Part shown: positions 1-64,000 of the stretch, one piece after another | Layout of the letters: every line of letters begins with the position of its first letter | How positions within the stretch are numbered: the first letter of the stretch is position 1 | Notes under the pieces: model-generated | The model's input: only the letters and a program-made list of their open reading frames with translations | What the model was told of the DNA's origin: nothing | Databases searched by the model: none | Assembly (NCBI GenBank): GCA_001782045.1 | Contig: MFNK01000003.1 | Span: 269,049-333,048, forward strand | Reading direction: 5' to 3' | DNA from: Candidatus Levybacteria bacterium RIFCSPHIGHO2_01_FULL_36_15b | GTDB taxonomy: Bacteria > Patescibacteriota > Microgenomatia > Levybacterales > UBA12049 | Length of the DNA: 64,000 bases | Made by a program: the position numbers and the translations under genes

Positions 1-1819
1 AATCGGGATGATACTTTTCTGAAAAGTTTAGATAAAACGGTTCAGTTTTTTTGTCAAGAGTAATTGAATAATGAGAAGTATTATTGGTAGTGAAATTTGA
101 TTTCTTAAATGTGCCTTCATTATGCAGGCTTTCTTTTTCTGGTGTCATATAAATAAGGGGTCTTAAGTTATTATTTCTAAAAACTGCAATGCTTTCAGTA
201 TCAATATTCACTTGTTCTAAATAATCTACAGTGCTCAAATACTCTCTTAAACTATCCCAGGATTTTGCACTTATGTCTGAGTCTGCGTGTTCATTACTCT
301 TCAGAGTTATAACTACGTACCCATAAGAGCCTAGGGATAGCAATTTCTTTCCTATTTCAGATGCAAAAAGAGTTTTAAGCTTCTCTCCTTCAACGTTAGA
401 AGAATCCAAATCTATAGATTTATCAAGGTCCTCTATTGATACTTTCCAGTTTTTTAATGTCGCGACATTTGCCGAAATTACTGGAGTTTTATTACTCGAT
501 ATATCCCAGCGATGATCCATATTTATCCAGAACACCCTTGAATATTCATCTTGCCCTGTTAAAAAAGTATTCAGTTTTTCAACATCGGAAGGAACAGTTT
601 TCGGAACAAACACAGTTCCTATAGAACCTGTCAAAAATGGAACGGTATTCCATAGCGGCAACAAAACTATTAAAAATATAATTATGTATTTTGCAAATTT
701 ATGGTTTTCTAAATAATTAAACAGCCAAAGGGCAAAATAGCCTATCAATACCGAATAGCTCAACACAATTAAAAAATAAAACTTACCTGCTTCCCTAAAG
801 GCACTGAATCCCGGTATATAATCGTAAAATAAATTATAGATTTGTCCAAAAGGAGCACTATCTTGTTTTGCCAAAAAAATTCCAACTAATGCAAGTAGGC
901 CGAAGAAAAAAACTTGCTTATTTCTTCTACCAACTATTAATCCTAAGAATGCAACAATAGGAAATAACCAGAAATGTATTAGAATTGGCTGGACTACAAA
1001 CCAGGTTGTTTCTATTCCTGTCCAAAATGGATAAAAAAGAGAACCAACATTTTGAATATTAAAAAAATTACCTTCTATGATGGGTCTATTTAAAAATTCA
1101 TTGTTTGCAAGAGTGCCAGTTGTAAGATTAGGAATTATCCAATAAATATTCAGTATTAATAAGAGGATGAAAACAGAAAAAAATAGAGACAAATTTTTCT
1201 TGAGTTGAGTCCGCCAATTTTTTTCCAGAAAAAACTGATTGTAGAAAAAGTAAAGTAAAATAACTCCACTTACTATATAAAAAGTTCTAAAATCAACGGA
1301 TCCAGACGCAAACAATAAAAGTGTTGTAATCGGTATAAATAGTTTTTTCTTAGTTTCAAGCAAATAAATAAAAGAAAGAAAAGCAAAAGTACAACAAATA
1401 AATCCTAAAGGCAAAAATACGTGGCCCTGAGTTAATATTGAAAGAAAGTAAGTATTGTATGTGAAAATCAGTGACCCAACAAATCCTGCAATATTAGAAT
1501 TTGTAATTTTTCTTGTCAGCAAAAATCCCGCAATAGTACCTAGTATTGCGATTGGCCAGAATATTAAAAACTTCTCGGCAATATTTCCATCAAACCCTAA
1601 CTGTCCAAATAAACCGTATAGAAATCTAAAAGGATATTCCCATAACGTTACCCCCCCTTTCCAAAAGGAAGGGAAAATAAAATCCTTAATTGCGGCATTC
1701 GAACGGAAAACCCAGTCAGCATAAGAAAAGACAGAGAATGAAAACCATTCTTTATACACGATAATAGAAATAATCAACAGAAACTCAAGGGGGAGAAATT
1801 TCAATAATAATTTTTTCAC
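1..1819 (-). CDS. Partial (C-terminus off the left edge) paralog of the ~730-aa polytopic membrane protein family A, probably a GT-C-like glycosyltransferase with a C-terminal extracytoplasmic domain
   Basis: Manual minus-strand translation from a GTG/TTG start near 1819 gives ...KKLLLKFLPLEFLLIISIIVYKEWFSFSVFSYADWVFRSNAAIKDFIFPSFWKGGVTLWEYPFRFLYGLFGQLGFDG.... The frame stays open wherever I checked down to position 1. The product parallels 2813-4993 and 14826-17048 (shared ...FxAFREA.KFY... and ...EPFYLNFSES... segments). It is absent from the ORF track only because no stop falls inside the window. Confidence 0.6.
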   Translation of the reverse strand, partial: MKKLLLKFLPLEFLLIISIIVYKEWFSFSVFSYADWVFRSNAAIKDFIFPSFWKGGVTLWEYPFRFLYGLFGQLGFDGNIAEKFLIFWPIAILGTIAGFLLTRKITNSNIAGFVGSLIFTYNTYFLSILTQGHVFLPLGFICCTFAFLSFIYLLETKKKLFIPITTLLLFASGSVDFRTFYIVSGVILLYFFYNQFFLEKNWRTQLKKNLSLFFSVFILLLILNIYWIIPNLTTGTLANNEFLNRPIIEGNFFNIQNVGSLFYPFWTGIETTWFVVQPILIHFWLFPIVAFLGLIVGRRNKQVFFFGLLALVGIFLAKQDSAPFGQIYNLFYDYIPGFSAFREAGKFYFLIVLSYSVLIGYFALWLFNYLENHKFAKYIIIFLIVLLPLWNTVPFLTGSIGTVFVPKTVPSDVEKLNTFLTGQDEYSRVFWINMDHRWDISSNKTPVISANVATLKNWKVSIEDLDKSIDLDSSNVEGEKLKTLFASEIGKKLLSLGSYGYVVITLKSNEHADSDISAKSWDSLREYLSTVDYLEQVNIDTESIAVFRNNNLRPLIYMTPEKESLHNEGTFKKSNFTTNNTSHYSITLDKKTEPFYLNFSEKYHPD

Positions 1820-1845
1820 TTTTTTTTCAAAGACTATTACGTCTT

Positions 1846-2715
1846 CTAGGAGTTTTTATTTTTAAACTTTAAGTCAAATAGTTGGTAAATTACTCCAGCG
1901 ACCAACACAAAAAAGGCTATTACTGTAAGGTCCATAGAGAGCTGCGTTTTTTTTAGGTAATATACAATTGCTGCTAAGTTAATTATTAAAATTCCAAAGA
2001 TAATAATTAATGCTGACATGTTCTTTTTTGCCCAGCTTAAATTAAAAATTTTTAATTGATTTAAACCAAGATTAATTAAAAATAAGGAAAGAATTATAAA
2101 ATTAACATAAATTCCAGTTCCTATTAAGGTTGGGAAGCCTAACTCTATCTTTTCAATTTTTTCCTCCATTATATAACCTACTAGATTAGAGGGATTTGAA
2201 AACAGATAACTTTTAGGATATTGGTATAAAACTGCGCCCAAGGGTTCTACAGAACTAATACCGATTGAATGTTCCGGTTTCCCATCCAAAGACTCAACTT
2301 CAAAGATATAGGTTTTTGCTTTAGAATTAGAGATAACAGGAAAGCCAAAAGGGAAAAGCATATTAGGTTGAAACTGGCCTGTTGTGTATGCGCTTTCATA
2401 ATACCAATCTTTGGCTCCTTCTTCTTTAATCCTGAAAACAACACTATCCGGATTGATTCTCTGGAAGTTGTAAAAACGAATAGAAACCTGTCCCAAAAAA
2501 TCGTTAGTTGCAATAAAGCTACCTTGAAGCTTCTCACCTTTTATTAGTTCTCCGTAGTCAACGTTCTCAACCTGAAAGTTGCCCGGAGCCTTGGTTGTTA
2601 CAGAAAAAGCTTCTTCCCCTAAGTTGGTTTGAACAACAGTTAAATTAGATGCACTGTAAATATAAACAGCAGTCAAAAATATGAAAAATAATAAGAGTGT
2701 AATTTTTTTTATCAT
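1846..2715 (-). CDS. Hypothetical exported, membrane-anchored protein (N-terminal signal anchor, ~200-aa extracytoplasmic domain, 3 C-terminal TM helices)
   Basis: 289-aa ORF. It has a hydrophobic N-terminus (LLLFFIFLTAVYIY) and a hydrophobic C-terminal third. The stop at 1846-1848 was verified. It sits between two family-A membrane genes. Confidence 0.55.
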   Translation of the reverse strand: MIKKITLLLFFIFLTAVYIYSASNLTVVQTNLGEEAFSVTTKAPGNFQVENVDYGELIKGEKLQGSFIATNDFLGQVSIRFYNFQRINPDSVVFRIKEEGAKDWYYESAYTTGQFQPNMLFPFGFPVISNSKAKTYIFEVESLDGKPEHSIGISSVEPLGAVLYQYPKSYLFSNPSNLVGYIMEEKIEKIELGFPTLIGTGIYVNFIILSLFLINLGLNQLKIFNLSWAKKNMSALIIIFGILIINLAAIVYYLKKTQLSMDLTVIAFFVLVAGVIYQLFDLKFKNKNS

Positions 2716-2812
2716 GGTTCTTTCTTATAAAAATATAAAGATGAGTCCAATATTATTACTGTTAAGACAGCATCATTATTATAAAGCTTTTTACCTGAAA
2801 TGAAATAGTTCT

Positions 2813-4993
2813 TCACTCATCTTTCCTCTTCTTAATATTCATTACACCGTAATAAGACAGATATCCAGTGACTGCCAGTAAAGTAGTAAGACTCACTATT
2901 CCACCAAGATAGAGGTATAACTGAGGTTTAAAATAAACCGTCGCTTCGATATTATAACTGCCATCAGAATTTTGCTCGCAAGCTATTTGCTTGCAAATAG
3001 ATATGGGACTTAAGAGAAATGAATTAAGGGTAGCATCATTTTCAAAATGATTGCTGTCTGGAATTTGAATCATGGAGTCTTTATGTTCGGAAACTGTGAG
3101 AACTTTCCACCATGCAAAGTCTCCTACGTAAACTGTCCAATCGGGATGGTAACTTTCGGAGAAATTTAAGTAAAAAGGTTCTTTAACATTTTTTAAACTC
3201 ACAGAATATTGTGTGGGATGAACAAACTCATATGAAACCTTTTCAAAAGGAATTTCTTTTCTGATTGTTTCCTTCTCTTGTGTTATGTATAGATGGGGCA
3301 TAAAGTTCTCATTTTCATAAACAGCTAAGTCTTTCGTTCCTATATCTATTTTCTTAAGCCAAGTAATCTTATTCAGACTGTTTATGTAGTACTGTCTGGG
3401 TTCCCCGTAGTGTACAAAAAAGTCATCATCATTAGCCTTATCTTGGATTGGAACATAAACATATCTTATCGAAGACAATTTAAACAAATTTGGAGTATTT
3501 TTATAATTCAAAAAAGATAAAGTTTGCTGGGCTTGATTTGAATTATCATCTGATAAGAAGCTATTAAATAGATTCTTCCACTCAATATTTACAATATCAA
3601 TCAAGCTAATTTCCGGGTGAATATTTGTAAAGAAAGTCCACTTTGAAACTTTAGGTATCCAAAGAGTTCTAAAATAATCTGATTGTTTATTTATAAAATC
3701 TTTATTAACTATATAATCTTTTGGTATCGTGCGTGTGACAAAGAGGGTTCCTATCTCCCCTGTGATCAAAGGTTTCGTATTCCATAAAAATATTGCAATG
3801 ATTAGAATCGTAAGAAAATATTTTCCATAAACACTCATTCTAGTTTTTTTCCAATTCTTCCATAACCATGCCACAAAACCGGTAATCAGTACAGAATAAC
3901 CCAGAGCTGTAAGGGGATAAAACTTACTTGCTTCCCTAAAAGCATCAAATCCTGGCAAATGCAAATAAAGCCACAAATACAAACCTGGAAAAGGGGCTCC
4001 TGATTGTTTTGTTAGTAGAATACCCAAAAGAGCAAGTAAACCAAAAAATATTACAATTTTATTCTTTCTATTTAGATATAATCCCAAAAATGCAACAATA
4101 GGTATCAACCAATAATAAATAGGGATTTGTTGAGGATTAAATACTGCAGGTAAAGAACCTGACCAGAATGATTGGTAAAGCGTAATTGAATATAAAATGT
4201 TTGAAAATCCATCACCGAATAAACCTCTATGGAAGAGATCACTATTTGTTAAAGACCCCGAATGGGAAAGTCCCATTATCCAATAAGAACTAAGGAGAAA
4301 AGCGATTATTGCGGGTACCAGACCGACAGTAAATTTGTGAATTAAATGCCGTAATTGTTTTTTATTATTAATAAATAGTAAGTAGTAAATAAAATACATA
4401 GATAATATAATTCCCATTACATATCCCGCCCTAGTCTCATAAGAAATTATGATAAATAAAGATAGGGCTGTGAGCAATATATAAACTAATTTTTCTCTAT
4501 CTAGACTCTCTATGTAAAAAAATATTACTAGAGGAAACAAGGCAAAAGCTGCCATTAAGGTTAAGGTTCCAGTCTGCAAAATAAGAAAATACGTATTGAA
4601 ACTATAAATCAGAATACCTGTAACTACTGCGGCCTTATTCTTAAATAATTTATTAAGAAGAAAATATGAAGAAATTGGAGATAAAATTACAGCCGGCCAA
4701 AAATGAATGAGTCTTTCCGACAAAGCATAACTTAAGCCAAAATACTTTGAGAGTATTCCATATAACGCGTACGTTGGTGCTTGACTAACATCTACAATTA
4801 CACGACCAAAAGAAGCATCTCCTAACCATAGTGTGAAATAATATAAACGAAGACTGCTCATGGTTTCTTCAAAGAAAAAAATCCAATCTCCGCTCGTTAA
4901 AATTTCCAGGTTCAAGAACCAAGTGTGGTATACCACCATATAGATGACTATTAAAAAAATCATCCAGGACAAATGTTTTATCTTGTTAAACAT
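2813..4993 (-). CDS. Family A polytopic membrane protein (726 aa): N-terminal ~12-TM domain plus ~300-aa C-terminal extracytoplasmic domain and a terminal TM; putative GT-C-like glycosyltransferase
   Basis: Long hydrophobic N-terminal half and a hydrophilic C-terminal domain ending in the TM LYLGGIVSLTTLLAVTGYL. Paralogous to 14826-17048 and to partial 1-1819, with nucleotide-level similarity (e.g. aaacttac(c/t)tgcttccctaaa). Confidence 0.8.
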   Translation of the reverse strand: MFNKIKHLSWMIFLIVIYMVVYHTWFLNLEILTSGDWIFFFEETMSSLRLYYFTLWLGDASFGRVIVDVSQAPTYALYGILSKYFGLSYALSERLIHFWPAVILSPISSYFLLNKLFKNKAAVVTGILIYSFNTYFLILQTGTLTLMAAFALFPLVIFFYIESLDREKLVYILLTALSLFIIISYETRAGYVMGIILSMYFIYYLLFINNKKQLRHLIHKFTVGLVPAIIAFLLSSYWIMGLSHSGSLTNSDLFHRGLFGDGFSNILYSITLYQSFWSGSLPAVFNPQQIPIYYWLIPIVAFLGLYLNRKNKIVIFFGLLALLGILLTKQSGAPFPGLYLWLYLHLPGFDAFREASKFYPLTALGYSVLITGFVAWLWKNWKKTRMSVYGKYFLTILIIAIFLWNTKPLITGEIGTLFVTRTIPKDYIVNKDFINKQSDYFRTLWIPKVSKWTFFTNIHPEISLIDIVNIEWKNLFNSFLSDDNSNQAQQTLSFLNYKNTPNLFKLSSIRYVYVPIQDKANDDDFFVHYGEPRQYYINSLNKITWLKKIDIGTKDLAVYENENFMPHLYITQEKETIRKEIPFEKVSYEFVHPTQYSVSLKNVKEPFYLNFSESYHPDWTVYVGDFAWWKVLTVSEHKDSMIQIPDSNHFENDATLNSFLLSPISICKQIACEQNSDGSYNIEATVYFKPQLYLYLGGIVSLTTLLAVTGYLSYYGVMNIKKRKDE

Positions 4994-5021
4994 ATAGGTT
5001 TAGCTAAATTTGAATTTATAT

Positions 5022-6212
5022 CTAGTTTACTCTCGCAATATCAGATAAGACTTTATGAAGACGCTTATATATTCTTCCTGGGTCGAATCTAGCCTCGGTA
5101 ATTTCTTTAATCAATTCTACTTTAAAAATACCCTTATTTCTTGAAATTTGGATTATCTTTTTTGCAAATTCCTTATTACTACTGACAAGAAATCCCGTTT
5201 TATTCTGCTCGATTATATCACGAGGACCTGCGGGCATATTAAACGCAATTACGGGCAATCCTGCCGCCTGAGCCTCCAGAACACTATATGAAAACGTTTC
5301 CCACTTACTAGTACAGATAAATAAATCATTTTCTTTATAAATACTCGGCATGTATCTATGCTCTACGGATCCCATATAATTCACGTTATTCCATCTCTCA
5401 GCTGACTTAATAATTTTCTCTCTAAGAACCTTACTTCCGTCACCAATAATATTAAAAATAAACTGATTTTCATATCCTCTTAAATTAAGATAGTCAATCA
5501 CGGACAATAAGTCAGGAATTCCTTTCCCTTCTGCAAGTCTACCGACCCATAGAATATTGAGTTTTTTCTTATCCCAATTATGGTTAAACTTACTGTTTCT
5601 TCTAGTATTATTTGTTTTAAAATCTAAGGCATTATAAATCTTAACTATGTTCTTAGCGGGCATTAACCTTCTAAGATATTGCTCATCAGAACTGTTAAGC
5701 ACGTGAAACGCCTTAACATCTGATGTTAAAAATCTGTAAATGAAACCGCTATAGAGAAAATTATGCAGTTTCGATTGTAAAGATTTTGTTTCCGGGTAAT
5801 AAAAAGGTGTATGACAACCAAATATAACTGGAGGTAAATTTTCATATCCAACTAGGAATTTTAAAATAAAGGCTTCCAGAACTTCATTTTTGCTGTAAAT
5901 TACATCATATTCCTGAAGCTTCTTTCGAAGTGATCTTATAGAATCTACTTTAAAATAACCAGCGTCGCCTAAATTTTCCTCGATGTTCTTTTTGCTCTCT
6001 TTATAAATAAGACTCATGTCCATTTTTGATACAAAAGATAAATAGAATATATGAGTCAATCTCATGATTGTTAAGGCGAACTTATCATCCATGGTGACAA
6101 CGTCTGCTTTGACCGAAGGTAATTTAGATAAATTAGATGAGGTTTCGATAAAATACTTCGCAAGTCCTCCACCATGCTCTAGAAAAAATACAGTAAAAAA
6201 GGCTACTTTCAT
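5022..6212 (-). CDS. Glycosyltransferase family 4 (GT-B fold)
   Basis: GRLAEGKGIPDLL... and the E-x7-E region ...TFSYSVLEAQAAGLPVIAFNMPAGPRDII. Confidence 0.8.
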   Translation of the reverse strand: MKVAFFTVFFLEHGGGLAKYFIETSSNLSKLPSVKADVVTMDDKFALTIMRLTHIFYLSFVSKMDMSLIYKESKKNIEENLGDAGYFKVDSIRSLRKKLQEYDVIYSKNEVLEAFILKFLVGYENLPPVIFGCHTPFYYPETKSLQSKLHNFLYSGFIYRFLTSDVKAFHVLNSSDEQYLRRLMPAKNIVKIYNALDFKTNNTRRNSKFNHNWDKKKLNILWVGRLAEGKGIPDLLSVIDYLNLRGYENQFIFNIIGDGSKVLREKIIKSAERWNNVNYMGSVEHRYMPSIYKENDLFICTSKWETFSYSVLEAQAAGLPVIAFNMPAGPRDIIEQNKTGFLVSSNKEFAKKIIQISRNKGIFKVELIKEITEARFDPGRIYKRLHKVLSDIARVN

Positions 6213-6291
6213 CTTGCGTTTAGATTGGAGATTGTAAGTTTTGTATGTATAATAAGCTTAATTATATATTGAGAGTCAACGCAAGACAATA

Positions 6292-7284
6292 ATGATAAAC
6301 CAGCATATTACAATATTCATTCCAACATACAATAACGAGACAACTATTTTAGATACCCTACAAAGCATAGAAAGACAGAAAACAAATCAGATTCGTAAAA
6401 TAATCATTATCGATGATGGGTCAACTGATCAAACTATAGATCTTATTAATAATCATATTAAAACTTCTCACATTGAATTCAATTTTATCAAGAACACCAA
6501 ACCAACAGGATTGTCTAGAAAATATAATAAGGCAATTGATTTAGTTAAAACAGAGTTATTGATAATAATGCACGCTGATATTGTAATAGAGAGAAATAAT
6601 GCTATAGAAAAATATTATAAAATTATGGAAAACGAAAGCAATGTTGCGGCCATAAGTAAGATTAGACATAGATTCGAAGACTGGAAAAAATTTACTTTTT
6701 GGGAAAAATGTGAATTCGATAGATTCCTCATGTCTCAAAGGCATTTTCTTGCTGCCAAATTTGATATTTATAGAGTTTCTGCTCTTAAAAAAGTCGGTAA
6801 GTTTGATGCAGAAAAATATTACGCGGGAGGAGAGGATGCTGATTTGTGGTTAAAACTAGAGAAATTAGGAAACATCATAAAATCAGAAAACGTGTATATA
6901 CATAAACAATCTTTCGCTAAAGATTATTCTCTTTTTAGATTAATTTATAGAAGTGCAAGATATGCAGAAGCGGCAGGGGCAGTACTTAAAAACCATTACA
7001 GTCAATATAGTCTTATAGATCTAATGTTACTTTTCTTCAGAGAATTTCTAACTTTATTTTTCGTAATTGGACTTGTCATCTATTTATTATTTGAAATATC
7101 TCTATTGCTAATTGCAGCAATATTTTTATTTATATTGTTTTCTTTTGCAAACACGAAAAATACTTATTTATATTCTGGTATGAACCCAAGAATTTTAATT
7201 TTACCTTTCGTCAATGTTTGCTTAATCTTTGTAAGCAATTTTTTTGTTCTCAGAGGGTTCATAAGGGGTAAAGAAGTTTTATAA
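6292..7284 (+). CDS. Glycosyltransferase family 2 with C-terminal transmembrane segments
   Basis: N-terminal IFIPTYNNETTILDTLQSI...IIIIDDGSTDQT (GT-A DxD region). The C-terminal ~80 aa are hydrophobic. Confidence 0.8.
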   Translation: MINQHITIFIPTYNNETTILDTLQSIERQKTNQIRKIIIIDDGSTDQTIDLINNHIKTSHIEFNFIKNTKPTGLSRKYNKAIDLVKTELLIIMHADIVIERNNAIEKYYKIMENESNVAAISKIRHRFEDWKKFTFWEKCEFDRFLMSQRHFLAAKFDIYRVSALKKVGKFDAEKYYAGGEDADLWLKLEKLGNIIKSENVYIHKQSFAKDYSLFRLIYRSARYAEAAGAVLKNHYSQYSLIDLMLLFFREFLTLFFVIGLVIYLLFEISLLLIAAIFLFILFSFANTKNTYLYSGMNPRILILPFVNVCLIFVSNFFVLRGFIRGKEVL

Positions 7285-7315
7285 GTCCAATTGCAAAGGC
7301 TTCAAATGTTGTTCA

Positions 7316-8167
7316 CTATAATGTATTTTCCTTCAAAAATCTTCTTAGTCCGTCCTCCCATCTTGGTAAAACAATACCCATCTCCCTGGCCTTCGTATTT
7401 TTTAAAGGTGAGAATAATGGCGGCTTAGATGGCCTGTCAAAATCTTTTAAACTTATTGGAATTATGTTTATTCCATCTACATCGGAAAGTGCAAAAGCTT
7501 TTTTTGCCAACTGTAGCCTAGAAGCCATACCCTCGTTAACTAAGTGATAAAGTCCGAATTCATCAGATAATAATAATTCCTTAATAGCAGCAGCAAGATC
7601 TAGGGAATATGTAGGTGAGCTTATTTCATCTTTAACTATTCGAATTTGCTTGAGTTCCTTAGCTTTGCTAAATATTACATAAAGAAAATTGCGGCTCCAT
7701 TTACTGTATAACCAAGAAGTTCTAATGATAAAGTATTTTTTTAAATTCTCTTTTATGATATTTTCGGCGTGAAATTTTGTTTTACCCGCAATCGTTATTG
7801 GATTTGCCTTATCTTTTTCGATGTAAGCAGACTTCTTTTTGCCATCAAATACCTCGTTAGTACTTACAAAAAGAAGTGGAATGTCAAATTTTTTACATAC
7901 CTCCACAATATTTCTTGTTCCCTCTACGTTAATTCTATATGCTAGATCAGGATCTCTCGCGCAGTCATCGGCTCGAGTTAAAGAGGCAAAATGAAAAATC
8001 TTTCTAGGCTTAATTTTCGAGATTATCTTTGATACAAGATTTTTGTCTGTTACATCAAGCTCACTTTTAGTGGCCAAATAAAGTTCTCTTTTGGGGTATA
8101 CATCTAACATCGATTTTGCCAGTTGTCCATTACCTCCTGTTACCAATATGAGATTATTTAATTCCAT
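7316..8167 (-). CDS. RmlD-family NAD(P)H-dependent 4-keto-6-deoxy-sugar-nucleotide reductase (dTDP-4-dehydrorhamnose reductase-like)
   Basis: 283 aa. LILVTGGNGQLAK (Rossmann), AGKTKFHAE (YxxxK-like), IIRTSWLYS, GLYHLVNEG and LPRWEDGLRRFL align with RmlD. Confidence 0.75.
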   Translation of the reverse strand: MELNNLILVTGGNGQLAKSMLDVYPKRELYLATKSELDVTDKNLVSKIISKIKPRKIFHFASLTRADDCARDPDLAYRINVEGTRNIVEVCKKFDIPLLFVSTNEVFDGKKKSAYIEKDKANPITIAGKTKFHAENIIKENLKKYFIIRTSWLYSKWSRNFLYVIFSKAKELKQIRIVKDEISSPTYSLDLAAAIKELLLSDEFGLYHLVNEGMASRLQLAKKAFALSDVDGINIIPISLKDFDRPSKPPLFSPLKNTKAREMGIVLPRWEDGLRRFLKENTL

Positions 8168-8275
8168 TAAATTTTTGAAAAAGTATTAAACTTGTGTACA
8201 TATTATCATTTTTTATACATCTATTCTACATTCGTAGGTATTTCACTTTTTAAAAAAACATGATATATTTGCAAA

Positions 8276-9355
8276 ATGGCGGCAAAGAGAGCATTAATTA
8301 CAGGAGTTACAGGGCAGGATGGCTCATACATGGCAGAACTTCTTCTGGAAAAAGGCTACAAAGTATACGGTCTTCAGAGACACGCAAGTTATCCAAATAC
8401 ATCACGTATAGACCATTTACTTAATAATGCTAAATTTCCAAATTTCCAAACTGCCTTTGGCGATCTTTCCGATAGCGCAAACATTGCTGCAATTATTGAC
8501 AAGGCGGAGCCCGATGAAATTTATAATCTTGGAGCGCTTAGTCATGTCGGAGTTAGTTTTACAATGCCCGAGTATACAGTGGATGTTACAGGATTAGGGG
8601 CACTACGTATCTTAGAAGCCATACACCAGTTAAAGGCACCAACTAAATTTTATCAAGCTGGATCATCAGAAATGTTTGGAGCCGTTGAAAAACAGACGTT
8701 TCAGAACGAAAATACTCCATTTAATCCTCAATCTCCATATGCTATGTCAAAAGTTCTTGCTTTTCATACAACTCGGATATATAGAAAAAGCTACAATATT
8801 TTCGCAGCCAATGGAATTCTTTTTAATCACGAATCACCGCGACGGGGGGTATCTTTTGTTACACGGAAAATAACATTGGGTTTATCCCGAGTGAAGCTAG
8901 GACTGCAGGATGTACTTATGCTTGGTAACTTAAATGCTAAAAGAGATTGGGGATACTCAAGGGATTATGTTGAAGGAATTCATAAAATATTAAATTACAA
9001 AACGGCAGATGATTTCATCCTGGCAACTGGTGAGACACATACTGTACGTGAGTTTGTTGAGAGTGTTGCCAAGCAATTGGGATTTGATTTGGCGTGGAAA
9101 GGAAAGGGCCTAAAGGAAAAAGGCATTGATCGTAAGACTGGGAAAAAAATTATAGGCATAGATCCGGTCCACTTTCGTCCTGCAGAAGTAGATTATCTTC
9201 TCGGCGACTCATCAAAAGCAAGAAAGCTCCTTGGCTGGAAACCTAAAGTTAATTTCCAACAATTAGTTGAAATCATGATCAAGCATGATTATGATCTTAT
9301 GAAAAAAAATTTGGGAAAGGGACATAAATTAGTAACTAGACACCGTTTTTATTAA
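8276..9355 (+). CDS. gmd: GDP-mannose 4,6-dehydratase
   Basis: ALITGVTGQDGSYMAELLLEKGYKVYG, GSSEMFG, SPYAMSK, ILFNHESPRRG, FVTRKIT and DPVHFRPAEVDYLLGD are near-identical in pattern to bacterial Gmd. Confidence 0.95.
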   Translation: MAAKRALITGVTGQDGSYMAELLLEKGYKVYGLQRHASYPNTSRIDHLLNNAKFPNFQTAFGDLSDSANIAAIIDKAEPDEIYNLGALSHVGVSFTMPEYTVDVTGLGALRILEAIHQLKAPTKFYQAGSSEMFGAVEKQTFQNENTPFNPQSPYAMSKVLAFHTTRIYRKSYNIFAANGILFNHESPRRGVSFVTRKITLGLSRVKLGLQDVLMLGNLNAKRDWGYSRDYVEGIHKILNYKTADDFILATGETHTVREFVESVAKQLGFDLAWKGKGLKEKGIDRKTGKKIIGIDPVHFRPAEVDYLLGDSSKARKLLGWKPKVNFQQLVEIMIKHDYDLMKKNLGKGHKLVTRHRFY

Positions 9356-9380
9356 ACACAACTAACTAAATTCACATAAT

Positions 9381-9761
9381 GTGGAAAAAATAGCATATAA
9401 AAATAACTTAATAGCTCTTCGGCTAAAAAAAATTAAAAATGGAGTAATGTCTTTTACTGAACCAAGCGAGCCGATACAGCTTGTAACTCATAAAAGGTCC
9501 TTGGGAGAATACACAAAGGCGCACCTTCATTCACCCAAGAAACGTACTACGAATAAACTGCAGGAGTGCTTAGTTCTTATAAAGGGAAAGATAAAAATTG
9601 ACTTATATAATAGTGAGAAAAAATACTTCAAGTCTATTTTCATATCAGCAGGAGAAGCTGTTATATTCGTTAGTGGAGGACATGGTGTGCATATACTCGA
9701 GGACAGCGAAATTATAGAGATTAAGAATGGCCCTTTTATCGAAGATAAGGTTTTAATTTAA
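9381..9761 (+). CDS. Small cupin-fold protein, WxcM/FdtA-like sugar-nucleotide ketoisomerase/epimerase-like
   Basis: 126 aa with a His-x-His region (KAHLHSP) and C-terminal ...GGHGVHILEDSEIIEIKNGPF. Paralog of 18191-18589. Confidence 0.5.
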   Translation: MEKIAYKNNLIALRLKKIKNGVMSFTEPSEPIQLVTHKRSLGEYTKAHLHSPKKRTTNKLQECLVLIKGKIKIDLYNSEKKYFKSIFISAGEAVIFVSGGHGVHILEDSEIIEIKNGPFIEDKVLI

Positions 9762-9775
9762 ATTAAAACAATATT

Positions 9776-10435
9776 ATGAAAATTCTGGTTTTTGGAGGGG
9801 GAAGCGATCTTGCACAACAAATATATACCATGCAGAGGAACACTATCCTTGTGGAGCATGATGCCTGCGATATAAGTAGACCCAAGTCTGTGAAGAAGTT
9901 TATTCAAGCTCATAAGCCTGAAGTAGTAATAAATTGTGCTGGTTTGGTACAATCAGGATTAGTCAAGCAGCAAGATTTCGAGGATTGGAAAAATCAAGTT
10001 TTCACTAATTTAATTGGTAGTTTTAACATAGCTCAAGCAGCCACTAATAATGACGTAAAAACAATTATTTTAGTTGGCTCAGTTACGGGCTTATATGGAA
10101 AACCCAAATACAGCGCCTACTCAGCTGCAAAAGCCGGTGTCATTTCACTTGTCCAGTCTCTAGGTATGGAAGGAATTAACGCATATTGTGTCTCACCTGC
10201 TCGCATAGATACAAAGATGCGAAATAAAGAATTTCCCAACGAAGACAAGAGAAGCAGACTAACAACTCACGATGTGGCTAAGGTTATATTTGACTGCATT
10301 AATGGTAAATATAGGGCCGGAGATAATGTAATTATACTAAAACGGAAGTTCAGAAAGATTACCAGGGTTGACAGTGGACAGCCTTGGAAAGAATACCTAA
10401 ACATTAAACCTTACGAAACAGCTAAAACAATATAA
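9776..10435 (+). CDS. Short-chain dehydrogenase/reductase (SDR), probable sugar-nucleotide ketoreductase
   Basis: MKILVFGGGSDLAQQI (Rossmann), YSAYSAAKAG (YxxxK). Confidence 0.7.
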   Translation: MKILVFGGGSDLAQQIYTMQRNTILVEHDACDISRPKSVKKFIQAHKPEVVINCAGLVQSGLVKQQDFEDWKNQVFTNLIGSFNIAQAATNNDVKTIILVGSVTGLYGKPKYSAYSAAKAGVISLVQSLGMEGINAYCVSPARIDTKMRNKEFPNEDKRSRLTTHDVAKVIFDCINGKYRAGDNVIILKRKFRKITRVDSGQPWKEYLNIKPYETAKTI

Positions 10436-10483
10436 TATTTGAGAAATTTCTTAAAAAGAAATATAATCAAACCTTAATTCCTT

Positions 10484-11710
10484 ATGTTGGCAAAAAAATG
10501 CATTGTCTGCAGTAAATCAAATTTAACAAGAGTGATTGAGCTAGGTTTTCATCCATTAGCTGACACTTTCCTCAAAAAAGAACAACTATTGACTCCCCTA
10601 AGTACGTATCCACTCAACTGCTTACTCTGCAAAAACTGTGGACATTTACAGAATGAATACTTTACCTCAAGAGAAGAAAGATATATAGAAAGTAATTATA
10701 GCTATACATCTTTCAATTCAGAAACGGCAATAAAACATTGGATTGAGTTTTTCAATAATGTAAGTAAATATACTAACTTAAGCACTTCCGATCACGTAAT
10801 AGAATTCGGCTCAAACGACGGACATTTGCTTTCACATTTCAAAAAGAAAGGCGTTAAGGTGACTGGCATTGACCCTTCCCCCATTATGACCAGCCAGGCA
10901 AGAAAAATAGGCGTTGACTCAATAGCGGGGTTTGTAGGAAAAGATACAATCTCAACTGCTATAAAAATTAAAGGTAAAGCAAAAATAATCATGGGAAATA
11001 ACGTTCTGAATCATATTGAAAATTTAAAATCAGCCATGGACGGAGTAGTACAAGGCCTAAAGAAAGATGGCTATTTTGTTTTTGAAGTACCATCTTTAAA
11101 AGATACTTTAGAAAAATACTTGTTTGATATGATATTTCATGAGCATGTTTCTACGTTTAGCGTGCGCTCGGCAGATACGATGCTTAAAAGATACGGGCTT
11201 TACATTACGCATGTTGAGTACATAAACTACCATGGTGGCTCGCTAAGATTCATTTCTAGTCTAAATTCATCAGACTATAATTTCTCTCTTGTAAGTAAAT
11301 TTATTGAAGCGGAAGAGAAAGCAAAAATATTCAAACCAGAAACGTATACCAAGTTTATGGCAAAAATAGCTAAAGACCGGAATGATGTTTTGGCAAAGAT
11401 ATATAGCCTTAAGAAGCAGGGTAAAAAAATAGCCGCCGTTGGGGCTGGCGCAAGAAGTAATACGCTCCTAAACTTCTATAGACTCGATAAATATTCAGTC
11501 GAATTTGTTACAGACGCTTCAATGCATAAGATTGGAAAGTATACCCCCGGATCTTTTTTACTTATAAAAGATGACACTAGCCTTAAGAAAGAAAATATCG
11601 ACGTGGTTTTAATAACCGCTTGGAATATTGGTAAATATTTAACTCAGAAAATAAAGAATATAAATGATAAACTAGAAGTTATTGTCCCTGGAGAAAAAGA
11701 ACTATTGTGA
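10484..11710 (+). CDS. NDP-hexose C-methyltransferase-like (TylC3/NovU-type: Zn-ribbon + class I SAM MTase + C-methyltransferase C-terminal domain)
   Basis: N-terminal CIVCSKS...CKNCGHLQ zinc-ribbon-like Cys pairs and the SAM motif VIEFGSNDGHLL. Its 408-aa length is typical of sugar C3-methyltransferases. Confidence 0.65.
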   Translation: MLAKKCIVCSKSNLTRVIELGFHPLADTFLKKEQLLTPLSTYPLNCLLCKNCGHLQNEYFTSREERYIESNYSYTSFNSETAIKHWIEFFNNVSKYTNLSTSDHVIEFGSNDGHLLSHFKKKGVKVTGIDPSPIMTSQARKIGVDSIAGFVGKDTISTAIKIKGKAKIIMGNNVLNHIENLKSAMDGVVQGLKKDGYFVFEVPSLKDTLEKYLFDMIFHEHVSTFSVRSADTMLKRYGLYITHVEYINYHGGSLRFISSLNSSDYNFSLVSKFIEAEEKAKIFKPETYTKFMAKIAKDRNDVLAKIYSLKKQGKKIAAVGAGARSNTLLNFYRLDKYSVEFVTDASMHKIGKYTPGSFLLIKDDTSLKKENIDVVLITAWNIGKYLTQKIKNINDKLEVIVPGEKELL

Positions 11711-12141
11711 AGAAAACTAAAATTAAAATAGCTACGGAAGATGATCGAGGTAATATCTCTGATATTTTTTATAACCATCCGATTGATCACGTGGCAATTA
11801 TCCGTTCAAAGAAGGGAACATTCCGCGGAGACCACTATCATAAATTCACTACCCAGCATATATACATGGTGAAGGGGAGTCTAAGGTATTATTTTCGAAA
11901 AGTAGACGAAGATAATAGCAAGGTAAGAAGCACTATTATCCACGAGGGAGAACTAGTAACAACTGTCCCCAACGAAATACATGCTCTCGAAATGATTGAA
12001 GATAATCAATTCATAGCTTTTTCAGAAGGCAAGAGAGGCGGAGATGATTATGAATCAGATACTTTTCGGGTCTCTCCATCTATAATGAAAAACTACAGAA
12101 AAATTCACCCTACTGGCTCTGCAGGAAGACCTAAAAAATAG
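11707..12141 (+). CDS. FdtA/QdtA-like cupin (NDP-4-keto-6-deoxyhexose 3,4-ketoisomerase-like)
   Basis: 144 aa with the R-G-x-H-x-H motif (FRGDHYHKF) of FdtA-type isomerases. Confidence 0.6.
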   Translation: MKKTKIKIATEDDRGNISDIFYNHPIDHVAIIRSKKGTFRGDHYHKFTTQHIYMVKGSLRYYFRKVDEDNSKVRSTIIHEGELVTTVPNEIHALEMIEDNQFIAFSEGKRGGDDYESDTFRVSPSIMKNYRKIHPTGSAGRPKK

Positions 12142-12164
12142 ATAGAGACTATTTTCTGAAAAAC

Positions 12165-13292
12165 CTATCCCCTTTCCAGAAATTTAAACTTTCCTTGGTA
12201 ATAATTCTCATAATAAAAATGCCGATTGAACCTCTTTACGCCTTTAATGTAGCCTAGATAATTCATCTTAATATTTTTTACGGCATTAGTTAGAGAAGGT
12301 TGAGTCCTTTCAACTATTTCTCCTGCTTTATATTCTTGGATATAAGAAGCGATGCTTGGTATATTAGACATGATAACTGGCAAGCCTAGTTCCAAATACG
12401 TCTTGACTTTACCTGGATCAGTGTAATAAGTAACGTTTGAAGGATTATCCTCATAGAGTGCTATTCCTATCTGACACTGTCTAGATATATCAATTAACTC
12501 ATCTTCTGAAAAAAATCTATTTGGAAAGTATACCCGATCCTCTATCTTAAGTTTTTTTATTACTGTCATATATTTTGAAAATAAATTTTTCTCACATACT
12601 CCAATTATCTTTAATTTATATTCTCTGTTGTCTTTTAAGAAATCAAAAAATAATTCAAGACCCTGAGACGGCTTTATTAATCCTATAAATAGAATATTAA
12701 GTCCTTCCCTTTTTAAAGTTCGCTTAATTTCTTTTGGGTTAACCCCCAACATAACCGTCTTACGATTCATATTGCTTAAAACCTGTCCATTTAGAATTTT
12801 ATTAATCATATTACTTGCATAACAGGAATATGACACCCTGTCGTGATAAAATTTTTTTAGCCTCTCGAATAAAAGAATGAATATATTATTTCCCGGAAAA
12901 TAATCCCCTACCCAATAAACGAAATCAATATTTCTCCAAAAATTTTGCATTGTGGTTCCAAAAAAAAATACCGGATGAAAAACCACTGCAAAAAAACGTT
13001 CTTTTCTGGTATAGTATTTCCTTAGTGCTTTAAGATATTCGAGATACCATACTAAATAGTATAAAAAAACATTTTGAGATAAAATGAATGGCTTTTCTTC
13101 AATAAGTTCTCCGTATTTGTATAGCCTTACTGTATTATCTTTATTTTTTACTCTTGGCATTACGATAAATACGACAAGTTTCTCTGTGTGTGCGATAAAA
13201 TACTCAAGCGTGTTGCCTATGAATTGATGACTAGATTGAAGGAAAATATTTTTGTATCTAAAAATTGGTTTATCTTTTTTATTATCCGGCAT
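12165..13292 (-). CDS. GT-B fold glycosyltransferase (GT4/GT1-like)
   Basis: C-terminal ...DISRQCQIGIALYEDNPSNVTYYTDPGKVKTYLELGLPVIMSN... resembles the donor-binding domain of family 1/4 glycosyltransferases. Confidence 0.6.
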   Translation of the reverse strand: MPDNKKDKPIFRYKNIFLQSSHQFIGNTLEYFIAHTEKLVVFIVMPRVKNKDNTVRLYKYGELIEEKPFILSQNVFLYYLVWYLEYLKALRKYYTRKERFFAVVFHPVFFFGTTMQNFWRNIDFVYWVGDYFPGNNIFILLFERLKKFYHDRVSYSCYASNMINKILNGQVLSNMNRKTVMLGVNPKEIKRTLKREGLNILFIGLIKPSQGLELFFDFLKDNREYKLKIIGVCEKNLFSKYMTVIKKLKIEDRVYFPNRFFSEDELIDISRQCQIGIALYEDNPSNVTYYTDPGKVKTYLELGLPVIMSNIPSIASYIQEYKAGEIVERTQPSLTNAVKNIKMNYLGYIKGVKRFNRHFYYENYYQGKFKFLERG

Positions 13293-13297
13293 AAAAT

Positions 13298-13996
13298 TTA
13301 AGTATTTACTTTCTTATATTTAATAAAAATCCCCATAAAACCCTTTTTATTTGAATCATACTCCAATATTTCTTTATTAATTAAATTTCTACTAAAGAAT
13401 GGTCCCCTTCTGAATAACCATTTAGATGTATACAGATTTAAAAGACTTATTAACGTCCATATACCACCTTTTACAAATACCTCTTCTACTTGAAAATTGC
13501 TCTTCATTCCCAAATTTATAAGCTTCTCTGAGGTATAGTGCCTATGGCCAATTAACCACCAAGCGGGGTCTAAATACTTAGATAAAATTGAATCGTAGGG
13601 AGTAGACAAATAAAACTTCCCATTCTTTTTCAAAACGCGATTTACTTCTCTGAACATTCTATTTTCTGAATTATTTGGAATGTGCTCTATTACTTCCCAA
13701 GCAACAACAGTATCAAAATATTTATCTTTAAATGGTAGTTTTAATGCTCCACCGATTTTAAAAATTGCTCTATTATCTTTAATTGTTTTAGCAGCTTTTA
13801 AATCTTTTTTTGTTATCTCTATTCCGGTTATTTCCTTTACTCCTCTATTTAATGCATTCAACTCAAACCAACCAAAGCCACAACCTATGTCTAACACTTT
13901 TTTGTTCTGTATATCCGAATCATTAACAAAATTTATACTTTGCCTCAGTCTGGCATTTAATTCTAACACCGGCTTTTCATTCAAAATATTTTTCAT
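13298..13996 (-). CDS. Class I SAM-dependent methyltransferase
   Basis: VLDIGCGFGWF (motif I), ...KKNGKFYLSTP (motif post-II). Confidence 0.75.
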   Translation of the reverse strand: MKNILNEKPVLELNARLRQSINFVNDSDIQNKKVLDIGCGFGWFELNALNRGVKEITGIEITKKDLKAAKTIKDNRAIFKIGGALKLPFKDKYFDTVVAWEVIEHIPNNSENRMFREVNRVLKKNGKFYLSTPYDSILSKYLDPAWWLIGHRHYTSEKLINLGMKSNFQVEEVFVKGGIWTLISLLNLYTSKWLFRRGPFFSRNLINKEILEYDSNKKGFMGIFIKYKKVNT

Positions 13997-14826
13997 TTTC
14001 TTAGAATATAACCTATACCACCTACTGCAAATTCACACGTTTTCATAAATAACATTCCGATTCCGAGAAGTGGATTTGAGAATAGTTTACTGGGATTGGA
14101 GAAAAATAACTCATATCTTTTAATCAAACTCAGTTGTTGTTTTGTTTTTAAATTGTTTATTTTTTTAGAGGAATAACTATTTAACTGTTTAGAGTAATAC
14201 ATTTTCTTACTTAAAAGAGTCCCAAGAGATAGATTTCCTTCATTATGATTTATATAGCTTTTTATCCTTCCCAGTTGGTATTTTTTTTCAACTCTCTGGC
14301 TTAAATCCCAATCTTCTCCGCTAACCAAGCTGTCATCATATCCACCAGATTCGTTAAAAACATTTTTTGGGAAAAACCTAGCTGCCTCTAGCCAACCCAC
14401 CCCTTCATAGAAACTTCGCTCCAGAGCCTTGCATTGTGCCCAAAAACCTTTTCCAAAAGATTTTTCAGGAATAATTATACCTCCAATTTTTCGATCTGCA
14501 TTTTTTATTCTTTGTTCTTTGATGATTTTTACACAATCCTGTGCAACCCTTGGTGTTAATTCCATATCGCTATCTATGAAAAGTAGATGTTCGCCTTTTG
14601 CCTTTGATGCACCGAAGTTTCTCTGTACGCTTCTTTCCGGACCTTTATTAAAAACTAGTTTTGTGTACTTCTTTGCAATTTCTTTCGTTTTATCAGTAGA
14701 ATAATTATCAACAACTATTATTTCAATATTGTCATATGTCTGGTTCTTTATACTTTTAATACAAGCATCCAAAAAAACAGCAGAATTTTTTGTTGGAACA
14801 ATAATAGATAGTAAAGGATTTATCAT
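13993..14826 (-). CDS. Glycosyltransferase family 2
   Basis: LLSIIVPTKNSAVFLDACIKSIKNQTYDNIEIIVVDNYSTDKT and a FIDSDME acidic motif. The start overlaps the upstream stop by 1 nt (TAATG). Confidence 0.8.
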   Translation of the reverse strand: MINPLLSIIVPTKNSAVFLDACIKSIKNQTYDNIEIIVVDNYSTDKTKEIAKKYTKLVFNKGPERSVQRNFGASKAKGEHLLFIDSDMELTPRVAQDCVKIIKEQRIKNADRKIGGIIIPEKSFGKGFWAQCKALERSFYEGVGWLEAARFFPKNVFNESGGYDDSLVSGEDWDLSQRVEKKYQLGRIKSYINHNEGNLSLGTLLSKKMYYSKQLNSYSSKKINNLKTKQQLSLIKRYELFFSNPSKLFSNPLLGIGMLFMKTCEFAVGGIGYILRK

Positions 14827-17048
14827 TATTTTCCTATTATTTTAAATTTTAATCGCTTTGCACGAAATACTATTTTCAAAATATAGACAATCAGATAAAT
14901 AAACACTCCTATAAAAGTCGCCAGGGATATATACGTTCCAATATTTACTAGGTCTTGAGGTATATAGTAAAGTCTTAGATTAAAGTTTATACTTCCATCT
15001 GTATTTTTAGTGTAAGATTCTGTACTGTAATTTTTTATAATGTCTGTGGGGTTGATATAAAAAACATTAAATTGCATGTCTGTTTGCAAATGATCTTTGT
15101 CAGAGAGTTGATGCTTGCCTTCTAATTCCAAAGCCCAATCTTTCGCATAGGTATTATTAAAATTAAGGTACAGCGGTTTGTTTATATTTTTTATTTCTAT
15201 TGTGTATTCTGCAGCATTTATATACTTATAATCTACAACTTTATATGGAACTTTTTTATAAACAGTTTCCATTTCTTCTGTAATGTATATAAGAGGTTTA
15301 TAATTAAAATTTTCATATGCTACCATATCTTTTGTCCCAATATCTATTCTTTTAATAAAGTTTAAATTATCAAAAAAGTTAATAATAAAAGGACGATCGT
15401 TTATGCTTGTACCCAGAAACATATCGTCATCAGGAGTATCTTTATATTGTGGTGGGATAACAATATATTTCGTGCTAGTTATATCTAAAAAATTGTCGGA
15501 AAAACTTTGATTTAGTACTTCAAAATTCCAGGGTAGATCGGGAGCTACTTTAGTGGTGTTATATACATGTTCCTTATATTTAGGATTTTTTTTGAATTCC
15601 AAATACCACGCATAAGCATCGTAGTATATTACATAGCGTGGATGAAGATTGTCAAAATAGCTCCACTTGCTAAGCGCAGGAAACCATAATGTTCTAGAAA
15701 ATTGAGTATCATTTTCTAAGATCTCTGCCAAAATTTTGTAATCAGCTGGAAGACTGATGGTATTAAATAATCTCCCGATTTCTCCAGTGAAAAGAGGTTT
15801 TGCATTCCAAATAAAAACACTTGCTATTACAACAAGAATTAAATAACGAGCATAGAAGAAGTAGTTTCTACTTACTTTGATCTGCATTAGTGATTTTACA
15901 AAAGCTCCAATCAATACGCTATAACCAAGCGCTACTAGCATATAGAATTTGCTTGCCTCTCTATACGCATTAAAACCCGGAAAATGATTGTAAAGCCAAA
16001 GATATAAATGTGGAAAGGGGTTGTCCTCCTGTTTTGCCAGTAAAATTCCCAATGCCGCTATGAAAGCAAAAAACCAGACTTTTTTATTTCTATAGTTAAA
16101 TATCAGTCCGAGTGCTGCTATATTTGGTATTAACCAAAAATAGAATGGGATTTGTTGTACGGTAAATACCTTTAGGGATTCCCCTGTCCAGTAAGGATGA
16201 AAGAGCGTTACAGCATGCGAAAGATAGAAAAAATGACTTCCAAATAACGCACGGTCGAATGCCACATTATGGAATAAAGTATCAGAAAGATAAAAAGGCA
16301 TTATCCAGAAGGAGTTCAAAAGAAACATGACTACAAAAGGGATGATTCCAAACATCAAAGTAGAAAAAATTCGTTTAAAGTTACGGTTTTTTATATTTGA
16401 AAAAACCTTATAAACAACATAAAAGAGCATTATCCACAGTACTATATATAGTATTCTGAAATCGTAGGAACCTGCTATAAAGCCCACTAAGCCCACAATT
16501 AGGCTTAAAATCAATTTCTTATTATCGATGCTCTTTATGAATAAATAGAGGATTAAAGGGGTGAATCCATAAGCTACGGCCCATTGAGCTGTGCCTGTCT
16601 GTAAAACAAGTGCAGGCACATTATAACCATATACTAATGCACCAACAATAGCGGCAGTCTTATTTTTCAATAGATATGATATGAGCATAAAACTTCCAAT
16701 GAGAGACAGTATCGCCATGGGAACGAGATATACTAACTTAGAAGCAATTATTGTACTTTGGAAAAAAGTACAGAGACTACCATACATTAAACTGAGAGAT
16801 GGGTACATCGAAAGAACGAAGTTTATCCTACCAAAGCCGGAACCACTTGTGTCTAAGGTCCAAGCGCTAGGAGATGAATAGATATCTCTACAAGTATTAA
16901 TAAACCAACTGAATTGGGAGGTATCCCCGGAGGAAAAAATTTCATTCATGAAAATCCACCTCCAGTGTGTAATTAACGCTATAAGGACAAGAATCATTAC
17001 TGGATAATATTTTTTTATTATATGCACCATATAGATTACGATGTTCAA
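14826..17048 (-). CDS. Family A polytopic membrane protein (740 aa), paralog of 2813-4993
   Basis: Same architecture and shared segments (FNAYREASKFY, IDIGTKDMVAYENFNYKPLIYITEE, PLYLNFNNTY...). Confidence 0.8.
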   Translation of the reverse strand: MNIVIYMVHIIKKYYPVMILVLIALITHWRWIFMNEIFSSGDTSQFSWFINTCRDIYSSPSAWTLDTSGSGFGRINFVLSMYPSLSLMYGSLCTFFQSTIIASKLVYLVPMAILSLIGSFMLISYLLKNKTAAIVGALVYGYNVPALVLQTGTAQWAVAYGFTPLILYLFIKSIDNKKLILSLIVGLVGFIAGSYDFRILYIVLWIMLFYVVYKVFSNIKNRNFKRIFSTLMFGIIPFVVMFLLNSFWIMPFYLSDTLFHNVAFDRALFGSHFFYLSHAVTLFHPYWTGESLKVFTVQQIPFYFWLIPNIAALGLIFNYRNKKVWFFAFIAALGILLAKQEDNPFPHLYLWLYNHFPGFNAYREASKFYMLVALGYSVLIGAFVKSLMQIKVSRNYFFYARYLILVVIASVFIWNAKPLFTGEIGRLFNTISLPADYKILAEILENDTQFSRTLWFPALSKWSYFDNLHPRYVIYYDAYAWYLEFKKNPKYKEHVYNTTKVAPDLPWNFEVLNQSFSDNFLDITSTKYIVIPPQYKDTPDDDMFLGTSINDRPFIINFFDNLNFIKRIDIGTKDMVAYENFNYKPLIYITEEMETVYKKVPYKVVDYKYINAAEYTIEIKNINKPLYLNFNNTYAKDWALELEGKHQLSDKDHLQTDMQFNVFYINPTDIIKNYSTESYTKNTDGSINFNLRLYYIPQDLVNIGTYISLATFIGVFIYLIVYILKIVFRAKRLKFKIIGK

Positions 17049-17210
17049 TTAATCATTTTATATTAAAATAGTCAATAACACGATAAGGCATCAATTACCT
17101 TTATTAGGTTAATCATTAGTATACTAAAGAAAAAAGGATTTATCTTGGGCTAAAGGCTCATTTTATATTTACTGTACACAATGGAAAAATATCAACTACT
17201 CCAATTCTTA

Positions 17211-17239
17211 TTGACTTGCCAAGTTAAGCTCAATATAAT
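17211..17239 (+). promoter_or_regulatory. Sigma-70-type promoter, TTGACT-N17-TATAAT, upstream of the fcl operon
   Basis: TTGACT at 17211-17216, a 17-nt spacer and TATAAT at 17234-17239, about 25 nt upstream of the ATG at 17265. It lies in the largest intergenic region of the window (17049-17264). Confidence 0.5.
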
Positions 17240-17264
17240 TTAGTGAGCAAAAAGGTATAATTTT

Positions 17265-18194
17265 ATGAAAATATTAGTTGCTGGCGGAACCGGATTCCTG
17301 GGACTCCACGTTGTAAATAGATTAAAGAAGGAGAATTTACCCTTTATAACTGCTTCTCTTTCTCAAGGTATCGATTTTAGAAATTATAAGCAGACGGAAA
17401 AATTCTTTAAAGAAAATAAAATAGATACTGTGATATATTGCGCTGCTTTTGTGGGAGGAATTTCCTATGGCTATGAGAAACCGGCAGAGAGCTATTACAA
17501 CAATATCCTGATGGCTACGAATTTAATAGAACTCTCCAGAATATATAAAGTTAAAAGGTTTATAAATCCTATCTCAAATTGCTCGTATCCAGGACACCTA
17601 ACGAAAAAACTCAAGGAAGAGTTATGGTGGGATGGACCACTTCATGAGTCTGTACTGGCCTACGGAATTGCTAGAAAAGCAAGTTGGGTACAGACTTGGG
17701 CATATAACAAGCAATATGGTATGGATTTTATTAATCTGATACTACCCAATATGTATGGACCTTCGGATCACTTCGACGAAAAAAAGTCTCATGTAATAGG
17801 TGCACTAATAATGAAGATGTGTGACGCAAAGGCAGAAGGTAGGAAAGATGTAATTGTCTGGGGTAGCGGAAAACCGATCCGAGAGTGGTTATACGTAAAA
17901 GACGCTGTGACGGTTATCTTAAAATCTATATCAATAACCCCAACTATAGAGCCAATAAATATTGGGATAGGCGAAGGTATTTCTGTAAGAGCACTCGCCG
18001 AATTAATTAAAGATATTGTGGGCTATAAAGGGAAGCTAGTTTACGATCCTACTAAGCCAGATGGGGCGCCCTATAAAATAATGGACAACAAAAGGATGAT
18101 TAAGCATTTTATGGGCTGGATTCCGCCCACTAAATTGAGAGATGGGATAGAAGAAACTGTTGAATGGTATTTGAATAATAAAAAGAAAGCATGA
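17265..18194 (+). CDS. fcl: GDP-L-fucose synthase (GDP-4-keto-6-deoxy-D-mannose 3,5-epimerase/4-reductase)
   Basis: MKILVAGGTGFLG, NMYGPSDHF, SHVIGALI, VIVWGSGKPIREWLYVKD and KPDGAPYKIMD all align with E. coli Fcl. Confidence 0.85.
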   Translation: MKILVAGGTGFLGLHVVNRLKKENLPFITASLSQGIDFRNYKQTEKFFKENKIDTVIYCAAFVGGISYGYEKPAESYYNNILMATNLIELSRIYKVKRFINPISNCSYPGHLTKKLKEELWWDGPLHESVLAYGIARKASWVQTWAYNKQYGMDFINLILPNMYGPSDHFDEKKSHVIGALIMKMCDAKAEGRKDVIVWGSGKPIREWLYVKDAVTVILKSISITPTIEPINIGIGEGISVRALAELIKDIVGYKGKLVYDPTKPDGAPYKIMDNKRMIKHFMGWIPPTKLRDGIEETVEWYLNNKKKA

Positions 18195-18589
18195 ATATAA
18201 TTAAAGGTGGGAAATTGTTTGCAATCATTCATAAGAAAGAGGATTGGAAAGAAGAATTAAACTTTCTCACTCCAAATGACATGTTTTGTCAAGTTGGAAC
18301 ATGGTGGTATCAAAAGAATAAACATCTTAAGGCACATAAGCATATTTATAATCCTCGTAAAGCTTCAATGACTCAGGAATGTGTGATCGTTATTGTTGGC
18401 AAAATTAAAGCTACAATTTTCGATAACAATGATAAAATTATTCATACGGATATACTTACAGCAGGAGACTTACTTGTTTGCTTCGAGGGAGGCCACAGCT
18501 ACGACATTTTGGAAGATGATACAAAAGTTATTGAATGCAAGAATGGACCATTCGTTTCTGTGGAAAAAGATAAGGTAACAATTGAATGA
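18191..18589 (+). CDS. Small cupin-fold protein, paralog of 9381-9761 (WxcM/FdtA-like)
   Basis: 132 aa with KAHKHIY (H-x-H) and ...EGGHSYDILEDDTKVIECKNGPF. Translationally coupled (ATGA overlap) to fcl. Confidence 0.5.
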   Translation: MNIIKGGKLFAIIHKKEDWKEELNFLTPNDMFCQVGTWWYQKNKHLKAHKHIYNPRKASMTQECVIVIVGKIKATIFDNNDKIIHTDILTAGDLLVCFEGGHSYDILEDDTKVIECKNGPFVSVEKDKVTIE

Positions 18590-19308
18590 TTTCAAATATA
18601 GTTTTATTTTCAGATAGAGAAGATGTTAAGCACTGCATCGCTTATTTAAGAAAAAAGGGAGTGCCTATTCTATATATAGTTTCCAACAAATTAAAAGACA
18701 GCAATTATAATTTAGAGATTAGAAAGAATATTGTAGATAGAGATTATAAAAATTCAATCTTAATATCATATTACTACGGAAGTTTAATAGAGAAAAAAAT
18801 TTTTAATCGTTTTAAGGTAGCAATCAATTTCCACCCCGCACCCCTCCCTTTATATAGAGGAGTTAAATGCGGTGTTCATGCAATACTAAACGAAGAAAAA
18901 AAATTTGGTGTCTCTTGTCACATCATTACTGAAAGATTTGATGATGGTGAAATTTTGGGCAAACTAGAGTTTCCAATAGATGATATTGAAACAGGATATT
19001 CAATTAATATAAAAAGCAGAAAGAAACTATATGATTTATTTAAAAGATACATAAATAAATATATATTTGGGGAAAATGTAAATATGTATGAAATACTAGA
19101 TAATATTAGTTATAATTTATCATCTCCAACTTATTTTTCTGGAAAAGATTTTGAAAAACTAAAATGTTTGGATGGAATTAATCCTTATTCTGTTTATGCA
19201 AAAAAAATAATAAGAGCTATGTGGCATCCTAAGTACATGGACACTTATTATACAAATAAAAAAAAGGAGAAAATCTATCTTTCACATACACCAGCTGAGG
19301 TGAGCTAA
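18586..19308 (+). CDS. Formyltransferase-domain protein, probable sugar N-formyltransferase
   Basis: INFHPAPLPLYRG (the N-x-H...HPS/A-LP-x-YRG N10-formyl-THF motif of Fmt/PurN/ArnA), followed by an Asp (DDGEI) at the expected spacing. Confidence 0.65.
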   Translation: MISNIVLFSDREDVKHCIAYLRKKGVPILYIVSNKLKDSNYNLEIRKNIVDRDYKNSILISYYYGSLIEKKIFNRFKVAINFHPAPLPLYRGVKCGVHAILNEEKKFGVSCHIITERFDDGEILGKLEFPIDDIETGYSINIKSRKKLYDLFKRYINKYIFGENVNMYEILDNISYNLSSPTYFSGKDFEKLKCLDGINPYSVYAKKIIRAMWHPKYMDTYYTNKKKEKIYLSHTPAEVS

Positions 19309-19310
19309 AT

Positions 19311-20417
19311 ATGAAAAACAAGAACAACAAGAAAATTGACTTTATACCTCAAATGGAACCCTCTTTTGATGAAAATGAAACTAATCAATTAATAAAGTAC
19401 ATGAGAGGAGGGGGATGGGTCACAGAGTTCAAAAAAACCCAGGAGTTTTCAGAAATGGTGCGCGACTATACAAAGTCAAAGTTCTGTTCTATCGTGTCCA
19501 ACGGCACTGTAAGCTTATATATAGCACTTATGGCATGCGGAGTAAGAAAGGGGGACGAAGTTATTGTTCCTGATTACACTATGATTGCAAGTCCAAATGC
19601 AATAGTTCTTGCTGGAGCAAAACCAGTTTTTTGCGATATAGAAAAAGCGACACTTTGTTTAGATTTTGAGCTATTTAAAAAACTCGTCAATCCTAAAACG
19701 AAGGCTGTAATGCTGGTAACAGTAAATGGAAGATACCCAACAAAATATATGGATATAGTTAACTTTTGTAAAGAAAATAAAATATTCTTAATAGAAGACG
19801 CAGCGCAATCATTTGGATCATTTTATAAGAAGAAACATCTTGGAACGTTTGGAGATATTGGAAGTTATTCATTCAGTGCTCCAAAAATAATAACTACCGG
19901 GCAAGGAGGAGCCTTAGTTACAGACAATCCTGAACTTTATGAAAAAATAAGAAAGATCAGGGATTTTGGACGAGAAAATCCAGGCAATGACCATTATCTT
20001 ACTCTTGGCTGGAATTTTAAATTTACTGATCTCCAAGCTGTCATAGGAATAGAACAACTAAAAAAAATGAAATTCAGAGTAAAAAGAAAAAAAGAGATAT
20101 ATAAATTATATACAAAATTATTGAGGAACAATAATAAGATTGAACTTATACCAACAAATCTTGAGGATACATCACCATGGTTTAACGATATTCTTGTGGA
20201 GAAAAGGACTGAATTAATAGAATTTTTAAAAATGAGTAATATAGGGACTCGGGAATTTTATCCAGCACTTCATTCAACCCCGGTATATAATATAAGAAAA
20301 GAGTTCCCGATTACTGAAATGGTTGCCAGAAAAGGCCTATGGCTACCATCCTCTGTCAAATTAACGGACGAAGATATAGCGTACATCTGTTCTAAGATAA
20401 ATGAATTTTATAAATAA
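19311..20417 (+). CDS. DegT/DnrJ/EryC1/StrS-family PLP-dependent sugar aminotransferase
   Basis: ...SAPKIITTGQGGALVTDNPELYEKIRKIRDFGRE... (PLP-lysine region). Length is 368 aa. Confidence 0.85.
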   Translation: MKNKNNKKIDFIPQMEPSFDENETNQLIKYMRGGGWVTEFKKTQEFSEMVRDYTKSKFCSIVSNGTVSLYIALMACGVRKGDEVIVPDYTMIASPNAIVLAGAKPVFCDIEKATLCLDFELFKKLVNPKTKAVMLVTVNGRYPTKYMDIVNFCKENKIFLIEDAAQSFGSFYKKKHLGTFGDIGSYSFSAPKIITTGQGGALVTDNPELYEKIRKIRDFGRENPGNDHYLTLGWNFKFTDLQAVIGIEQLKKMKFRVKRKKEIYKLYTKLLRNNNKIELIPTNLEDTSPWFNDILVEKRTELIEFLKMSNIGTREFYPALHSTPVYNIRKEFPITEMVARKGLWLPSSVKLTDEDIAYICSKINEFYK

Positions 20418-20424
20418 TATTTAG

Positions 20425-21207
20425 ATGAATACAAAATATGCAATTTTAATTTTATCTTCCGATAAATATCGTGATTTATGGGTTCCTTTTTTTGAACTTT
20501 TTTGGAAGAACTGGCCAAGTTGTCCATTTAATGTTTACTTGGGCAGTAATTCTCACGCTTTCTATCACAAGAGAGTAAAAAATATATTAACGGGAAAGGA
20601 CATTAATTGGTCTACAAGTTATAAAAAGATATTAAAACAGATTCCTGAAAAATATATTTTTGTTTTATTGGAAGATTCAATTATTACAAGCAAGATAGAT
20701 ACTGCTTTGTTCATAAAGTGCTTTAATTTTGCTGAGAGCAATGAAATAAACCATCTAAATTTTACCTCTTTACCTAGTTCTGCAATTACCTCCAAAAATC
20801 CAAAATTTATACCTGTAAAAAGATTCATACCATATAGAGTCCACGTTATTGGTTTCTGGAAAAAAGATTATCTATATGACCTTCTTCTCGAAGGAGAAAA
20901 TCCTTGGAGCTTTGAAATTATGGGCTCATATAGATCTTCCTACGATGACGGATTTTATTCTACCAAGTATCCTATTTATTCATCTATACACTTAGTTAAG
21001 AAGAATAAATGGATCCAGAATGGCTTACAATACTGTAAAGATAACGCAATAGGGATCGATATTTCTAAGAGGAAAAGCTTATCTATGTTCGAGCAACTTT
21101 TGTATAATCTCCATGAATATTATTTCAAATTTATTTATTTTCATTTTGATTGGAAAATTCGAGTGGGATTTATGAATATATTAAGAAGAGCACTGTTAAG
21201 TTACTAA
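20425..21207 (+). CDS. Hypothetical protein, possibly a nucleotide-diphospho-sugar transferase-fold enzyme
   Basis: 260 aa. ILILSSDKYRDLW...FVLLEDSII (acidic DxD-like motif). No confident family assignment. Confidence 0.5.
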   Translation: MNTKYAILILSSDKYRDLWVPFFELFWKNWPSCPFNVYLGSNSHAFYHKRVKNILTGKDINWSTSYKKILKQIPEKYIFVLLEDSIITSKIDTALFIKCFNFAESNEINHLNFTSLPSSAITSKNPKFIPVKRFIPYRVHVIGFWKKDYLYDLLLEGENPWSFEIMGSYRSSYDDGFYSTKYPIYSSIHLVKKNKWIQNGLQYCKDNAIGIDISKRKSLSMFEQLLYNLHEYYFKFIYFHFDWKIRVGFMNILRRALLSY

Positions 21208-21896
21208 TTATAATTTTTTAATGTCCAGTTTTCCCAAACAAAAGGAAATTGATAAGATAAACTATGTGTTTCTTTAAGTTCATTTTGGATCTTACTCGCT
21301 CGTAGTTCGGCATTAGGAACAAAAGTGTGAAACTGAACTTGTATATTTTTAAACCTCTTTATAAGACCTGCCTCAAGCAGATACTCGAGTAGTTCATATT
21401 CTCCTCCTTCAATATTTATCTTGATGAGATCGACTTGCTTTATTTCGTAATCCTTCATAAATTGCTTAATGCTAACTACTTTGGATTTAACCAATTCCCC
21501 TGATTTTCCAAATTCTGATGTTTCATTGTCTGACATTCGCAAGTAGATATTTCGTTTTTTACCCGACAGACCATAAGGAAAAACTTTAACATTTTTAGAG
21601 CCTCGGAATCTAACTTCTATTTTTTCTACATATTCTTTAACCGGTTCAAAGATATAGATATTACAGTGATATTTTTTTAGGATGGTTTCAGACCAAATAC
21701 CCTTATATCCTCCAAGATCAAAAACTATTGAGTTTTTTTTTAAATGATAGTTTATCCATAAGGTATTGTCTCCATCAATGAGCTTCCATTGTAATACAAC
21801 TAAAGAATGTGGAGAAAGAAAAGTTTTACCACATATTAATAAAAATGGAATAAAAATTTTAGGTATTTTAGCTAGGAACTTATTTATCATATTCAC
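21204..21896 (-). CDS. FkbM-family SAM-dependent methyltransferase
   Basis: FDLGGYKGIWSE...IYIFEPVKEY...KINIEGGEYELLEYL (FkbM-domain pattern). Confidence 0.65.
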   Translation of the reverse strand: MNMINKFLAKIPKIFIPFLLICGKTFLSPHSLVVLQWKLIDGDNTLWINYHLKKNSIVFDLGGYKGIWSETILKKYHCNIYIFEPVKEYVEKIEVRFRGSKNVKVFPYGLSGKKRNIYLRMSDNETSEFGKSGELVKSKVVSIKQFMKDYEIKQVDLIKINIEGGEYELLEYLLEAGLIKRFKNIQVQFHTFVPNAELRASKIQNELKETHSLSYQFPFVWENWTLKNYN

Positions 21897-21931
21897 GGAT
21901 TGTTTACTACATTTTTTGCATGCACATTATC

Positions 21932-22804
21932 TCATATATATTTATTGCTTCTTAAGAAGTTATAAAACCAAATTCTAATTCGAGATGGAAATATCCAAAG
22001 CGTAACGAATTGTATTAAGTTATAAAGAAAATCAAAAAAGGTAAAATGATATTTGTATTTTTTAAGAGCATTTAATCTGATTTTTAATGTTAAAATCTCT
22101 ATTGCTTTTAAGTCTGCATGACTACTGGACTCTGCATTAAACCTATATTTCAATAGTGGTTTTGATATGCTAGCAAATTCATATTTACTTCCTATTTCAA
22201 ACCATAGATCAATATCTTCACAAGGATAAATTCCTAGTTTATATCCTCCAAACTCCTTAAACACAGATTTCCTAATCATTATTGCAGGATGAGCAAATGG
22301 ACTATATCTAAACCAAATTTTCTTAAGCTCCTTAGAATCAGTTGGATAATCTCTCTTCAGTATCACCGTATCATGCTCGTCGATTATAATTATATTTGAA
22401 CCCACTACGGCTACTTTCGGATTTTTCATAAGCAATTTGTATTGAAGTTCTAATCTCTGAGGATGAGCTAGGTCATCTATATCCATTCTCGCGATATAGT
22501 TCGCCCGCGCAGAGCCTATGCCGATATTTAAAGACTGTGCAATTTTAAGGTTAGTGTTATTTTTGATTATTTTTATTCTTGGATCTCTTTTTTGAAAATT
22601 TTTTATTATTTCTAATGTTTTGTCTGTTGATGCATCATCAATAATGATTAACTCAAAGTTTTTAAATGTTTGATCTAAAACGCTTTGTATGGATTTGGTA
22701 GCAAATTTTTCCGCGTTATACGCTGGCATAACAACGGATATTAAGGGTTTTCTCGTCATATTTCTGTAAAATATCTGATAATAGCTTCGTGTAATTTTCT
22801 CCAC
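21932..22804 (-). CDS. Glycosyltransferase family 2
   Basis: LISVVMPAYNAEKFATKSIQSVLDQTFKNFELIIIDDASTDKT. The real start is probably the internal Met at ~22759 (MTRKPLISVV), which gives a 4-nt overlap with the upstream gene instead of 49 nt. Confidence 0.8.
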   Translation of the reverse strand: MEKITRSYYQIFYRNMTRKPLISVVMPAYNAEKFATKSIQSVLDQTFKNFELIIIDDASTDKTLEIIKNFQKRDPRIKIIKNNTNLKIAQSLNIGIGSARANYIARMDIDDLAHPQRLELQYKLLMKNPKVAVVGSNIIIIDEHDTVILKRDYPTDSKELKKIWFRYSPFAHPAIMIRKSVFKEFGGYKLGIYPCEDIDLWFEIGSKYEFASISKPLLKYRFNAESSSHADLKAIEILTLKIRLNALKKYKYHFTFFDFLYNLIQFVTLWIFPSRIRIWFYNFLRSNKYI

Positions 22805-23835
22805 CCTGGCTTTAAATTGGAATTTATTATTAGAGGCTTTTTAATTTTTCTTAAACATTCATATATAGCATGAGGGGTTTTATCTACTATCAGATTATTT
22901 GCTGACGAGTTTAATGCACTATCTCTCAGGCCTGCTGAATCATACGCCACCACTTGTGTTCCGGCATAGTTTGCTTCAGGAACGATCATTCCCCAACCTT
23001 CCCTACTTGATGGAACAAGTAAAATCCAAGCTCGTGACATTTCTAAAAATTTTTTACTCTCTGAAACATAACCCAGAAACTTAACATATTTTTTTATTCC
23101 AAGACTTGACACTTTATCTCTAAGTTTTTGCTCGAATTCATCTGTACCTCTCCCAATTATCCTGAGATACCATTTTTTATCAGAATTAGAATTCAATAAA
23201 GCGATCGTTTCTATAGCATCTTTTATTCCTTTTACCTCGGCGAGTCTGCCCACGAATAGCGCTGTAGGTGTGAAGTATTTTTTTTGCTTATTTATTTCCT
23301 CAGGTGCATCAAACCCCATAGGTAATATCTTAATTTTTTCACTTCTTACTCCAAGGGCTATCAAATCCCTCTTAGTAGACTCTGATATTGTTAAAATCGT
23401 GTTTAACCCATAGATTTTAAACATAATATGTTTCTCTATAAATTTACCTATGTTACTTGTAGGAAAAGATAACATTTCATCCCAGATGTTTTTTGCGACC
23501 TCACAAATAACAGTAGTTTTCTTGATACCTAATGCGAATATAGGAGAATAGTAGCCTGTACCATGTATGCAGTCTATTATTAAATCTACCTTACCAAACT
23601 TACCCGCCCAGAGGAAGATTGGCCAAAGAAGAAAATGAGTGAATCTGTTTCCATAACGAATAATTTCTATTTTTCCAAACTGGCCACCTGACGATAAATT
23701 TTCTTCTCTCATTGAGTACCACTTAACTTTGTCTCCTTTTTTAATGAAGGGGGCGAGTATCTGTAGATTCAATTTTTCAGCTCCCCCTGATAAGGAATTT
23801 AGCGGATCACGCCAGTTGAGAATCAAAATATTCAT
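22756..23835 (-). CDS. Glycosyltransferase family 4
   Basis: GRLAEVKGIKDAIETI... and SSREGWGMIVPEANYAGTQVVAYDSAGLRDS (E-x7-E). Confidence 0.8.
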   Translation of the reverse strand: MNILILNWRDPLNSLSGGAEKLNLQILAPFIKKGDKVKWYSMREENLSSGGQFGKIEIIRYGNRFTHFLLWPIFLWAGKFGKVDLIIDCIHGTGYYSPIFALGIKKTTVICEVAKNIWDEMLSFPTSNIGKFIEKHIMFKIYGLNTILTISESTKRDLIALGVRSEKIKILPMGFDAPEEINKQKKYFTPTALFVGRLAEVKGIKDAIETIALLNSNSDKKWYLRIIGRGTDEFEQKLRDKVSSLGIKKYVKFLGYVSESKKFLEMSRAWILLVPSSREGWGMIVPEANYAGTQVVAYDSAGLRDSALNSSANNLIVDKTPHAIYECLRKIKKPLIINSNLKPGWRKLHEAIIRYFTEI

Positions 23836-24584
23836 TTCTTATCGTAATATCTTAAGATTTTCAAACGATAGAAAACTGCCATTGTATCCCAGAGCATCCA
23901 AAAAATAACACGCCAGAAAGAAGACGAGGTGATACTAGATATGTTTTTAAAATTAATTCTGACCGGAGCTTCAAAAATTCTGTGGTAGCCTAATTTATAA
24001 GCAACCGCTAATACCTCTATGTCAAAAGCGAATTTCTTGACAACAATTCTTTTAAAAACATCTTTGGCTGCTTTTTTTCTAAAGATTTTTAAACCGACCT
24101 GTGTATCTTTTATACCAAAACCGAAAAGAAACTGAGTTAAGCTTCTATAGCCCCAGGATAGAATTTTGCGCCATAGAGGATAGTTAACTTTTGATTCGGG
24201 ATGTAATTTACTTCCAATTACAATATCTGCCTTATTCCAGTCCATAATGTCTAACATTAAGGAAATTTGAGTAGGATCCAAATCCCCTCCTGCATCTATA
24301 AATCCAATTACGTCCCCCGTTGCCCTTTCAACCCCTTTTTTAATAGCAAAACCCTTCCCTTCATTTTTTTCATATCCCAAAGCAACAACCTCAATATTTT
24401 TGAGCTTGGATAACTTTTGCATTGTTTTGTCTAAATAACCATCCACCACAACAATTAATTCGTGTTTTAGGGGAAGCGCAGAAAGAGCTTTATCAAGATT
24501 TTTTACATCCTTTGCGATAGTTTTTTCTTGTTTATATGCCGGAACAACTAATGAAATGGAATTTGCTCTCATTAATAAATGCAA
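23832..24584 (-). CDS. GT2 polyprenol-phosphate-sugar synthase-like (DPM1/GtrB/ArnC-like)
   Basis: ISLVVPAYKQEKTIAKDV...LIVVVDGYLDKT, ...FGIKDTQVGLKIFRK. The 250-aa length is typical of Dpm1-like enzymes. Confidence 0.7.
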   Translation of the reverse strand: MHLLMRANSISLVVPAYKQEKTIAKDVKNLDKALSALPLKHELIVVVDGYLDKTMQKLSKLKNIEVVALGYEKNEGKGFAIKKGVERATGDVIGFIDAGGDLDPTQISLMLDIMDWNKADIVIGSKLHPESKVNYPLWRKILSWGYRSLTQFLFGFGIKDTQVGLKIFRKKAAKDVFKRIVVKKFAFDIEVLAVAYKLGYHRIFEAPVRINFKNISSITSSSFWRVIFWMLWDTMAVFYRLKILRYYDKK

Positions 24585-24596
24585 AGTTATTTTAAC

Positions 24597-25853
24597 TTAT
24601 ATTCCAAACTTTTTGAAGTAGTAGGAAAGAAGCGCTATTAATAATATCGATGAGGAAAAAATTGAAACATAAATGATTTGATAGAAATCAGCATGATATA
24701 AATAAATGAAAACTATCTGAAGAATAGCTACGGGTATAACTAGCAACCAAATTTTAGTCTGGTTAAAAGAAAGAAAAAGGTTTACACATACATTAACCAT
24801 GCTAAATATAGTTAAGAATAATCCGAAAAGACCAAGAAATTTAGCTATTTCTAAATATTCTCTGCCTCCTAAAAATAGAGTTATCACAAACTGAGGGTAT
24901 AGATAATAAAACGTAGTGATAAGCGCTGCCGGAAGAAAAACTAAAACAAGAGCAAGATAAAATAGTCTTTTATAACTAGCTCCAATAGCATGTCTTTTAA
25001 TTAGAAGTGGAAACAAAACTGAGGGAATTGGCATGGTAAAGTAGAATATCACTTTTCCAATTAGAGATAATCCAGCATAAAAACCTGCTTGCTTTGCTTC
25101 AAATAGATGTCTTACAAGAATTACATCAATGGAGGTAAACGATGTGAGAAACAACATAGTAAAAAAAGCCGGAACCGAATAAGATAAAATCTCTTTTTTA
25201 GGGAGGTTTATGCTTTGATTAAACTTTAAATTTATAAATGATCGCAATGGAAAAAATGAGATAAGAAATGAACCTAATGTCATAAAAAATATTGCAATCA
25301 AACCGGAATAAGCCTTAAATCCTAAATAAACAAGTAGTACACCTGCGGCAAGTTTTATGATACTAGAAACAACAGCAATTACAGATATTAATGGGAATTT
25401 TAATAAACTTTGAAGAAAAGATTGATTAAGACTACTTAAATAGACGATTGAAACAATTGCTCCTACCACAACCAAATACCAGATGCTATCCAATTTTAGA
25501 AATAATGAGATTGGAAAGGTTAATGCGCAGAAAATCGCAAACAAAGTGATTGAAAAAATCAGTAAAAATTTTGCACACAGATTATAAAACGAGGAAAATT
25601 TATCCAACTTTCCTTGTGCATAATAATCCGTTGCAAATTTTACAATAATTGTACTAATTGAGCCTGCCGGAATAAGTGCTAAGGAAATAATTGCAAGAAG
25701 ACTTGCAAATATTCCATAATCGGTCACTGACAAATTGCGTGCCAGAAAAAGGTTAAGAAGAAATGCCAAGAAATTCCCCGCCATCCCCCCTAAAAATAAA
25801 TAAAATGAACCTTTTATCAGGTCATGGCGTAGTAGCTTTGTTAATAAATTCAT
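24597..25853 (-). CDS. Wzx-like oligosaccharide/polysaccharide flippase (MOP superfamily)
   Basis: 418 aa, ~12 predicted TM. N-terminal LIKGSFYLFLGGMAGNFLAFLLNLFLARNLSVTDYGIFA is typical of Polysacc_synt family proteins. Confidence 0.7.
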   Translation of the reverse strand: MNLLTKLLRHDLIKGSFYLFLGGMAGNFLAFLLNLFLARNLSVTDYGIFASLLAIISLALIPAGSISTIIVKFATDYYAQGKLDKFSSFYNLCAKFLLIFSITLFAIFCALTFPISLFLKLDSIWYLVVVGAIVSIVYLSSLNQSFLQSLLKFPLISVIAVVSSIIKLAAGVLLVYLGFKAYSGLIAIFFMTLGSFLISFFPLRSFINLKFNQSINLPKKEILSYSVPAFFTMLFLTSFTSIDVILVRHLFEAKQAGFYAGLSLIGKVIFYFTMPIPSVLFPLLIKRHAIGASYKRLFYLALVLVFLPAALITTFYYLYPQFVITLFLGGREYLEIAKFLGLFGLFLTIFSMVNVCVNLFLSFNQTKIWLLVIPVAILQIVFIYLYHADFYQIIYVSIFSSSILLIALLSYYFKKFGI

Positions 25854-26902
25854 ACACTTTTATAAACATCGATTGTTTCCTGTGCGGTTTTTTTCCAAGA
25901 AAAACGCTTTACATTTTCTAAGCCTTTCTCCTGAAACTCTTTTTGTAGTTTTTCGTCTTCAAAGACCTCTTTAATTCCTTCAGCCATTTTTTCGTAATTA
26001 AATGGGTCAATATAATAAACACTGTTTCCGCCAACTTCTAAGAGAGATGCTTCTTTTGTTGTAATAACCGGAGAACCACATGCCTGTGCTTCAAGAACTG
26101 GGAGTCCGAAACCTTCATAGAATGATGGCAGTATAGAAACTGTAGCGGTATTATAAAGAGACACTAAATCTTCCTGGGTTACAAAACCAAGAACAGTAAT
26201 AAGATTTGAATTTTCAGTTTTAAATTCGTCGATTTGTTGATGTACACGAACGAGATCCCTATTCCATAAGTTAGTTTTATCGAACTCAGAGACAAAAGCC
26301 TTACCAACCAAAACAAGCGGTATGTTCGCGGCTTTAATCGCATTAAGAAGTCTTGGAAGATTTTTATTTGGGGTCACATCACCAACATACAATACAAACT
26401 TCTCAGGTAGATTATACTTTTTCCTAACTTCCATTTTCCATTTTCCACCTTCAAGAACTCTAAACTCTTCCCCCGCGGCTAAGTAGACAACGTTTACCTT
26501 ATTTTCTTTCGCCCCAACATACTTAAGAATGTCGCCCTTGGAATTTTTGGAATCTGTTATTATTGCATTCGCTTGCTTTAGAGAAAATCTTTGCATCTGC
26601 CATTTAAGCTGACCTTTAAAACCTCTTGGAAAAAGATTGGGAAAAACTATTGGAGTTAAATCGTGGACTGTAACAACTGTTTTATATCTTTTGTATAAAG
26701 GAAGCGCAAGAAAAAACGGTTCGAAATAAGGAAAATGTACCAAATCTACTTTGTTAGGTAATTTATCTCCCGTATTAAAAAATATGTATTCATTTTCCGG
26801 AAAGTAATTAACTAAGGAGCTCTTAAGATGTTCTAAATAAAACCCAACTCCTCTAACTTTATGACCTGTTTGTAGCGGTGAAACATCGATTGCAACTTTC
26901 AT
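25850..26902 (-). CDS. Glycosyltransferase family 4
   Basis: ...SFYEGFGLPVLEAQACGSPVITTKEASLLEVGG. Confidence 0.8.
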   Translation of the reverse strand: MKVAIDVSPLQTGHKVRGVGFYLEHLKSSLVNYFPENEYIFFNTGDKLPNKVDLVHFPYFEPFFLALPLYKRYKTVVTVHDLTPIVFPNLFPRGFKGQLKWQMQRFSLKQANAIITDSKNSKGDILKYVGAKENKVNVVYLAAGEEFRVLEGGKWKMEVRKKYNLPEKFVLYVGDVTPNKNLPRLLNAIKAANIPLVLVGKAFVSEFDKTNLWNRDLVRVHQQIDEFKTENSNLITVLGFVTQEDLVSLYNTATVSILPSFYEGFGLPVLEAQACGSPVITTKEASLLEVGGNSVYYIDPFNYEKMAEGIKEVFEDEKLQKEFQEKGLENVKRFSWKKTAQETIDVYKSV

Positions 26903-28041
26903 AAGTATCTTTTGAGTTTTGGAAATTTAAAAACTAAAAACTCATAAACTCCGTATGTTGCAATTATATATAAAACAGGGATCAGAATTACAAAATATCT
27001 AGCGCTTGCATCGCCTAAGCTCATTAAAATTAAATAACTTAAAGACCAAACAAGCAATATCTCTATTTCTAGCTTTGTATTTCTTGCTATAAAACTTCTC
27101 ATCAGAGTTAAAAAAGATATCACAGTTATGAGAGGCCAAGTGATGAACCATTGAGGATCGTATGCAATTGCATTTCCGTTGTACCATTTATTAATAAGCA
27201 AAAGTGGCCAAATAGTAAATGGCTGTCTTAAATGCCCAGTGTTGTAAAGAAAAATCCATTTTTGAATTCCCAAAAATTTGTTTAATGGGTAACCATCTAA
27301 TAGTACTTTCAAATAAGTTGAATATAAGAATAATACTGCCACTGGTAGGCTGATTATTAGTTGTTTAAGCCTCATATAATCTTTATGTATCAAAAGTGGA
27401 ATTACTAAGGCAACTATAATTGCCGCTCCACTTCCGAAAAATTTTGTTGATATAAAAGCGCCTAAAAATACAGCAGATAAAAAAATATTAAAAAAACTAT
27501 TTCTTGTAATTCTTGCTCTATTAAAAAAATAAAAAATTAACAGCAAGAAAGATAGCTGCATCAAATCTAATAAGGGCGTATAAATCAATTGATTCTTAAA
27601 AATTGGTTCAAAACTAAACAAGAGAGGTGGCAAAGAGGCAATTAAGGAATTTCCGAAAATTTGTTTCCCAACAAGATACATGAGAAACAATGACAGAAGG
27701 GAAAATAAAAATATAACAACGTTTGGATTATTAAAAATAAGAATTGAAGCTCCAATTAAATATTTGCCAAGTGGCGGTGCTTCTGGGTTCGTAATTATGG
27801 GACTTTCTCCTTTAATCAATGCTCCTGCGGAATATGAATATAAATAAAAATCCTTTATAAAATTTCCATGTTTATTCTTATAAACAGAGTCGTAGACCAT
27901 TTTTTTCAGATCAGAGAAGTTATGCCAATAATTGAACGTATATAAATCTTTGTGCGAGTAAACTACAGAAAAAACGTTATAAAAAATCAGCGCAATAAGA
28001 ATAATTTTGATATATTTTAAATTTTTGAGTGCCATTTCCAT
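26899..28041 (-). CDS. Polytopic membrane protein, GT39/PMT_2-like lipid-carrier-dependent glycosyltransferase (divergent)
   Basis: 380 aa with ~10 TM and a first-loop region YSAGALIKGESPIITNPEAPPLGKYLIGASI resembling ArnT/PMT_2 proteins. Confidence 0.55.
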   Translation of the reverse strand: MEMALKNLKYIKIILIALIFYNVFSVVYSHKDLYTFNYWHNFSDLKKMVYDSVYKNKHGNFIKDFYLYSYSAGALIKGESPIITNPEAPPLGKYLIGASILIFNNPNVVIFLFSLLSLFLMYLVGKQIFGNSLIASLPPLLFSFEPIFKNQLIYTPLLDLMQLSFLLLIFYFFNRARITRNSFFNIFLSAVFLGAFISTKFFGSGAAIIVALVIPLLIHKDYMRLKQLIISLPVAVLFLYSTYLKVLLDGYPLNKFLGIQKWIFLYNTGHLRQPFTIWPLLLINKWYNGNAIAYDPQWFITWPLITVISFLTLMRSFIARNTKLEIEILLVWSLSYLILMSLGDASARYFVILIPVLYIIATYGVYEFLVFKFPKLKRYL

Positions 28042-28982
28042 GCGCTTTCAATAATTGTTTTAAGATCTGAATTTATTGGATTAAAACCTAAAATATTTTT
28101 TGCTTTTGTATTGTCTGCAAAGATTTGTGGTGGATCGCCAAATCTTCTATCTTTATATGCAATTTGCAAATCCTTTTCGCTCACCTTTTTTACCATTTCT
28201 AAAACTCCTAGGTTAGAATATCCCTTTCCTGCTCCAAGATTAAAACTATCGCTTGTGTTTTTATCCTTAAGATACGAAAGTGCCTGTAAATGAGCCTCTG
28301 CCAAATCTAAAACGTGGATATAATCCCTAATACAAGTGCCATCAGGTGTTGGATAGTCCTTGCCAAAGAGCGTAAAGGGTTTGTTTTCAAGAATAGCGAT
28401 TATTGCGTTTGGAATAATATGGGTTTCAGCTTCATGGTTTTCCCCCATTGAGCCATCCAAAGCTGCTCCCGCAGCATTAAAATAGCGAAGATTAATGTGT
28501 TTGATATTGTAAATTTTATCGTACCAGAACAAAACTTTCTCAAACATTAACTTAGACTGTCCATAAACACTTTCCGGCTTCTTAGACTCATCCTCGCTCA
28601 CCGGTATTTTCTTCGGTGTACCATATATAGAGCATGTAGATGAAAAAACAAAGTGAGAAGTTTTTCCTTTCATCGCATCAAGCAGGTTAAGACCACCCTG
28701 GATGTTATTCTCAAAATACTTTTCGGGTTTTTCCATTGACTCTCCTGCTAAAGCATAAGCGGCAAAGTGAATTACAGCATCGAATTTGTTTTCGGAAAAT
28801 ATTTTTTTGACAAATTCTTTGTCTAATAGGTTTCCTTCGTAAAGCTTAACTTCCTGTGGAACAACCTCCCTGTGCCCAACTTCTAAACTATCCAAGACAA
28901 TAGGCTCGTCTCCGTTTTCGATGAGTCGCTTTACCATGAAACTTCCGATGTAACCTGCTCCTCCTGTTACTAATATCTTCAT
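28017..28982 (-). CDS. galE: UDP-glucose 4-epimerase
   Basis: MKILVTGGAGYIGSFMVKRL, YGQSKLMFE, RYFNAAGA, GTCIRDYIHVLDLAEAH and FNLGAGKGYS align with GalE. Confidence 0.9.
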   Translation of the reverse strand: MKILVTGGAGYIGSFMVKRLIENGDEPIVLDSLEVGHREVVPQEVKLYEGNLLDKEFVKKIFSENKFDAVIHFAAYALAGESMEKPEKYFENNIQGGLNLLDAMKGKTSHFVFSSTCSIYGTPKKIPVSEDESKKPESVYGQSKLMFEKVLFWYDKIYNIKHINLRYFNAAGAALDGSMGENHEAETHIIPNAIIAILENKPFTLFGKDYPTPDGTCIRDYIHVLDLAEAHLQALSYLKDKNTSDSFNLGAGKGYSNLGVLEMVKKVSEKDLQIAYKDRRFGDPPQIFADNTKAKNILGFNPINSDLKTIIESAWKWHSKI

Positions 28983-28996
28983 TCTTCTATTTTACC

Positions 28997-30550
28997 TTAT
29001 CTGAAAATTAAATTCTGGAAATAATTTGGATCTACTTCTAATTTATCCTTGGAAAGATCTATTTTCTCAACAACTATACCACTGTCAAATCTTTTAAAAG
29101 TTGCGGGCTCCGCTTGCGTTCTAATTACGTTTTCCTTCCAGAATAAATGAGCATTATCATCATTCTGACGGGGCGGATACATTATTAAATACGTGTTCTG
29201 TGATTTTCTATTCTCGAGCTGGTTTAACCTATTTTCTTTTGAGAAATACCAAATTAGGTAATCCATATTATAGGTTAAAATACCCGGTGAATATACAAAG
29301 TATCCCGCGTCTTTTCGTTTAGAATCATTAATAACCCACTCGGCAACCTCTTTCTGATTTATGTAAGTTCCATTGCTTACTGATTTATATTCTTGATTTT
29401 GAAGATATACAGTACTGAGATAATTCAAAGGCGCTATGACTGCAATTAAAAGAAAGGCTAAAACTAGGAAACGAAGAAAAGGAATTTTCCAAATGATTTT
29501 TATTGATAAGCTTACGATAAAAGAAAAAATTACAGCAATTGGAAGAAGATAGTGGGACCACAAAGGGAAAGGGTAAATTATGTAAAAACCAAAGATCAAG
29601 ACAGGAGAGAACAAAAGAAAAATAAACTCTTTATCCAACTTTTGAATTCTTGAGCTTCTAATTTTTTTGGTTAAAAAGAATAATGCAGAGAAAATAATAG
29701 AAACCAATAATATTTCTGAAATTATATTTTTTTCATATAAAGGCGAGAAAAAACTATCCCACAAAGCATTTGCCCTATCACCCACCCTAAATATAATATC
29801 TGAATACTGTTCGTAACCGGGAAGTGGTTTATGTGTATTTGTGAATAATTTAAATACAGAAGAAGTCATTAAAAACTGATGCCTTAAGTCGAAAAGAATA
29901 AAAGTAGATACTGCCAATACCGCGCTTAGAAAGCCTAAAAATAAATATTTGATTCTTGGAATTCTTCCTGCAAAAAGAAAAGCTAAAATAGTTACCGGCA
30001 GAAGAAGGACAGAAAATGCAGACTCAAACTGAAAACCCAGTCCTATTGAAAAGAGTGCAAGTATAAAATATTTTTCCTCCCCTCTGATAAATTTAACTAT
30101 TGAAAGAAGATATAAAAGAAACACAATGGGAAGTACTTGAGCGTTAGTAGTAATTTGAGTAGATGCAATAAGCTCACCTGATATGGTAAGAAAAAAAGCA
30201 ACAAGCAGTCCTAGCCAGTTGTTATACAGCTTCCATCCTACAATAAAACCGGCTGCAACAATTCCTAGATTTACCAAAAGGAAAAGCGGAATGAGGGTAA
30301 GGAAAGGATTTCCTCCAGACAAGATAAAGAATGGAACTATAAAATATATCCATAACACCCCATGAAATAAGCCTCCGAAGCCCGTACGTCCTCCTATAAG
30401 AGTTAAATCGTGGTCCACTGCAATTGACTTAGCAATAAGCAAATCCCTTGCCTGGTCTACCAAATAAAAAAAATCTCCGTTCAATAACATATTTGACCTT
30501 AGCAAAAAAGCAATCAAAAGAATTGCTATGAATAAAAGGAGGGTCTTCAT
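28997..30550 (-). CDS. Family B polytopic membrane glycosyltransferase (ArnT/GT83-like with DQARD loop motif)
   Basis: 517 aa. The first extracytoplasmic loop ...FYLVDQARDLLIAKSIAVDHDLTLIGGRTGFGGLFHGVLWIYF aligns with the ArnT DEARYAEIAREML...KPPL region. Confidence 0.7.
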   Translation of the reverse strand: MKTLLLFIAILLIAFLLRSNMLLNGDFFYLVDQARDLLIAKSIAVDHDLTLIGGRTGFGGLFHGVLWIYFIVPFFILSGGNPFLTLIPLFLLVNLGIVAAGFIVGWKLYNNWLGLLVAFFLTISGELIASTQITTNAQVLPIVFLLYLLSIVKFIRGEEKYFILALFSIGLGFQFESAFSVLLLPVTILAFLFAGRIPRIKYLFLGFLSAVLAVSTFILFDLRHQFLMTSSVFKLFTNTHKPLPGYEQYSDIIFRVGDRANALWDSFFSPLYEKNIISEILLVSIIFSALFFLTKKIRSSRIQKLDKEFIFLLFSPVLIFGFYIIYPFPLWSHYLLPIAVIFSFIVSLSIKIIWKIPFLRFLVLAFLLIAVIAPLNYLSTVYLQNQEYKSVSNGTYINQKEVAEWVINDSKRKDAGYFVYSPGILTYNMDYLIWYFSKENRLNQLENRKSQNTYLIMYPPRQNDDNAHLFWKENVIRTQAEPATFKRFDSGIVVEKIDLSKDKLEVDPNYFQNLIFR

Positions 30551-32859
30551 TTGTTAAGATTTATTTTTTCAATTAAGTATTTTTGCAATGAAAAAGTGGA
30601 TTTCAGTTGGTATTTATTGAGCCAGCCTACCAAATCGTCATAAACCGTGGGTTGATTAACGTTAATCCATATTTTTTTGTCTTTTTCAAAATCTTGGCTT
30701 TTAACGCTACCCAAATCAACAAGCAAAAAAACTTCTTTATTTACCGCCGGAAGTCTTTCTTTGGAACAACCATCTTCTTCTATGCAGCTAAAACCTATTT
30801 TTTTGCCGTTGACGTCTGATATTCCCCTAAAACTCATTATTAAACTTAAGCCCATGCTTTGACCATAAAATTTATAAGTATAATCGTATAAAGAAAATTT
30901 TGTGTTAGGAAATTTTTTTGTTAAATTGTTAATAACTTTTTCATATCCAAATCTCGGACTCGGATAATTAATTACAATAAGTATATAAGTCACACTAAAC
31001 AGAATTATTAGAGCCATAGATAAAACAACAAAGGCTTTGGACAGTCTTATGTTTAAATTCCAAATTTTATATAAAACAAAAGAACTAAAAATTAATATAA
31101 AAGGCAATAAGTAAATTAAATATCCCTCACTTCTTTCAGCTCTATAAAATCTGTTTATAAAAACAAATAATAAGAATATAAAACCCAATACTAATAATTG
31201 TGCAGATACTTTCTTTTTGAATGCATAAAAAAGAAAAAAAACGGAACTTGTAAAAAATAGAACCAGTCCTAATACTGGAAGTCGTCCTACAACAAACGAC
31301 CAATATGCAGGAAAGTCCTGAAATAAATAAAGCTTCCAGCTATTTGGAACATAAATTCTCCCTACTCCGATTAAAAAGTAATCTAAAATATTTAATGTGT
31401 TTGCAAAGCCCTGTTGGCTATCCCAATAAATTATTGGCAAAGACGCAATGAAAAATCCTGTCAAGGAAAAGAATAATGCTTTAACCTTGTCTTTAACTGA
31501 TAAACTAGTTATGAAGAAAAGAGCAAGAAAGAATACAAGAAGATTAATTGATTGATAATGCATACTTAAGGCAACTCCAACTGATAACCCCATTAAAAAT
31601 GAGTAGATGTGATTTTTTTTCTTCCAAAGCAGTAAAAAACAAATAATTGAAAGTGCAGAAAAAGTAGCTACAAAAGTATGCTGACCCAGGCTTAAAGATC
31701 TAACTACAAGTTGAGGGGAAAAAGCTGCCAAAATACCCATTATTATTGAAAACTTTTCATCAATCAAAATTTTGCCCAAATACATTAACAAAACTACTGT
31801 AATAATGCTTGTTATTTCCATCATTACCCATGGAGCTCCTATAAAAAAGGGCAAAGCCAGATAAGAAAGCATTATAAACCAGTAAAATATAGGACCAAAA
31901 ACAAATGGACCTGCGCTGCTAAAAGACCCTGTCAGGGGCAGCTCAAGGCGTTTTATTGACTCTAGAGCGATGATTGCATCTCTACTATCGTCTCCGCCAA
32001 GCCCCCATCGCAAAGGAAAGTTCCAGAGCCTTAAAATTGATGCAATTATGATAATTACTGCCGCCAAGAATTTGTAAGTACCAACGTATTTTATGTATGA
32101 GACTGGAAATCGGAGAGCTGAAACAAAACTGAATAAAAATCCTTGCCACCCATCCATAAACCCCTTGTGTCTAAAATATGTCGTAAAAAACCAGTGAGCA
32201 GGTCTGACTAGCAAATACATAAAACCGTAGAAAGTTTTCTGTAAAAAGTTCTTTGTTTTTTGTTCTTCTTTTATTTGGTGGGAATAAAAATTGTTATAGA
32301 AATTCCATTTTTTTAAGTAATGCGAAAAATTTTTATAAGGATAATGAAGTAGCGCTGATTTTAAATACCCTACTTTTCCATCTATTACTGCCTGTTCGTG
32401 AACATCTTTTTGTGGCAGTTTTCCTTTACCATTTCTATATAGACGAATTGTATAATCAGGGTATTGTCCGCCTTTCATTAAAAATCTTCCCAAAAACCAG
32501 TTTTTTCTGGGCATCCAGTAGCCATTGATTTGCTGATGGTTGATTGTTGATGGTTGATGGTTAAGAATGCTCTTTATCTCCTGCGCCAATTCGGGAGACA
32601 CTTGTTCATCCGCATCCATTTGTAACACCCAATCCGACGTTGCAATATCAATTGCCATTTGTTTATTTATATGGAAGTTTTCTTTATTAGTGGTTATTTT
32701 TACTTTAGCCCCGTATTTTTTTGCTATTTCCACCGTTTTATCCGTTGAGGCTCCATCAACTATTATTATTTCATCGGCAATATCTTTAAAACTTTCTATG
32801 CACGAAGCAAGATTTTTTTCTTCGTTAAAAGTTGCTAAAACTACAGATAGAGTTTTCAT
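30547..32859 (-). CDS. Fusion protein: N-terminal GT2 (WaaE/KdtX-like) domain + C-terminal family B GT-C-like membrane domain (770 aa)
   Basis: N-terminus LSVVLATFNEEKNLASCIESFKDIADEIIIVDGASTDKTVEIAKKYGAKV...QMDADEQVS. After ~aa 250, 11+ TM helices with ...GGDDSRDAIIALESIKRLELPLTGSFSSAGPFVFGPIFYW (the family B loop motif). Confidence 0.75.
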   Translation of the reverse strand: MKTLSVVLATFNEEKNLASCIESFKDIADEIIIVDGASTDKTVEIAKKYGAKVKITTNKENFHINKQMAIDIATSDWVLQMDADEQVSPELAQEIKSILNHQPSTINHQQINGYWMPRKNWFLGRFLMKGGQYPDYTIRLYRNGKGKLPQKDVHEQAVIDGKVGYLKSALLHYPYKNFSHYLKKWNFYNNFYSHQIKEEQKTKNFLQKTFYGFMYLLVRPAHWFFTTYFRHKGFMDGWQGFLFSFVSALRFPVSYIKYVGTYKFLAAVIIIIASILRLWNFPLRWGLGGDDSRDAIIALESIKRLELPLTGSFSSAGPFVFGPIFYWFIMLSYLALPFFIGAPWVMMEITSIITVVLLMYLGKILIDEKFSIIMGILAAFSPQLVVRSLSLGQHTFVATFSALSIICFLLLWKKKNHIYSFLMGLSVGVALSMHYQSINLLVFFLALFFITSLSVKDKVKALFFSLTGFFIASLPIIYWDSQQGFANTLNILDYFLIGVGRIYVPNSWKLYLFQDFPAYWSFVVGRLPVLGLVLFFTSSVFFLFYAFKKKVSAQLLVLGFIFLLFVFINRFYRAERSEGYLIYLLPFILIFSSFVLYKIWNLNIRLSKAFVVLSMALIILFSVTYILIVINYPSPRFGYEKVINNLTKKFPNTKFSLYDYTYKFYGQSMGLSLIMSFRGISDVNGKKIGFSCIEEDGCSKERLPAVNKEVFLLVDLGSVKSQDFEKDKKIWINVNQPTVYDDLVGWLNKYQLKSTFSLQKYLIEKINLNK
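32534..32561. repeat. Heptanucleotide tandem repeat (TGATGGT)x4, one imperfect unit, inside the coding sequence of 30547-32859
   Basis: tgatggt tgattgt tgatggt tgatggt (28 bp). It encodes ...STINHQQINGYW... on the minus strand. Confidence 0.7.
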
Positions 32860-34508
32860 TATTTATCCTTGCTGTAGGTAGTATAACATGTGAACCTTGG
32901 ATTGACCTTTATGATACTTTTAATTGAATCTATTTCTTTTTTACCCAAGCCTTGGGTGTCTTTGAAGGTACTTAAATCCTGGTTTAAAATACGCTTTTGT
33001 ACAATAAGATCAGTATATTTCTTCTCTTCAATGAGGCTTGATGTATTATCTTCCATGTATATAAATACCGGTTTTATGAAATCTGAAATGCCAGCATTCG
33101 GCTCTAAAATAATAAATCTCAATGGCACGTGATTTTTATCATACGGAAGATTATTAGAGTCTACTACCTGTTCTTGACCTGCCCAATACGGAACATAACC
33201 ATATGTGTTTTTGCCATATGTACTATATAAATATGACCAGAGCACGTTAATATATAACGGATTTGTCAAAGCGCATATACTAAATGGCTTACCTTCAGCA
33301 GAGATGTATGTGTAATCAATTAAATTCTTCTCATCTTTTAATGTAAAATTTTGAATACTTAAAAGCTTTATTGCTTTAAAATTATCTGAAACAAACAAGT
33401 ACATATTAGAAACAAAAACAATAAGAATCCCCAGTATTAGGATGATATTTTTGGCAGATTTGATATTTACAAGTACATAGGCGGCAAGTATTGATAGTGG
33501 AGCAAAAAAAGTTGTATTTATTAATTGAGTCTCATGAACCCCGCTGAATGTCAAAAATAGTGGAGCTGTTGCGAACAGCCAAATGAAAAAAAAGATTTTA
33601 GTTTTAGACACCTTAATTTTAATCCAGGAAAATATTGAAAAAGATATAAACAATGCAAATGCAATTGTTGTGTCAAAGGCAAGAAGTGAATAGCGGATAG
33701 CCTGTGATATTTTAACTATATACCTATTTATTCCTCCAATTAAATCAAAGGTTTGCTTGTGGGATAGCACATAATTAAGCAACGATTTTGTCATCATAAA
33801 ATTCCATTTTAATTCTGCAATTAAATACGGCGAAAAGAGGGCAAACAGTAAGACAAAATTTAACAATAATATCCTTAAGCCTATCTTTGGTTTAAAAATC
33901 AAAAAATAAACGATGTAGAAAATTAGCTGATAAAATAGGTAAAAATTTGTCTGGACACTTAATGCAAAACCGATTACCGAGATTGTTAAGCCAATGTTTT
34001 TCTTTTGGAAAATAAATATTGCAAGCCCGATAAAAAACAATAACGATGCTATTCCCATAGGGGATGCATTAGATATAAATTTTGAGAAATTTATCTGCTC
34101 ATAAGAAACTGCCCAGAAAAAAGCAGCAAGCAATCCCACTCTCTTATCATTAAATAAAATGATGCTCGTAAAATATATTAAAAATATTGCGCTGATATTG
34201 ATAAGTGACAAAAATATTGCAGGAAAATTTGGATTAAATCCGCCTATTAAATAAACTATTGCTAGAACGTAGTAAGATAAAACTCCATGAAACACACCCG
34301 GTATATCAGATTCCTGTCCTAATAACTTAAAATTCTTAAGGTTAACAATGTCTAACATTCTTTGTGCATCTCTCGCTTGATCGTAACCAAAAGTAAAATT
34401 ATCCCAGATATTAAATAGCCTTAAGCACGCTCCAAAGGAAAATATTAACAAGAGGATAAATAGCGGATTTTGAAACAATTTCTTTATAAATTTTAAATTA
34501 ATTTTCAT
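32859..34508 (-). CDS. Family B polytopic membrane glycosyltransferase (ArnT-like, DQARD motif)
   Basis: ...FGYDQARDAQRMLDIVNLKNFKLLGQESDIPGVFHGVLSYY.... 549 aa, ~13 TM. Confidence 0.7.
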   Translation of the reverse strand: MKINLKFIKKLFQNPLFILLLIFSFGACLRLFNIWDNFTFGYDQARDAQRMLDIVNLKNFKLLGQESDIPGVFHGVLSYYVLAIVYLIGGFNPNFPAIFLSLINISAIFLIYFTSIILFNDKRVGLLAAFFWAVSYEQINFSKFISNASPMGIASLLFFIGLAIFIFQKKNIGLTISVIGFALSVQTNFYLFYQLIFYIVYFLIFKPKIGLRILLLNFVLLFALFSPYLIAELKWNFMMTKSLLNYVLSHKQTFDLIGGINRYIVKISQAIRYSLLAFDTTIAFALFISFSIFSWIKIKVSKTKIFFFIWLFATAPLFLTFSGVHETQLINTTFFAPLSILAAYVLVNIKSAKNIILILGILIVFVSNMYLFVSDNFKAIKLLSIQNFTLKDEKNLIDYTYISAEGKPFSICALTNPLYINVLWSYLYSTYGKNTYGYVPYWAGQEQVVDSNNLPYDKNHVPLRFIILEPNAGISDFIKPVFIYMEDNTSSLIEEKKYTDLIVQKRILNQDLSTFKDTQGLGKKEIDSIKSIIKVNPRFTCYTTYSKDK

Positions 34509-34510
34509 TT

Positions 34511-36151
34511 CTATTTTATTTTCCTAACTTTTGAATATATAAAAAGTGAAAAGATAGAAATCAAAGATAATAGAGATATTATATTCGATATCATTCTTAA
34601 TTTTGTTTCCTCAAATCTTGCAACGGTTTCATAGCTACCCTTATTTAGAAAGAAAGTCATAATTCCTTGATAATCTTTATTTTGGAAATAAACTTCAACA
34701 GGTAAATTATTTGCTGTTATTTTCCAGCCGGGAAAGTACAGCGTATTTTCCCTAAAAAGTGTTTTTGCATCTACTTTAATTTGATATTTGTGATATGTAG
34801 AACTTCTTTCAATCTCCTCAATTTCGGCATACCCATCTATAATTTCTAAATGGGCACTGGGCCGATGCTCCATAAATCTTACCGACCAAATTGGAGCACT
34901 TTCTCCTGTGTCCGTTGTGCTTTCATAAATCCCGGTATAAAAACTTTCGCTTTTTTCCTGATAAGCTTTTGGCTTAGCATAGTTAATGCTAATTAATAAA
35001 ATAATAATGATGGCGGAGATAGAAACCAGTTTGACGTTAATTTTTTTATTTAGTGAGTCTAGAAGTAATGCTCCTAATACAGATGTAGTAAAAAGCACCA
35101 TAGCTAAAAATCTCCAAGGGAATTGAAAATTCTGAAGAATAATTATTTTCGACCAAATAAAATTAGAAACCGGAAGCATAATAAAAATTGAAAATATACT
35201 AAAAGCAATTAAAATAAGTGCGAGATAAAATTTGTACTTATCTTTTTTACCAAAAATTAGTACTAAAGGAGAAAGAAGTAATGAAATCCAGGATAAAGGC
35301 CCAAATTGTAAAGTAAATTGTCCTGTAATTCCATAACTCCACGGTCCATAAATTAATTGTTCAAAATTAACAAACCTATTTATATATGTACCTGCGGTTA
35401 CAATGTCTCTTAATGTATATTTACCCTCTAAAAGTGCCGGTATCCAAAAAAATGCTGATAGCGCAAGACCAAGAATTATTAAAAAGACAAGATTAATAAT
35501 TAATGTTTTTTTGTATTTAGATAGGTAGATTAATAATAAGGAGTAAAGCAATATAAAAGGCATCAGTATAAGGCTTATGGCGTTATGAGACAGGATTAAA
35601 AAGGATAAAGAAAAGCTTCCAAGGATAAAATATTTTAAATCCTGATTTTTATACAACCTGTATATAAAAAAGAGAGTTAATGGAATAAATGGAAATGCAA
35701 GATTTTCTCCTACATCACCTCTTACATAAAGATCAACAAACCTATATGGTGCATACGTAAATAAAACTGCTCCAAACAAAGCGGCGTATTTAGAAGTAAA
35801 TTCTCTAAGCCATAAATACATAAAAGGCAAAGACAAAAACATTCCTAGGCCCATAACGATTTTTGTAGAATTTACAAATGAAAATCCTAGAAAATGGAAA
35901 AGAGAGGCAATATAAGAAGGCAAGGGATATAAAAACATTAAAATTGGATGCCCATATCCCCAATTTAAATTAGAAGCCCATCGTGGAATTAAGCTTCCTT
36001 GTTCAAGGTTTAAATAGAAATTGGCAATTCGTGCAACATGATCCTGTCCATCGTGGGTTATGGGAAAACCCGAAGGAAGTAGGGCAAGGATTGGAAACAA
36101 AGAAAGGAATATTAAAAGTATTTTGAAATGGTGTTTTACTAAGAAATTCAT
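34511..36151 (-). CDS. Family C polytopic membrane protein (HDG...RW...GYGHP motif), putative GT-C-like glycosyltransferase
   Basis: ...GFPITHDGQDHVARIANFYLNLEQGSLIPRWASNLNWGYGHPILMFLYPLPSY...YAPYRFVDLYVRGDVGE.... Paralog of 53762-55429 and 55417-57054. Confidence 0.7.
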   Translation of the reverse strand: MNFLVKHHFKILLIFLSLFPILALLPSGFPITHDGQDHVARIANFYLNLEQGSLIPRWASNLNWGYGHPILMFLYPLPSYIASLFHFLGFSFVNSTKIVMGLGMFLSLPFMYLWLREFTSKYAALFGAVLFTYAPYRFVDLYVRGDVGENLAFPFIPLTLFFIYRLYKNQDLKYFILGSFSLSFLILSHNAISLILMPFILLYSLLLIYLSKYKKTLIINLVFLIILGLALSAFFWIPALLEGKYTLRDIVTAGTYINRFVNFEQLIYGPWSYGITGQFTLQFGPLSWISLLLSPLVLIFGKKDKYKFYLALILIAFSIFSIFIMLPVSNFIWSKIIILQNFQFPWRFLAMVLFTTSVLGALLLDSLNKKINVKLVSISAIIIILLISINYAKPKAYQEKSESFYTGIYESTTDTGESAPIWSVRFMEHRPSAHLEIIDGYAEIEEIERSSTYHKYQIKVDAKTLFRENTLYFPGWKITANNLPVEVYFQNKDYQGIMTFFLNKGSYETVARFEETKLRMISNIISLLSLISIFSLFIYSKVRKIK

Positions 36152-37677
36152 TGTTCAATTCTTGTTTGTATAACTACTCCACTAGGCAATGTGTAAGACT
36201 TGATTATTTTCCCATTTTTTTCTCTATCCCTAAGCCACCATTTTGGCCTATCCTCGTAACCCGGATCTGGCTCTATTATAAAAAAAGAATATGTAGCATC
36301 CTTAGTTTCTTCAGTTGGAAGATATTTATATTTTTTTTCTCCATACCACATAAATAAATATCTATACGTGTAATCAAAAACTGGGGGAGTATATGCTACA
36401 AATTTAAAATCCTTGCCGTTTGCTTCTTTATAGACGTAATCAACCACTGCAAGCTGATTCCTATACACAGATGCATTACCTATAAATTGTGGGCTCATGA
36501 ATGACTTTAGTTGTCGTATTGGATCGAAATTAATAATAAATAATAACGACACGGCTAAAATGATTAAATATTGATATTTTTCTTGCTTTGGAATCATAAA
36601 AAGCGCTAGCGTAAATAATAAAATATAAATAACCGGAAGTCCTACGAGATAATGTGGCCACAAAGCTCTGCCAAACGAAATTGTTCCAATAAAGAAAACA
36701 ATAAGAATAGTAAAGAGTGTGATCATAAATTTTTTAAAAATTTCACTTGATCTTTTATAAAATAAAATTGCAGATATAACTGTGAAAACAATGAATACCC
36801 AAGCAAGTATTTGGTTATTAAAGGTAAGTGAGGAAGCATACATATCAACAAAGGAATTAACCCTATTTTCTACAAGTTGAGTAAAGGTAATTGGGTCTTC
36901 TATCGTATTCTTGCTTGTAATAAATGTTATTAAAGATTTGCTCATCTGAAAACCGTGTTTTATTTCAAAAAAAATTCTTGGAGAAGCAATTAAAATCATT
37001 CCTAATGCAAATGAAAATATTTGTTTGATTTTGATTTTTTTATAAAGAAGGAAAAAGAGTGACAGTATGGTACCAATTGTAAATAGAATACCCCAAAGGA
37101 TTTCTATATCTATATTTAATGCAAGCAAGATCCCAAGAAAAAAGAAATATCTTAAATCTTTTTTTTCAAATTTATAGATTTTATATAAGCAATAAAGCGT
37201 TAACATAACAAATAAAGGCGCTATGTTAGGATTCCAAATCTGAACAGATAATGAAACTAAAACAGGAGAAACGCTAACGAATGCGGCAAGCCCCAAGCCT
37301 AAAAAAATTCCATCTATTTTTTTTCCTAAAATGTAAGAGACAATAATGGATGCAACGCCTACTATAGCCATTATTAAAGCAATTCCAGCGGGATCGCCTC
37401 TAAAAATAATGAAAAATGGAACGAGCATGTAGTACCACCAAGGACCATAAAATACTCCTGGAATTCCGGTCGTTGCGCCTATAAACATTAGATCATGGTT
37501 TACTACAATATTCTGCAATGCGAGCATGTCGCGCCCTACGTCATATGTAAACGCAAAAGAATTAGTTAGTACTCCTTGAAGCCTTAAAAAAGAACCAACA
37601 ATAACTAAAAGAAATAAAATTACCAGTTCTTTTTTAAAAATAATTTTTTTAAAGTCCATAAGCTTAGGTACCTGCAA
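36148..37677 (-). CDS. Family B polytopic membrane glycosyltransferase (ArnT-like; DVGRD variant)
   Basis: ...FAFTYDVGRDMLALQNIVVNHDLMFIGATTGIPGVFYGPWWYY.... 509 aa. Confidence 0.7.
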   Translation of the reverse strand: MQVPKLMDFKKIIFKKELVILFLLVIVGSFLRLQGVLTNSFAFTYDVGRDMLALQNIVVNHDLMFIGATTGIPGVFYGPWWYYMLVPFFIIFRGDPAGIALIMAIVGVASIIVSYILGKKIDGIFLGLGLAAFVSVSPVLVSLSVQIWNPNIAPLFVMLTLYCLYKIYKFEKKDLRYFFFLGILLALNIDIEILWGILFTIGTILSLFFLLYKKIKIKQIFSFALGMILIASPRIFFEIKHGFQMSKSLITFITSKNTIEDPITFTQLVENRVNSFVDMYASSLTFNNQILAWVFIVFTVISAILFYKRSSEIFKKFMITLFTILIVFFIGTISFGRALWPHYLVGLPVIYILLFTLALFMIPKQEKYQYLIILAVSLLFIINFDPIRQLKSFMSPQFIGNASVYRNQLAVVDYVYKEANGKDFKFVAYTPPVFDYTYRYLFMWYGEKKYKYLPTEETKDATYSFFIIEPDPGYEDRPKWWLRDREKNGKIIKSYTLPSGVVIQTRIEQ

Positions 37678-39331
37678 CTCTAATTACCGGCGTGCCGTCG
37701 AGGTTATAAATAGTTTTTATTTCAGTGCCACTTGGAATCTCATCAGTATTCCCTATTAAAAGAGTATTAGGCATTTTAGAATCAGAAGACCAATCAATTG
37801 GCCTAAACTCATACTTACCAAAAGAATGGTGAGCTGCGTATCCACCGGCGCTATTTTGACCTATCTTTTGATACTGTTCTGGTGGGTACTTTAAATAAAA
37901 TAAAAAGAACATATATGATTTATCCATCGGCTGATCGTCCGATACAATTATTTTATCGTATTTAGTATCTAAAGCCATAGCAATGTCAACTGCCTCCTTA
38001 TAGCCATATTGCCAGTAAAAGGAGGAATAGTAATTCTGTTGAGCAAAATACTGATTAAGATAAAACATGAAATTAAACATAGCAAGCAACGCAAAGGCAC
38101 CGGTAAATAAAAGATAGGGAATTTTTCTTAAGTCTTTGCCTTTAGACCAAATTAGTAAATTTAGTGCACCAAGTGCTGCAATTATTTGCCACGTGGGTAA
38201 GAAATTAAGCGTTCTTACAGCATGAGGAACCTCGGTTGTAACTGATGCAGGCAATGGAGCGAGTAGAACCCAAGAAAAAAGAATTAGCTTTGTTTTAACA
38301 TCGATTTTTCCAAATAATAAGAAGTAAATACCAATTAAAATGAGCGGCAATTCAAATAAATACAGCATTCCCATATTTGGTGCATGATGTCTTGCAATAT
38401 CGCCTTTTAAAAATAGCCAGTTTGGGTCAAAATGTGAGATATATCCTGACACCATAGTTTTTGCATAAACTATTCTTCTGTTATCCAGGATTAAGCCTAA
38501 TTTATCATTGCGAGCCTTATCTTCCTCAAGTCTTTGAATATTATTTTTTAAAAGCTCCGTTTGATATGAAAAAATACTTGTTCCTGTAACCCGCAAAAGA
38601 GCGGCGCTGTTGGTAAAAATATAAAAAACCATAGGAAACACTAATAGTAATCCCAATAAAAACGATGAAGATAGATATTTTTTGCTAATAGAAAATAGTT
38701 TTTTCCTATAAATTAAGATAAGTGCTAAAACCAAAAGTGGAGTGAAGACCTTTTCACTTTGATATGCATAAATAGAAAAAGCTGCAAAAGATGCTGCCAG
38801 CATTAAAAATTTAGGTTTTTGTAGACCTTTAATAAAAAATAGTACTGTTAGAATATTTAATACGGCTCCGACATTTGCTTCAAATCCTACCCTTGAAAAT
38901 TGCAAAGACCATGGAGAAATAGCCATTAGCATTGCCGATATCAATGCTGTAATTTCTAATTTCCAATTTCCAATTTCCAATGAGGTCCTCAATAGTTCCT
39001 TAACTAAGAAATAGACGGCAATTACGGAAATAATTCCAAAAATTGCCGATGGAAACCTAACTGCGAAAGTATTTAGACCAAAAATTAAGACTGATGGAAT
39101 CGTAAGATATGTATATAATGCGGGTTTATAATCGTCAAACGATCTTAAAACAACTGGTAAAAACTTTCCATATTCGTCTTTTCCTGTTTGAATTATCGAA
39201 TAAGCATTGTATGCCAACGCTGCCTCGTCCCAATCAGGCGAGGGAGGAATATCTCCAAGTTGCCAAATTCTTAAAACCCCAGCAAGGATTAATATTGCTG
39301 ACAAAATAATTAATACTAGTTTTCTATTCAT
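37664..39331 (-). CDS. Glycosyltransferase family 39-like (PMT/ArnT superfamily; PMT_2-type) membrane protein
   Basis: ...LRIWQLGDIPPSPDWDEAALAYNAYSIIQTGKDEYGKFLPVVLRSFDDYKPALYTYLTIPSV...RFPSAIFG.... The DE motif in loop 1 is the hallmark of PMT/ArnT. Confidence 0.8.
   Translation of the reverse strand: MNRKLVLIILSAILILAGVLRIWQLGDIPPSPDWDEAALAYNAYSIIQTGKDEYGKFLPVVLRSFDDYKPALYTYLTIPSVLIFGLNTFAVRFPSAIFGIISVIAVYFLVKELLRTSLEIGNWKLEITALISAMLMAISPWSLQFSRVGFEANVGAVLNILTVLFFIKGLQKPKFLMLAASFAAFSIYAYQSEKVFTPLLVLALILIYRKKLFSISKKYLSSSFLLGLLLVFPMVFYIFTNSAALLRVTGTSIFSYQTELLKNNIQRLEEDKARNDKLGLILDNRRIVYAKTMVSGYISHFDPNWLFLKGDIARHHAPNMGMLYLFELPLILIGIYFLLFGKIDVKTKLILFSWVLLAPLPASVTTEVPHAVRTLNFLPTWQIIAALGALNLLIWSKGKDLRKIPYLLFTGAFALLAMFNFMFYLNQYFAQQNYYSSFYWQYGYKEAVDIAMALDTKYDKIIVSDDQPMDKSYMFFLFYLKYPPEQYQKIGQNSAGGYAAHHSFGKYEFRPIDWSSDSKMPNTLLIGNTDEIPSGTEIKTIYNLDGTPVIRVAGT
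38951..38978. repeat. Heptanucleotide tandem repeat (AATTTCC)x4, first unit imperfect, inside the coding sequence of 37664-39331
   Basis: aatttct aatttcc aatttcc aatttcc (28 bp). It encodes ...SLEIGNWKLEITAL... on the minus strand. Confidence 0.7.
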
Positions 39332-40950
39332 CTTGTATATGCTACCAAAGCCGGTACTCCGTTAAGTAAATAGAAAGTTTTTAAAATAGTAATATCTTCC
39401 GGTAATTTGTATGGAGTATTAATATACAGAACTTTACTAGAAGAACCGCGAGAATAATCATAGTTTTCCGGAAACAAATACTTTCCTACCTTTTCCACTT
39501 TTACAAATCCAAAAGCTTCTCTTTTAATTTTTGAGCTATTTCTAAATTCTTCTGGGCTTGATTTATTATAAAAAAGGTAATAAATATAAGGCCTGCCAAG
39601 GGCAGTGGTAACTTGGATATAGTCATAGTTTTTTTCTACAGACTTAACATAATCAACTGACTGTTTATAACCGAATTGCCATTCTCCAGAGTATGCCTTA
39701 GGATAATGCGCATAATAGTAGTGTGAAAAGTAAGCTACATTAACAAACAACAATGCAAACAATACCCCATAAACTGCTTTTTTATATCTATTAATCATTT
39801 CAAACACGCTTACGAATCCAAAAGCAGCTATTATTTGGAAAGCAGGAAGAGTCGTTTCTATTCTTAAAGCATGAGGGGTTTCTCTTGCAGTTGCTGCAGG
39901 AAGTATGCCTATTAAAATCCATAATGGTATGATCCACCAATTTCCCTCTCTTTTTCTAAATAACAAAAATATTCCACCCACAAAGAAGATAATGTCCCAA
40001 ATATACATTTGCCCTACTTCTTGTGTAGAAAATTTTGGATTTCCGTCTCCTTTTATAAATAGAAAACTAGGCGACAAGTTATCAAGGTAATGCTTTGCAA
40101 AATCTAATGAATATAAAACTCTTCTATTATTGAGTAACTTAGACCATAAGGCGTTATTATCATTTTCAATTTGCTGATTAGCTTTTTTAACAATTTCAGG
40201 ATTACTAAAGATATTTACCTCTTTAAAACGCAATGATGCCTGAGGAGTAAGAAGAAATGGGATTAAGGGCAACAATATTAAAAGTCCAATGATAAAAGAT
40301 AAAAAAACTTGCTTTTTGTCTTGCCAAAGCACTTTTCTAAAAACAATTGCAAGTAATATAACCAAAAGCGGTGCGACTATCCTTGAAGTATTAAACGTAT
40401 GCATTGATAGCGCAAAAGAAACTGCTGAAATGATTAAATACCATTTTTTATCCTGCACTCCTGATAAAAATGCCCATATTCCCAAAACTATGAAAAAAGA
40501 GGCAACATTTGCCTCAAATGCGCCTCTTGAAAGCAAAATATGCCACGGAGAAACAGCAAGAAACAATGACGAAACCAATGCTATTAATTCTGCGTTTCTA
40601 GATTTAGAAAAAATTCTTTTAACTAAAAAATACGTTAGAAGCACAGTCAAAACACCAAAAAAAGCAGAAGGAAATCTGGTAGCAAATTCATTTAGGCCAA
40701 ATATTTTAATTGGAATTACATCTAAATAGGCATACATTACGGGCTTAAAATCACCGAATGACTCAAAATAATCAACAGGTAAAAATCTACCAAACTCATC
40801 CTTACCGTCAATCCCTAAGGAATAAGCATTGTATCCCCAAGCCGCTTCATCCCACGTAAGTGAAGGAGGGTTAGAGCTTAGTTGATAAAACCTTAAAAGC
40901 ATAGCTATGACAATGATTAAGCCTAAAATAATAAATTTATATTTTTTCAT
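39328..40950 (-). CDS. Glycosyltransferase family 39-like (PMT_2-type) membrane protein, tandem paralog
   Basis: ...LRFYQLSSNPPSLTWDEAAWGYNAYSLGIDGKDEFGRFLPVDYFESFGDFKPVMYAYL...RFPSAFFG.... Confidence 0.8.
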   Translation of the reverse strand: MKKYKFIILGLIIVIAMLLRFYQLSSNPPSLTWDEAAWGYNAYSLGIDGKDEFGRFLPVDYFESFGDFKPVMYAYLDVIPIKIFGLNEFATRFPSAFFGVLTVLLTYFLVKRIFSKSRNAELIALVSSLFLAVSPWHILLSRGAFEANVASFFIVLGIWAFLSGVQDKKWYLIISAVSFALSMHTFNTSRIVAPLLVILLAIVFRKVLWQDKKQVFLSFIIGLLILLPLIPFLLTPQASLRFKEVNIFSNPEIVKKANQQIENDNNALWSKLLNNRRVLYSLDFAKHYLDNLSPSFLFIKGDGNPKFSTQEVGQMYIWDIIFFVGGIFLLFRKREGNWWIIPLWILIGILPAATARETPHALRIETTLPAFQIIAAFGFVSVFEMINRYKKAVYGVLFALLFVNVAYFSHYYYAHYPKAYSGEWQFGYKQSVDYVKSVEKNYDYIQVTTALGRPYIYYLFYNKSSPEEFRNSSKIKREAFGFVKVEKVGKYLFPENYDYSRGSSSKVLYINTPYKLPEDITILKTFYLLNGVPALVAYTR

Positions 40951-41531
40951 TTTTCTGCTTTAAACCACATATTAAATCCTAATTCAAAATACCCGCTTTT
41001 TATATTCTTAAATCCGGTGTTTTGAACCATATCTATTATTGTTTTTCTACTATGATGGCTTTTGTGATCATGAATTTCTTCCTCAGATATTAAATTAAAT
41101 TTTGACATCTGATGTAAAAGTTTGTCAGACCATGGAGGCGGAGTGGTAATTATAAAAATACCGTTCTTTTTTAAGATTCTGTATATTTCATTTAAAACAA
41201 GTGGAATTTTCTCTTGATCTATATGTTCAAAAACAGCCAGCATTGTTATTGCATCAAAAAAATTTTCTTTGAAAGGAATTGGCTTTTGCGAAATATTGGA
41301 TTTTATTAATTTTATCCCGTCGATATTTATATTTGAAAGGGAGGGGTCGATCCCATATTTGTCTTTGAATTCTGTTTTTGTTAAGAAGTAAGGATAAAAA
41401 CCACATCCGACATCCAAAATTCTTCCCGTTCGATATCTGTTAGGTATTAAATAGTTAGCTTTTTGAGCTCTTTTTTTAGAGAGAAAGTGTTCAAGAATCC
41501 CTGAACCTCGGGTAACTTGGCCATTGGTCAT
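40947..41531 (-). CDS. Class I SAM-dependent methyltransferase
   Basis: ILDVGCGFYPYFL, LKKNGIFIITTP. Confidence 0.75.
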   Translation of the reverse strand: MTNGQVTRGSGILEHFLSKKRAQKANYLIPNRYRTGRILDVGCGFYPYFLTKTEFKDKYGIDPSLSNINIDGIKLIKSNISQKPIPFKENFFDAITMLAVFEHIDQEKIPLVLNEIYRILKKNGIFIITTPPPWSDKLLHQMSKFNLISEEEIHDHKSHHSRKTIIDMVQNTGFKNIKSGYFELGFNMWFKAEK

Positions 41532-41533
41532 AT

Positions 41534-42244
41534 TTAATCTGTGAATCTATATTTAAAAAGGTACCAGATTGCTTTGCTTCCGTCCTTTACTGCGCTTATC
41601 TTCTTTCCTTCTTCATATCCCCGCGGTTTAACCTCTATTGGAAGTTCCATAATTTTATATCCTCTTTTTAATAGCTTTGCAGTAATTTCCGGTTCAAACT
41701 CAAACCCCTTAGCATTCATTCTTACACCGTTAAGAGCAACTTTTGGAAAAAGCTTGTAGCAGGTTTCCATATCTGTTATCCATTGACCATACAAGATGCT
41801 TGTAACTAGGCTTAGGAATCTGTTTCCAAAATAATGTAGCAAAAACCTAAAAGTTTTCTCTTCTCCTGCAAGACGAGGGAGTCTTTTTATTCTCGTTCCA
41901 TAAACTACTTTTGATTTTTTTTCTAATATTGGTTTTATTAACTGCCTGATAAACTTTGGATCGTATTCCAAATCGGCATCTTGAATAATTATGTATTCCC
42001 CGGTTGAGTTTTTAATACCTGCAAGAACTGCAGCTCCTTTTCCCTGGTTTTTATCTTGCAATATGGTTTTAAAAGATTTTGATTGAAGTTTATTTAATTT
42101 TTCCCGCGTTTCATCTGTTGAGCCATCATCAACTACTATAATTTCTTTTTCAACTCCAGGAATTTTTTCGTTGATAACTTTTTTTAGAATTTCTTCTACA
42201 GTTTTTCCTTCGTTATAAACAGGAATAATTATAGATAATTTCAT
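41534..42244 (-). CDS. GT2 polyprenol-phosphate-sugar synthase (DPM1/GtrB-like)
   Basis: MKLSIIIPVYNEGKTVEEILKKV...IIVVDDGSTDETREKL, ...DADLEYDP..., ...ITDMETCYKLFPK. 236 aa, no TM. Confidence 0.8.
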   Translation of the reverse strand: MKLSIIIPVYNEGKTVEEILKKVINEKIPGVEKEIIVVDDGSTDETREKLNKLQSKSFKTILQDKNQGKGAAVLAGIKNSTGEYIIIQDADLEYDPKFIRQLIKPILEKKSKVVYGTRIKRLPRLAGEEKTFRFLLHYFGNRFLSLVTSILYGQWITDMETCYKLFPKVALNGVRMNAKGFEFEPEITAKLLKRGYKIMELPIEVKPRGYEEGKKISAVKDGSKAIWYLFKYRFTD

Positions 42245-43161
42245 TGATACTTCCTTACCACTTGTTGATCGGATAATTTGAAAATTTTAAGATTGGCATT
42301 TCTAGATTTTATAATTTTGGGCAGCATTTTTAAAGCATTAAAAAAACCTAAATTAAAAGCAGTATCCAGGTTTAGTATCGCTTTAATGAAGTGATAAGGG
42401 AGCCATAAAAAATGCTCCAGCATTAATTTAGAATCGGTTAAGTTGGTCCACGCAAATATAAATTGATTTCTGTAGGCTGTGGCCTTAACTTTGAAGGGGG
42501 AAAAGTTTCTCTTTATAGTTCCCTTTTCGTGCTCGTGAAAAACAACGCTTTCTTTTTCAAAAAGAACATCATATCCTGCTTTTTGTGCGCGATAAGACAA
42601 ATCTATATCTTCCCAATAAAAAGGTGTGTAAAGCTCGTTAAGTCCCCCTAGCTGGTCCCAAAGAGACTTTCTGAAAGCCCCACTTCCTCCACTTACCCAT
42701 AAGGTATCGCTTTTATCTACCTCTCCCCTTTTGTGAACCAAAAATCCCCTTTTCCAGGTTCCTTCCCCTCTTCCTCGCAATACTATTGTATTTTCCTCAA
42801 CGCTTTTATCCATACATCCGACTGCAAATACCTTCTCGCTTTTAAAATGATCAAGAAGGGGCTTAAGAAATCCAGACTGCGGATATACATCATTATTTAA
42901 TAGAATTAAAATTTCTCCTGTTGCGTTTTTTGCCCCTTTATTTACTGTTATCGAAAATCCTAGGTTCCTATCGTTTTTTAATAGCTTAACTTGGGAAAAA
43001 TTGCTTACCACTTTAACTGATTGGTCTGTTGATCCATCATCCACTACTATTATTTCCGCATTGCCTTCTTTGTAGTTTTCAAGTTCTTTAACAAGCTTAG
43101 GTAAATTTTTCGACAATAAATTTTGTCCCTGGTAATTTGGAATAATAATGCTTAAATTCAT
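42241..43161 (-). CDS. Glycosyltransferase family 2
   Basis: LSIIIPNYQGQNLLSKNLPKLV...EIIVVDDGSTDQS, LLNNDV, YWEDIDLSYRAQKAGY. Confidence 0.8.
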   Translation of the reverse strand: MNLSIIIPNYQGQNLLSKNLPKLVKELENYKEGNAEIIVVDDGSTDQSVKVVSNFSQVKLLKNDRNLGFSITVNKGAKNATGEILILLNNDVYPQSGFLKPLLDHFKSEKVFAVGCMDKSVEENTIVLRGRGEGTWKRGFLVHKRGEVDKSDTLWVSGGSGAFRKSLWDQLGGLNELYTPFYWEDIDLSYRAQKAGYDVLFEKESVVFHEHEKGTIKRNFSPFKVKATAYRNQFIFAWTNLTDSKLMLEHFLWLPYHFIKAILNLDTAFNLGFFNALKMLPKIIKSRNANLKIFKLSDQQVVRKYQ

Positions 43162-43162
43162 A

Positions 43163-45412
43163 TTAAAAAAGAGTGTTTTTGAAAATTATCTTATGATTTC
43201 CCTTTGGAACAATTATTCCCCTAAAATTATAATCGGTCAAGTAAATTCGAGTTGGCACACTATCTATTTCAGCTTTCCACGTAGGATAAAAACTGTCAGT
43301 TAAGACTAAATACCCTTCATTCTCGTTTCTAGTTGATATAACTATTCTATTTTCACTGTATTCATCGATAACAACTTTGCCAACGCTCCAGTTTTTGGAA
43401 AGACTTTGTGAAGCTTCTTCAATAACCGCCCTTTGCTTAAAAGGATAATCATCAAACATTAAGTTAATTGCCTCATTTTTATCACGAGCAACTGTGGTTT
43501 TTCCTACAAAAAATGCTCTATCTATTACACGCGAATTATTGTAAATTTTTGTTTGTCCCTCCTGATAAACTTTTTCTAAATACGGCTCATTTATATCCTC
43601 CAAGCTTAAGATATATTTGACTCCGAGTAGATCAATTAATGGTGACTTGAAGTTTTGAGGCGTAATAATCCTATTGAACCCAAAAGGAGGTTCTATATTT
43701 GGCTCATTCCTTCCAAGTGCTGCCATAAGCTCAGCATATCTTCGTAGATACAAAGGGTCATAACCATCCAGAGTTTGAATTTTGTAATAAGTGGCAAAGT
43801 TAGGCGGAAAAATTTCTGCACTTGTAGACATAAAACGATAATTATTTAAATTCTCTTGTAAAAAGTTAGTTGTTTTTGTACTTGGAAATAAATATTTACT
43901 TTCCGCAAAGGTTGTATATTTCCAACCGAATCTGAAAAGGTCAAATAAAGTAATAACGACAATTATAATAAATAAAGTCTGAATAGCTTTCTTATTTTCT
44001 GATATTTTCTTAATAAATAACGTCACCATTAAAACTGACGATATAAATAGAAACAAAACCGTAGGTAACATTAAATTTCTTTTGGAAACGGCTAAATTTT
44101 CAGCTGTTATAAAGTCCTTTCCAAAAACTGGAGTAAAAGCCCAAAGAGAAGAAAATAGTATGAAAATAAATGATATTATAAAAATTATTTTTTTCTTTTC
44201 TTTGGTTTTTATAAAATAATCAACTCCAATAGCTGCAAGAACGCTTAAGCAAAAATCGATTACAAACATAAGTCTTGTTGGTTGCGAAGTAGAGATAAAA
44301 GGTATAGAAAATTTATAGGGTATTTTGGCAATAATACTCGGGTAAGCAAAAATAAATGCTACCAGTAAAATAAACCAAAAGAAAGCTGTGGTTTTATCTT
44401 TTTTAAATATTGAGAATAAAGCCATTATTAAGGGGAGTATTCCTACGTATCCGACAAACTCACCATAATTAAATTCCCCAAAATAATTAAGCGTTGCGGG
44501 GTTGCCAAAAAAATCAGGTGATAGGAATTGTACGAGATTTTGCCAAGGTACAAACCAACCAGCTATATTCCAATTAACTTGATCAATTGCTCTGGCAGAA
44601 TTTTCTATAAACTGTAACGTCGGAAGCCACTGTGGCAATGCAATAATTGTGATGGTCAAAAGGTAACCAATAAATAACAAAATAATTCTCGTACTTCTAC
44701 CGTTTTCAATCCATCTAAAGATAAAGTATGCAAGAGATACAGCAAACACATATGAAAATATTTGAAGGTGCCCAGCAAAAAAAGAGAAAAGGCTTGCAGT
44801 TGCCAATACTAACCACCAAATTGAGAACCTATTAAGATTTTTTAGAATTTTATCGATAGACAATAGCATCAAAGGAAGCCAAAGCGCAGTATGTAAAATA
44901 TTTCCCCATTCAAGCCAGGCAATAGCAAACCCAGAGAATGCGAAAGTAACTGAACCAAAATACGAAGCTATTTTGCTCATTCCTAAATTTCTTAGGAAAT
45001 AAAATAGGAAAAAACAAGCAAGCAGAGGCTGCAAAAATATAAGTAAGGACCAGGATGAAGAGAAAGGAAATATTAAGAATAGAATATTTAAAGGGTAGAA
45101 TGCTCCGGATTGGAAGTTTGCCAAAAGCGGTGTTCCGGAAAAGCTATACGGGTTCCAAAGAGGAAGCTGAAGTTTTTTCTCTAAATCTAGCACCAAATTT
45201 TTCCATGAAATTTGTTGCCTAACTGGATCTGTTATCAAAAAATTTTTAAAAGGAATTCCTCTGGGATAATCTTTCGCATAAAAATCCAAATAGGGATGAT
45301 ACAAACCGACTATAGTATCAGTAGGTATAGGCAATAAACCTTTAAACAGAAATTGCCAAAAGAAAATTGTGACAGTTGCTAAAATTAATAAACCTGGCAA
45401 AAATCTATTCAT
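43163..45412 (-). CDS. YfhO-family-like GT-C membrane glycosyltransferase (749 aa)
   Basis: N-terminal ...LPLWNPYSFSGTPLLANFQSGAFYPLNILFL... matches the conserved YfhO N-terminal motif. ~13 TM plus an extracytoplasmic C-terminal domain. Paralog of 46697-49051 and 60335-62722. Confidence 0.7.
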   Translation of the reverse strand: MNRFLPGLLILATVTIFFWQFLFKGLLPIPTDTIVGLYHPYLDFYAKDYPRGIPFKNFLITDPVRQQISWKNLVLDLEKKLQLPLWNPYSFSGTPLLANFQSGAFYPLNILFLIFPFSSSWSLLIFLQPLLACFFLFYFLRNLGMSKIASYFGSVTFAFSGFAIAWLEWGNILHTALWLPLMLLSIDKILKNLNRFSIWWLVLATASLFSFFAGHLQIFSYVFAVSLAYFIFRWIENGRSTRIILLFIGYLLTITIIALPQWLPTLQFIENSARAIDQVNWNIAGWFVPWQNLVQFLSPDFFGNPATLNYFGEFNYGEFVGYVGILPLIMALFSIFKKDKTTAFFWFILLVAFIFAYPSIIAKIPYKFSIPFISTSQPTRLMFVIDFCLSVLAAIGVDYFIKTKEKKKIIFIISFIFILFSSLWAFTPVFGKDFITAENLAVSKRNLMLPTVLFLFISSVLMVTLFIKKISENKKAIQTLFIIIVVITLFDLFRFGWKYTTFAESKYLFPSTKTTNFLQENLNNYRFMSTSAEIFPPNFATYYKIQTLDGYDPLYLRRYAELMAALGRNEPNIEPPFGFNRIITPQNFKSPLIDLLGVKYILSLEDINEPYLEKVYQEGQTKIYNNSRVIDRAFFVGKTTVARDKNEAINLMFDDYPFKQRAVIEEASQSLSKNWSVGKVVIDEYSENRIVISTRNENEGYLVLTDSFYPTWKAEIDSVPTRIYLTDYNFRGIIVPKGNHKIIFKNTLF

Positions 45413-46476
45413 TCTAAAATAATTTCTTTTAATTCTCTACAAAATCTTTCGCCTGCAAAATATTCCGCTCTTTTCTTTGCTGCAATAGATAATATATTTA
45501 ACTTTCTTTCATTTTTAGCTAATTCAATAGTTTTTTTCTTTAACTCTTCAATTGAGTTCCAAAGATAACCGTTTTCTCCATCTGTTATTATTTCTTTTTG
45601 TCCACCAGCATTAATTACAACGGGTACACATCCTGCTCCCATTGCCTCAACAGTTGATATGCCAAAATGCTCGGCAAATTCGGGATGTAAATTTAAATCT
45701 TCTCCAAAACCTGTTGCGTGCCAATATATTTTAGCTTTTGAGTAAATATCCCAAAGCTCGTCATTGCTTTTATTCACCAAAAATTCAATCGGATAACCAT
45801 TTGCAATTTCTTTGATCTTATTAAAATTTTCCTCGTCCGCACTATTAAGACCAACACATAAAACAAATTTCCAGTCTTTAAAACCTCCGTCAATCATTTC
45901 TTTAAAAGACTGTACCATCATGCCTTGTCTTTTATAATCTTCGTTGTTTACCCTTGCGTCTCTAAACCTCCCCACATGGAGAATATAATTTTCCTTCTTT
46001 TCCAGTCTTGCCTTAATTTCAATAGACGGATAAAGCACTTTACTTTGAATTCCAAGCTCTTTGTCCGCGAAGCTTTTTGTAAACGTTGAATTGCAAAAAA
46101 CTGCATTTATTCGTTTGAGCTTTAAACTACTTAATAAATTTGTCCTTACATTAGGAAGCGGTTGTTGAATATGTATAAATGTTTTGTTTGATAGGGTTAC
46201 GGGGATACTTCCATCGGAAAGGAAAATTATAATATCAAATTTTTTAGTTTCAATAATCTTTTGAATAAAACTGAATTTCGAGGAAAAAATATTTTTGTAG
46301 AAATTGACTTTCGATAGATCTATTGAAAATCTCCTCGTCAAGTTCTTAAACACTTCTTGGTCGTCCCAAAATACATAAACTTCATTATCTTTAGAAAGAC
46401 AAGATGCCAATGTCATCATGTATTTTTCTCCTCCACCAATATCGTCCAAATAAGGATCGAAAATTCCTATTCTCAT
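45409..46476 (-). CDS. Glycosyltransferase family 4
   Basis: ...AEHFGISTVEAMGAGCVPVVINAGGQKEIITDGENGYLW. Confidence 0.8.
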   Translation of the reverse strand: MRIGIFDPYLDDIGGGEKYMMTLASCLSKDNEVYVFWDDQEVFKNLTRRFSIDLSKVNFYKNIFSSKFSFIQKIIETKKFDIIIFLSDGSIPVTLSNKTFIHIQQPLPNVRTNLLSSLKLKRINAVFCNSTFTKSFADKELGIQSKVLYPSIEIKARLEKKENYILHVGRFRDARVNNEDYKRQGMMVQSFKEMIDGGFKDWKFVLCVGLNSADEENFNKIKEIANGYPIEFLVNKSNDELWDIYSKAKIYWHATGFGEDLNLHPEFAEHFGISTVEAMGAGCVPVVINAGGQKEIITDGENGYLWNSIEELKKKTIELAKNERKLNILSIAAKKRAEYFAGERFCRELKEIILE

Positions 46477-46537
46477 AGACTAATTCTATCAACTTTCAAT
46501 TTTTATTGCATAAAACTAAGACCTTCTCTATAATTAA

Positions 46538-46771
46538 GTGGTGAATAATTTTCTAATTCCGCAAATTCCCTCATTGCTTCTTTTTGCAGCTTTCCTTTGG
46601 ACTTTGCTTTGGAAAGGCATAGCACTATGGAGAGCCGCCAACTTAAAACAAAAGAATTGGTTTATAGCAATTCTTGTTTTAAACACGTTAGGAATTCTAG
46701 AGCTTGTTTACTTGTTTTATTTTGCTAAAAAAAGGCTTACCATACAAGAACTTAAATTTTGGGAAAAATAA
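46538..46771 (+). CDS. Possible small 2-TM membrane protein (77 aa, GTG start), PLDc_N-like pattern
   Basis: Two hydrophobic helices (LLLFAAFLWTLLW / WFIAILVLNTLGILELVYLFYF). Its 3' end overlaps the convergent gene 46697-49051 by 75 nt, which lowers confidence. Confidence 0.3.
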   Translation: MVNNFLIPQIPSLLLFAAFLWTLLWKGIALWRAANLKQKNWFIAILVLNTLGILELVYLFYFAKKRLTIQELKFWEK

Positions 46772-49051
46772 CATTAAAATAAAACCTAGGCCTGCAAGAA
46801 AAAGTCCTAAAACAAAAGATTTAGGAAAATAATTAAACTCTATTAAATGTTCTCCTTTTGGAATAGATACTGCTCGGAACGTAAAATCACTTCGTAATAT
46901 TTCTATTTCCTTCCCATCTACAAATGCCTCCCAACCAGGGTAGAAAGGGTCTGATATGAAAAGCAAGGAATTTCCATCAGTGTTAGTTTTTATCTTTATC
47001 TTATTGGACGTATAGGTAAGTAAATTAAGTTCTCCTTTTTTAAAATTTGGTTCACTTTGGGGATCTTTTTCTAAAACGACTGTTTCTCTCAAGTTTAAAT
47101 CCTTTGTAAACATCTCGTTTAGGATTTCTTGGGAGTTTGTTTTGACAGAATATTTATCAAGAAGAAAGGCCTTAGGATAAGCTTTAATGTTCTCATAGAT
47201 TTGATAAGCTACATCATCATAAGTTAATTTAAAACTATCTGGATAATTCCAAAAAGGATACTCCCAAACAGCATTACCATCTGATTTCTTGTGAATTAAA
47301 TAATTAACTCCCAATAAGTTTAATCCCTCATCTGAATTCAGTCCGTTTTTGGGAAATGCCACGACTGAACGAGCTGCAGGCGTTAAGTCACCATTATTTA
47401 GAGACGATATGAATTCTCCGTACCTTCTATTGTATACAGCGTCATATCCTCCTATTGTCGGTACTTTATAGACTACCGAGGCTTCTGCGCCAAAATTTGC
47501 TAACGCACGATCTTTATTCTGAATTTTAGCCAACTCACTTGAAACTTGTACATTTGGATAAAAATGGCTCTTGAGAGCAAATGGCTGCCATTTAGTCGCA
47601 AATCTAAGCATATCTAATGCTGTAAGAAGAATAAGTATAAATAGAATAATATTTATTCGCCTTGTGAGTTTACTAAAAATTATAAATAAACCGATTGTGC
47701 CTAAAAACGCTACAAAAATAAGCGTAGGTAGGATTAGATTTTGCCTAGCAATAACGGATTTTTCCAAACCTAGTACTTTTAAAAACACTATTAGCCACAG
47801 AGTTATAAAAATTATTGAGATAAGTGGTAAAAAGAGTTTCAATTTTTTTAACACTTTCTCTCTTAAATCCTTTTCCAGTTTTTCATAACCAAAAGCCGCA
47901 AGAACTGCGGCCGAAAAACTAAATAAAACTATTACTCTTGAAGCAGCGCTGGTTGATAATACAGGAATTTTAAGCAATACAACTAAATTTAAAAGTGGTG
48001 TTTGAAAAGAAAGAAATATTGCAATTAATGAGGAGACTAGGAAAAAAAATATTTTTTTGTTTTTTACGTAAAATAGACTATATATAGCAAGGAGTATTGG
48101 AACAAGTCCTAAAAAGGCATTCCATTCGGCATAATGCCCATACCAGTCGTTTCTTGTAACCGGATTGCCAAAGAAGTCTGGAGCAAAAAAAGTTGCAACA
48201 TAGCTCCACGGTATTACTTCAGCTTTTTGAAAGATAGAACTTCTTAAGCTTTGAGTATATGCTTCGACAGATGGCAAAACCTGAGGCAATGTAAGTAAGG
48301 CTCCAAAAGTTAAATAAGCAAAACAGAAAAAGGTTAATTGCTTATCTCTTGTTTCATAAAGCTTAAATAATAAATAAATAACTATAAAAAAAAGAAAATA
48401 TAAACTGATCTGAAAATGTCCGCTGAAAAAAGACAAAGGAAAAGTGAGCGATAGCATAAACAAATACTTAAATTCTCTTTCACTATAATATTTCTCTATA
48501 AAAAAAAGGGCGAGCGGTAAAAAAAGTATTGCATATCCAAGCGTTGCATAACCCATCCATGAGGTAATGAAGCCGCAAAACATAAAAGACACTGCTCCTA
48601 TTAAAGATGATTGATTTCCTAATTTAAGATTTTTTAAAAAAACAAACATAAAAGTTCCTGCAAGAAGCGGCTGGAGTAAAACTAAAATACTCCATGCATC
48701 TACAAAAGGGAGTAAAAGGAATAATAAATTAAACGGTGAAAGTACTGCTGATTGATAATTGGCAAGATGTACCGTCCCGGAAAAACTATAAGGATTCCAG
48801 AGCGGAATTTCACCACTTTTTAATGTATCTATAGTAAACATTTTCCACGGGACAATCTGACCTATAACATCGGGCATAGCATTGTTTTTTACAGGTCCTG
48901 CAAAACCGGGATAAGCATTCCATGGAGAAAAGAAATTAACAAGATAATCTGAAGCAAAAGGAATTTTATTTTGAACAAAATAGGGAGCAGAAAAGATTAG
49001 CCATATAAAAAAAATAAATAGCAGTGGCCAAAATTTATTTAATAATTTCAT
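46697..49051 (-). CDS. YfhO-family-like GT-C membrane glycosyltransferase (784 aa)
   Basis: ...IPLWNPYSFSGTVHLANYQSAVLSPFNLLFL..., with a C-terminal TM LGLFLAGLGFILMLFF. Confidence 0.7.
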   Translation of the reverse strand: MKLLNKFWPLLFIFFIWLIFSAPYFVQNKIPFASDYLVNFFSPWNAYPGFAGPVKNNAMPDVIGQIVPWKMFTIDTLKSGEIPLWNPYSFSGTVHLANYQSAVLSPFNLLFLLLPFVDAWSILVLLQPLLAGTFMFVFLKNLKLGNQSSLIGAVSFMFCGFITSWMGYATLGYAILFLPLALFFIEKYYSEREFKYLFMLSLTFPLSFFSGHFQISLYFLFFIVIYLLFKLYETRDKQLTFFCFAYLTFGALLTLPQVLPSVEAYTQSLRSSIFQKAEVIPWSYVATFFAPDFFGNPVTRNDWYGHYAEWNAFLGLVPILLAIYSLFYVKNKKIFFFLVSSLIAIFLSFQTPLLNLVVLLKIPVLSTSAASRVIVLFSFSAAVLAAFGYEKLEKDLREKVLKKLKLFLPLISIIFITLWLIVFLKVLGLEKSVIARQNLILPTLIFVAFLGTIGLFIIFSKLTRRINIILFILILLTALDMLRFATKWQPFALKSHFYPNVQVSSELAKIQNKDRALANFGAEASVVYKVPTIGGYDAVYNRRYGEFISSLNNGDLTPAARSVVAFPKNGLNSDEGLNLLGVNYLIHKKSDGNAVWEYPFWNYPDSFKLTYDDVAYQIYENIKAYPKAFLLDKYSVKTNSQEILNEMFTKDLNLRETVVLEKDPQSEPNFKKGELNLLTYTSNKIKIKTNTDGNSLLFISDPFYPGWEAFVDGKEIEILRSDFTFRAVSIPKGEHLIEFNYFPKSFVLGLFLAGLGFILMLFFPKFKFLYGKPFFSKIKQVNKL

Positions 49052-49787
49052 TTTTTTTATTTTGAAATTCCCAAAGTTTTGCGTATGTTATAAAAATACT
49101 AAAAGCTTGATAAATACTTTCTATTAGTCCTGTGCCCCTTGCCTTATATCCACCTTGCAATATGTAAGAATTGACAAAAGCAGACAACATAACTCTTGGG
49201 AATCTCCACCAACTCATTTTAGGATGATTAGCCCTTAAACGTAACTCTGCTTCAATACTAGACCAAGCAGCAGTTTTTTCAACCATTGATTCCAAGTTTT
49301 TATGAGTTTTATGTATTAAGAAACCATCAAAAATTGCAGTTTTACCCTCAACTATTGGTGTTTCGTGGATTTTACCCTCCCATCTTTTTAAATTGCCTTT
49401 TCTAAAAAGTCTTAACATCTTTTCTATATAGGGCCATTCATAATTTCCTAAATAAAAGTTTTTCCTTCTTAGATAATAAGCGCTAATGTTGTCATTTTTA
49501 ACGGCTTTGAGAATTTCACCCTTTAAAACTTCATCGCATCTTTCATCAGCATCAATATACAAAACCCAATCAAAACTCGCATGTTTAAGCCCAAAATTGC
49601 GACTCTCTGAAAAGTTAACTGTGGAGTCAATAAATACTTTTGCTCCTAAGCTTTCTGCTATTTTCTCTGTATTATCTGTTGAGCCGTTATCTACTACGAT
49701 AATTTCATCACAAAAAGATAAGTTATCAATGCAATCCCTTATATTATCTATTTCATTCTTTGCAAGAATAATCGCTGAAATTTTCAT
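49035..49787 (-). CDS. Glycosyltransferase family 2 (WaaE/KdtX-like)
   Basis: MKISAIILAKNEIDNIRDCIDNLSFCDEIIVVDNGSTDNTEKIAESLGAKV...IDADER. Confidence 0.8.
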   Translation of the reverse strand: MKISAIILAKNEIDNIRDCIDNLSFCDEIIVVDNGSTDNTEKIAESLGAKVFIDSTVNFSESRNFGLKHASFDWVLYIDADERCDEVLKGEILKAVKNDNISAYYLRRKNFYLGNYEWPYIEKMLRLFRKGNLKRWEGKIHETPIVEGKTAIFDGFLIHKTHKNLESMVEKTAAWSSIEAELRLRANHPKMSWWRFPRVMLSAFVNSYILQGGYKARGTGLIESIYQAFSIFITYAKLWEFQNKKNEIIK

Positions 49788-50692
49788 CTTTTATAACTAC
49801 CCTTACCTAGTATTCGCAAATAATAATCCCGCACGCCAATCTTTTGCCATTTCCTTCCTTCGTACAAAAGCCGTATGCTTTCTTTCAATAATGCCAACTT
49901 GGAGTAAAAAGGTCCATATTTGATACCGAATATCAGTCTATTGCGTGTTATGTAATAATCTTGCAGTTCCGAGCCGGAACCCCCGGTGGCCGCAGCATTT
50001 TTATGCCATAATTTTGCAGCAGGTTCAAATTGAATTTTAAATCCTTTAATTTTTGATCTGATACTAAAATCTGCATCTTCATAGTAGAGAAAATACCTAT
50101 CATCCAAAAGTCCCACATTTTCAAAAACTTCTTTTTTGATCATCATGCAGCAACCTGTAGCTATTTCAGTTTCGCTAGTTTTAGAGTATTTATTGCTATC
50201 TACTTCATCGACTCCAGTATGTTTTCCTAAAATATTTTTCCAGTCTATTTCTCCTCCCGCATACCAAATAATTTTTCCTTTATCTTTTTCGCTGTATCTT
50301 TCTTTGTGATATTCAAAACCTTTAGCAAAATATATTTTAGGAACCACTATTCCTACATCGCTTTTGAAAGCTTTCAGCATATTTGTAATTAAATCCTTAT
50401 CTACTTGTGTATCGTTGTTTAAAATAACGATATAATCAGCACCATTCTGCAGGGAATATTTGATTCCAATGTTGTGCCCTCCACTAAACCCTAAGTTTTG
50501 ATTACTCCTTATAATCTTTAGTTTAAATTCTTTAAGGCTTTCCCGAGAGACAAATGGTTCTACTGAGGCATTATCAATAACTACCACATTAAGCTCTATG
50601 TCTTTTCTATCTAACTTTCTAATACTCTCAAGACATTCAAGGGTAGATTCATTATCATTAAATGTAAGCAGAGAAATAAAAACTTTGCTCAT
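49784..50692 (-). CDS. Glycosyltransferase family 2 (WbbL/rhamnosyltransferase-like subgroup)
   Basis: ...VVIDNASVEP..., NQNLGFSGGHNIG, ILNNDT, YFLYYEDADFSIRSKIKGF. Confidence 0.8.
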   Translation of the reverse strand: MSKVFISLLTFNDNESTLECLESIRKLDRKDIELNVVVIDNASVEPFVSRESLKEFKLKIIRSNQNLGFSGGHNIGIKYSLQNGADYIVILNNDTQVDKDLITNMLKAFKSDVGIVVPKIYFAKGFEYHKERYSEKDKGKIIWYAGGEIDWKNILGKHTGVDEVDSNKYSKTSETEIATGCCMMIKKEVFENVGLLDDRYFLYYEDADFSIRSKIKGFKIQFEPAAKLWHKNAAATGGSGSELQDYYITRNRLIFGIKYGPFYSKLALLKESIRLLYEGRKWQKIGVRDYYLRILGKGSYKR

Positions 50693-51604
50693 CTAGATTT
50701 TTATCTTTCCTCTTATTTTTTCAATATTTTTTTTGAAGGGATTTTTAATATTTTCCAATTTTTCTTTTCTTATCCAGTAATTTATATCCCGCCCATTTCT
50801 TTTGAATTCATCTTCAACTTCGGATAAAAAGTTTTCACCATTGCGCTCTACAAACCCTTTCTTTTCCCAAATAAACGCAAAAACTAAAAAATGATAAAAA
50901 GCCATCAAAAAAGACAACATTAATCCATGAAAACCGTCTTTATATCCTTTTCTCGAAAAAAACCACTTAAGAAAATCGTCAACTGGAAAGCGAATTGCAT
51001 CATAATATGAGAATTTGTATCCGTTCTTGATATATTCTTCTGCCTCATTTGGAGCATATATCATAATTTTATTTACAAACTGAGCAATAGATTCATAGTT
51101 ATGGTGAATTATGTAGCTGGATAATTTTTCCGTGTGTCCTCCTAGCTTAAGATCTTCATGAACATGCTTGCTTTCATATTTTCCTTTTCCTTTCTTGAAT
51201 AACCTCAATTGATAGTCAGGATACCATCCAGTATTTTCGCTTATCCACTTTCCAAACATAAAGTTTTTTCTTGGTATCCAATAGCCAGATGCGTCTTTTG
51301 AGTTCTTAATCACAGATTTTATTTCTTCTGCAAGCTCACTTGACACTTCTTCGTCAGCGTCTAGGCTTAATATCCAATCATTAGATACTTTATCAAAGCC
51401 GAAGTTTTTTTGAATATCTATATTTTGAGGATCGTTTTTTTGACTATAAACTTTGTCCGTATATTTTTTTGCAATTTTAAATGTATTGTCAACCGATTGA
51501 TTATCAACGAAGATAATTTCATCGACAAACTTTAAGGACCTAAGACATCTATCTATATTTTTTTCTTCATTGTATGCGCTTACGACTGCCGAAATTTTTG
51601 GCAT
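50693..51604 (-). CDS. Glycosyltransferase family 2 (WaaE/KdtX-like)
   Basis: MPKISAVVSAYNEEKNIDRCLRSLKFVDEIIFVDNQSVDNTFKIAKKY...LDADEEVS. Confidence 0.8.
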   Translation of the reverse strand: MPKISAVVSAYNEEKNIDRCLRSLKFVDEIIFVDNQSVDNTFKIAKKYTDKVYSQKNDPQNIDIQKNFGFDKVSNDWILSLDADEEVSSELAEEIKSVIKNSKDASGYWIPRKNFMFGKWISENTGWYPDYQLRLFKKGKGKYESKHVHEDLKLGGHTEKLSSYIIHHNYESIAQFVNKIMIYAPNEAEEYIKNGYKFSYYDAIRFPVDDFLKWFFSRKGYKDGFHGLMLSFLMAFYHFLVFAFIWEKKGFVERNGENFLSEVEDEFKRNGRDINYWIRKEKLENIKNPFKKNIEKIRGKIKI

Positions 51605-51607
51605 ATT

Positions 51608-53062
51608 CTAACTCCTTAGGTTTTCTCTTATAAGTAATAAATCGGTTTTTAAACGTTCTTTTCCTATAATATATACTGTAAAAAAGTATATCACAGCTCC
51701 GATTACAATGACCGAAATTAAGCCAAGTAAATTAACCGAAATAAAAGGACTTATTAGGTAAACAGCAATTCCCATAAGAATTGATCCGAAAATTGGATAA
51801 GAAATCGCACTTGCTACATTAAATTTAATTTGTCTTTTTGTTATATAAATAACTAAAACTACTGAAACTGAAATTATCGCAGAAGCAATTGCAACTCCAT
51901 TAAAACCAAATAGTACAATTAGTAGTGGCGTTAAAACCCAAGTTGATAAGGTCCAAAATACCATAAGATATAGGGTGGTTTTAATTTTGCCTATTGCATT
52001 CAAAGCATTCGTAAGCGGCGTAGAGATAGAAGATAAACTTGCGTTTATAGAAAAAAATAAAAGAGACAAAAGCGCAGGCTCCCATTTGCTGTACCTTGGA
52101 ATGAGATCAATAAAATATGGGGATAAAACCACCAGTCCCACAAGCGAGGGAAAAATAAGGAAACTTGCTGCGAATATTGATTTTTCTATTGCTTTTGAAA
52201 GAATCTCTTTTTCATTCTGAAGTCTTGAAAAAGAAGGAAAAGTTATTCTTATAACATTATCCATTACTAATCTTAAAGGCATTAAAGACCACTTTTGCGC
52301 AAACCCAATATAGCCTACTTGTGAAAAAGGAAGTATTTTGCCCAAAAAAGCTATAAACAAATCATCTTTTATTAAGGCGAGCAAGCTATTAAGCTGGAAT
52401 GGAACCCCAAAGGTTAAGAGTTTTTTTGCACTATCTTTTGAAAATCCAATACCAACTCGCCAGGGACTTATTATATATATTGTAATAAGTCCTGAAATTC
52501 CCCGAGCCAGAACTGCAAAACTAAAGCTTGAAATTCCGAATCCATTAATTGCCAAAATCACAACTGTAATATTAAAAAATAAAGCTTCTACTAATTGAGG
52601 CACTACCAGTTTTGTAAAATTTAATTCCCTCTCTAATATTATCGATGGTATGGTTTTAAGGGAAGAAAGAAAAAACGATACGGCAAGAGCTTGGAAGAGA
52701 AATACCCCGTCTTGTCCTAAATTATAAAACCTTCCAATACTGCTCGAGAAAAAAAGTGCTAATGCAACAAGTGATAAAACGAGAATCTGTTGGATGGTGA
52801 AAGTAGTCTTTAAATCATCATCTGTTATATTTTCTTTTTTTTGTATCAGAGCAGCTGCAAGTCCAACATCAGAAAAATACGAAAGAAAAGCAATGATAGC
52901 CGAAACAATAAAAAACACCCCAAAAATTGAAGGAGCCAGAAAAATTGTAAGTAAAAAATTAGCAGAAAAATTTACAACTTGTATAAAAAACGTTCTTGAA
53001 GTAAGTGCTATTATTCCACGAACTGATTTCTGCTTAATTGTGGCTATATCAACTTCTTGCAT
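51608..53062 (-). CDS. Wzx/MurJ-like (MOP superfamily) polysaccharide flippase
   Basis: 484 aa, ~14 TM. ...SVRGIIALTSRTFFIQVVNFSANFLLTIFLAPSIFGVFFIVSAIIAFLSYFSDVGLAAALIQK... is typical of Polysacc_synt proteins. Confidence 0.7.
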   Translation of the reverse strand: MQEVDIATIKQKSVRGIIALTSRTFFIQVVNFSANFLLTIFLAPSIFGVFFIVSAIIAFLSYFSDVGLAAALIQKKENITDDDLKTTFTIQQILVLSLVALALFFSSSIGRFYNLGQDGVFLFQALAVSFFLSSLKTIPSIILERELNFTKLVVPQLVEALFFNITVVILAINGFGISSFSFAVLARGISGLITIYIISPWRVGIGFSKDSAKKLLTFGVPFQLNSLLALIKDDLFIAFLGKILPFSQVGYIGFAQKWSLMPLRLVMDNVIRITFPSFSRLQNEKEILSKAIEKSIFAASFLIFPSLVGLVVLSPYFIDLIPRYSKWEPALLSLLFFSINASLSSISTPLTNALNAIGKIKTTLYLMVFWTLSTWVLTPLLIVLFGFNGVAIASAIISVSVVLVIYITKRQIKFNVASAISYPIFGSILMGIAVYLISPFISVNLLGLISVIVIGAVIYFFTVYIIGKERLKTDLLLIRENLRS

Positions 53063-53765
53063 GATTAAAATTCAAATCTTTCCATAACGTCAAACTTTCC
53101 TTTATTGCCCTAAGAATTACCCGTAAGTTTCCCCCGCTTTGATCTCCATAAATACGTGGATAATGATGAACTTCAACTTCTAGAATTTTTAATTTTGCTT
53201 TTCTTGCCCTGGCTAAAATTTCCGTGGTTATCATAGCTCCTTCGGATGAAAGAGGAAGAATTTTATTTACTGCTTCTTTCTTAAATAGCTTAAATCCACA
53301 ATCTATATCTTTAAACCTAAATCCAAAAAATATATAGTCCCAAATCTTAAGTAGCAACATTAATAAGTGTCTAAATGGATGATCATGTCTTTTTTTCCTG
53401 AAACCTACTACTATGTCAGCGTTGTCTATTTTTTCCATAAATTTTGATATTTCCGAAAAATCAAACTGCCCATCACCGTCATTAAAAACAATATGATTGT
53501 ATCTTGATCTTTTTAACCCGGTTTTTAAAGCAGCTCCATATCCCCTGTTTTCTCCATGAGCAACCGTAATAAGTCTATTGTCTCTTTCTGATATTTTTTT
53601 CATAAGTTCTAGCGTATTGTCAGAAGATCCATCATCCACCATTATAATTTCCCATTTTTTTGCTATTTTATTAGCAACGGGAATTGCCTTATTTATAACT
53701 CTTTCCAAATTTTCTTCCTCGTTCCAAAAGGGGAAAAAGATTGATAATTCCTCAAATCTGCTCAT
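53049..53765 (-). CDS. GT2 polyprenol-phosphate-sugar synthase (DPM1/GtrB-like)
   Basis: LSIFFPFWNEEENLERVI...IIMVDDGSSDNT...HGENRGYGAALKTG, ...DIDCGFKLFKK. Confidence 0.75.
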   Translation of the reverse strand: MSRFEELSIFFPFWNEEENLERVINKAIPVANKIAKKWEIIMVDDGSSDNTLELMKKISERDNRLITVAHGENRGYGAALKTGLKRSRYNHIVFNDGDGQFDFSEISKFMEKIDNADIVVGFRKKRHDHPFRHLLMLLLKIWDYIFFGFRFKDIDCGFKLFKKEAVNKILPLSSEGAMITTEILARARKAKLKILEVEVHHYPRIYGDQSGGNLRVILRAIKESLTLWKDLNFNHARS

Positions 53766-55429
53766 CTGGGTCTTTTTATTATACCAAGAGCAAGGAGCAC
53801 AATGCCAGATATGCTTAAAATATTACCAATTGTCTCAGTTTTTGTTTCTTTATAAGCAAACACTAGATTATTTTTTCCTGGTACAAGTTGTACGCTTGTG
53901 CCCTTAGTAGCTTCTTTTGTACTTACTTCTCTTCCGTTTAGATATGCTCTCCATGCCGGAAAATATGCCAAGGGGACAACAACGTTTGTCTTTTGAACAG
54001 TTCTTAGATTTAATTCTATTCTGTTAGTTTTTTTACTATAGCTTTCCAATCTAATGTTGTTATTTTCTACTGATTTCAAATTTGCTATTTGAGATATGTT
54101 TTTGGGTTTCATAAATTTCTTTGGCATGTATTCGCTAGTTATTTTAGAAATATCCCAATTCAAAGCATTTTTCGACACATAATCAGATGAATCTTTAGCA
54201 AGAATTGTTTGGGGAGAAAAGAATTTAAAATTTAGAAAAACTACTGCGATACAAGCTGAAAAAATAACTATCATATATATTCTAGGATTAATATATTGTT
54301 TTAATAATAAAAATAAACCACCGCTAAGGAAGGACACAGAAAAAGACGCTATCAATAAAAATCTCCAAGGATACTGAATATATTCCATTGCAGGTAAACT
54401 ATCCCAAATAAATTGAGACGCCGAAAGCATTAGAAATACACTTAAGAGTAAAAATGATAAAAACAATGTTACTATTTGAATTGTGTCTTTCTCCAAAACT
54501 TTAAAATTTCTTTTTAGAAGTAAAAAGAGAGTGGCAAGTATAGATAATACGGAAGCTAATATATGATATTTACCTATCATAAAGGAAATACCATCGATGC
54601 ATCCTTTTGCTGAACCGCCAAATCCCCATTGACTTGTCCAAAACTGCGATAAGCATACGAAATGATCTCTAAAATTTGCTCCTCCGCCAACTTGAGACAC
54701 AACATTTGTATAATTCATTTCTAAAATAGCCGGGAGCGAGTAAAATGAAGAAAGTAAAACTCCTAATCCTAAAGCTATAAATAAATTAGCTCTATTTTTG
54801 TTTTTTATAAAAAGAAAAATAGAAAACAGTAAGTAGAAAGGGGTAATTATAAAAGCAGTTAAATTGTGGGAAATAATAACAAGTGCAAAAAAAAGTGCCA
54901 CAAGAAATACATGTTTATATAAATTTTCCTTGTATATTTTATAAAGACCCAAAAAAACAAGAGGAACAAATCCATAGGCATAAAATTCCGCAACGTCTCC
55001 CCTGACGTAAATATTTACTGCATGATATGGGGCATATAAATAAAGCAACCCGGCGACAAGGCCCGCAGGCCTTCCAAAAAACTCTTTAGCCAATAAATAC
55101 ATAGAAATTCCTGCCAGTATAATGCCAATAATCATCATCGCTTTTGTGGCGTCAAGAGGATTTAAGCCCAATAAGTTAATTACTGCTCCAGTATAGTAAG
55201 CAAATGGTGCATAAAAATTAAATATTGGATAGCCGTACCCAAAACCCAAATCTGCGCTCCATCTTACGGGCACCATTCCATCTTTTAGGGCACTTGCCAT
55301 TTCAAAAACCCTAGAGGGTTGCGTATCGTCATGCATTGGGAAAAATCCGTTTAATAAAAGTGGTCTTATTGCAAAAAAAGATAAGATTATTATTAAAAAG
55401 AATGGAAATAGTTTTTTTAATGATTCCAT
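53762..55429 (-). CDS. Family C polytopic membrane protein (HDD...RW...GYGYPIFNFY), putative GT-C-like glycosyltransferase
   Basis: ...FFPMHDDTQPSRVFEMASALKDGMVPVRWSADLGFGYGYPIFNFYAPFAYY...YAPYHAVNIYVRGDVAEF.... Confidence 0.7.
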   Translation of the reverse strand: MESLKKLFPFFLIIILSFFAIRPLLLNGFFPMHDDTQPSRVFEMASALKDGMVPVRWSADLGFGYGYPIFNFYAPFAYYTGAVINLLGLNPLDATKAMMIIGIILAGISMYLLAKEFFGRPAGLVAGLLYLYAPYHAVNIYVRGDVAEFYAYGFVPLVFLGLYKIYKENLYKHVFLVALFFALVIISHNLTAFIITPFYLLFSIFLFIKNKNRANLFIALGLGVLLSSFYSLPAILEMNYTNVVSQVGGGANFRDHFVCLSQFWTSQWGFGGSAKGCIDGISFMIGKYHILASVLSILATLFLLLKRNFKVLEKDTIQIVTLFLSFLLLSVFLMLSASQFIWDSLPAMEYIQYPWRFLLIASFSVSFLSGGLFLLLKQYINPRIYMIVIFSACIAVVFLNFKFFSPQTILAKDSSDYVSKNALNWDISKITSEYMPKKFMKPKNISQIANLKSVENNNIRLESYSKKTNRIELNLRTVQKTNVVVPLAYFPAWRAYLNGREVSTKEATKGTSVQLVPGKNNLVFAYKETKTETIGNILSISGIVLLALGIIKRPR

Positions 55430-57054
55430 ATTTTTTTTCTATATACCCAAAATAAAATCGTAGTTACTATAAATGAAATTATTGAAATAAAATTACTTAA
55501 GCTTCTTAAAGGAGTTTCTTCAAAGCGTAAGCTTACATCGTTACTGCCCTTGTTTAATCTTAACCTTATTACTCCTCTTGGGTTATCATAGTCTATTTTA
55601 GTGCTTATTCCATTAACGTAAGCATTCCAACCTGGATAATATATCAAATTCACCTGAACCGTTCTTTCTTTTTCTAGAAATGTGCTAAAGCTGATTTTAT
55701 TTGCAAGCGTTTGTGATAATATTATTTTTTCATTTCCGTCTAAAATTTCTACTTTCTCGCTCGCCTGTTGTCTAGGCATTGTTTTTACCCATAAGGGCAT
55801 TAGCTCATTTGAAGATGTAGTAGTCGCTTGATTTGTAGTATAAAATGAGTCTTCCCTTACTATAATAGATTGCGGCTTTGCATGTGGAATAACCAATACA
55901 AATGCAAAGATTGCAAGAAATATAGACATTGCAATAAATCTTTTATCAATTGTTGTCAAATATCCAGCGAGCAGGCTTATCAAGAAAGTAATTACTGCAA
56001 GAAGTGTCCAAGGATAATTTATTTCAGAAATCAGTGGCACGTTAGACCATATAACTGAAGAGAAGGAAAATAAAAGTATAGAAATAGCTAAAGTCGATAA
56101 AATTAAATAAATTGCAATTCGCGAGTCTCTGCTATTGAATCTGAAAAGAACTAAGAAAAAAACCGTGATAAAAACTAAAATATAGGGTAGTCCTATTTGA
56201 TAACCGAAGCCGTTAATATCGGTTGGCGTACCATATCCCCACTTTGGAGTAATTAAATCCGAAAGGCTTACAAAATACTGGCTTCTGTCTGCAATTGGAA
56301 CCTTAGAAAGTAATATTAAATTTTTTTCAGCAAAAGCCGGTATCCAGAAAAATGCGGCAAGGCAAAGGGAAAGAACAATAGAAAATATAAGATTTAATAA
56401 AAATGAAATATTTTTTTTGAAAATTGCAAAAAACGAAACTAACAATAATACTAACCCAAAAAGAACTGCCATAATGTTATGCATTAGCATTAATAAACAG
56501 TAAAGAATTCCAAATATAAGAATGTCTGGAATAGAATTTGGTTTTTCATAAATTTTCTTTATCCAAAGCAGAATGAGCGGAAAAAGAACAAATGACAAAG
56601 ACTCACCAAGTGAGCCTCTAACATATAAATCCACTATGTGATATGGAATATATATATAAAGAGTTGCGCATATAAACCCCGCTAAGTTATTTTTCCAAAG
56701 ATTTTTTGCCAAAAAAAACATTGAAAGAAACGATAAAACTACACTTAATGCAAAGAGAATTTTTATACTTGTAATAAATCCAAGCTTAAGAAAAACAAAA
56801 ACCAGTCCTAAATAATAAGGAAGTGGATATGTAAAGTTAAAAAGTGGATAACCGTATTGAAAATTTAGATAAGTACTATAACGCGCCGGAATCTCGAACG
56901 ACTTAAATTCCCTATACATTTCTGAAAGCCTTACAACTGCCCACTCTCCATCGTGTGTGGGAAAATAACCAGATTTAAAATAAGGCAGTATAAGAGGCAG
57001 ACTTATTACAAAGGATATTAGTAAAATTACAACAATATTTTTGAATTGCTTCAT
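55417..57054 (-). CDS. Family C polytopic membrane protein, tandem paralog
   Basis: ...YFPTHDGEWAVVRLSEMYREFKSFEIPARYSTYLNFQYGYPLFNFTYPLPYY...YIPYHIVDLYVRGSLGES.... Confidence 0.7.
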   Translation of the reverse strand: MKQFKNIVVILLISFVISLPLILPYFKSGYFPTHDGEWAVVRLSEMYREFKSFEIPARYSTYLNFQYGYPLFNFTYPLPYYLGLVFVFLKLGFITSIKILFALSVVLSFLSMFFLAKNLWKNNLAGFICATLYIYIPYHIVDLYVRGSLGESLSFVLFPLILLWIKKIYEKPNSIPDILIFGILYCLLMLMHNIMAVLFGLVLLLVSFFAIFKKNISFLLNLIFSIVLSLCLAAFFWIPAFAEKNLILLSKVPIADRSQYFVSLSDLITPKWGYGTPTDINGFGYQIGLPYILVFITVFFLVLFRFNSRDSRIAIYLILSTLAISILLFSFSSVIWSNVPLISEINYPWTLLAVITFLISLLAGYLTTIDKRFIAMSIFLAIFAFVLVIPHAKPQSIIVREDSFYTTNQATTTSSNELMPLWVKTMPRQQASEKVEILDGNEKIILSQTLANKISFSTFLEKERTVQVNLIYYPGWNAYVNGISTKIDYDNPRGVIRLRLNKGSNDVSLRFEETPLRSLSNFISIISFIVTTILFWVYRKKIWNH

Positions 57055-58700
57055 GTACCAACTATTCTAAACGCAACGCTGCCGTCTAAGAAGTAAATAG
57101 TTTTAATAAGTCCGGGTGCGTTTTCTGGAATCTCATTGGGACTGCCTATTAAAAGAGTGTTTTTAAGCTGACTATCCTGACTATAGTTTATTTTTCTGAA
57201 TTCATATTTACCGATAACCCTTCTCATCCTCTCAACTTGTCCGCTACCTTGATAGTTCCAATTTTTTTGATACCAAGAAGGTTCAATTTTATTATGGAAT
57301 AGATAGTAAATATATGGCTGGTCATAAATGTAAGTAAAAAGAATTTTGCTGTATTTATTTTCAACTGACTTAGCTTCTAAAACTGCTTCTTTGTTTCCAT
57401 ATTGCCACCAATGACTTATCTGGCGAGGAGTATGGACATAATACTGATGGAGATAATAAGCAAAGTTAATAACGAAAAGTCCGGCAGTTATTACAAGAAG
57501 AATTTTGTATTTGTAATTATTTCTATTTAAGAAAAAATAGTACACGCCAAGTGCTGTAAATATAGAGAATGCCGGTGCCATGGCAATAGCTCGTACTGGA
57601 TGCGGCGTACCTGTACTAACTGCTGAAGACAAAGGTGCAATTAAAAATAGAACCAAAATCAATAATGATTTTTTAGTTCTATCCCTAAAAATAAAATATA
57701 TTCCAAATATAATAAAGGGCAATTCCCATAGGTATTGCATTCCCATGTTTACTGCATGGTGTTGTCCACCGCCATCTCCATTAAAAAATAAAAAATCAGG
57801 ATTCCAATGATCAAAATACCCCTTTGCAAGAGCTAAGAAATAGACAACTCTTCTGTTGTCTAGAATCGCGCCTATTTTGTCACTGCGAGAATAATCGTAT
57901 TCAAGCCTCTTTATCGAAGGATTTATTGTTTCACCTGTGGCAAAAATTGATACCATAGAAAGCCTAGAACCGGATCCACCGATTGATATAAAGCTTGAGT
58001 AAACCGGCAGAGAAATAATTAAGCCGAAAAGAAGTGAAACAAGATAGTATTTTTTGTTAACGAGTATATCTTTCCAAAAAAGAAGCGTAAAGGCGGCAAT
58101 GAAAAGAGGCGTAATCAAAACAAAACTATGGTAGGAATATATGCTTAAAACAAAAGAGATTGCCGCAAGAATTGCCAGCCATTTCGCTTTTAAACTTTTA
58201 AGAAGCAATAAAAATGCCAATAGAAAAAAGAATATCCCTGCATTACCTTCAAACGCAGCTCTAGAAAATTGCAAACTCCAAGGGGAAACTCCCCAAAAAA
58301 ATGCAGCTAATATTGCCAATATCTCTTTTTTGTTTTTTTCTAATTTAGAAAAAATTTCTTTTGTTAAGAAGTAAATTGTAATAACTGACAAAAATCCCAA
58401 GATCGCTGAGGGAAGTCTAACTCCCATTTCACTCAAGCCGAATAAGGCAATGCTGGGTACTGAAAGATAAATATAGGCAGGTGGTTTATAATCGCCAAAG
58501 GATCTAATTGATAATGGAAGTTTATTTCCATATTCATCGGCTCCAGTCTTAAGAATCGAATATGCATTATATCCGATGCTCGCCTCATCCCAATCTAAAG
58601 AAGGAGGATTTACTCCTAAATTATAAAATCTTAGAAAAAAAGCGAGTAAAAACACAAACGTTAAAATAATCAAATATATATTTTTTTTAAATAGATACAT
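57051..58700 (-). CDS. Glycosyltransferase family 39-like (PMT_2-type) membrane protein
   Basis: ...LRFYNLGVNPPSLDWDEASIGYNAYSILKTGADEYGNKLPLSIRSFGDYKPPAYIYL...RLPSAILG.... Confidence 0.8.
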   Translation of the reverse strand: MYLFKKNIYLIILTFVFLLAFFLRFYNLGVNPPSLDWDEASIGYNAYSILKTGADEYGNKLPLSIRSFGDYKPPAYIYLSVPSIALFGLSEMGVRLPSAILGFLSVITIYFLTKEIFSKLEKNKKEILAILAAFFWGVSPWSLQFSRAAFEGNAGIFFFLLAFLLLLKSLKAKWLAILAAISFVLSIYSYHSFVLITPLFIAAFTLLFWKDILVNKKYYLVSLLFGLIISLPVYSSFISIGGSGSRLSMVSIFATGETINPSIKRLEYDYSRSDKIGAILDNRRVVYFLALAKGYFDHWNPDFLFFNGDGGGQHHAVNMGMQYLWELPFIIFGIYFIFRDRTKKSLLILVLFLIAPLSSAVSTGTPHPVRAIAMAPAFSIFTALGVYYFFLNRNNYKYKILLVITAGLFVINFAYYLHQYYVHTPRQISHWWQYGNKEAVLEAKSVENKYSKILFTYIYDQPYIYYLFHNKIEPSWYQKNWNYQGSGQVERMRRVIGKYEFRKINYSQDSQLKNTLLIGSPNEIPENAPGLIKTIYFLDGSVAFRIVGT

Positions 58701-60396
58701 ATATTATCCTAAAGGCCCTTGTACCATCTTTCCTATATAGATTCGTGTGCTTTAAAAGGTTCAAGCCTTTATAATCCTTACAGTTTCCACTGTCGATAAT
58801 AATCGTATTTTTTGCTATGGGAATTGACGGGTCAAGATTATACGAGGGACATTCCGAATTCGCAAAATAAAACTTTCCAAACCCCTTACCAGGCTTATCT
58901 TTTGGAGAACCTTCTTTTTGATATTGTACTGGATCATACTGCATATAGAATAAAACCAGCGGATATATTCCACCGAAAGATTTACTAATAATAATCCCAT
59001 TTGTATTTAAGTAATTATCCTTAACAATTTTCATCATTTTGTCGAAACCTTCGTATCTGTACCAATTTCTATGGACCTGAGTTTGGATAAAATATTGATG
59101 TAAAAAATAGGAAAAATTATAAAGTAGGAAAATTGCAAAAATTGCAATAAATAATTTAGATAATTTTCCTGGATACTTCTCAATAATCTTAACAAAGCCA
59201 AGCGCTACAATAAGGCCAATTATAGGAAACATTACAATCGCTCTTTGTAGGTTTGGAACATCATCAACAGTAATTGCAGCAACAACTGGAGCAATTAAAA
59301 GCCACACAAGAGGCAGTTTGTGAAAGATATCTTTTGAGAGAAGTAAGTAAAAAATACCTACAATAATAAATGGAAGTTCAACTAAATATAGCAAGCCCAT
59401 GCCCGGCACCTTATACCAATTGGGCCAACCTCCCTGAATAAATAAAAACTGCCCTGAAAAATATTCTAGATAATTTGAAACAAACGCTATGGAATAATTC
59501 GTTATCTTATTATGCGTAAACCTTGTAATAAGTTGCGAGATGTTTTGATTTCCATCTTCGCGAATTTGCTCATCCAAAATAAGCTGTGTTCCTGGTGCAT
59601 TAAAAATATTTACCTGAGAAAATCTTCCTGTTCCTCCTTTAATTAGAAATACGAGCGAAAAAGAGATCAAAGAGACGACTAAAAATGAAAAAATTAAAGA
59701 CATCTTAACGTTTTTTGAAAACTTACCCCAAACGGGAAAAAGAAAAAGTATAAAACATAAGAATAGTAGAGGTACAAAAACTCTTGGCGTATGGTAAAAG
59801 AAAAAGCTAAGCGAAAGAGATATTGCTCCGGCAAAAAAATAAATCGGGCTTCTCTTTTGTATCCCCGCTATTACAAGAGCAAACCCAGAAATTATCCAAA
59901 ATAGCGAAACTATTGTCTCAGCGCTAGCGCGAGACAATACAATACTCCATGGAGCCATAGTCACCAAAATTGCAGCAAGTAAACTTACTCTTTTGTTCTT
60001 AAATAAAAGCTGGGAAAAAAAATAGATAGGCAAAATCATTAATATTCCAAATAATGCCCCTGGTAATCTTGTAGCAAATTCATTTAGTCCTAAAATTTTT
60101 ATTGGCAATATTGTCAAATAATGATATCCAGATGGCCTGTTGTCGCCGAACATGTCTATATACAGCGGCAGACTATTGTTATTTTCATCTTTCCCTGTAA
60201 GCAGGAGGGAATAAGCGTTGTATCCCAAAGAAGCCTCGTCGATGTGAAAACCGAGAGGAACAGAACCTAAGTCATATAATCTTAAAAACGACGCAAATAA
60301 TAAAATGATTCCAAGAATTAACCAAGTTTTTAAATTATTTTTTGATAATTGAATTCTTCCTAGCATAAGCAAATCTAACATTATTATATCCCACAA
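58687..60396 (-). CDS. Glycosyltransferase family 39-like (PMT_2-type) membrane protein, tandem paralog
   Basis: ...LRLYDLGSVPLGFHIDEASLGYNAYSLLLTGKDENNNSLPLYIDMFGDNRPSGYHYL...RLPGALFG.... The annotated start overlaps the upstream gene by 62 nt. The true start is probably an internal Met/Leu near ~60366. Confidence 0.75.
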   Translation of the reverse strand: MWDIIMLDLLMLGRIQLSKNNLKTWLILGIILLFASFLRLYDLGSVPLGFHIDEASLGYNAYSLLLTGKDENNNSLPLYIDMFGDNRPSGYHYLTILPIKILGLNEFATRLPGALFGILMILPIYFFSQLLFKNKRVSLLAAILVTMAPWSIVLSRASAETIVSLFWIISGFALVIAGIQKRSPIYFFAGAISLSLSFFFYHTPRVFVPLLFLCFILFLFPVWGKFSKNVKMSLIFSFLVVSLISFSLVFLIKGGTGRFSQVNIFNAPGTQLILDEQIREDGNQNISQLITRFTHNKITNYSIAFVSNYLEYFSGQFLFIQGGWPNWYKVPGMGLLYLVELPFIIVGIFYLLLSKDIFHKLPLVWLLIAPVVAAITVDDVPNLQRAIVMFPIIGLIVALGFVKIIEKYPGKLSKLFIAIFAIFLLYNFSYFLHQYFIQTQVHRNWYRYEGFDKMMKIVKDNYLNTNGIIISKSFGGIYPLVLFYMQYDPVQYQKEGSPKDKPGKGFGKFYFANSECPSYNLDPSIPIAKNTIIIDSGNCKDYKGLNLLKHTNLYRKDGTRAFRIIYVSI

Positions 60397-62722
60397 AAGA
60401 CACTAAAAATATAAGAGATAATGCACTGATGCCAAGCCCTAACTTAAAACTTTTGGGATTATAATAAAATTCTACTTTATGATTCCCCTTTGGGATTTCA
60501 ACGGCTCTAAAAGAATAATTGGCAATAAGAATTTCTTTTTTATTCCCATCTATTTTTACTTCCCATTCGTTGTAATAATTATCCGATAAGAATAACAGCG
60601 AGGGCTTATCTGCTAAGGCCTGAATGACTATTTTATTTGGAGAATAAGAAACTAAATTAGCTTTTTGAGCCACAGTAAAAGCCGCTTGAAAGCTTGGGCT
60701 TTTCTCTAAGATTAAAGTTTTTCGTAAATCCAAGCTTTTATCATATATTTTTTCCAGTGCTTTATTTTTTGATACAACTATATAATCAGATGTAATAAAA
60801 AATCTTGGCAGTGCGTCTTTATTTTCATAAATTTGCCATGGACTATCTTGCCAAATAAGCGAATATTGATCTTTTGGAAATACTTCTTCGTTAGGTTGCC
60901 AACTATTAGATAGTAGGTTGTCTTTAAAGGTAATATATTTAATTCCTAAAAGATCAAGAAGTTCTTTTCTATAAACATTTTCCCCTAACGATTTTCCGCC
61001 TTGAGAAATATTTACATCAGATCTTGGAATAGTCTTTAGAATTTTTCCGTCCTTTGCCATAGTTACTAACTCCATATACCTTTTTATTATTAAAGGGTCG
61101 TATCCCTCAGCTGAGTAAATTTTTTCATGAGTTTGGAAATTTGTTTCTATATATCCACTTCCATAACCCCAAGATCTATCTATCCCCGAAAGATTTTTTA
61201 TTTCCTTAACTACCTTAGTTTGTGGATAAAAAAATTGAGCTGGAGAAAAAGGAGTTATTTTATTAAAAAAATAAAAAAGGTCAAAAACAATAATTATCAA
61301 AAAAATTGTGGCAATGTTTTTATATTTTCGAAAAGGAATTAACGCTAATAAACTTAAAATAAAAATAGATGATGGTAATATTAAATTCTTTTTAGAGACT
61401 AACAAATCTGAAATCCATGGATATTTTAAATAATAAGGAGCAATAAAAACAAAAATCCATAAAGATAAATATATAAACCCAACGATAACAAGAGGCTTAT
61501 AAACTATTTTTCTTTCTTTTAACCAAATATTTAATCCCATAGCAGATAGGACAGAGGCTGAAAAAGAAAAAAGAAAAATAATTCTTGTGGGAACTCCTGT
61601 ACTTATAAATGGAATATGTAAAGAATTAATGAATAATCCAAAAGGCGTGTTTAATGTAAAAATATAAACAAAAAAAGCCCATGCAAAGAAAAACCAATAT
61701 GGTTTAAATTTTTTCTGAAAAAAAGAAATGAAGATAAAAATTAACGGTAAAACTCCTATATAAGTTACCCTTTCAATATATGTTCCGTTTAACCAATAGT
61801 TTCTAGTTGCTGGATTTCCAAAAAAATCAGGTACAAAGGTAGTTACCGTGTGATACAGGGGAATTAATAAGTTTTTAATAGCATCAATTGAAAAACTACT
61901 TCTTGCAGATTGAGAAAATAAATCAAAAGTAGGAAGCAATTGAAAAGCAGAAAGAAATAAGGGTAAGATGAAAACTGGCAGGTAGTTTAAAACTAGCGTT
62001 AATTTCTTTTTCTCTGAAATTATTTTGTAAATTAAATAAGTAAATGAAAATATAAATACATAAATAGAAACCTGAATATATCCAGCAAGAATTGATAAAG
62101 TAAGAGATAAAATCAATAAAAAGGAAGTTGATATTGTAAGTTTCTTAATATTCTTATCTATTAAGAAAAGTATTATAGGTAACCAAAGGACAGCATGACC
62201 AATAATTCCATATTGGAGCCATACAACCATATACGAGGAAAAAGCAAAAGTGATTGCGCCAAATATAGAGGCAACTTTATAAAGATTATTTTGCCGTAAA
62301 AAAAGAAAAGTAAATATTCCGGCAAGAATTGGCTGAGCAATAATATACATAGCCCAACCTGGAATAATTCCAAATATTAACAGCAATAAATTAAAAGGAT
62401 AAAAAAATCCACTTTGAAAATTGGGCATAAAAGGAGTACCTGAAAAATTATAAGGATTCCATAACGGAATCTGCCAGGTTGCCAGGCTATTTATTGCAAA
62501 TTCTTTCCAAGGAAAAGTCATTCTAATAATGTCAAAACCCTGACCCTTATTGGGTACGCCGCCAGGAGCAATTCCAAAATAAGAGTTTGAACTATATGGA
62601 GAATATTCTCCAACTAAAAGATCTCCAGGAAAAGGGATATATCCTTTAAAAAGGGGGTGGAAAAAAAGAATTACTATAAATCCTATTAGGATATAAGGCC
62701 AAAGCTTTTTAAGCTTCTTCAT
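60335..62722 (-). CDS. YfhO-family-like GT-C membrane glycosyltransferase (795 aa)
   Basis: ...IPLWNPYNFSGTPFMPNFQSGFFYPFNLLLL..., with a C-terminal TM LGLGISALSLIFLVSFVGY. Confidence 0.7.
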   Translation of the reverse strand: MKKLKKLWPYILIGFIVILFFHPLFKGYIPFPGDLLVGEYSPYSSNSYFGIAPGGVPNKGQGFDIIRMTFPWKEFAINSLATWQIPLWNPYNFSGTPFMPNFQSGFFYPFNLLLLIFGIIPGWAMYIIAQPILAGIFTFLFLRQNNLYKVASIFGAITFAFSSYMVVWLQYGIIGHAVLWLPIILFLIDKNIKKLTISTSFLLILSLTLSILAGYIQVSIYVFIFSFTYLIYKIISEKKKLTLVLNYLPVFILPLFLSAFQLLPTFDLFSQSARSSFSIDAIKNLLIPLYHTVTTFVPDFFGNPATRNYWLNGTYIERVTYIGVLPLIFIFISFFQKKFKPYWFFFAWAFFVYIFTLNTPFGLFINSLHIPFISTGVPTRIIFLFSFSASVLSAMGLNIWLKERKIVYKPLVIVGFIYLSLWIFVFIAPYYLKYPWISDLLVSKKNLILPSSIFILSLLALIPFRKYKNIATIFLIIIVFDLFYFFNKITPFSPAQFFYPQTKVVKEIKNLSGIDRSWGYGSGYIETNFQTHEKIYSAEGYDPLIIKRYMELVTMAKDGKILKTIPRSDVNISQGGKSLGENVYRKELLDLLGIKYITFKDNLLSNSWQPNEEVFPKDQYSLIWQDSPWQIYENKDALPRFFITSDYIVVSKNKALEKIYDKSLDLRKTLILEKSPSFQAAFTVAQKANLVSYSPNKIVIQALADKPSLLFLSDNYYNEWEVKIDGNKKEILIANYSFRAVEIPKGNHKVEFYYNPKSFKLGLGISALSLIFLVSFVGYNNVRFAYARKNSIIKK

Positions 62723-62724
62723 TT

Positions 62725-64000
62725 TTAATTTGATATTACCTTGTAAACCCTATAAAACGAGCCCGTATTTCCCTGCTCCACTTGAAAAATTAATTCTAAT
62801 GGAAATTCAGGAGGAATTGGATCATGCTCTTTTTGATAAAAAACATAGTAAGTAGGCATTTTTTTAGCCCTATCTAAAACTTCTTTGGAAATATTATCCA
62901 CTGGCCAGTATCCTTTTATAGTAATATTTTTATTATCTACTAGGTACATTTCAAGAGCAAAAGGCATTAAGCCAAAGGTGCCCTCTGTTGCAATATAAAT
63001 TTTTTCTTTCTTAGCTGCTTTGGAAAAATAATCAATACTTTCTTTCACTCCCCAACCCGCTGCCCAGCTATTAATATATTGACTATTGTCCGCTTTGGCA
63101 ATTCTTGAATTGATAGGGTCATATATAAATTGAATCGAAATAAAAGCCGGAAAGACAAGAAAAAGAATTAATAAGGCTAAGGTTAAATATTGTTTGCTTG
63201 TTTTGTATTTTTTAAATAAAAACTCAATTAGGTAATTTAATCCCAAAGCAGCAAGCGGAATTAGCATTATGCTCATAAAAAATATAAACCGCGGAAAAAT
63301 TACTTTTCCAAAAAGCGCAAGCGCAATAAAAGGAAGTAAAAAATAGATTATGAGTATTAATTTTTCCTTTGCAAAATCCCTAAAATTAATTAAAGAAATA
63401 ATAATTAATACAATGTAGGGAATTTTTAAATATTCGTACAGCCAACTCCAAAGACCATTTAGATTTCCGACGAAAAAGGTAAAAGGATGCTGTAACCATT
63501 CCGAAATCGGATAGACAAAAACAGCATTCTTTGCACTAATCATCTGAAAAAGAGGAGAAAGTCTTAGTACGTTGTAAAGACCATAAGCAATTGCTACGGA
63601 AAAAGCAGATAACAGAGCAAATCGCAATATCTTTTCTTTCCACTTTTTGTCCTTAAAATTAAAAAACAATAAAAAGAACGGTAGGAGATAAATACTAAAA
63701 AAATTTGCGGTTTTTGTTAAAATTCCTCCTCCGATTACAAATCCAAGAGTATAAGCAATTTCAAGTTTTGGCGTCCGTAGTAATAGAATCGATAAATATA
63801 AAGACCAGACAAAAAATGCTGCAACCATGCTATCGTATAGAGCCATTCTGTCTAAAACCACCGCAAGAGGAAAAAATATATAAAGCAAAGATGAGATAAA
63901 TGCAACTTTTTTGTTTTTGAAGAGCTCTAACGTAAGAAACCACAACCCAGCAATTGTAAAAAAGCCTGAAGCCACAGAAACAAGTCTTCCGGCAATTAAA
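62725..64000 (-). CDS. Partial (N-terminus off the right edge) GT39/ArnT-like membrane glycosyltransferase
   Basis: The frame is open to the window end. Translation upstream of the listed GTG start reads ...LIAGRLVSVASGFFTIAGLWFLTLELF..., so the true N-terminus lies beyond 64000. The pattern ...LAVVLDRMALYDSM...GGGILTKTANFF resembles the ArnT/PMT mid-region. Confidence 0.6.
   Translation of the reverse strand, partial: LIAGRLVSVASGFFTIAGLWFLTLELFKNKKVAFISSLLYIFFPLAVVLDRMALYDSMVAAFFVWSLYLSILLLRTPKLEIAYTLGFVIGGGILTKTANFFSIYLLPFFLLFFNFKDKKWKEKILRFALLSAFSVAIAYGLYNVLRLSPLFQMISAKNAVFVYPISEWLQHPFTFFVGNLNGLWSWLYEYLKIPYIVLIIISLINFRDFAKEKLILIIYFLLPFIALALFGKVIFPRFIFFMSIMLIPLAALGLNYLIEFLFKKYKTSKQYLTLALLILFLVFPAFISIQFIYDPINSRIAKADNSQYINSWAAGWGVKESIDYFSKAAKKEKIYIATEGTFGLMPFALEMYLVDNKNITIKGYWPVDNISKEVLDRAKKMPTYYVFYQKEHDPIPPEFPLELIFQVEQGNTGSFYRVYKVISN

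Follow-up and report, generated by a model that had tools for sequence, protein, structure and literature searches.

Results

Organization of the locus

The window analyzed here is a 64,000-nt stretch of a Candidatus Levybacteria genome from the candidate phyla radiation (CPR). A preliminary description had placed four genes at positions 17265–20417, and the ORF list contains exactly these, tightly packed on the + strand. They encode a Fcl-like extended SDR (17265–18194; 309 aa), a small cupin (18191–18589; 132 aa), a Formyl_trans_N-type formyltransferase (18586–19308; 240 aa), and a DegT-family PLP-dependent sugar aminotransferase (19311–20417; 368 aa). The SDR/cupin (18191/18194) and cupin/formyltransferase (18586/18589) junctions are 4-nt overlaps and the formyltransferase and aminotransferase genes are separated by a 2-nt gap, a spacing that would fit translational coupling. 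For the aminotransferase, we prefer the start at 19311 to the 354-aa start of some assemblies because orthologues conserve residues before Met15. A promoter-like site (TTGACT-17-TATAAT; 17211–17239, + strand) lies between the divergently oriented genes, 26 nt ahead of the first ATG; it is a consensus match only (11/12 positions), and such sites are no more numerous in this AT-rich region than shuffling predicts.

The unit extends beyond the four genes previously listed. A fifth, co-directional ORF (20425–21207, + strand; 260 aa), missed in the preliminary description, starts 7 nt after the aminotransferase gene. Family and PDB searches returned no match for its product, and its homologues are encoded directly after the aminotransferase in loci L168 (215 bits), L175, and L178 and near it in L156, L144, L050, and L052. 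The protein may serve as a dedicated transferase or add a further tailoring step.

Upstream, the GDP-mannose 4,6-dehydratase (Gmd) reported about 9 kb away is indeed present (8276–9355, + strand), scoring 454.7 bits against TIGR01472 (cut-off 415). It lies approximately 8–9 kb from the operon (9.0 kb start to start) within another cassette. No other 4,6-dehydratase was found in the window, and Gmd is presumed to be the source of the 4-keto substrate. Also in the window are RmlD (7316–8167) and a second cupin (9381–9761) that is 35% identical to the operon cupin.

The formyltransferase resembles sugar 4-N-formyltransferases

The 240-aa protein matches Pfam Formyl_trans_N (PF00551; E 2e-13, 50.9 bits, cut-off 26.1), and the motif quoted for it previously is present (...AINFHPAPLPLYRG... 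and ...FDDGEIL). The Asn-His-Asp triad (N81, H83, and D119) is invariant in an alignment of 50 relatives and aligns with NLHPSLLP...FDTG of WbkC. The five top-ranked PDB sequence matches are WbkC, WbtJ, and a VioF-like enzyme, and a weak match to PF18216 covers residues 208–233. A confident structural model (pLDDT 95.4) gave full-length fold matches to WbkC, WbtJ, VioF, and Rv3404c (TM 0.68–0.79). In the Foldseek search, ranks 1–27 were all sugar 4-N-formyltransferases, followed by 3-N enzymes and then by Fmt, which first appeared at rank 33, and ArnA; the preference for 4-N over 3-N enzymes is modest (E 7e-16 versus 2e-13). Sequence and predicted fold thus place the protein with WbkC, WbtJ, and VioF rather than with Fmt, PurN, or PurU, the grouping that would have undone the original assignment, and we conclude that it is, as predicted from both, a sugar-type N-formyltransferase of WbkC/WbtJ/VioF architecture.

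It nevertheless belongs to a separate and rare lineage, with 9 word-index matches and, at E≤1e-30, only 3 representatives among 1.84 billion. The VioF equivalog model PRK07579 is not reached (52.5 bits versus a cut-off of 238), and the folate-loop motif HPAPLP is a hallmark of a separate family of ~250-aa proteins. The genes of close homologues are always flanked by those for the cupin and the aminotransferase.

The aminotransferase retains the PLP lysine

The aminotransferase is a strong match to Pfam DegT_DnrJ_EryC1 (PF01041; E 6.4e-93, 312 bits) and falls under every NCBIfam equivalog cut-off. Loss of the PLP lysine would have counted against its role; K192, in SAPKIITTG, aligns with the corresponding lysine of PglE, is invariant in 21 orthologues, and sets the protein apart from the ColD/E1 dehydratases, which have His. 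Among the surveyed aminotransferases of the window type, the PLP position is Lys in all except L078 (Arg). Most of its closest named relatives (LegC, PseC, PglE, and perosamine synthase) act at C4; the UDP-sugar enzyme PglE is the best PDB match, and the C3 aminotransferase QdtB is also near (E 1.5e-44). Most likely, then, the protein is a C4 enzyme that would act on a GDP-4-keto-6-deoxyhexose.

The cupin is metal-type and not FdtA-like

The cupin gave no Pfam match, lacks sequence relatives in the PDB, and scored 36.3 bits against NCBIfam WbuC (TIGR04366), under the cut-off of 42. Its AlphaFold2 model is a confident, nearly all-beta barrel (pLDDT 95) carrying a metal-type motif (H49-x-H51 ... 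E63-x6-G70 ... H102), of which H49, H51, E63, and H102 are invariant across 41 sequences. Foldseek matches were generic metallo-cupins only, with CapF at rank 37. The protein had been described as a possible ketoisomerase: it is a cupin, but no specific likeness to FdtA or QdtA emerged, as the FdtA family (PF05523) was not matched even at E values up to 5, and structures of FdtA, QdtA, and Tyl1a were absent from the top 50 PDB matches by Foldseek. Its sequence and model indicate a metal-type cupin that is weakly WbuC-like and not FdtA-like. Its small size, His/His/Glu/His motif, and occurrence in sugar-nucleotide clusters are shared with WbuC cupins and the CapF/FnlB cupin domain, from which it differs in being a stand-alone protein linked both to a GDP pathway and to an aminotransferase. 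A role proposed for the cupin domain of CapF is epimerization at C3 of a 4-keto-6-deoxy sugar, ahead of the reaction of the SDR domain.

The Fcl-like SDR is a divergent paralog

The first gene had been named GDP-fucose synthase. The family assignment stands: the protein matches Pfam Epimerase (PF01370; E 1.6e-46), Fcl enzymes are its best PDB matches (E 6e-61), and it shows 33% identity to E. coli GMER, having in common with Fcl/GMER/WcaG and their relatives ColC and C. jejuni Cj1428/MlghC the extended SDR fold and the GxxGxxG motif (G7, G10, and G13, all invariant). Other features set it apart from canonical Fcl. The score of 259.7 bits against NCBIfam GDPFucSynFcl (NF047922) is far under the equivalog cut-off of 500, and the Ser-Tyr-Lys redox triad (S107, Y136, and K140 in E. 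coli GMER numbering) is incomplete. The window protein has S104, C106, Y133, R137-K138, and H176; the Tyr and a basic dipeptide are retained, with R137 in place of catalytic Lys140, a position that is Arg in 120/120 closest homologues. The top-scoring E. coli PDB entry is, fittingly, 1e7s, the K140R mutant. We therefore regard the operon "Fcl," from its sequence, as a divergent paralog of GDP-fucose synthase.

We surveyed the genomic surroundings of this paralog in 80 genomes of Bacteria and Archaea. Equivalents of the epimerization pair Cys109/His179 (C106 and H176 here) are kept in all 80 loci, while the Lys140 position is Arg in 64/80 and the Ser107 position is Pro, Ala, or Gly in 29/80. 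A full Ser-Tyr-Lys set does occur in some module members (L027 and L076), and in L084 an Arg-type member is paired with a ColD-like dehydratase, in which His replaces the PLP Lys, suggesting that at least some Fcl-like members retain C4 reduction of the ColC kind. Of the 59 loci with ≥3 kb on each side, 49 (83%) have a DegT-family gene no more than 4 kb from the Fcl-like gene, and these neighbors fall in three aminotransferase lineages; the aminotransferase of the window type is present in 29, the cupin in 30, and Gmd in 40. A canonical Fcl (T-C-Y-K-K-H) is encoded beside the paralog in eight loci. The genomic associate of the Fcl-like gene is thus an aminotransferase, and not Gmd alone.

The operon is one form of a modular cassette

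A second survey, centered on the aminotransferase, covered 80 loci, of which 40 metagenome loci with ≥3 kb upstream were counted. The cupin, the most constant partner of the aminotransferase, was found in 28/40, leaving 12/40 orthologues without one, and Gmd was likewise found in 28/40. Eight full-length Fcl-like neighbors among the 80 loci lack the Ser, Cys, and Tyr altogether and are encoded between Gmd and the same aminotransferase.

Individual loci display the same genes in varying combinations. Gmd, the Fcl-like protein, cupin, formyltransferase, and aminotransferase form one block in L011, and the last four recur in L012 (also in L013, where the start is cut off); at a contig edge, L008 has the cupin, formyltransferase, and aminotransferase at ~50% identity, its cupin being 41% identical to that of the operon. 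In other loci, the formyltransferase slot is occupied by a methyltransferase (L014 and L018) or a hexapeptide acyltransferase (L016). The latter is AntD-like (E 3e-39), AntD being PDB 3vbn (PMC6031040). In L011 and L018, as in many of the surveyed loci, Gmd directly adjoins the module. We conclude that a widespread cassette, built from Gmd, the cupin, the aminotransferase, and in some cases the Fcl-like paralog, is represented by the operon in its formyl version, and that formyl, AntD-like acyl, and methyl enzymes can replace one another in its N-tailoring slot.

Discussion

On balance, we favor a model in which the operon at 17265–21207, fed by Gmd, would supply the large surface-glycan locus that surrounds it with a GDP-linked 4-formamido-4,6-dideoxyhexose. 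Our confidence differs among the parts of this proposal. That the product is an N-formylated nucleotide amino-6-deoxyhexose is highly probable, and GDP linkage is probable; placement of the amine at C4 is a reasonable expectation, and we suggest only tentatively that the sugar is something other than plain D-perosamine, i.e., that it is epimerized. The preliminary description had left the choice between a GDP-4-formamido sugar and its 3-formamido isomer. The GDP-formamido-deoxyhexose is retained, and the 4-N-like tailoring enzymes favor C4 over C3. The GDP link itself gains from synteny: in related loci, Gmd immediately precedes the same set of genes.

In the proposed pathway, Gmd, as a member of its family, would convert GDP-mannose to GDP-4-keto-6-deoxy-D-mannose. 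Most likely, the Fcl-like paralog and cupin would then edit C3 and/or C5 of the 4-keto intermediate through enolization that leaves C4 unreduced, which is the weakest step of the scheme. The aminotransferase, with its family fold and PLP lysine, would replace the C4 ketone with an amine, its regiochemistry being the predicted element, and the formyltransferase, with its triad and 4-N-type fold, would transfer the formyl group of N10-formyl-tetrahydrofolate to that amine. The 260-aa protein would belong to the same unit.

The closest known counterpart is the Brucella GDP-N-formylperosamine pathway (Gmd, Per, and WbkC), which follows the same logic of Gmd, a DegT C4 aminotransferase, and a Formyl_trans_N enzyme with Asn-His-Asp. 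WbkC is both the top sequence match and the top fold match of the formyltransferase, albeit at only about 20% identity, and GDP-perosamine synthase is a full-length match of the aminotransferase (E 1e-47). The Brucella pathway is not known to include an Fcl-like paralog or a cupin. Because both are conserved in the operon's unit, its product may not be D-perosamine-configured.

One alternative, which we consider unlikely, is that a single Gmd product is split between two sugars: the Fcl-like protein, as a 3,5-epimerase/4-reductase, would make GDP-L-fucose or another 6-deoxy-L-hexose, while the aminotransferase and formyltransferase would make Brucella-like GDP-N-formyl-D-perosamine, with the cupin as an accessory. 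Such an arrangement has a precedent in E. coli O157, where gmd, fcl, per, and an N-acetyltransferase share one cluster and both fucose and PerNAc are used. It would also agree with the retained GxxGxxG, Cys, Tyr, and His and the 33% identity to E. coli GMER, with the full Ser-Tyr-Lys set of some relatives, with the colitose-like layout of L084, in which a reductase is needed, and with the orthologous aminotransferases that have neither partner (6/40 loci). If the window's Fcl-like protein did reduce C4, however, a C4 aminotransferase could not be fed by it. Several observations argue against a division of labor of this kind: the linkage of the paralog to aminotransferase genes of three lineages, its coexistence with a canonical Fcl in eight loci, the frequent replacement of Lys and loss of Ser, the eight Ser/Cys/Tyr-less proteins encoded between Gmd and the aminotransferase, and a score far under the NCBIfam Fcl cut-off. 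The conserved cupin would, moreover, stay unexplained.

It is improbable that the product is instead a 3-formamido-3,6-dideoxyhexose, made by a cupin acting as a GDP-4-keto-6-deoxymannose 3,4-ketoisomerase, a C3 aminotransferase, and formylation of the 3-amine. This route, related to that of GDP-mycosamine, would be a GDP-based equivalent of FdtA/FdtB/FdtF. The gene order of the Gmd-cupin-aminotransferase layout is that of the dTDP-Fuc3N and dTDP-Qui3N pathways, and in dTDP-Fuc3NAc/Qui3NFo synthesis (FdtA/QdtA, FdtB/QdtB, and FdtC/FdtF) the likeness extends over dehydratase, cupin, aminotransferase, and N-acyl or N-formyl transferase, such that Gmd-cupin-aminotransferase-acyltransferase parallels RmlB-FdtA-FdtB-FdtC, a 3-amino sugar pathway. 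The cupin is the most constant neighbor of the aminotransferase, usually directly after Gmd (28/40); its invariant H49-x-H51 pair is reminiscent of the histidines that serve in FdtA catalysis; QdtB is a good match of the aminotransferase; and a metal-stabilized 3,4-enediolate would be suitable for an isomerase. Yet FdtA and QdtA are metal-independent, whereas the operon cupin has a full set of metal ligands and matched neither by Pfam at E values up to 5 nor among the top 50 Foldseek matches. AntD is a 4-N-acyltransferase, so that both tailoring enzymes of the cassette, the AntD-like one and that of the WbkC/WbtJ/VioF type, are 4-N-like and not 3-N-like. Finally, L037, L065, L071, L075, and L082 combine an aminotransferase orthologue with Gmd and the Fcl-like protein in the absence of a cupin, which is also absent from 12/40 loci of the second survey; in such loci only a 4-keto group would be on offer.

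Use of a dTDP- or UDP-linked 4-keto sugar, for example in synthesis of dTDP-Qui4NFo (VioA/VioF) with RmlB encoded outside the window, is very doubtful. The formyltransferase matches the dTDP-sugar enzymes WbtJ, VioF, and Rv3404c as well as it does WbkC, and it shares with the dTDP-Qui4NFo pathway (RmlA/B, VioA, and VioF/WbtJ/Rv3404c) a short two-domain architecture and a C-terminal motif (WbtJ and VioF), its residues 43–233 aligning to 4nv1 with TM up to 0.79. PglE, the best PDB match of the aminotransferase, acts on a UDP-sugar, and RmlD is in the window. The genomic partner here is Gmd, however, and not RmlB. No 4,6-dehydratase but Gmd was found in the window; Gmd adjoins the module in L011 and L018 and is present in 40/59 and 28/40 of the survey loci; and the SDR partner is of the GDP-sugar Fcl family. 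That the formyltransferase homologue is a housekeeping Fmt, PurN, or PurU in the locus by chance is scarcely credible: although the NCBIfam fmt model gave the numerically best E-value (8e-15), it did so over residues 52–138 only and with 54.7 bits against a cut-off of 201.5, and the 240-aa protein is without the C-terminal tRNA-binding domain of Fmt, has the full-length fold and C-terminal subdomain of sugar N-formyltransferases, and has close homologues whose neighbors are in every case the cupin and the aminotransferase.

The GDP-linked 4-formamido sugar thus remains our preferred product. The wider modular cassette was not seen in the preliminary description, and the Levybacteria operon is one variant of it.

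Results

Four co-directional ORFs of 309, 132, 240, and 368 residues fill positions 17265–20417 (+ strand) exactly, as the preliminary description had proposed for this cassette, with two 4-nt overlaps and one 2-nt gap at their junctions. They encode an Fcl-like extended SDR (17265–18194), a cupin (18191–18589), a formyltransferase (18586–19308), and a DegT-family aminotransferase (19311–20417), and Pfam gave a significant family for three of the four (Epimerase/GDP_Man_Dehyd, E 1.6e–46; Formyl_trans_N, E 2e–13; DegT, E 6.4e–93). A fifth ORF of 260 residues (20425–21207) begins 7 nt past the aminotransferase gene and had no Pfam, NCBIfam, or meaningful PDB match. A sigma-70-like site agreeing with the consensus at 11 of 12 positions lies between the operon and a divergent gene, 26 nt 5′ of the first ATG; the divergent gene (14826–17048, – strand) encodes a 740-residue multi-pass membrane protein without a Pfam match. 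Gmd, likewise described as lying upstream, is encoded at 8276–9355 and passes the NCBIfam equivalog threshold. It is the sole 4,6-dehydratase found in the window, the remaining SDRs being GalE, RmlD, and a short-chain reductase. RmlD (dTDP-4-dehydrorhamnose reductase; 7316–8167, – strand) scored 240.6 bits against a TIGR01214 cut-off of 224; RmlA, RmlB, and RmlC were not found within the window, nor were tRNA or Rfam features. The window has a G+C content of 32%, and its proteins matched those of Candidatus Levybacteria bacterium RIFCSPLOWO2_01_FULL_36, a candidate phyla radiation (CPR) bacterium, at 100% identity; the contig is also present in several wastewater and groundwater assemblies. 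Tandem membrane-protein genes (~510–795 residues) form long runs at 28997–40950, 43163–49051, and 53762–62722 (– strand); those scanned match GT-C-like families (PMT_2, PTPS_related, and YfhO), one being a GT2-PMT_2 fusion. For a small CPR genome, such a glycan-assembly locus is unusually large.

The formyltransferase belongs to a family of ~250-residue proteins with the hallmark INFHPAPLPxYRG. In an alignment of 50 relatives, N81-F-H83 and D119 were invariant, as were L87, P88, H112, and G121. The top PDB sequence matches were WbkC (GDP-perosamine N-formyltransferase), WbtJ, and a VioF-like enzyme, with the WbtJ alignment extending through the C-terminal subdomain. When the AlphaFold2 model (pLDDT 95.4) was searched with Foldseek, ranks 1–27 of this predicted fold were all sugar 4-N-formyltransferases (WbkC, WbtJ, VioF, Rv3404c, and the Shewanella, P. 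congelans, and Pantoea enzymes; TM 0.68–0.79), followed by the 3-N enzymes HCAN and WlaRD and then by Fmt and ArnA. These sequence matches and ranks speak strongly against an Fmt, PurN, or PurU identity and uphold the earlier reading of the protein as a sugar N-formyltransferase. Because it missed all NCBIfam cut-offs, we take it not to be an orthologue of any characterized enzyme. Its own lineage is rare among the sequences searched: a word-index search of 5.8 billion proteins returned 9 matches, and an exhaustive search of 1.84 billion representatives returned only 3 at E ≤ 1e–30. Close homologues were always flanked by a cupin and an aminotransferase. More distant formyltransferase genes (41–64 bits to the window enzyme) lie near an aminotransferase gene in five other loci (L020:10448–11218, L067:10550–11455, L082:10055–10849, L112:1403–2143, and L127:8100–8837), two of which (L020 and L067) also carry a methyltransferase of the kind found in sister cassettes. 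Formyl tailoring seems to have been recruited into the cassette more than once.

The PLP lysine of the aminotransferase is present, in keeping with its original annotation: K192 (SAPKIITTG) aligns with the PglE lysine, was invariant in 21 orthologues, and was kept in all surveyed genes of this type but one. Conservation of K192 makes the protein an aminotransferase; a ColD/E1-type dehydratase, which has His rather than Lys at this position, is ruled out. Among named proteins, its closest relatives are for the most part C4 enzymes (LegC, PseC, PglE, and GDP-perosamine synthase), with the C3 enzyme QdtB also close. Several public assemblies call the protein as 354 residues from Met15 (19353). 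We prefer the 368-residue model starting at 19311 because orthologues conserve sequence upstream of Met15, namely an FIxQMEP segment.

The Fcl-like protein shares 33% identity with E. coli GMER and keeps the equivalents of Ser107, Cys109, Tyr136, and His179, whereas Lys140 is replaced by Arg (followed by Lys). Its top E. coli PDB match was 1e7s, which we take to be the K140R mutant of GMER. Arg occupied this position in 120 of 120 closest homologues, and the subfamily is large (2520 matches at E < 1e–40). Against the NCBIfam Fcl model, which has a cut-off of 500, the protein scored 259.7, and the original call of a GDP-fucose synthase is better revised to a divergent paralog.

The 132-residue cupin had no Pfam match and a sub-threshold match to the NCBIfam WbuC-cupin model, and single-sequence and profile searches gave no PDB relative. 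Its family consists of ~132-residue proteins annotated as hypothetical proteins. The predicted structure is a confident β-barrel (pLDDT 95), and Foldseek matched this model to metallo-cupins of a generic kind (quercetinase, cysteine dioxygenase, D-lyxose isomerase, and KdgF). CapF ranked 37th, and the top 50 fold matches contained no FdtA, QdtA, or RmlC structure. The invariant residues (Q34, H49, H51, R56, E63, G70, H102, E115, K117, G119, and D127) amount to a complete predicted cupin metal-ligand motif. A paralogue with 35% identity (9381–9761) directly follows Gmd in an upstream cassette (8276–12141, + strand) with which the operon would share Gmd. This second cassette continues with a short SDR (9776–10435), a TylC3-type sugar C-methyltransferase (10484–11710, + strand; Methyltransf_13/14), and a 144-residue cupin-like ORF (11707–12141, + strand) showing a match to the C-terminal domain of reductases of the WbcJ/CapF type; hhalign matched the operon cupin profile to this ORF weakly (probability 47%). 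Its gene content suggests a GDP-linked C-methylated 6-deoxyhexose as product.

At another locus (L011), Gmd, Fcl-like protein, cupin, formyltransferase, and aminotransferase form a single block. Three arbitrarily chosen members of the Fcl-like subfamily on long contigs (L014, L016, and L018) had the same frame with another enzyme in the formyltransferase slot: a methyltransferase in L014 and L018, and a hexapeptide acyltransferase in L016. The acyltransferase is AntD-like (E 3e–39), PDB 3vbn being AntD (PMC6031040). The methyltransferase (187 residues, L014:7374–7934), which replaces the formyltransferase in sister cassettes and has homologues in at least 12 survey loci, appears unusually short; its residues 31–80 match only the second half of Pfam class-I methyltransferase models (profile positions 47–93 of 95), and it had no informative PDB relative. 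L018 also encodes a 755-residue DUF2206 membrane protein at a position comparable to that of the window's 740-residue membrane protein.

Scanning one genome per GTDB species for the Fcl-like paralog gave 80 loci, from Dehalococcoidia, Bathyarchaeia, Saccharibacteria and other CPR bacteria, cultured Selenomonas, Ensifer, and Bradyrhizobium, spirochaetes, Clostridia, and Methanosarcinales. The Cys109 and His179 equivalents were conserved in all 80; Arg occupied the Lys140 position in 64, and Pro, Ala, or Gly the Ser107 position in 29. Eight loci encoded a canonical T-C-Y-K-K-H Fcl in addition to the paralog. Among the 59 loci flanked by 3 kb or more on each side, 49 had a DegT-family gene within 4 kb (a window-type aminotransferase in 29), 30 had the cupin, and 40 had Gmd. 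The neighboring DegT genes fell into three lineages. Two that adjoin the paralog (L084:8954–10177 and L076:6795–7970) have His in place of the PLP Lys, as in ColD/E1, the one in L076 being extra to the cupin and a Lys-type aminotransferase; they hint at 3-deoxygenated variants of the pathway. A second survey, of metagenome contigs and centered on the aminotransferase, found the cupin and Gmd in 28 each of the 40 loci that had 3 kb or more of upstream sequence, and an Arg-type Fcl-like gene in 10. By these counts, the unit that varies least consists of Gmd, the cupin, the aminotransferase, and an N-tailoring enzyme that differs between loci; the Fcl-like paralog often joins it, as it does in the window.

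In the full set of the second survey, eight loci had an Fcl-like neighbor without Ser, Cys, and Tyr. At L130, L132, L136, L142, L144, L154, L155, and L165, the Fcl-like proteins are encoded between Gmd and orthologues of the window aminotransferase, and read N, F/L, and V/I at the Ser107, Cys109, and Tyr136 positions while keeping GxxGxxG and His179. They resemble SDRs that have lost redox activity and are conserved within an amino-sugar cassette. GMER stabilizes GMD, and by analogy a scaffold or Gmd-stabilizing role is a possibility for these proteins.

Discussion

The prediction of a GDP-linked N-formylated amino-6-deoxyhexose, produced by the operon from material supplied by Gmd, is well supported. 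We favor placing the amine at C4 for the following reasons: the two kinds of tailoring enzyme in the cassette (formyl and AntD-like acyl) resemble 4-N enzymes, the nearest relatives of the aminotransferase are C4 enzymes, and orthologous aminotransferases are also found in cupin-free loci, where a 4-keto group is the only one on offer. AntD itself acylates dTDP-4-amino-4,6-dideoxyglucose on its C4 amine.

An aminotransferase acting at C4 requires a ketone there, so in a single linear pathway the Fcl-like protein must leave C4 unreduced. It would have to epimerize C3/C5 through its conserved Cys/His pair, and the cupin would perform a metal-assisted enolization, for which the C3 epimerization proposed for the CapF cupin domain is a precedent; the outcome would be a non-perosamine configuration. 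These two roles are less certain than the product class. A non-reducing epimerase is suggested by the degenerate redox residues, by coexistence with canonical Fcl, and by the fully degenerate SDRs of sister loci. We tentatively put forward the Arg-type paralog and the metallo-cupin as non-reducing epimerases or isomerases of GDP-4-keto-6-deoxy-D-mannose, yielding an undescribed, non-perosamine, and possibly L-series product family; this is possible, but less likely than not.

The main rival is that the operon serves two products, a 6-deoxy-L-hexose and GDP-N-formylperosamine, much as the E. coli O157 cluster combines 6-deoxy-L-hexose and perosamine products. It owes this standing to the observations that count against a non-reducing protein: the protein retains its nucleotide-binding motif and Tyr, the cassette also contains Lys-type members, and one Arg-type member stands beside a ColD-like dehydratase gene. 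For the last two reasons, Lys-to-Arg is not an unambiguous sign that a reductase is dead, and the ColD-like pairing suggests a ColC-like reduction in at least some members. A 3-amino sugar made with the cupin as ketoisomerase is less likely, given the arguments for C4, and a non-GDP route is also less likely in a window where Gmd is the only 4,6-dehydratase found.

Pathways that combine a dehydratase, an aminotransferase, and an N-formyltransferase are already known. What appears new is the formyltransferase lineage, the obligatory-looking cupin and aminotransferase-linked Fcl paralog with its altered triad, and the recognition that these genes form a cassette of wide phylogenetic range whose tailoring slot is exchangeable. 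Our search, which covered part of the relevant literature, found no paper on the cassette, the gene combination, or GDP-linked formamido sugars; the WbuC literature is almost entirely on mcr-9 gene neighborhoods. Formamido sugars are rare, and those characterized are known from a handful of pathogens.

The product would be a formamido sugar from the CPR, where surface glycans are essentially uncharted. The operon is one version of a cassette that spans many phyla of bacteria and archaea and occurs in cultured strains of Selenomonas, Ensifer, and Bradyrhizobium. If the epimerase reading is true, the cassette seen in CPR bacteria, Dehalococcoidia, Bathyarchaeia, Selenomonas, rhizobia, and others would make GDP-4-amino-4,6-dideoxyhexoses decorated by plug-in formyl, acyl, or methyl transferases, and the long-orphan WbuC-like cupins would gain their first defined reaction. 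Two of the four core proteins, the Fcl paralog with its altered catalytic triad and the metal cupin, are without demonstrated function. Their chemistry, once worked out, would establish a new branch of GDP-sugar metabolism, show whether a reductase scaffold of the SDR type was repurposed as a pure epimerase, and improve the annotation of thousands of genes labeled "GDP-L-fucose synthase" or "hypothetical protein."

Follow-up and report, generated by a model that had tools for sequence, protein, structure and literature searches.

Four genes in the stretch of DNA analysed here (64,000 nucleotides of a Candidatus Levybacteria contig, hereafter the window) encode paralogous membrane proteins of the GT-C type, which we predict, with a probability of roughly 0.7, to be active GT-C-fold transferases that move a lipid-linked sugar to a cell-surface acceptor. 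What is new here is the variation of a known enzyme type: in these proteins, designated family B, the catalytic aspartate is kept and most of the residues surrounding it have changed.

Four paralogous genes and the size of their family

All four open reading frames lie on the minus strand, and their coordinates and motifs agreed with those given in an earlier note on this DNA. B1 (28997..30550) encodes 517 amino acids, with DQARD at residues 32-36 (nt 30443-30457) and a second motif, GLFHGV, at residues 59-64. B2 (30547..32859; 770 amino acids) consists of an N-terminal, cytoplasmic GT2 domain (residues ~5-139, nt ~32443-32847; PF00535, 8e-24) and a family B GT-C domain (residues ~262-770) that contains DDSRD at residues 290-294 (nt 31978-31992) and GPFVFGP as the second motif, with FVFGP in place of FHGP. 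The order of cytoplasmic GT2 domain, single hydrophobic helix and DDSRD gives an internally consistent topology, and the GT2 domain is closer to SunS/TIGR04283-type GT2s than to polyprenyl-phosphate synthases. B3 (32859..34508; 549 amino acids) has a transmembrane GT-C domain from residue 1 to ~375, followed by a conserved, soluble C-terminal alpha/beta domain (residues ~385-549, nt 32862-33356); its motifs are DQARD at residues 43-47 (nt 34368-34382) and GVFHGV at residues 71-76. B4 (36148..37677; 509 amino acids) begins with TTG, an in-frame Met at residue 7 being an alternative start, and carries DVGRD at residues 46-50 (nt 37528-37542) and GVFYGP. In each protein DxxRD immediately follows the first transmembrane helix. 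Pairwise identities are 20-29%, with D, R and D invariant among all four, and the family B genes show translational coupling, their gaps ranging from -14 to +2 nt.

A profile built from the homologs of B3 (104 recovered) scored the four paralogs at 647, 420 (B4), 314 (B1) and 217 (B2) bits and the next-best window protein at 81 bits. This gap (217 vs 81 bits) separates family B as a subfamily among the ~16 GT-C-type genes of the window and bears out the proposal of a distinct subfamily, whose four members occupy 8.7 kb. Recognition by curated models was poor. PMT_2 (PF13231, gathering threshold 26.1 bits) scored B2 at 28.5, B4 at 25.5 and B1 at 17.9 bits, so that B2 alone of the four passes, and B3 had no match in Pfam or NCBIfam searches. 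In the wider family PMT_2 matched 44 of 76 members (E<=0.01), and no other Pfam family was noted beyond PF02366 (3 of 76).

At E<=1e-30 the family comprises at least 4,002 clusters at 50% identity. All recovered genome loci with informative titles belonged to Patescibacteria, in a survey that used a narrower alignment and is therefore taxonomically biased towards B3 orthologs. Current labels are 'hypothetical', 'ArnT-like' (JGI, some members) and 'GT39', some B2-clade proteins being named 'glycosyltransferase family 39 protein' by NCBI, and literature searches on GT-C enzymes or on glycosylation in CPR/Patescibacteria yielded no relevant papers. Family B is thus a large uncharacterised family, so far found in Patescibacteria and mostly missed by curated models.

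Alignment with the catalytic region of ArnT and PMT

The relationship of DxxRD to the catalytic loop was examined by profile alignment. Using hhalign, the family profile matched E. coli ArnT (E 6.5e-5, probability 64%) and a two-species profile of C. metallidurans and E. coli ArnT (E 7.8e-5), with probabilities that are modest (61-64%), and both alignments paired FGYDQARDA with PDE[TG]RYA. An in-window reference for the register was provided by two 'family A' PMT_2/PMT-type GT-C genes with a conventional W-D-E-A (37664..40950, minus strand; 37664-39331 and 39328-40950). The family HMM aligned with these paralogs (E 2e-25 for 39328-40950), placing FgyDqaRDa on LTWDEAAWG and GvfHGp on GDFKPV. 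The same register, in which B3 D43 corresponds to ArnT D55, Q44 to E56, R46 to R58 and D47 to Y59, was thus obtained from three alignments. The motif therefore falls on the DE region, as had been suggested, and the position of the Glu is occupied by Q, Q, V or D in the four paralogs. Against PDB sequences, a phmmer search with B3 gave a chance match to adenylate kinase and nothing else, and the family profile matched PIG-M alone (E 0.002), in a transmembrane region that does not cover the motif. At the sequence level, then, the proteins resemble solved GT-C enzymes only weakly, a point that counts against the preferred explanation.

Among 381 non-identical relatives the first motif position was D in 93% and E in 7% (acidic in 100%), followed by Q in 84% at the second position, R in 90% and the second D in 93%; G75 (98%) and Y80 (96%) are similarly conserved in ~380 members. 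The D, Q, R and D columns were retained in 140, 131, 135 and 142 of 144, respectively, when 146 representatives at <=50% identity were compared. Conservation of these columns in ~380 members indicates selection on an active site. With the motif columns conserved, and with no other conserved acidic pair in the first loop (E66 in only 41 and D68 in only 43 of 76 members), the loop offers no conventional pair elsewhere that would make the similarity to the DE region coincidental, the objection that the earlier note had raised against itself.

Two elements make up the family signature: [D/E]-x-x-R-D, which opens the first extracytoplasmic helix, and G-x-[FY]-[HN]-G-[PV]-x-x-Y-Y, where TM2 is entered. 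Variants (Q/V/D at the second position, H/Y/F in the second motif) are clade-specific and conserved inside clades: the B4 subclade (7 members) has conserved D[VT]GRD and FYGP, and in the B2 clade (120 members) D..RD is present in all, a DD pair in 83 and a GT2 fusion in 51. R-D has been lost in some subclades (DQVDN, DQDLF). H or N occurred in 302 of 341 RD members, compared with H in 16 of 40 non-RD members; these counts ignore phylogeny, and co-variation of R46/D47 with H74 as a unit, being weakly supported, was for this reason set aside as evidence.

The claim that the catalytic DE had been replaced thus requires amendment, since the first Asp is retained and it is the surroundings, including E56 (to Q/V/D), that have changed. 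Likewise, loss of the second acidic residue applies to B1, B3 and B4, whereas most of the B2 clade keeps a DD pair. Of the residues in the motif, only the first Asp is common to all GT-C enzymes (PMC7801869), and in the Pmt of S. coelicolor the E114A variant was fully active while D113A was dead (PMC8698208). Since not every enzyme of this kind needs the second acidic residue, losing it is by itself a weak argument for new chemistry; a change in donor or acceptor chemistry is nonetheless plausible.

Larger departures, absent from the earlier note, are placed by the alignments at other functional positions. Two residues are essential in ArnT, the Tyr in its RYA motif and the Lys in YFEKP, which is K85 in Cm and K69 in Bc (PMC5377068). 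Family B has Asp in 93% of relatives at the position aligned with this Tyr (Y59), and the segment aligned with YFEKP, in a register uncertain by one residue, reads F-[H 63% / N 20%]-G-P, with H/N-G at E84/K85 and the Lys absent. For the D158-K203 pair of the ArnT acceptor site, with moderate alignment confidence, D158 corresponds to N147 (80% N, 8% H) and K203 to position 188 (N/E/Q/H/D, never K). The ArnT donor-phosphate residues K85 and K203 are thus without a basic counterpart at the aligned positions. Residues D43, R46, D47, H74 and N147 of B3 are predicted, from homology, to lie near one another in space.

Structural model and gene neighbourhood

The AlphaFold model of B3 had a pLDDT of 94.9 and a pTM of 0.92. 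In a Foldseek search against the PDB the best 28 matches were all GT-C enzymes (STT3, AglB, PglB, ArnT, ALG9, ALG3, Pmt, Emb and AftD), with E-values down to 9e-6. ArnT (5f15) gave the top TM-score (0.55/0.55); the best E-values (9e-6 to 7e-5) were those of STT3, AglB and PglB (GT66), at lower TM-scores of 0.40-0.50. Together with the profile alignments, the GT-C fold of the model supported the assignment as ArnT/PMT-like GT-C membrane glycosyltransferases, and family B is closest to the ArnT/PMT_2 branch. With ArnT (GT83, the lipid A 4-amino-4-deoxy-L-arabinose transferase; PDB 5EZM/5F15) it shares the fold, a transmembrane domain followed by an extracytoplasmic soluble C-terminal domain, and a catalytic Asp that opens the first-loop helix with an Arg three residues on (D55...R58, D43...R46). 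The isolated C-terminal domain of B3 (pLDDT 95.4), however, had no significant match to ArnT or any other PDB entry (best E 0.017, TM ~0.2-0.3). Likeness to the PMT/PMT_2 proteins (PF02366, PF13231; GT39 and bacterial relatives) lies in the PMT_2 matches, in the 81 bits reached by window PMT/PMT_2 genes against the family profile and in a His at the 'H-P-P' position; family B differs in having D-Q/V for D-E in most clades and an extra invariant R-D, and B1, B3 and B4 fall under the PMT_2 gathering score. STT3/AglB/PglB share an acidic EL1 residue and a soluble C-terminal domain, but WWDYG was not found in family B and there was no sequence-profile link.

The four genes lie within a glycan operon of ~43 kb with ~16 GT-C genes. 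Between B3 and B4, in the same operon, is a PTPS_related GT-C gene (34511..36151, minus strand; PF10131, 2.5e-11) that had no match to the family B profile. A small GT2 gene (41534..42244, minus strand; 236 amino acids) encodes a candidate polyprenyl-phosphate sugar synthase and possible maker of the donor, and similar GT2 genes are located at 53049-53765 and 23832-24584. The small GT2s gave full-length, sub-cutoff matches to AglJ (116 bits), ArnC (85 bits, 53049-53765), PpgS and Dol-P-hexose transferase. Two Wzx-like MOP-family flippases are encoded, one (Polysacc_synt) at 24597..25853 on the minus strand and one at 51608-53062; the usual cargo of such flippases is polyprenyl-diphosphate oligosaccharides, not monophosphate sugars. 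The cluster also holds GT4s, further GT2s and sugar-nucleotide genes, and no Pfam-recognisable Wzy or WaaL was present among the scanned ORFs. Gmd and RmlD scored above their own cutoffs, indicating 6-deoxyhexoses, and from the sugar-nucleotide genes at 7.3-20.4 kb a product with N-formylated amino-6-deoxyhexoses is predicted. The DegT aminotransferase of the window fitted LegC/PseC best (ArnB 163 bits against a cutoff of 631) and its formyltransferase reached 44 bits against ArnA; neither a UDP-GlcA decarboxylase nor an arn pathway was found in the window.

Clusters of the same type surround homologs in other genomes, in one of which a homolog adjoins an MptA_B_family gene. The mycobacterial Emb/Aft/Mpt/PimE assembly lines likewise combine many GT-C paralogs with polyprenyl-phosphate sugar synthases in making an external surface glycan, and three-component GT2-flippase-GT-C systems are also comparable (for instance PMC11127046). 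These systems differ in GT-C families, organisms and gene order; in the present case ~16 GT-C genes are gathered in a single operon-like cluster, and the genome is a low-GC one from Patescibacteria.

Proposed function and alternative readings

In the pathway that we favour, the small ArnC/AglJ-like GT2s of the operon would place sugars on polyprenyl phosphate at the cytoplasmic face, the lipid-linked sugar would be flipped across the membrane, and at the outer face a family B enzyme would move the sugar to an acceptor, which may be a growing glycan or a protein. Catalysis at the outer face with a lipid-phosphate-linked donor is suggested indirectly by the GT2s and flippases of the cluster and agrees with how the domains of the GT2 fusion are arranged. 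In B3 the first Asp, D43, may activate or position the acceptor, like D55 of ArnT and D77 of Pmt1. The conserved Arg, the second Asp and the His/Asn could stand in for E56, Y59 and K85 of ArnT and so hold both the catalytic Asp and the phosphate of the donor. The paralogs probably serve different steps, or add different sugars, on one surface glycan. Features that count against this pathway are the Wzx-like character of the flippases, the SunS/TIGR04283-like GT2 fused in B2 and the want of basic counterparts to K85 and K203.

Other functions were weighed against this proposal. That the four are PMT-like O-glycosyltransferases, glycosylating Ser/Thr in secreted or S-layer proteins instead of assembling a polysaccharide, is possible but unlikely: PMT_2 is the sole matching Pfam family if the few hits to PMT proper (PF02366) are left aside, some B2-clade members bear the GT39 name, and a His occurs where PMT enzymes carry the essential His of 'HPP', but so rare a match to PF02366 and the loss of the PMT DE pair in most clades argue against it, and ~16 GT-C genes with GT4s, GT2s and flippases in one operon suit polymer assembly better. 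It is slightly less probable that family B resembles oligosaccharyltransferases or ligases in using polyprenyl-diphosphate oligosaccharides. D43 and D47, which are separated by one helical turn, would then neutralise the diphosphate by chelating a divalent cation, and Wzx-flipped repeat units would be transferred or polymerised en bloc, with a protein or the cell wall as acceptor. The Foldseek E-values of STT3, AglB and PglB, the two flippases, the lack of a Pfam-recognisable Wzy or WaaL among the scanned ORFs, the loss of the monophosphate-binding lysines of ArnT and the gain of an extra invariant Asp speak for such an activity. Set against this are the top TM-score of ArnT, the PMT/PMT_2 proteins as nearest sequence relatives in the window, the lack of a WWDYG-like motif and, as the C-terminal domain of B3 had no PDB match, of an OST-like C-terminal domain. 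Moreover, three ArnC/AglJ-like GT2s, predicted makers of monophosphate donors, are present and no initiating phosphoglycosyl transferase was identified. To an equally small degree we entertain the broader idea that the D-x-x-R-D family is a mechanistically distinct GT-C class, in which a rewired site would use a divalent metal to handle polyprenyl-diphosphate glycans and which would supply the missing Wzx-pathway polymerases or ligases of Patescibacteria. That idea leans on amides in place of two ArnT acids (Q for E56, N for D158), the loss of both phosphate-binding lysines and the invariant Asp one helical turn on; if it is true, reading the acceptor would fall to the C-terminal domain, which is fold-orphan and aromatic-rich.

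Inactivity is much less likely still. The proteins might be GT-C-like scaffolds or chaperones, or DxxRD might resemble the DE region by coincidence, given that family B does not conserve the Glu of DE, D158 or K203 of ArnT and that R-D is gone from some subclades; yet the first residue is always acidic, the motif is kept over thousands of 50%-identity clusters, three independent alignments agree on the register and the four paralogs are intact and translationally coupled. Identity as true ArnT orthologs, transferring aminoarabinose to lipid A, is effectively refuted. The TM-score, the JGI label on some members and the formyltransferase, DegT aminotransferase and ArnC-like GT2 of the window would fit, but E56, the Tyr of RYA, the Lys region of YFEKP, D158 and K203 are all changed, B1-B4 did not match the NCBIfam ArnT model (NF009784, cutoff 567) at E<=1, and the arn pathway is missing from the window, the aminotransferase, formyltransferase and 6-deoxyhexose genes pointing elsewhere. 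Patescibacteria are also generally held to be without LPS.

Taken as active transferases of lipid-linked sugars, the family B proteins do not overturn the current understanding of GT-C enzymes and will be of interest mainly to specialists. The signature [DE]-x-x-R-D with F-[HN]-G-P allows members to be annotated correctly as not ArnT, and the residue mapping to ArnT yields a short list of targets for mutagenesis. The family also offers a natural experiment on the question of which parts of a GT-C active site are dispensable. Patescibacteria have tiny genomes, and despite this ~43 kb and ~16 GT-C genes are given here to one surface-glycan cluster.

Four paralogous GT-C genes with a D-x-x-R-D motif

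The genes of family B were checked by translation, which bore out both the coordinates and the motifs of the earlier note. B1 (28997-30550; 517 amino acids; DQARD), B2 (30547-32859; 770 amino acids; DDSRD), B3 (32859-34508; 549 amino acids; DQARD) and B4 (36148-37677; 509 amino acids, with a TTG start; DVGRD) lie on the minus strand of the window, which has a GC content of 32.6%. In all four proteins the D-x-x-R-D motif is located about 10 residues past the first hydrophobic helix and is followed about 25 residues later by a second motif, G-x-F-[H/Y/F]-G-[PV]. Pairwise identities were 20-29%, with the D, R and D residues invariant. The gene between B3 and B4 (34511-36151, minus strand), which the earlier note had left out of the family, belongs to a different GT-C type, PTPS_related (PF10131). 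From 28997 to 42244 the spacing between adjacent genes is -14 to +2 nt, so that they overlap or touch, and this indicates that they form one operon. B2 combines GT2 and GT-C domains in one polypeptide; its GT2 part best resembles GT2s of the SunS/TIGR04283 type, not synthases of the ArnC/DPM1 type.

Of the 104 homologs retrieved in a search with B3, only four lacked D..RD, and a family B HMM was built from 76 of the 104. The four window proteins scored 647, 420, 314 and 217 bits with this model, compared with 81 bits or less for the remaining GT-C genes of the window, so that family B forms a subfamily of its own, as had been proposed. Curated models barely pick it up. Only B2 (28.5) exceeded the Pfam PMT_2 gathering score of 26.1, with B4 at 25.5 and B1 at 17.9; B3 had no PMT_2 match, and no NCBIfam match was obtained for the GT-C parts of B1-B4. 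PMT_2 matched 44 of the 76 family members and PMT three of the 76 (E<=0.01).

Register against ArnT and the remodelled first loop

By sequence comparison along three routes, the D-x-x-R-D motif aligns with the catalytic DE motif of ArnT, the GT83 lipid A aminoarabinose transferase. Using hhalign, the family profile placed FGYDQARDA on WQPDETRYA of E. coli ArnT (NC_000913; E 6.5e-5, probability 64%), and the register was unchanged against C. metallidurans (Cm) and E. coli ArnT together (E 7.8e-5). The published ArnT residues D55, E56, R58, Y59, E84, K85, D158, K203 and R270 fell on the expected letters of the alignment. The family HMM also matched the PMT/PMT_2 genes of the window (full-sequence E 2e-25 to 5e-11), with FgyDqaRDa falling on LTWDEAAWG, LDWDEASIG, FHIDEASLG and PDWDEAALA, and GvfHGp on GDFKPV and GDYKPP. 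The alignment claimed in the earlier note thus stands. A conventional DE/DD pair elsewhere in the loop, which would have made the similarity coincidental, was looked for, and no conserved acidic pair was found elsewhere in the first loop of family B. In this alignment B3 D43, Q44, R46 and D47 correspond to Cm ArnT D55, E56, R58 and Y59, N147 to D158 and N188 to K203, and H74 falls in the E84/K85 region, where the register is uncertain by one. Column frequencies over 381-388 non-identical members (B3 numbering) were D 93% and E 7% at position 43, Q 84% at 44, R 90% at 46, D 93% at 47, G64 100%, H 63% and N 20% at 74, G75 98%, Y80 96%, N 80% and H 8% at 147, E 70% and D 15% at 232, and K 61% and R 27% at 234.

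The earlier note had described the DE motif as replaced. This holds for the Glu position, which is changed to Q, V or D, but the catalytic Asp is kept. At least the first Asp is common to all GT-C enzymes compared, and in yeast Pmt1 E78 only pairs with R138 through a salt bridge, orienting D77 (PMC7801869). In Streptomyces coelicolor Pmt, D113A is inactive, whereas E114A retains full function in vivo; the enzyme also requires H159, which corresponds to ArnT K85 (PMC8698208). Loss of the Glu in family B is therefore not remarkable by itself, and what sets the family apart is its other changes. Two motifs of periplasmic loop 1, 42-RYA-44 and 66-YFEKP-70, define ArnT, and their residues Tyr43 and Lys69 are required (PMC5377068). 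Where ArnT has the essential Tyr, family B has an invariant Asp; the essential Lys is replaced by His or Asn, and the residues aligned with the D158/K203 pair are Asn and a polar residue. An assignment of family B to ArnT itself was rejected on these defining features and on the absence of any match to the NCBIfam ArnT model. Overall, the observation in the earlier note was confirmed and its interpretation supported in part: family B comprises genuine GT-C glycosyltransferases, is large and unannotated, has an active-site signature remodelled in the first loop, and has not lost the catalytic Asp.

Size, subclades, fold and distribution of family B

In a full HMMER scan over 1.84 billion 50%-identity cluster representatives, 4,002 proteins matched with E<=1e-30 and 11,220 with E<=1e-10; for the top representatives that were new (146), the residues D, Q, R and D were retained in their columns in 140, 131, 135 and 142 of 144, respectively. 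Clustering at about 30% identity divided the family into more than 30 subclades, and motif variants were specific to clades, including DQ[AG]RD in the B3 clade (n=90), D[VT]GRD with FYGP in the B4 clade (n=7) and EQGRD in one further subclade. Among the 120 relatives listed for the GT-C part of B2, D..RD was present in 120, DD in 83 and an N-terminal GT2 fusion in 51, and the second motif was FVFG[PG]. The unifying signature is therefore D-x-x-R-D, with the identity of the second residue of the motif marking the clade. Short forms of about 427 amino acids carry DQVDN, having lost R-D, and [FY]IGP instead of FHGP. They were found at loci L032, L049, L051, L052, L054, L058, L060 and L063 (for example, L063:8649-9905), mostly adjoining a full-length family B gene, and may be degenerate paralogs or else serve as a partner subunit.

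An AlphaFold2 model of B3 from a 76-sequence alignment (pLDDT 94.9, pTM 0.92) contained a helical membrane domain, ending near residue 375, and a soluble alpha/beta domain that spans residues from about 385/390 to 549 (window 32862-33356). Residues from about 385 to 549 are better conserved than the membrane part and rich in aromatics, with the consensus D-Y-T-Y...F-S-I-C...P-L..N-T.W-S-Y-L-Y..Y-G..K-Y-G-Y.P.W.G. When this domain was modelled in isolation (pLDDT 95.4), Foldseek against the PDB gave nothing significant (best E 0.017); it may be an acceptor-binding module. Among solved proteins, the family B sequence profile reached PIG-M alone (GPI mannosyltransferase 1; PDB 23gf_B/23gx_B; E 0.002, TM region 69-339), whereas fold comparison favoured ArnT and OST.

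A non-exhaustive scan, in which each GTDB species was represented by one genome and peptide patterns typical of B3 orthologs were used, revealed 65 loci. All informative titles were from Patescibacteria (Roizman-, Levy-, Gottesman-, Woese- and Daviesbacteria, Microgenomates and one Saccharimonadales). A further 25 of the 65 were titled 'uncultured Gammaproteobacteria/Pseudomonadales' (L004, L006, L008, L010, L017, L018, L023 and others). These titles are probably placeholders or wrong taxonomy, because the loci are clusters of Patescibacteria type with the same gene content and GC range (mean 0.38 vs 0.36). Within this analysis, family B with the remodelled signature was found only in Patescibacteria.

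Genomic context and proposed function

All ORFs of at least 230 amino acids from about 21.2 kb to the window end (64 kb) lie on the minus strand, and the co-directional cluster at 26899-63975 contains about 16 GT-C-type genes, which is unusually dense for a genome that is small and low in GC. At least four GT-C families are represented: family B (four genes), PMT_2/PMT (37664, 39328, 57051, 58687 and 62725), PTPS_related (34511, 53762 and 55417) and YfhO (PF09586; 43163, 46697 and 60335), all on the minus strand. The minus-strand gene at 26899-28041 is GT-C-like by profile alone; its product, a 380-amino-acid membrane protein matching the family B profile with 30 bits over the transmembrane region, had no Pfam or NCBIfam match, contains 'PEAPPLGKY', which resembles the PMT motif 'HPPLGK', and may be a short GT-C. 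The cluster also encodes about eight further GT2s, three GT4s, two Wzx-like MOP flippases, a GalE-like epimerase and methyltransferases, and homologs in other genomes are surrounded by the same type of cluster. Small GT2s at 41534-42244, 53049-53765 and 23832-24584 had full-length matches, below curated cutoffs, to AglJ, ArnC, PpgS and Dol-P-hexose transferases and are candidate polyprenyl-phosphate sugar synthases.

Upstream of the cluster (7316-20417) is a deoxy/amino-sugar gene set encoding RmlD (7316-8167) and Gmd (8276-9355), each of which scores above its NCBIfam cutoff, a sugar C-methyltransferase (10484-11710), a GDP-fucose-synthase-like reductase (17265-18194), a 132-amino-acid ORF without matches (18191-18589), a formyltransferase (18586-19308) and a DegT-family aminotransferase (19311-20417). 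This set, which is not an arn pathway, suggests an N-formylated amino-6-deoxyhexose in the glycan. ORFs 14826-17048 (740 amino acids) and 2813-4993 (726 amino acids) matched nothing in Pfam at E<=0.001, although the latter matched the family B profile faintly; both could likewise act at the membrane in glycan assembly, perhaps as a polymerase or ligase.

The most economical reading, for which we infer the donor type and the acceptor, is that cytoplasmic GT2s would make lipid-linked sugars, which would be flipped to the outer face, where each GT-C paralog would attach a sugar to an acceptor at the surface, either a glycan or a protein, with D43 serving in every transfer as the equivalent of ArnT D55. 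Family B is of use in annotation and as a target for mutagenesis, and would be of greater interest if the remodelling of the site goes back to a different donor or to a requirement for metal.

Follow-up and report, generated by a model that had tools for sequence, protein, structure and literature searches.

The window, that is, the whole stretch of DNA analysed, comprises 64,000 nucleotides from Candidatus Levybacteria (Patescibacteria), an uncultivated lineage of the candidate phyla radiation. The gene described here is part of a very large envelope-glycan cluster with about 15 GT-C genes in 43 kb, where adjacent genes overlap by 1-17 nt throughout and Wzx-type flippases are also encoded; no GtrA-like or GacJ-like gene was found. 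A GT-C gene flanks it on each side: its ATG shares 1 nt with the stop codon of the one upstream, and 4 nt are common to its stop and the start of the one downstream. The relevant features are as follows:

28017-28982, minus strand: GalE, UDP-glucose 4-epimerase (TIGR01179, 392.8 bits, cutoff 262.3)
28997-30550, minus strand: stand-alone 517-aa GT-C paralogue, immediately downstream (homology)
30547-32859, minus strand: fused GT2/GT-C gene, 770 aa, ATG start
30550-30963, minus strand: C-terminal alpha/beta soluble domain, aa 633-770 (conservation, AlphaFold2)
30964-32079, minus strand: GT-C membrane domain, aa 261-632, about 12 hydrophobic helices (Pfam PMT_2, AlphaFold2 helices, hydropathy, Foldseek)
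31978-31998, minus strand: GGDDSRD motif, first loop after TM1 (conservation)
32074-32085, minus strand: fusion junction, ..IKYV/GTYK/FLAAV.., aa 259-262 (homology ends)
32083-32334, minus strand: GT2 C-terminal helical region, aa 176-259 (hydropathy, conservation)
32335-32859, minus strand: GT-A catalytic core of the GT2 LgtF/SunS/GmaR subtype, aa 1-175 (Pfam PF00535, PDB sequence matches, Foldseek)
32395-32400, minus strand: H154-E155 dyad (nearly invariant; aligned with GmaR)
32608-32616, minus strand: DxD motif, D82-A-D84 (alignment of fused homologues)
32859-34508, minus strand: stand-alone 549-aa GT-C paralogue, immediately upstream (homology)
41534-42244, minus strand: 236-aa DPMS/AglJ-type GT2, candidate polyprenyl-phosphate-sugar synthase (homology)
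53049-53765, minus strand: 238-aa ArnC/DPMS-type GT2, second candidate polyprenyl-phosphate-sugar synthase (homology)

An initial sequence-only reading had proposed a single 770-aa ORF joining a GT2 to a membrane domain, which was confirmed: translation gives no internal stop, and the peptides quoted at the time (LSVVLATFNEEKN, IIIVDGASTDKT and DADE) are all found in it. Residues 1-259 form a GT-A/GT2 domain, and residues 261-770 a GT-C domain of about 12 helices plus a C-terminal soluble domain. In Pfam, PF00535 (Glycos_transf_2) matches aa 5-139 (E 8e-24, 84.9 bits, cutoff 23.3) and PF13231 (PMT_2) marginally matches aa 323-479 (E 2e-6, 28.5 bits, cutoff 26.1). The AlphaFold2 model is confident (pLDDT 87.4, pTM 0.83), and Foldseek relates its N-terminal part to SunS/ThuS and its membrane part to AglB, PglB, STT3 and Pmt4.

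Judged by its sequence, the GT2 domain is of the LgtF/SunS/GmaR type and not of the DPMS/GtrB carrier-charging type. Its matches in the PDB are GmaR (1e-14) and SunS (5e-10), then DPMS (3e-5) and GtrB (3e-3); Foldseek places SunS/ThuS on top (E 8e-9), and the SunS family ranks first in NCBIfam (48.8 against a cutoff of 350). All NCBIfam scores fall far under the family cutoffs, so that no characterised member can count as an orthologue of the domain. The WaaE-like character first assigned to it fits this LgtF/WaaE-related subtype, whose closest characterised relatives are GmaR and SunS, whereas the lipid-carrier-charging activity suggested in the same reading does not agree with a domain nearer to GmaR/SunS than to DPMS/GtrB by sequence and fold. 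The motif is DADE and not DADLEYDP, and the DP-family signature is absent. In the alignment of 44 fused homologues D35, D82 and D84 are invariant and H154 and E155 nearly so; the dyad is shared with GmaR (IHEQ), with E155 as a candidate catalytic base. The C-terminal region holds amphipathic, strongly conserved helices (205-230 and 238-259, RHKGFMDxWQGF..SALRFPVSY), with H231, G233 and D236 invariant in the fused homologues and a mean Kyte-Doolittle hydropathy of 0.2-1.1, and the prediction is that they rest on the membrane's cytoplasmic side without spanning it. Since hydropathy reveals no transmembrane pass before TM1 of the GT-C, the GT2 domain should be cytoplasmic, a prediction in line with what had been anticipated. 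The same helical region is found in stand-alone paralogues and in a split orthologue. Two stand-alone GT2s already pointed out in the window (49035-49787 and 50693-51604) do belong to this subtype (31% and 38% identity), sharing with the fused GT2 the C-terminal G[FY]xDGxxG helical region and the NCBIfam profile; the gene at 49035-49787 shares 17 nt with a YfhO-type GT-C gene. The subfamily also occurs in GT2-GT2, triple-GT2 and GT2-GT4 fusion proteins.

The earlier estimate of 11 or more transmembrane helices for the membrane domain was about right (about 12 hydrophobic helices, aa 261-630). Foldseek relates the domain with probability 1.0 to AglB, PglB, STT3 and Pmt4, and no solved GT-C is detectably similar to it in sequence. 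The GGDDSRD motif is the putative catalytic acidic site on the outer face: in the 44 aligned fused proteins D290 and D294 never vary and R293 hardly does, a conservation that extends to other GT-C families, which carry the motif as DQ(A/G)RD. The C-terminal soluble domain, with a nearly invariant Cys692/Cys698 pair, would be extracytoplasmic. Elsewhere this GT-C family adjoins (L020) or is fused to (P0070, P0135, P0138) true DPMS-type GT2s, which supports a polyprenyl-phosphate sugar as its donor. In this line, the 41534-42244 product shares 43% identity with the N-terminal domain of P0070, the one fused there to the GT-C family of our gene.

The fusion is real and conserved, and not an artefact. 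GT2 homology stops at aa 259 and GT-C homology begins at aa 262, leaving essentially no linker; read coverage had been proposed for checking at 32100-32300, and the actual junction lies slightly downstream of that stretch, at about 32074-32085. At least 54 full-length fused homologues with 44-78% identity come from independent assemblies, none of them with a stop between the domains, and the fusion is kept down to 42-44% identity with the catalytic residues of both halves invariant. Fused orthologues occupy 7 of the 79 loci among GTDB species representatives, so orthologues are not uniformly split, and the fused family makes up one cluster at 50% identity. A split form (L001) encodes a 261-aa GT2 (71% identity to aa 2-259) and a 523-aa GT-C (49%, aa 262-766) with an 8-nt overlap between the genes and the gene order unchanged (PTPS_related GT-C, GT2, GT-C, epimerase), and in the tree the split genes are nested among the fused ones. 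As read from these comparisons, two neighbouring genes with an overlap gave rise to the fusion.

Moreover, the same GT2 orthologue (59-78% identity) has at least four GT-C families as fusion partners, all joined at the same junction; these families are distant from one another, scoring only 24-52 bits in mutual comparison (about 120 bits for P0116 against the 517 type). For two of these partner families the window contains stand-alone paralogues, which they match with 377-426 bits: orthologues of the 517-aa GT-C are fused to the same GT2 elsewhere (P0118, P0119), or lie directly behind it as separate genes (L061, 82% identity), and a relative of the 549 type is its fusion partner in P0058. On the other hand, of about 65 reference loci with a stand-alone GT2 orthologue, about 34 have GalE directly behind it and no GT-C, and others have unrelated GT-C paralogues downstream of it. 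The partnership is thus recurrent but facultative, and the conserved job of the GT2 can be done without this GT-C. Some adjacency of the GT2 to a GT-C is also nearly unavoidable with about 15 GT-C genes in 43 kb. The claim that the fusion gives direct genetic evidence of cooperation was therefore too strong, given these loci and the single 50%-identity cluster of the fused family. Its rarity holds only in relative terms, with at least four fusions of the same GT2 to different GT-Cs and DPMS-type GT2-GT-C fusions existing too.

Our preferred reading, with a probability slightly above one half (about 0.55), is that the gene encodes a bifunctional glycosyltransferase working on both membrane faces in one envelope-glycan pathway. 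Its topology and the common pathway are predicted, and we argue its donors and acceptors from family membership and gene neighbourhood. On the cytoplasmic face, the GT-A domain would be anchored by the amphipathic helices at its C-terminus and, since the fusion, by the GT-C as well. It would move a sugar from a nucleotide sugar to a membrane-proximal acceptor, for which a lipid-linked glycan intermediate is the most likely candidate. The donor, probably UDP-Gal or UDP-GalNAc, would be supplied by the adjacent GalE, by synteny a conserved downstream neighbour of the GT2 or GT2-GT-C pair across Levybacteria. The GT-C, which begins right after the last GT2 helix, would have its DDxRD loop facing outside, and after export would add a sugar to the same glycoconjugate from a polyprenyl-phosphate sugar that another GT2, of the DPMS type, would provide, for instance the 41534-42244 product. 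The joining of adjacent overlapping genes has happened repeatedly, and it is topologically easy, since the end of the GT2 and the beginning of the GT-C would both lie on the cytoplasmic side.

Counter to this reading run the loci in which the GT2 has no GT-C, the nearly unavoidable adjacency in so GT-C-rich a cluster, and the pattern of one conserved GT2 with changing GT-C partners downstream, which is compatible with a GtrB-like donor synthase as well. Gtr systems have a conserved gtrB plus a serotype-specific gtr gene. A similar module, where the GT2 would charge polyprenyl phosphate inside with a sugar (e.g., Gal from GalE-derived UDP-Gal) and the attached GT-C would use the lipid-linked sugar outside, the fusion coupling donor synthesis to use, is in our estimation about half as probable. 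The repeated fusions of a conserved GT2 (59-78%) to variable GT-C paralogues resemble that arrangement; true DPMS-type GT2s occupy exactly the same position beside this GT-C family (adjacent in L020, fused in P0070); the C-terminal amphipathic helices, predicted at the membrane surface, are strongly conserved and basic (R230, H231, K232, R250); and the 17-nt overlap with the YfhO-type gene recalls csbB-yfhO. In addition, the LgtF-related subfamily (GT2-LpsRelated), like the dolichol-phosphate one (GT2-DP), lacks the canonical xED Asp (PMC7185993). However, DPMS, ArnC and GtrB are further away in sequence and fold than enzymes that act on proteins or glycans, the DP-family signature is missing and two DP-type synthases are already encoded in the window. 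Moreover, about half of the reference GT2 orthologue loci have no downstream GT-C, the tandem GT2-GT2 and GT2-GT4 fusions of the subfamily are typical of chain-building enzymes, and the His-Glu dyad, nearly invariant and located at the base position, points to a hydroxyl acceptor. We know of no characterised carrier-charging enzyme in the LgtF/SunS/GmaR-type subfamily.

Rather improbable is a near-neutral fusion, in which the two enzymes would act independently, a short gene overlap having been lost in a tightly packed operon and the result tolerated by the shared cytoplasmic side of both termini, with the GT-C serving at most as an anchor. The 1-17 nt overlaps throughout, a GT-C partner that is variable or absent, the single 50%-identity cluster and the nesting of split genes among fused ones are consistent with it; furthermore, GT-C to GT-C fusion would be topologically disfavoured, which would leave GT2 to GT-C as the only easy fusion in such arrays. 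Against it stand at least four independent fusions with the same order and junction, the retention of the fusion to 42-44% identity with invariant catalytic residues in both halves, and the almost absent linker that, together with the pTM of 0.83, suggests a fixed interdomain arrangement. Finally, a sequencing or assembly frameshift welding two genes is effectively refuted, for although relatives carry split versions with overlapping reading frames, the continuous architecture recurs in at least 54 distinct protein clusters from many unrelated assemblies and in 7 reference genomes, and the difference between the fused and the split form at the junction amounts to about 20 residues and not to a 1-nt shift.

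The closest general parallels are the three- and four-component systems of extracytoplasmic glycosylation (GtrB/GtrA/Gtr, CsbB/GtcA/YfhO, GacI/GacJ/GacK/GacL, WpsA/WpsB/WpsG/WpsJ and ArnC/ArnT). As in them, a GT2 of the cytoplasmic face is encoded next to a GT-C of the outer face, the latter would use a polyprenyl-phosphate sugar, Wzx-type flippases are found in the cluster, and in other Patescibacteria the GT-C family adjoins or is fused to a true DPMS-type GT2. A natural fusion of a GT2 with a membrane partner is also known, GacJ-GacI (PMC10821137). The Levybacteria protein differs in its LgtF/SunS/GmaR-type GT2, in having both catalytic proteins in one polypeptide and in its facultative GT-C partner. 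The analogy first drawn with Mycobacterium tuberculosis Ppm1 (Rv2051c) was wrong, as its Ppm synthase is joined to an apolipoprotein N-acyltransferase (Lnt) domain and not to a GT-C (PMC3850990). Both proteins fuse a GT2 to a polytopic membrane domain encoded by separate adjacent genes in related species, although the Ppm1 GT2 is of the DPMS carrier-charging type and the domain order is reversed.

Considered separately, aa 1-190 match best, in sequence and fold, the LPS-core glucosyltransferases of the LgtF/WaaE type and the protein or peptide glycosyltransferases SunS/ThuS and GmaR ('GT2-LpsRelated', PMC7185993), sharing with them the DADE motif, the H-E dyad and the expected nucleotide-sugar donor. 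Unlike in these enzymes, amphipathic helices and then the GT-C follow the GT-A core, with no TPR or other peptide-binding domain. To our knowledge, the host lineage has no LPS, unlike the setting of LPS-core enzymes. The membrane part resembles ArnT, PMT, PglB and AglB (GT-C fold, class A) in its polytopic fold, Pfam PMT_2 match, acidic motif in the first outer loop after TM1 and C-terminal soluble domain, but carries DDxRD in place of DE or DxD; we know of no N-terminal GT-A domain reported for those enzymes. Multidomain cytoplasmic glycan polymerases (the K4CP chondroitin polymerase, tandem GT2 and GT2-GT4 proteins) likewise perform successive glycosyltransfer steps in one chain, and the same GT2 subtype occurs in such GT2-GT2, triple-GT2 and GT2-GT4 proteins. 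Here the predicted active sites are on opposite faces, whereas K4CP-type domains share one side and use nucleotide sugars.

The fusion is a modest variation on known glycosylation systems and not a new principle: a GT2 and a membrane GT-C, predicted to be cytoplasmic and outer-face, respectively, are joined in one gene, a conserved fusion that has formed repeatedly from overlapping neighbours.

The sequence-only reading had described the gene at 30547-32859 as a natural fusion of a soluble GT2 glycosyltransferase to an ArnT-like membrane GT-C domain, and a single ORF with both domains was indeed borne out: it contains the peptides picked out in that reading, and Pfam, AlphaFold2 and Foldseek agree on the two halves. 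The frame is ATG-initiated and uninterrupted, its ATG shares 1 nt with the stop of the upstream gene (TAATG), and its stop shares 4 nt with the start of the next one.

30547-32859 (-): fused gene, 770 aa, GT2 domain (aa 1-259) followed by membrane GT-C (from aa 261)
32859-34508: upstream gene, encoding a GT-C
28997-30550: downstream gene, encoding a GT-C

Pfam recognises PF00535 (Glycos_transf_2) over aa 5-139 with 84.9 bits (cutoff 23.3; E 8e-24), and gives a marginal PMT_2 match at aa 323-479 (28.5 bits, cutoff 26.1). The AlphaFold2 model, built with 44 homologues, reached a pLDDT of 87.4 and a pTM of 0.83, with a pLDDT of ~90 across aa 1-100, in keeping with a predicted GT-A three-dimensional fold. 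Foldseek comparisons gave as best matches for the GT2 part the S-glycosyltransferases SunS and ThuS, with further hits to GtrB, K4CP and SpsA; the membrane part matched AglB, PglB, STT3 and Pmt4 (probability 1.0, ~480-550 aligned columns). The DxD motif (D82-A-D84) is invariant in the 44 homologues.

The membrane half shows ~12 hydrophobic helices by AlphaFold2 and hydropathy, and a GGDDSRD motif in the loop after TM1, in which D290 and D294 never vary and R293 almost never; the corresponding motif reads DQ(A/G)RD in fusions to other GT-C families. A profile match above cutoff, a polytopic fold and acidic residues in the first loop place this half in the GT-C fold. GT-C enzymes have a cytoplasmic N-terminus and a first loop with acidic residues that faces outward, so the GT2 domain should lie in the cytoplasm. 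The helices at 205-230 and 238-259, which are common to the stand-alone paralogues and the split orthologue, have an amphipathic character (mean hydropathy 0.2-1.1), and the first span with a hydropathy of 1.6 or more starts at aa 256-261, from which we infer that the chain makes no membrane pass between GT2 and TM1. A transmembrane hairpin between the domains was ruled out by the amphipathic nature of helices 205-259. At the other end, aa 633-770 probably form an alpha/beta domain outside the membrane, with a conserved Cys692/Cys698 pair.

The reading that we favour, with a probability slightly above even (about 0.55), takes the protein as a bifunctional enzyme that works on both sides of the membrane within one envelope-glycan pathway. 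The GT-A half would transfer a sugar on the inner side, with a nucleotide sugar as donor and a membrane-bound intermediate as acceptor, and the GT-C half would add a sugar on the outer side, taken from a polyprenyl-phosphate donor.

A search of 5.8 billion proteins with the fusion as query revealed at least 54 full-length homologues (756-789 aa, 44-78% identity, 99-100% query coverage) from many independent assemblies, which establishes the fusion as genuine. Farther out, the relatives are stand-alone GT-Cs of 510-550 aa that carry the NCBI annotation 'glycosyltransferase family 39 protein [Patescibacteria group bacterium]'. Among them, P0056 is encoded in a 100-kb MAG contig (locus L001) directly downstream of a GT2 gene, with which it shares 8 nt (ATGCATAA).

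L001:5223-6008: GT2 of the split pair, 261 aa, 71% identity to fusion aa 2-259
L001:6001-7572: GT-C of the split pair (P0056), 49% identity to fusion aa 262-766

Both L001 and the window keep the order PTPS_related-type GT-C, GT2, GT-C, epimerase. The alignment limits of the split GT2 and P0056 set the junction at aa 259-262 (..SALRFPVSYIKYV / GTYK / FLAAVIII..), where TM1 of the GT-C follows the last GT2 helix almost without a break. What sets fused and split forms apart here is ~20 residues, not a single-base shift.

The GT2 half had been labelled WaaE/KdtX-like, with the charging of a lipid carrier as one option. Its closest solved relatives by sequence in the PDB are GmaR (E 1e-14 over aa 5-188) and SunS (5e-10), and the H154-E155 pair, which is nearly invariant, corresponds to IHEQ of GmaR in the alignment. 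Among NCBIfam models the SunS family was the top match with 48.8 bits, far from the equivalog cutoff of 350, and by this cutoff orthology to a characterised member fails. No WaaE, KdtX or LgtF entry appeared among the PDB-sequence or NCBIfam matches to the domain. SunS and GmaR are presumably grouped with LgtF/WaaE in CDD cd02511, and judged by these two closest characterised relatives the domain can be assigned, at the level of sequence, to the LgtF/WaaE/KdtX-related subfamily, for which 'WaaE/KdtX-like' is a reasonable label. The carrier-charging option, on the other hand, finds no support in sequence or fold. A GtrB/DPMS-type enzyme by family was rejected, the best matches across the catalytic domain not being DPMS, ArnC or GtrB. 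The motif after the nucleotide-binding region reads DADE (QMDADEQVSP), and the signature of the polyprenyl-phosphate sugar synthases (GT2-DP), DADL(E/Q)xDP plus a GY(K/R)xF-type motif, is absent from the fusion. That signature is found in a GT2 of the window and in P0070, a fusion with a different GT2 (QDADLEYDP...CYKLF / GYKMF). Two window GT2s have their best NCBIfam scores among AglJ, ArnC and PpgS:

41534-42244: 236-aa GT2 with the DADLEYDP signature
53049-53765: 238-aa GT2 with GDGQFDFSEI in place of DADLEYDP

A published classification of GT-A enzymes separates an LgtF-related 'GT2-LpsRelated' family from the dolichol-phosphate 'GT2-DP' family, both without the canonical xED aspartate (PMC7185993). 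A chain in which the GT2 itself charges the carrier and feeds the attached GT-C, as in Gtr systems, is rather unlikely, since the fusion's GT2 has its best matches outside GT2-DP and lacks the GT2-DP signature. Gtr-like three-component systems include GtrA, and the window carries two Wzx-type flippases instead.

GT2s of this subtype are also built into tandem GT2-GT2, triple-GT2 and GT2-GT4 proteins, an arrangement that is a habit of chain-building cytoplasmic transferases. Examples of double or triple GT2 or of GT2-GT4 are P0183 (796 aa), P0185 and P0196 (533-549 aa) and P0231 (601 aa), and a giant protein of 2742 aa (P0235) has five stretches that match this subtype.

A donor synthase joined to the user of its donor, the idea behind the sequence-only reading, is the architecture of P0070, whereas the window gene has a different GT2. 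P0070 (740 aa; L085:8001-10223) combines a GT-C of the window's type (~45% identity, 416 bits) with a GT2 that matches Pyrococcus DPMS with an E of 7e-22 over aa 6-214 and is 43% identical to the window's 236-aa GT2, features that mark it as a genuine DPMS/ArnC-type enzyme. P0070 stands by itself, with no glycan cluster around it. P0135, P0138, P0153 and P0154 are similar in fusion type, and a split state exists at L020:3989-6245, where a 235-aa DPMS-type GT2 lies directly upstream of a stand-alone GT-C of the same type. These adjacent or fused DPMS-type GT2s indirectly support a polyprenyl-phosphate-hexose as donor of the window's GT-C family. The P0070 family is the cleaner example of donor synthase plus user, and the better target for studies of donor channelling.

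Both domains of the window gene are present in 59 proteins among the homologue matches, most of them with the window's GT-C type, and the others reveal that the same GT2 has been joined to quite different membrane partners. In P0058 a GT2 with 78% identity precedes a GT-C of the upstream-gene type (377 bits to the 32859-34508 product, 33 bits to the window's fused GT-C). Similarly, P0118 and P0119 carry the GT2 (68% and 64% identity) with a GT-C of the downstream-gene type (410-426 bits to the 28997-30550 product, 24 bits to the fused GT-C), and P0116 and P0054 add two further GT-C types. The locus L012:3950-6265 belongs with these five proteins, in which the same LgtF-type GT2 is fused to GT-C families that are distant from one another. 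All alternative-partner fusions have the junction 5-20 residues past ..SALRFP(V)SY. The window has such GT-C families side by side as individual genes, so they diverged before the fusions, and the same GT2 must therefore have been fused independently at least four times. A single fusion event for the whole family was ruled out by the matrix of GT-C bit scores. Within the window's GT-C type, a neighbour-joining tree grouped 57 fusions in one clade of 70 leaves, with a 12-leaf group of split genes nested inside; the internal branches are short and unreliable, so the nested split genes may be either ancestral or secondary fissions. The fusion might also be a near-neutral consequence of the overlap between genes. 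In an array of this kind, only a GT2 joined to a GT-C is topologically easy, because both termini are cytoplasmic, and for this reason the recurrence may reflect permissiveness as well as selection; as the whole explanation of the fusion, we consider such a by-product improbable.

With regard to its distribution, 342 related stretches emerged when each GTDB species was scanned through one genome; they are titled as Candidatus Levybacteria/Levyibacteriota and a few Gottesmanbacteria, and the best 79 loci were classified. Orthologues are also fused in 7 of these 79 and split elsewhere. In ~14 the GT2 is followed by an overlapping GT-C that best matches that of the fusion (four close, 45-49% identity; ten distant, 27-33%), in ~8 by a GT-C of other paralogue types, and in ~34 a stand-alone GT2 orthologue (60-76% identity, 251-279 aa) has the epimerase directly next and no downstream GT-C. 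The upstream neighbour of the GT2 in these 79 loci is almost always a GT-C. The GT2 is thus a conserved core gene, and its downstream GT-C partner is facultative. At L061:3995-6375 (Levybacteria RIFCSPHIGHO2_01_FULL_37_17) a stand-alone GT2 (64% identity) is followed directly by an orthologue of the window's 517-aa GT-C with 82% identity, a locus that shows how GT-C genes come and go like cassettes between GT2 and GalE. Many loci, among them L008-L011, L014, L016 and L020, are Levybacteria/Patescibacteria by gene content and come under the title 'uncultured Gammaproteobacteria bacterium', which for these GTDB representative MAGs is obviously wrong, a placeholder or a mislabel.

An exhaustive search of 1.84 billion representatives at 50% identity found hundreds of stand-alone GT-Cs and GT2s and only one representative, P0027, that matches the query full-length over both domains (aa 2-767), so the window-type fusion collapses to one cluster at this level. 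Other listed GT2 plus GT-C representatives, such as P0138, have a different GT2. The window-type fusion is real and conserved, and phylogenetically shallow.

The whole 64-kb window, with a G+C content of 30-36%, is a glycan super-cluster with about a dozen GT2s, several GT4s and several methyltransferases. A co-directional minus-strand train of ~43 kb (21204-63975) includes ~15 GT-C-like genes (PMT_2, PTPS_related and YfhO types, with three YfhO-type proteins of 749-795 aa), ~9 GT2s, 3 GT4s, the two Wzx-type flippases, methyltransferases and GalE, and the remaining 21 kb encode RmlD, GDP-mannose dehydratase, a DegT aminotransferase, a formyltransferase, a C-methyltransferase and more glycosyltransferases. 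A true GalE (392.8 bits with TIGR01179, cutoff 262.3) is conserved as the downstream neighbour and suggests UDP-Gal or UDP-GalNAc as donor of the GT2. An LgtF-type GT2 of 250 aa at 49035-49787 (-) shares 17 nt with the start of a 784-aa YfhO-type GT-C at 46697-49051 (-), an unfused GT2-to-GT-C pair whose arrangement recalls csbB-yfhO. Five sizeable ORFs inside or beside the cluster gave no Pfam match:

26899-28041 (-): 380 aa
14826-17048 (-): 740 aa
2813-4993 (-): 726 aa
1846-2715 (-): 289 aa
20425-21207 (+): 260 aa

The first of them is hydrophobic, lies between GalE and a GT4, and has no NCBIfam match either; as a possible counterpart of the MptA_B-family gene at the corresponding place in L001 it proved unrelated on comparison. 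Near-complete contigs of the lineage are mostly ~0.6-0.9 Mb here, and a cluster so rich in GT-Cs represents an extraordinary investment for a sub-megabase genome.

Neither a priming phosphoglycosyl transferase nor a small flippase of the GtrA family was found among the window ORFs scanned with Pfam (for GtrA, those of 150 aa or more) and in the one sizeable stretch outside them, 1-1900. One conserved GT2 repeatedly welded helix-to-TM1, with no linker, to different GT-Cs could also be read as a physically coupled trans-bilayer unit, where the LgtF/SunS-type GT-A would make a lipid-linked sugar and pass it to the attached GT-C, whose membrane domain would move it across. This would explain the absence of a GtrA-type flippase and, if true, would make a lipid-linked sugar a new acceptor class for the LgtF/SunS subfamily, although we regard it as a long shot. 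Finally, a sequencing or assembly artefact has virtually no chance, ruled out by the fused homologues in independent assemblies and by the ~20-residue difference at the junction.

Split systems of GT2 and GT-C are well known, such as Gtr, CsbB/YfhO, GacI-L, Wps and ArnC/ArnT. A GT2 fused to a small membrane activator is also known (GacJ-GacI; PMC10821137). The analogy that had been drawn with mycobacterial Ppm1 fails: Ppm1 (Rv2051c) joins Lnt to a Ppm synthase and has no GT-C (PMC3850990), whereas the partner in the fusion is a GT-C and its GT2 is not of the DPMS type. Literature searches gave no description of a GT-A/GT-C or GT2/ArnT-like single-chain fusion, none of this Levybacteria family, and nothing relevant on GT-C enzymes in Patescibacteria. 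Proteins with this architecture are nevertheless to be found in public collections, without a name but with precomputed matches to both Pfam domains.

Current concepts of glycosylation are unchanged by this fusion, which gives no evidence of a new principle and whose function is inferred. As a two-sided bifunctional enzyme, its conserved GT2 with variable GT-Cs would fit, speculatively, a conserved residue with lineage-specific decoration. For structural study of how a GT-A docks onto a GT-C, the fusion further provides a compact construct in a single chain. Altogether, it is solid, conserved and recurrent, and useful both for structural work and as a clue for the pairing of pathway steps. Should its two halves modify one and the same glycoconjugate, the fusion together with its split forms and other GT-C partners would constitute a natural 'Rosetta stone' that would pair cytoplasmic with extracytoplasmic steps in uncultivated CPR bacteria, whose envelope-glycan pathways are otherwise unreadable.
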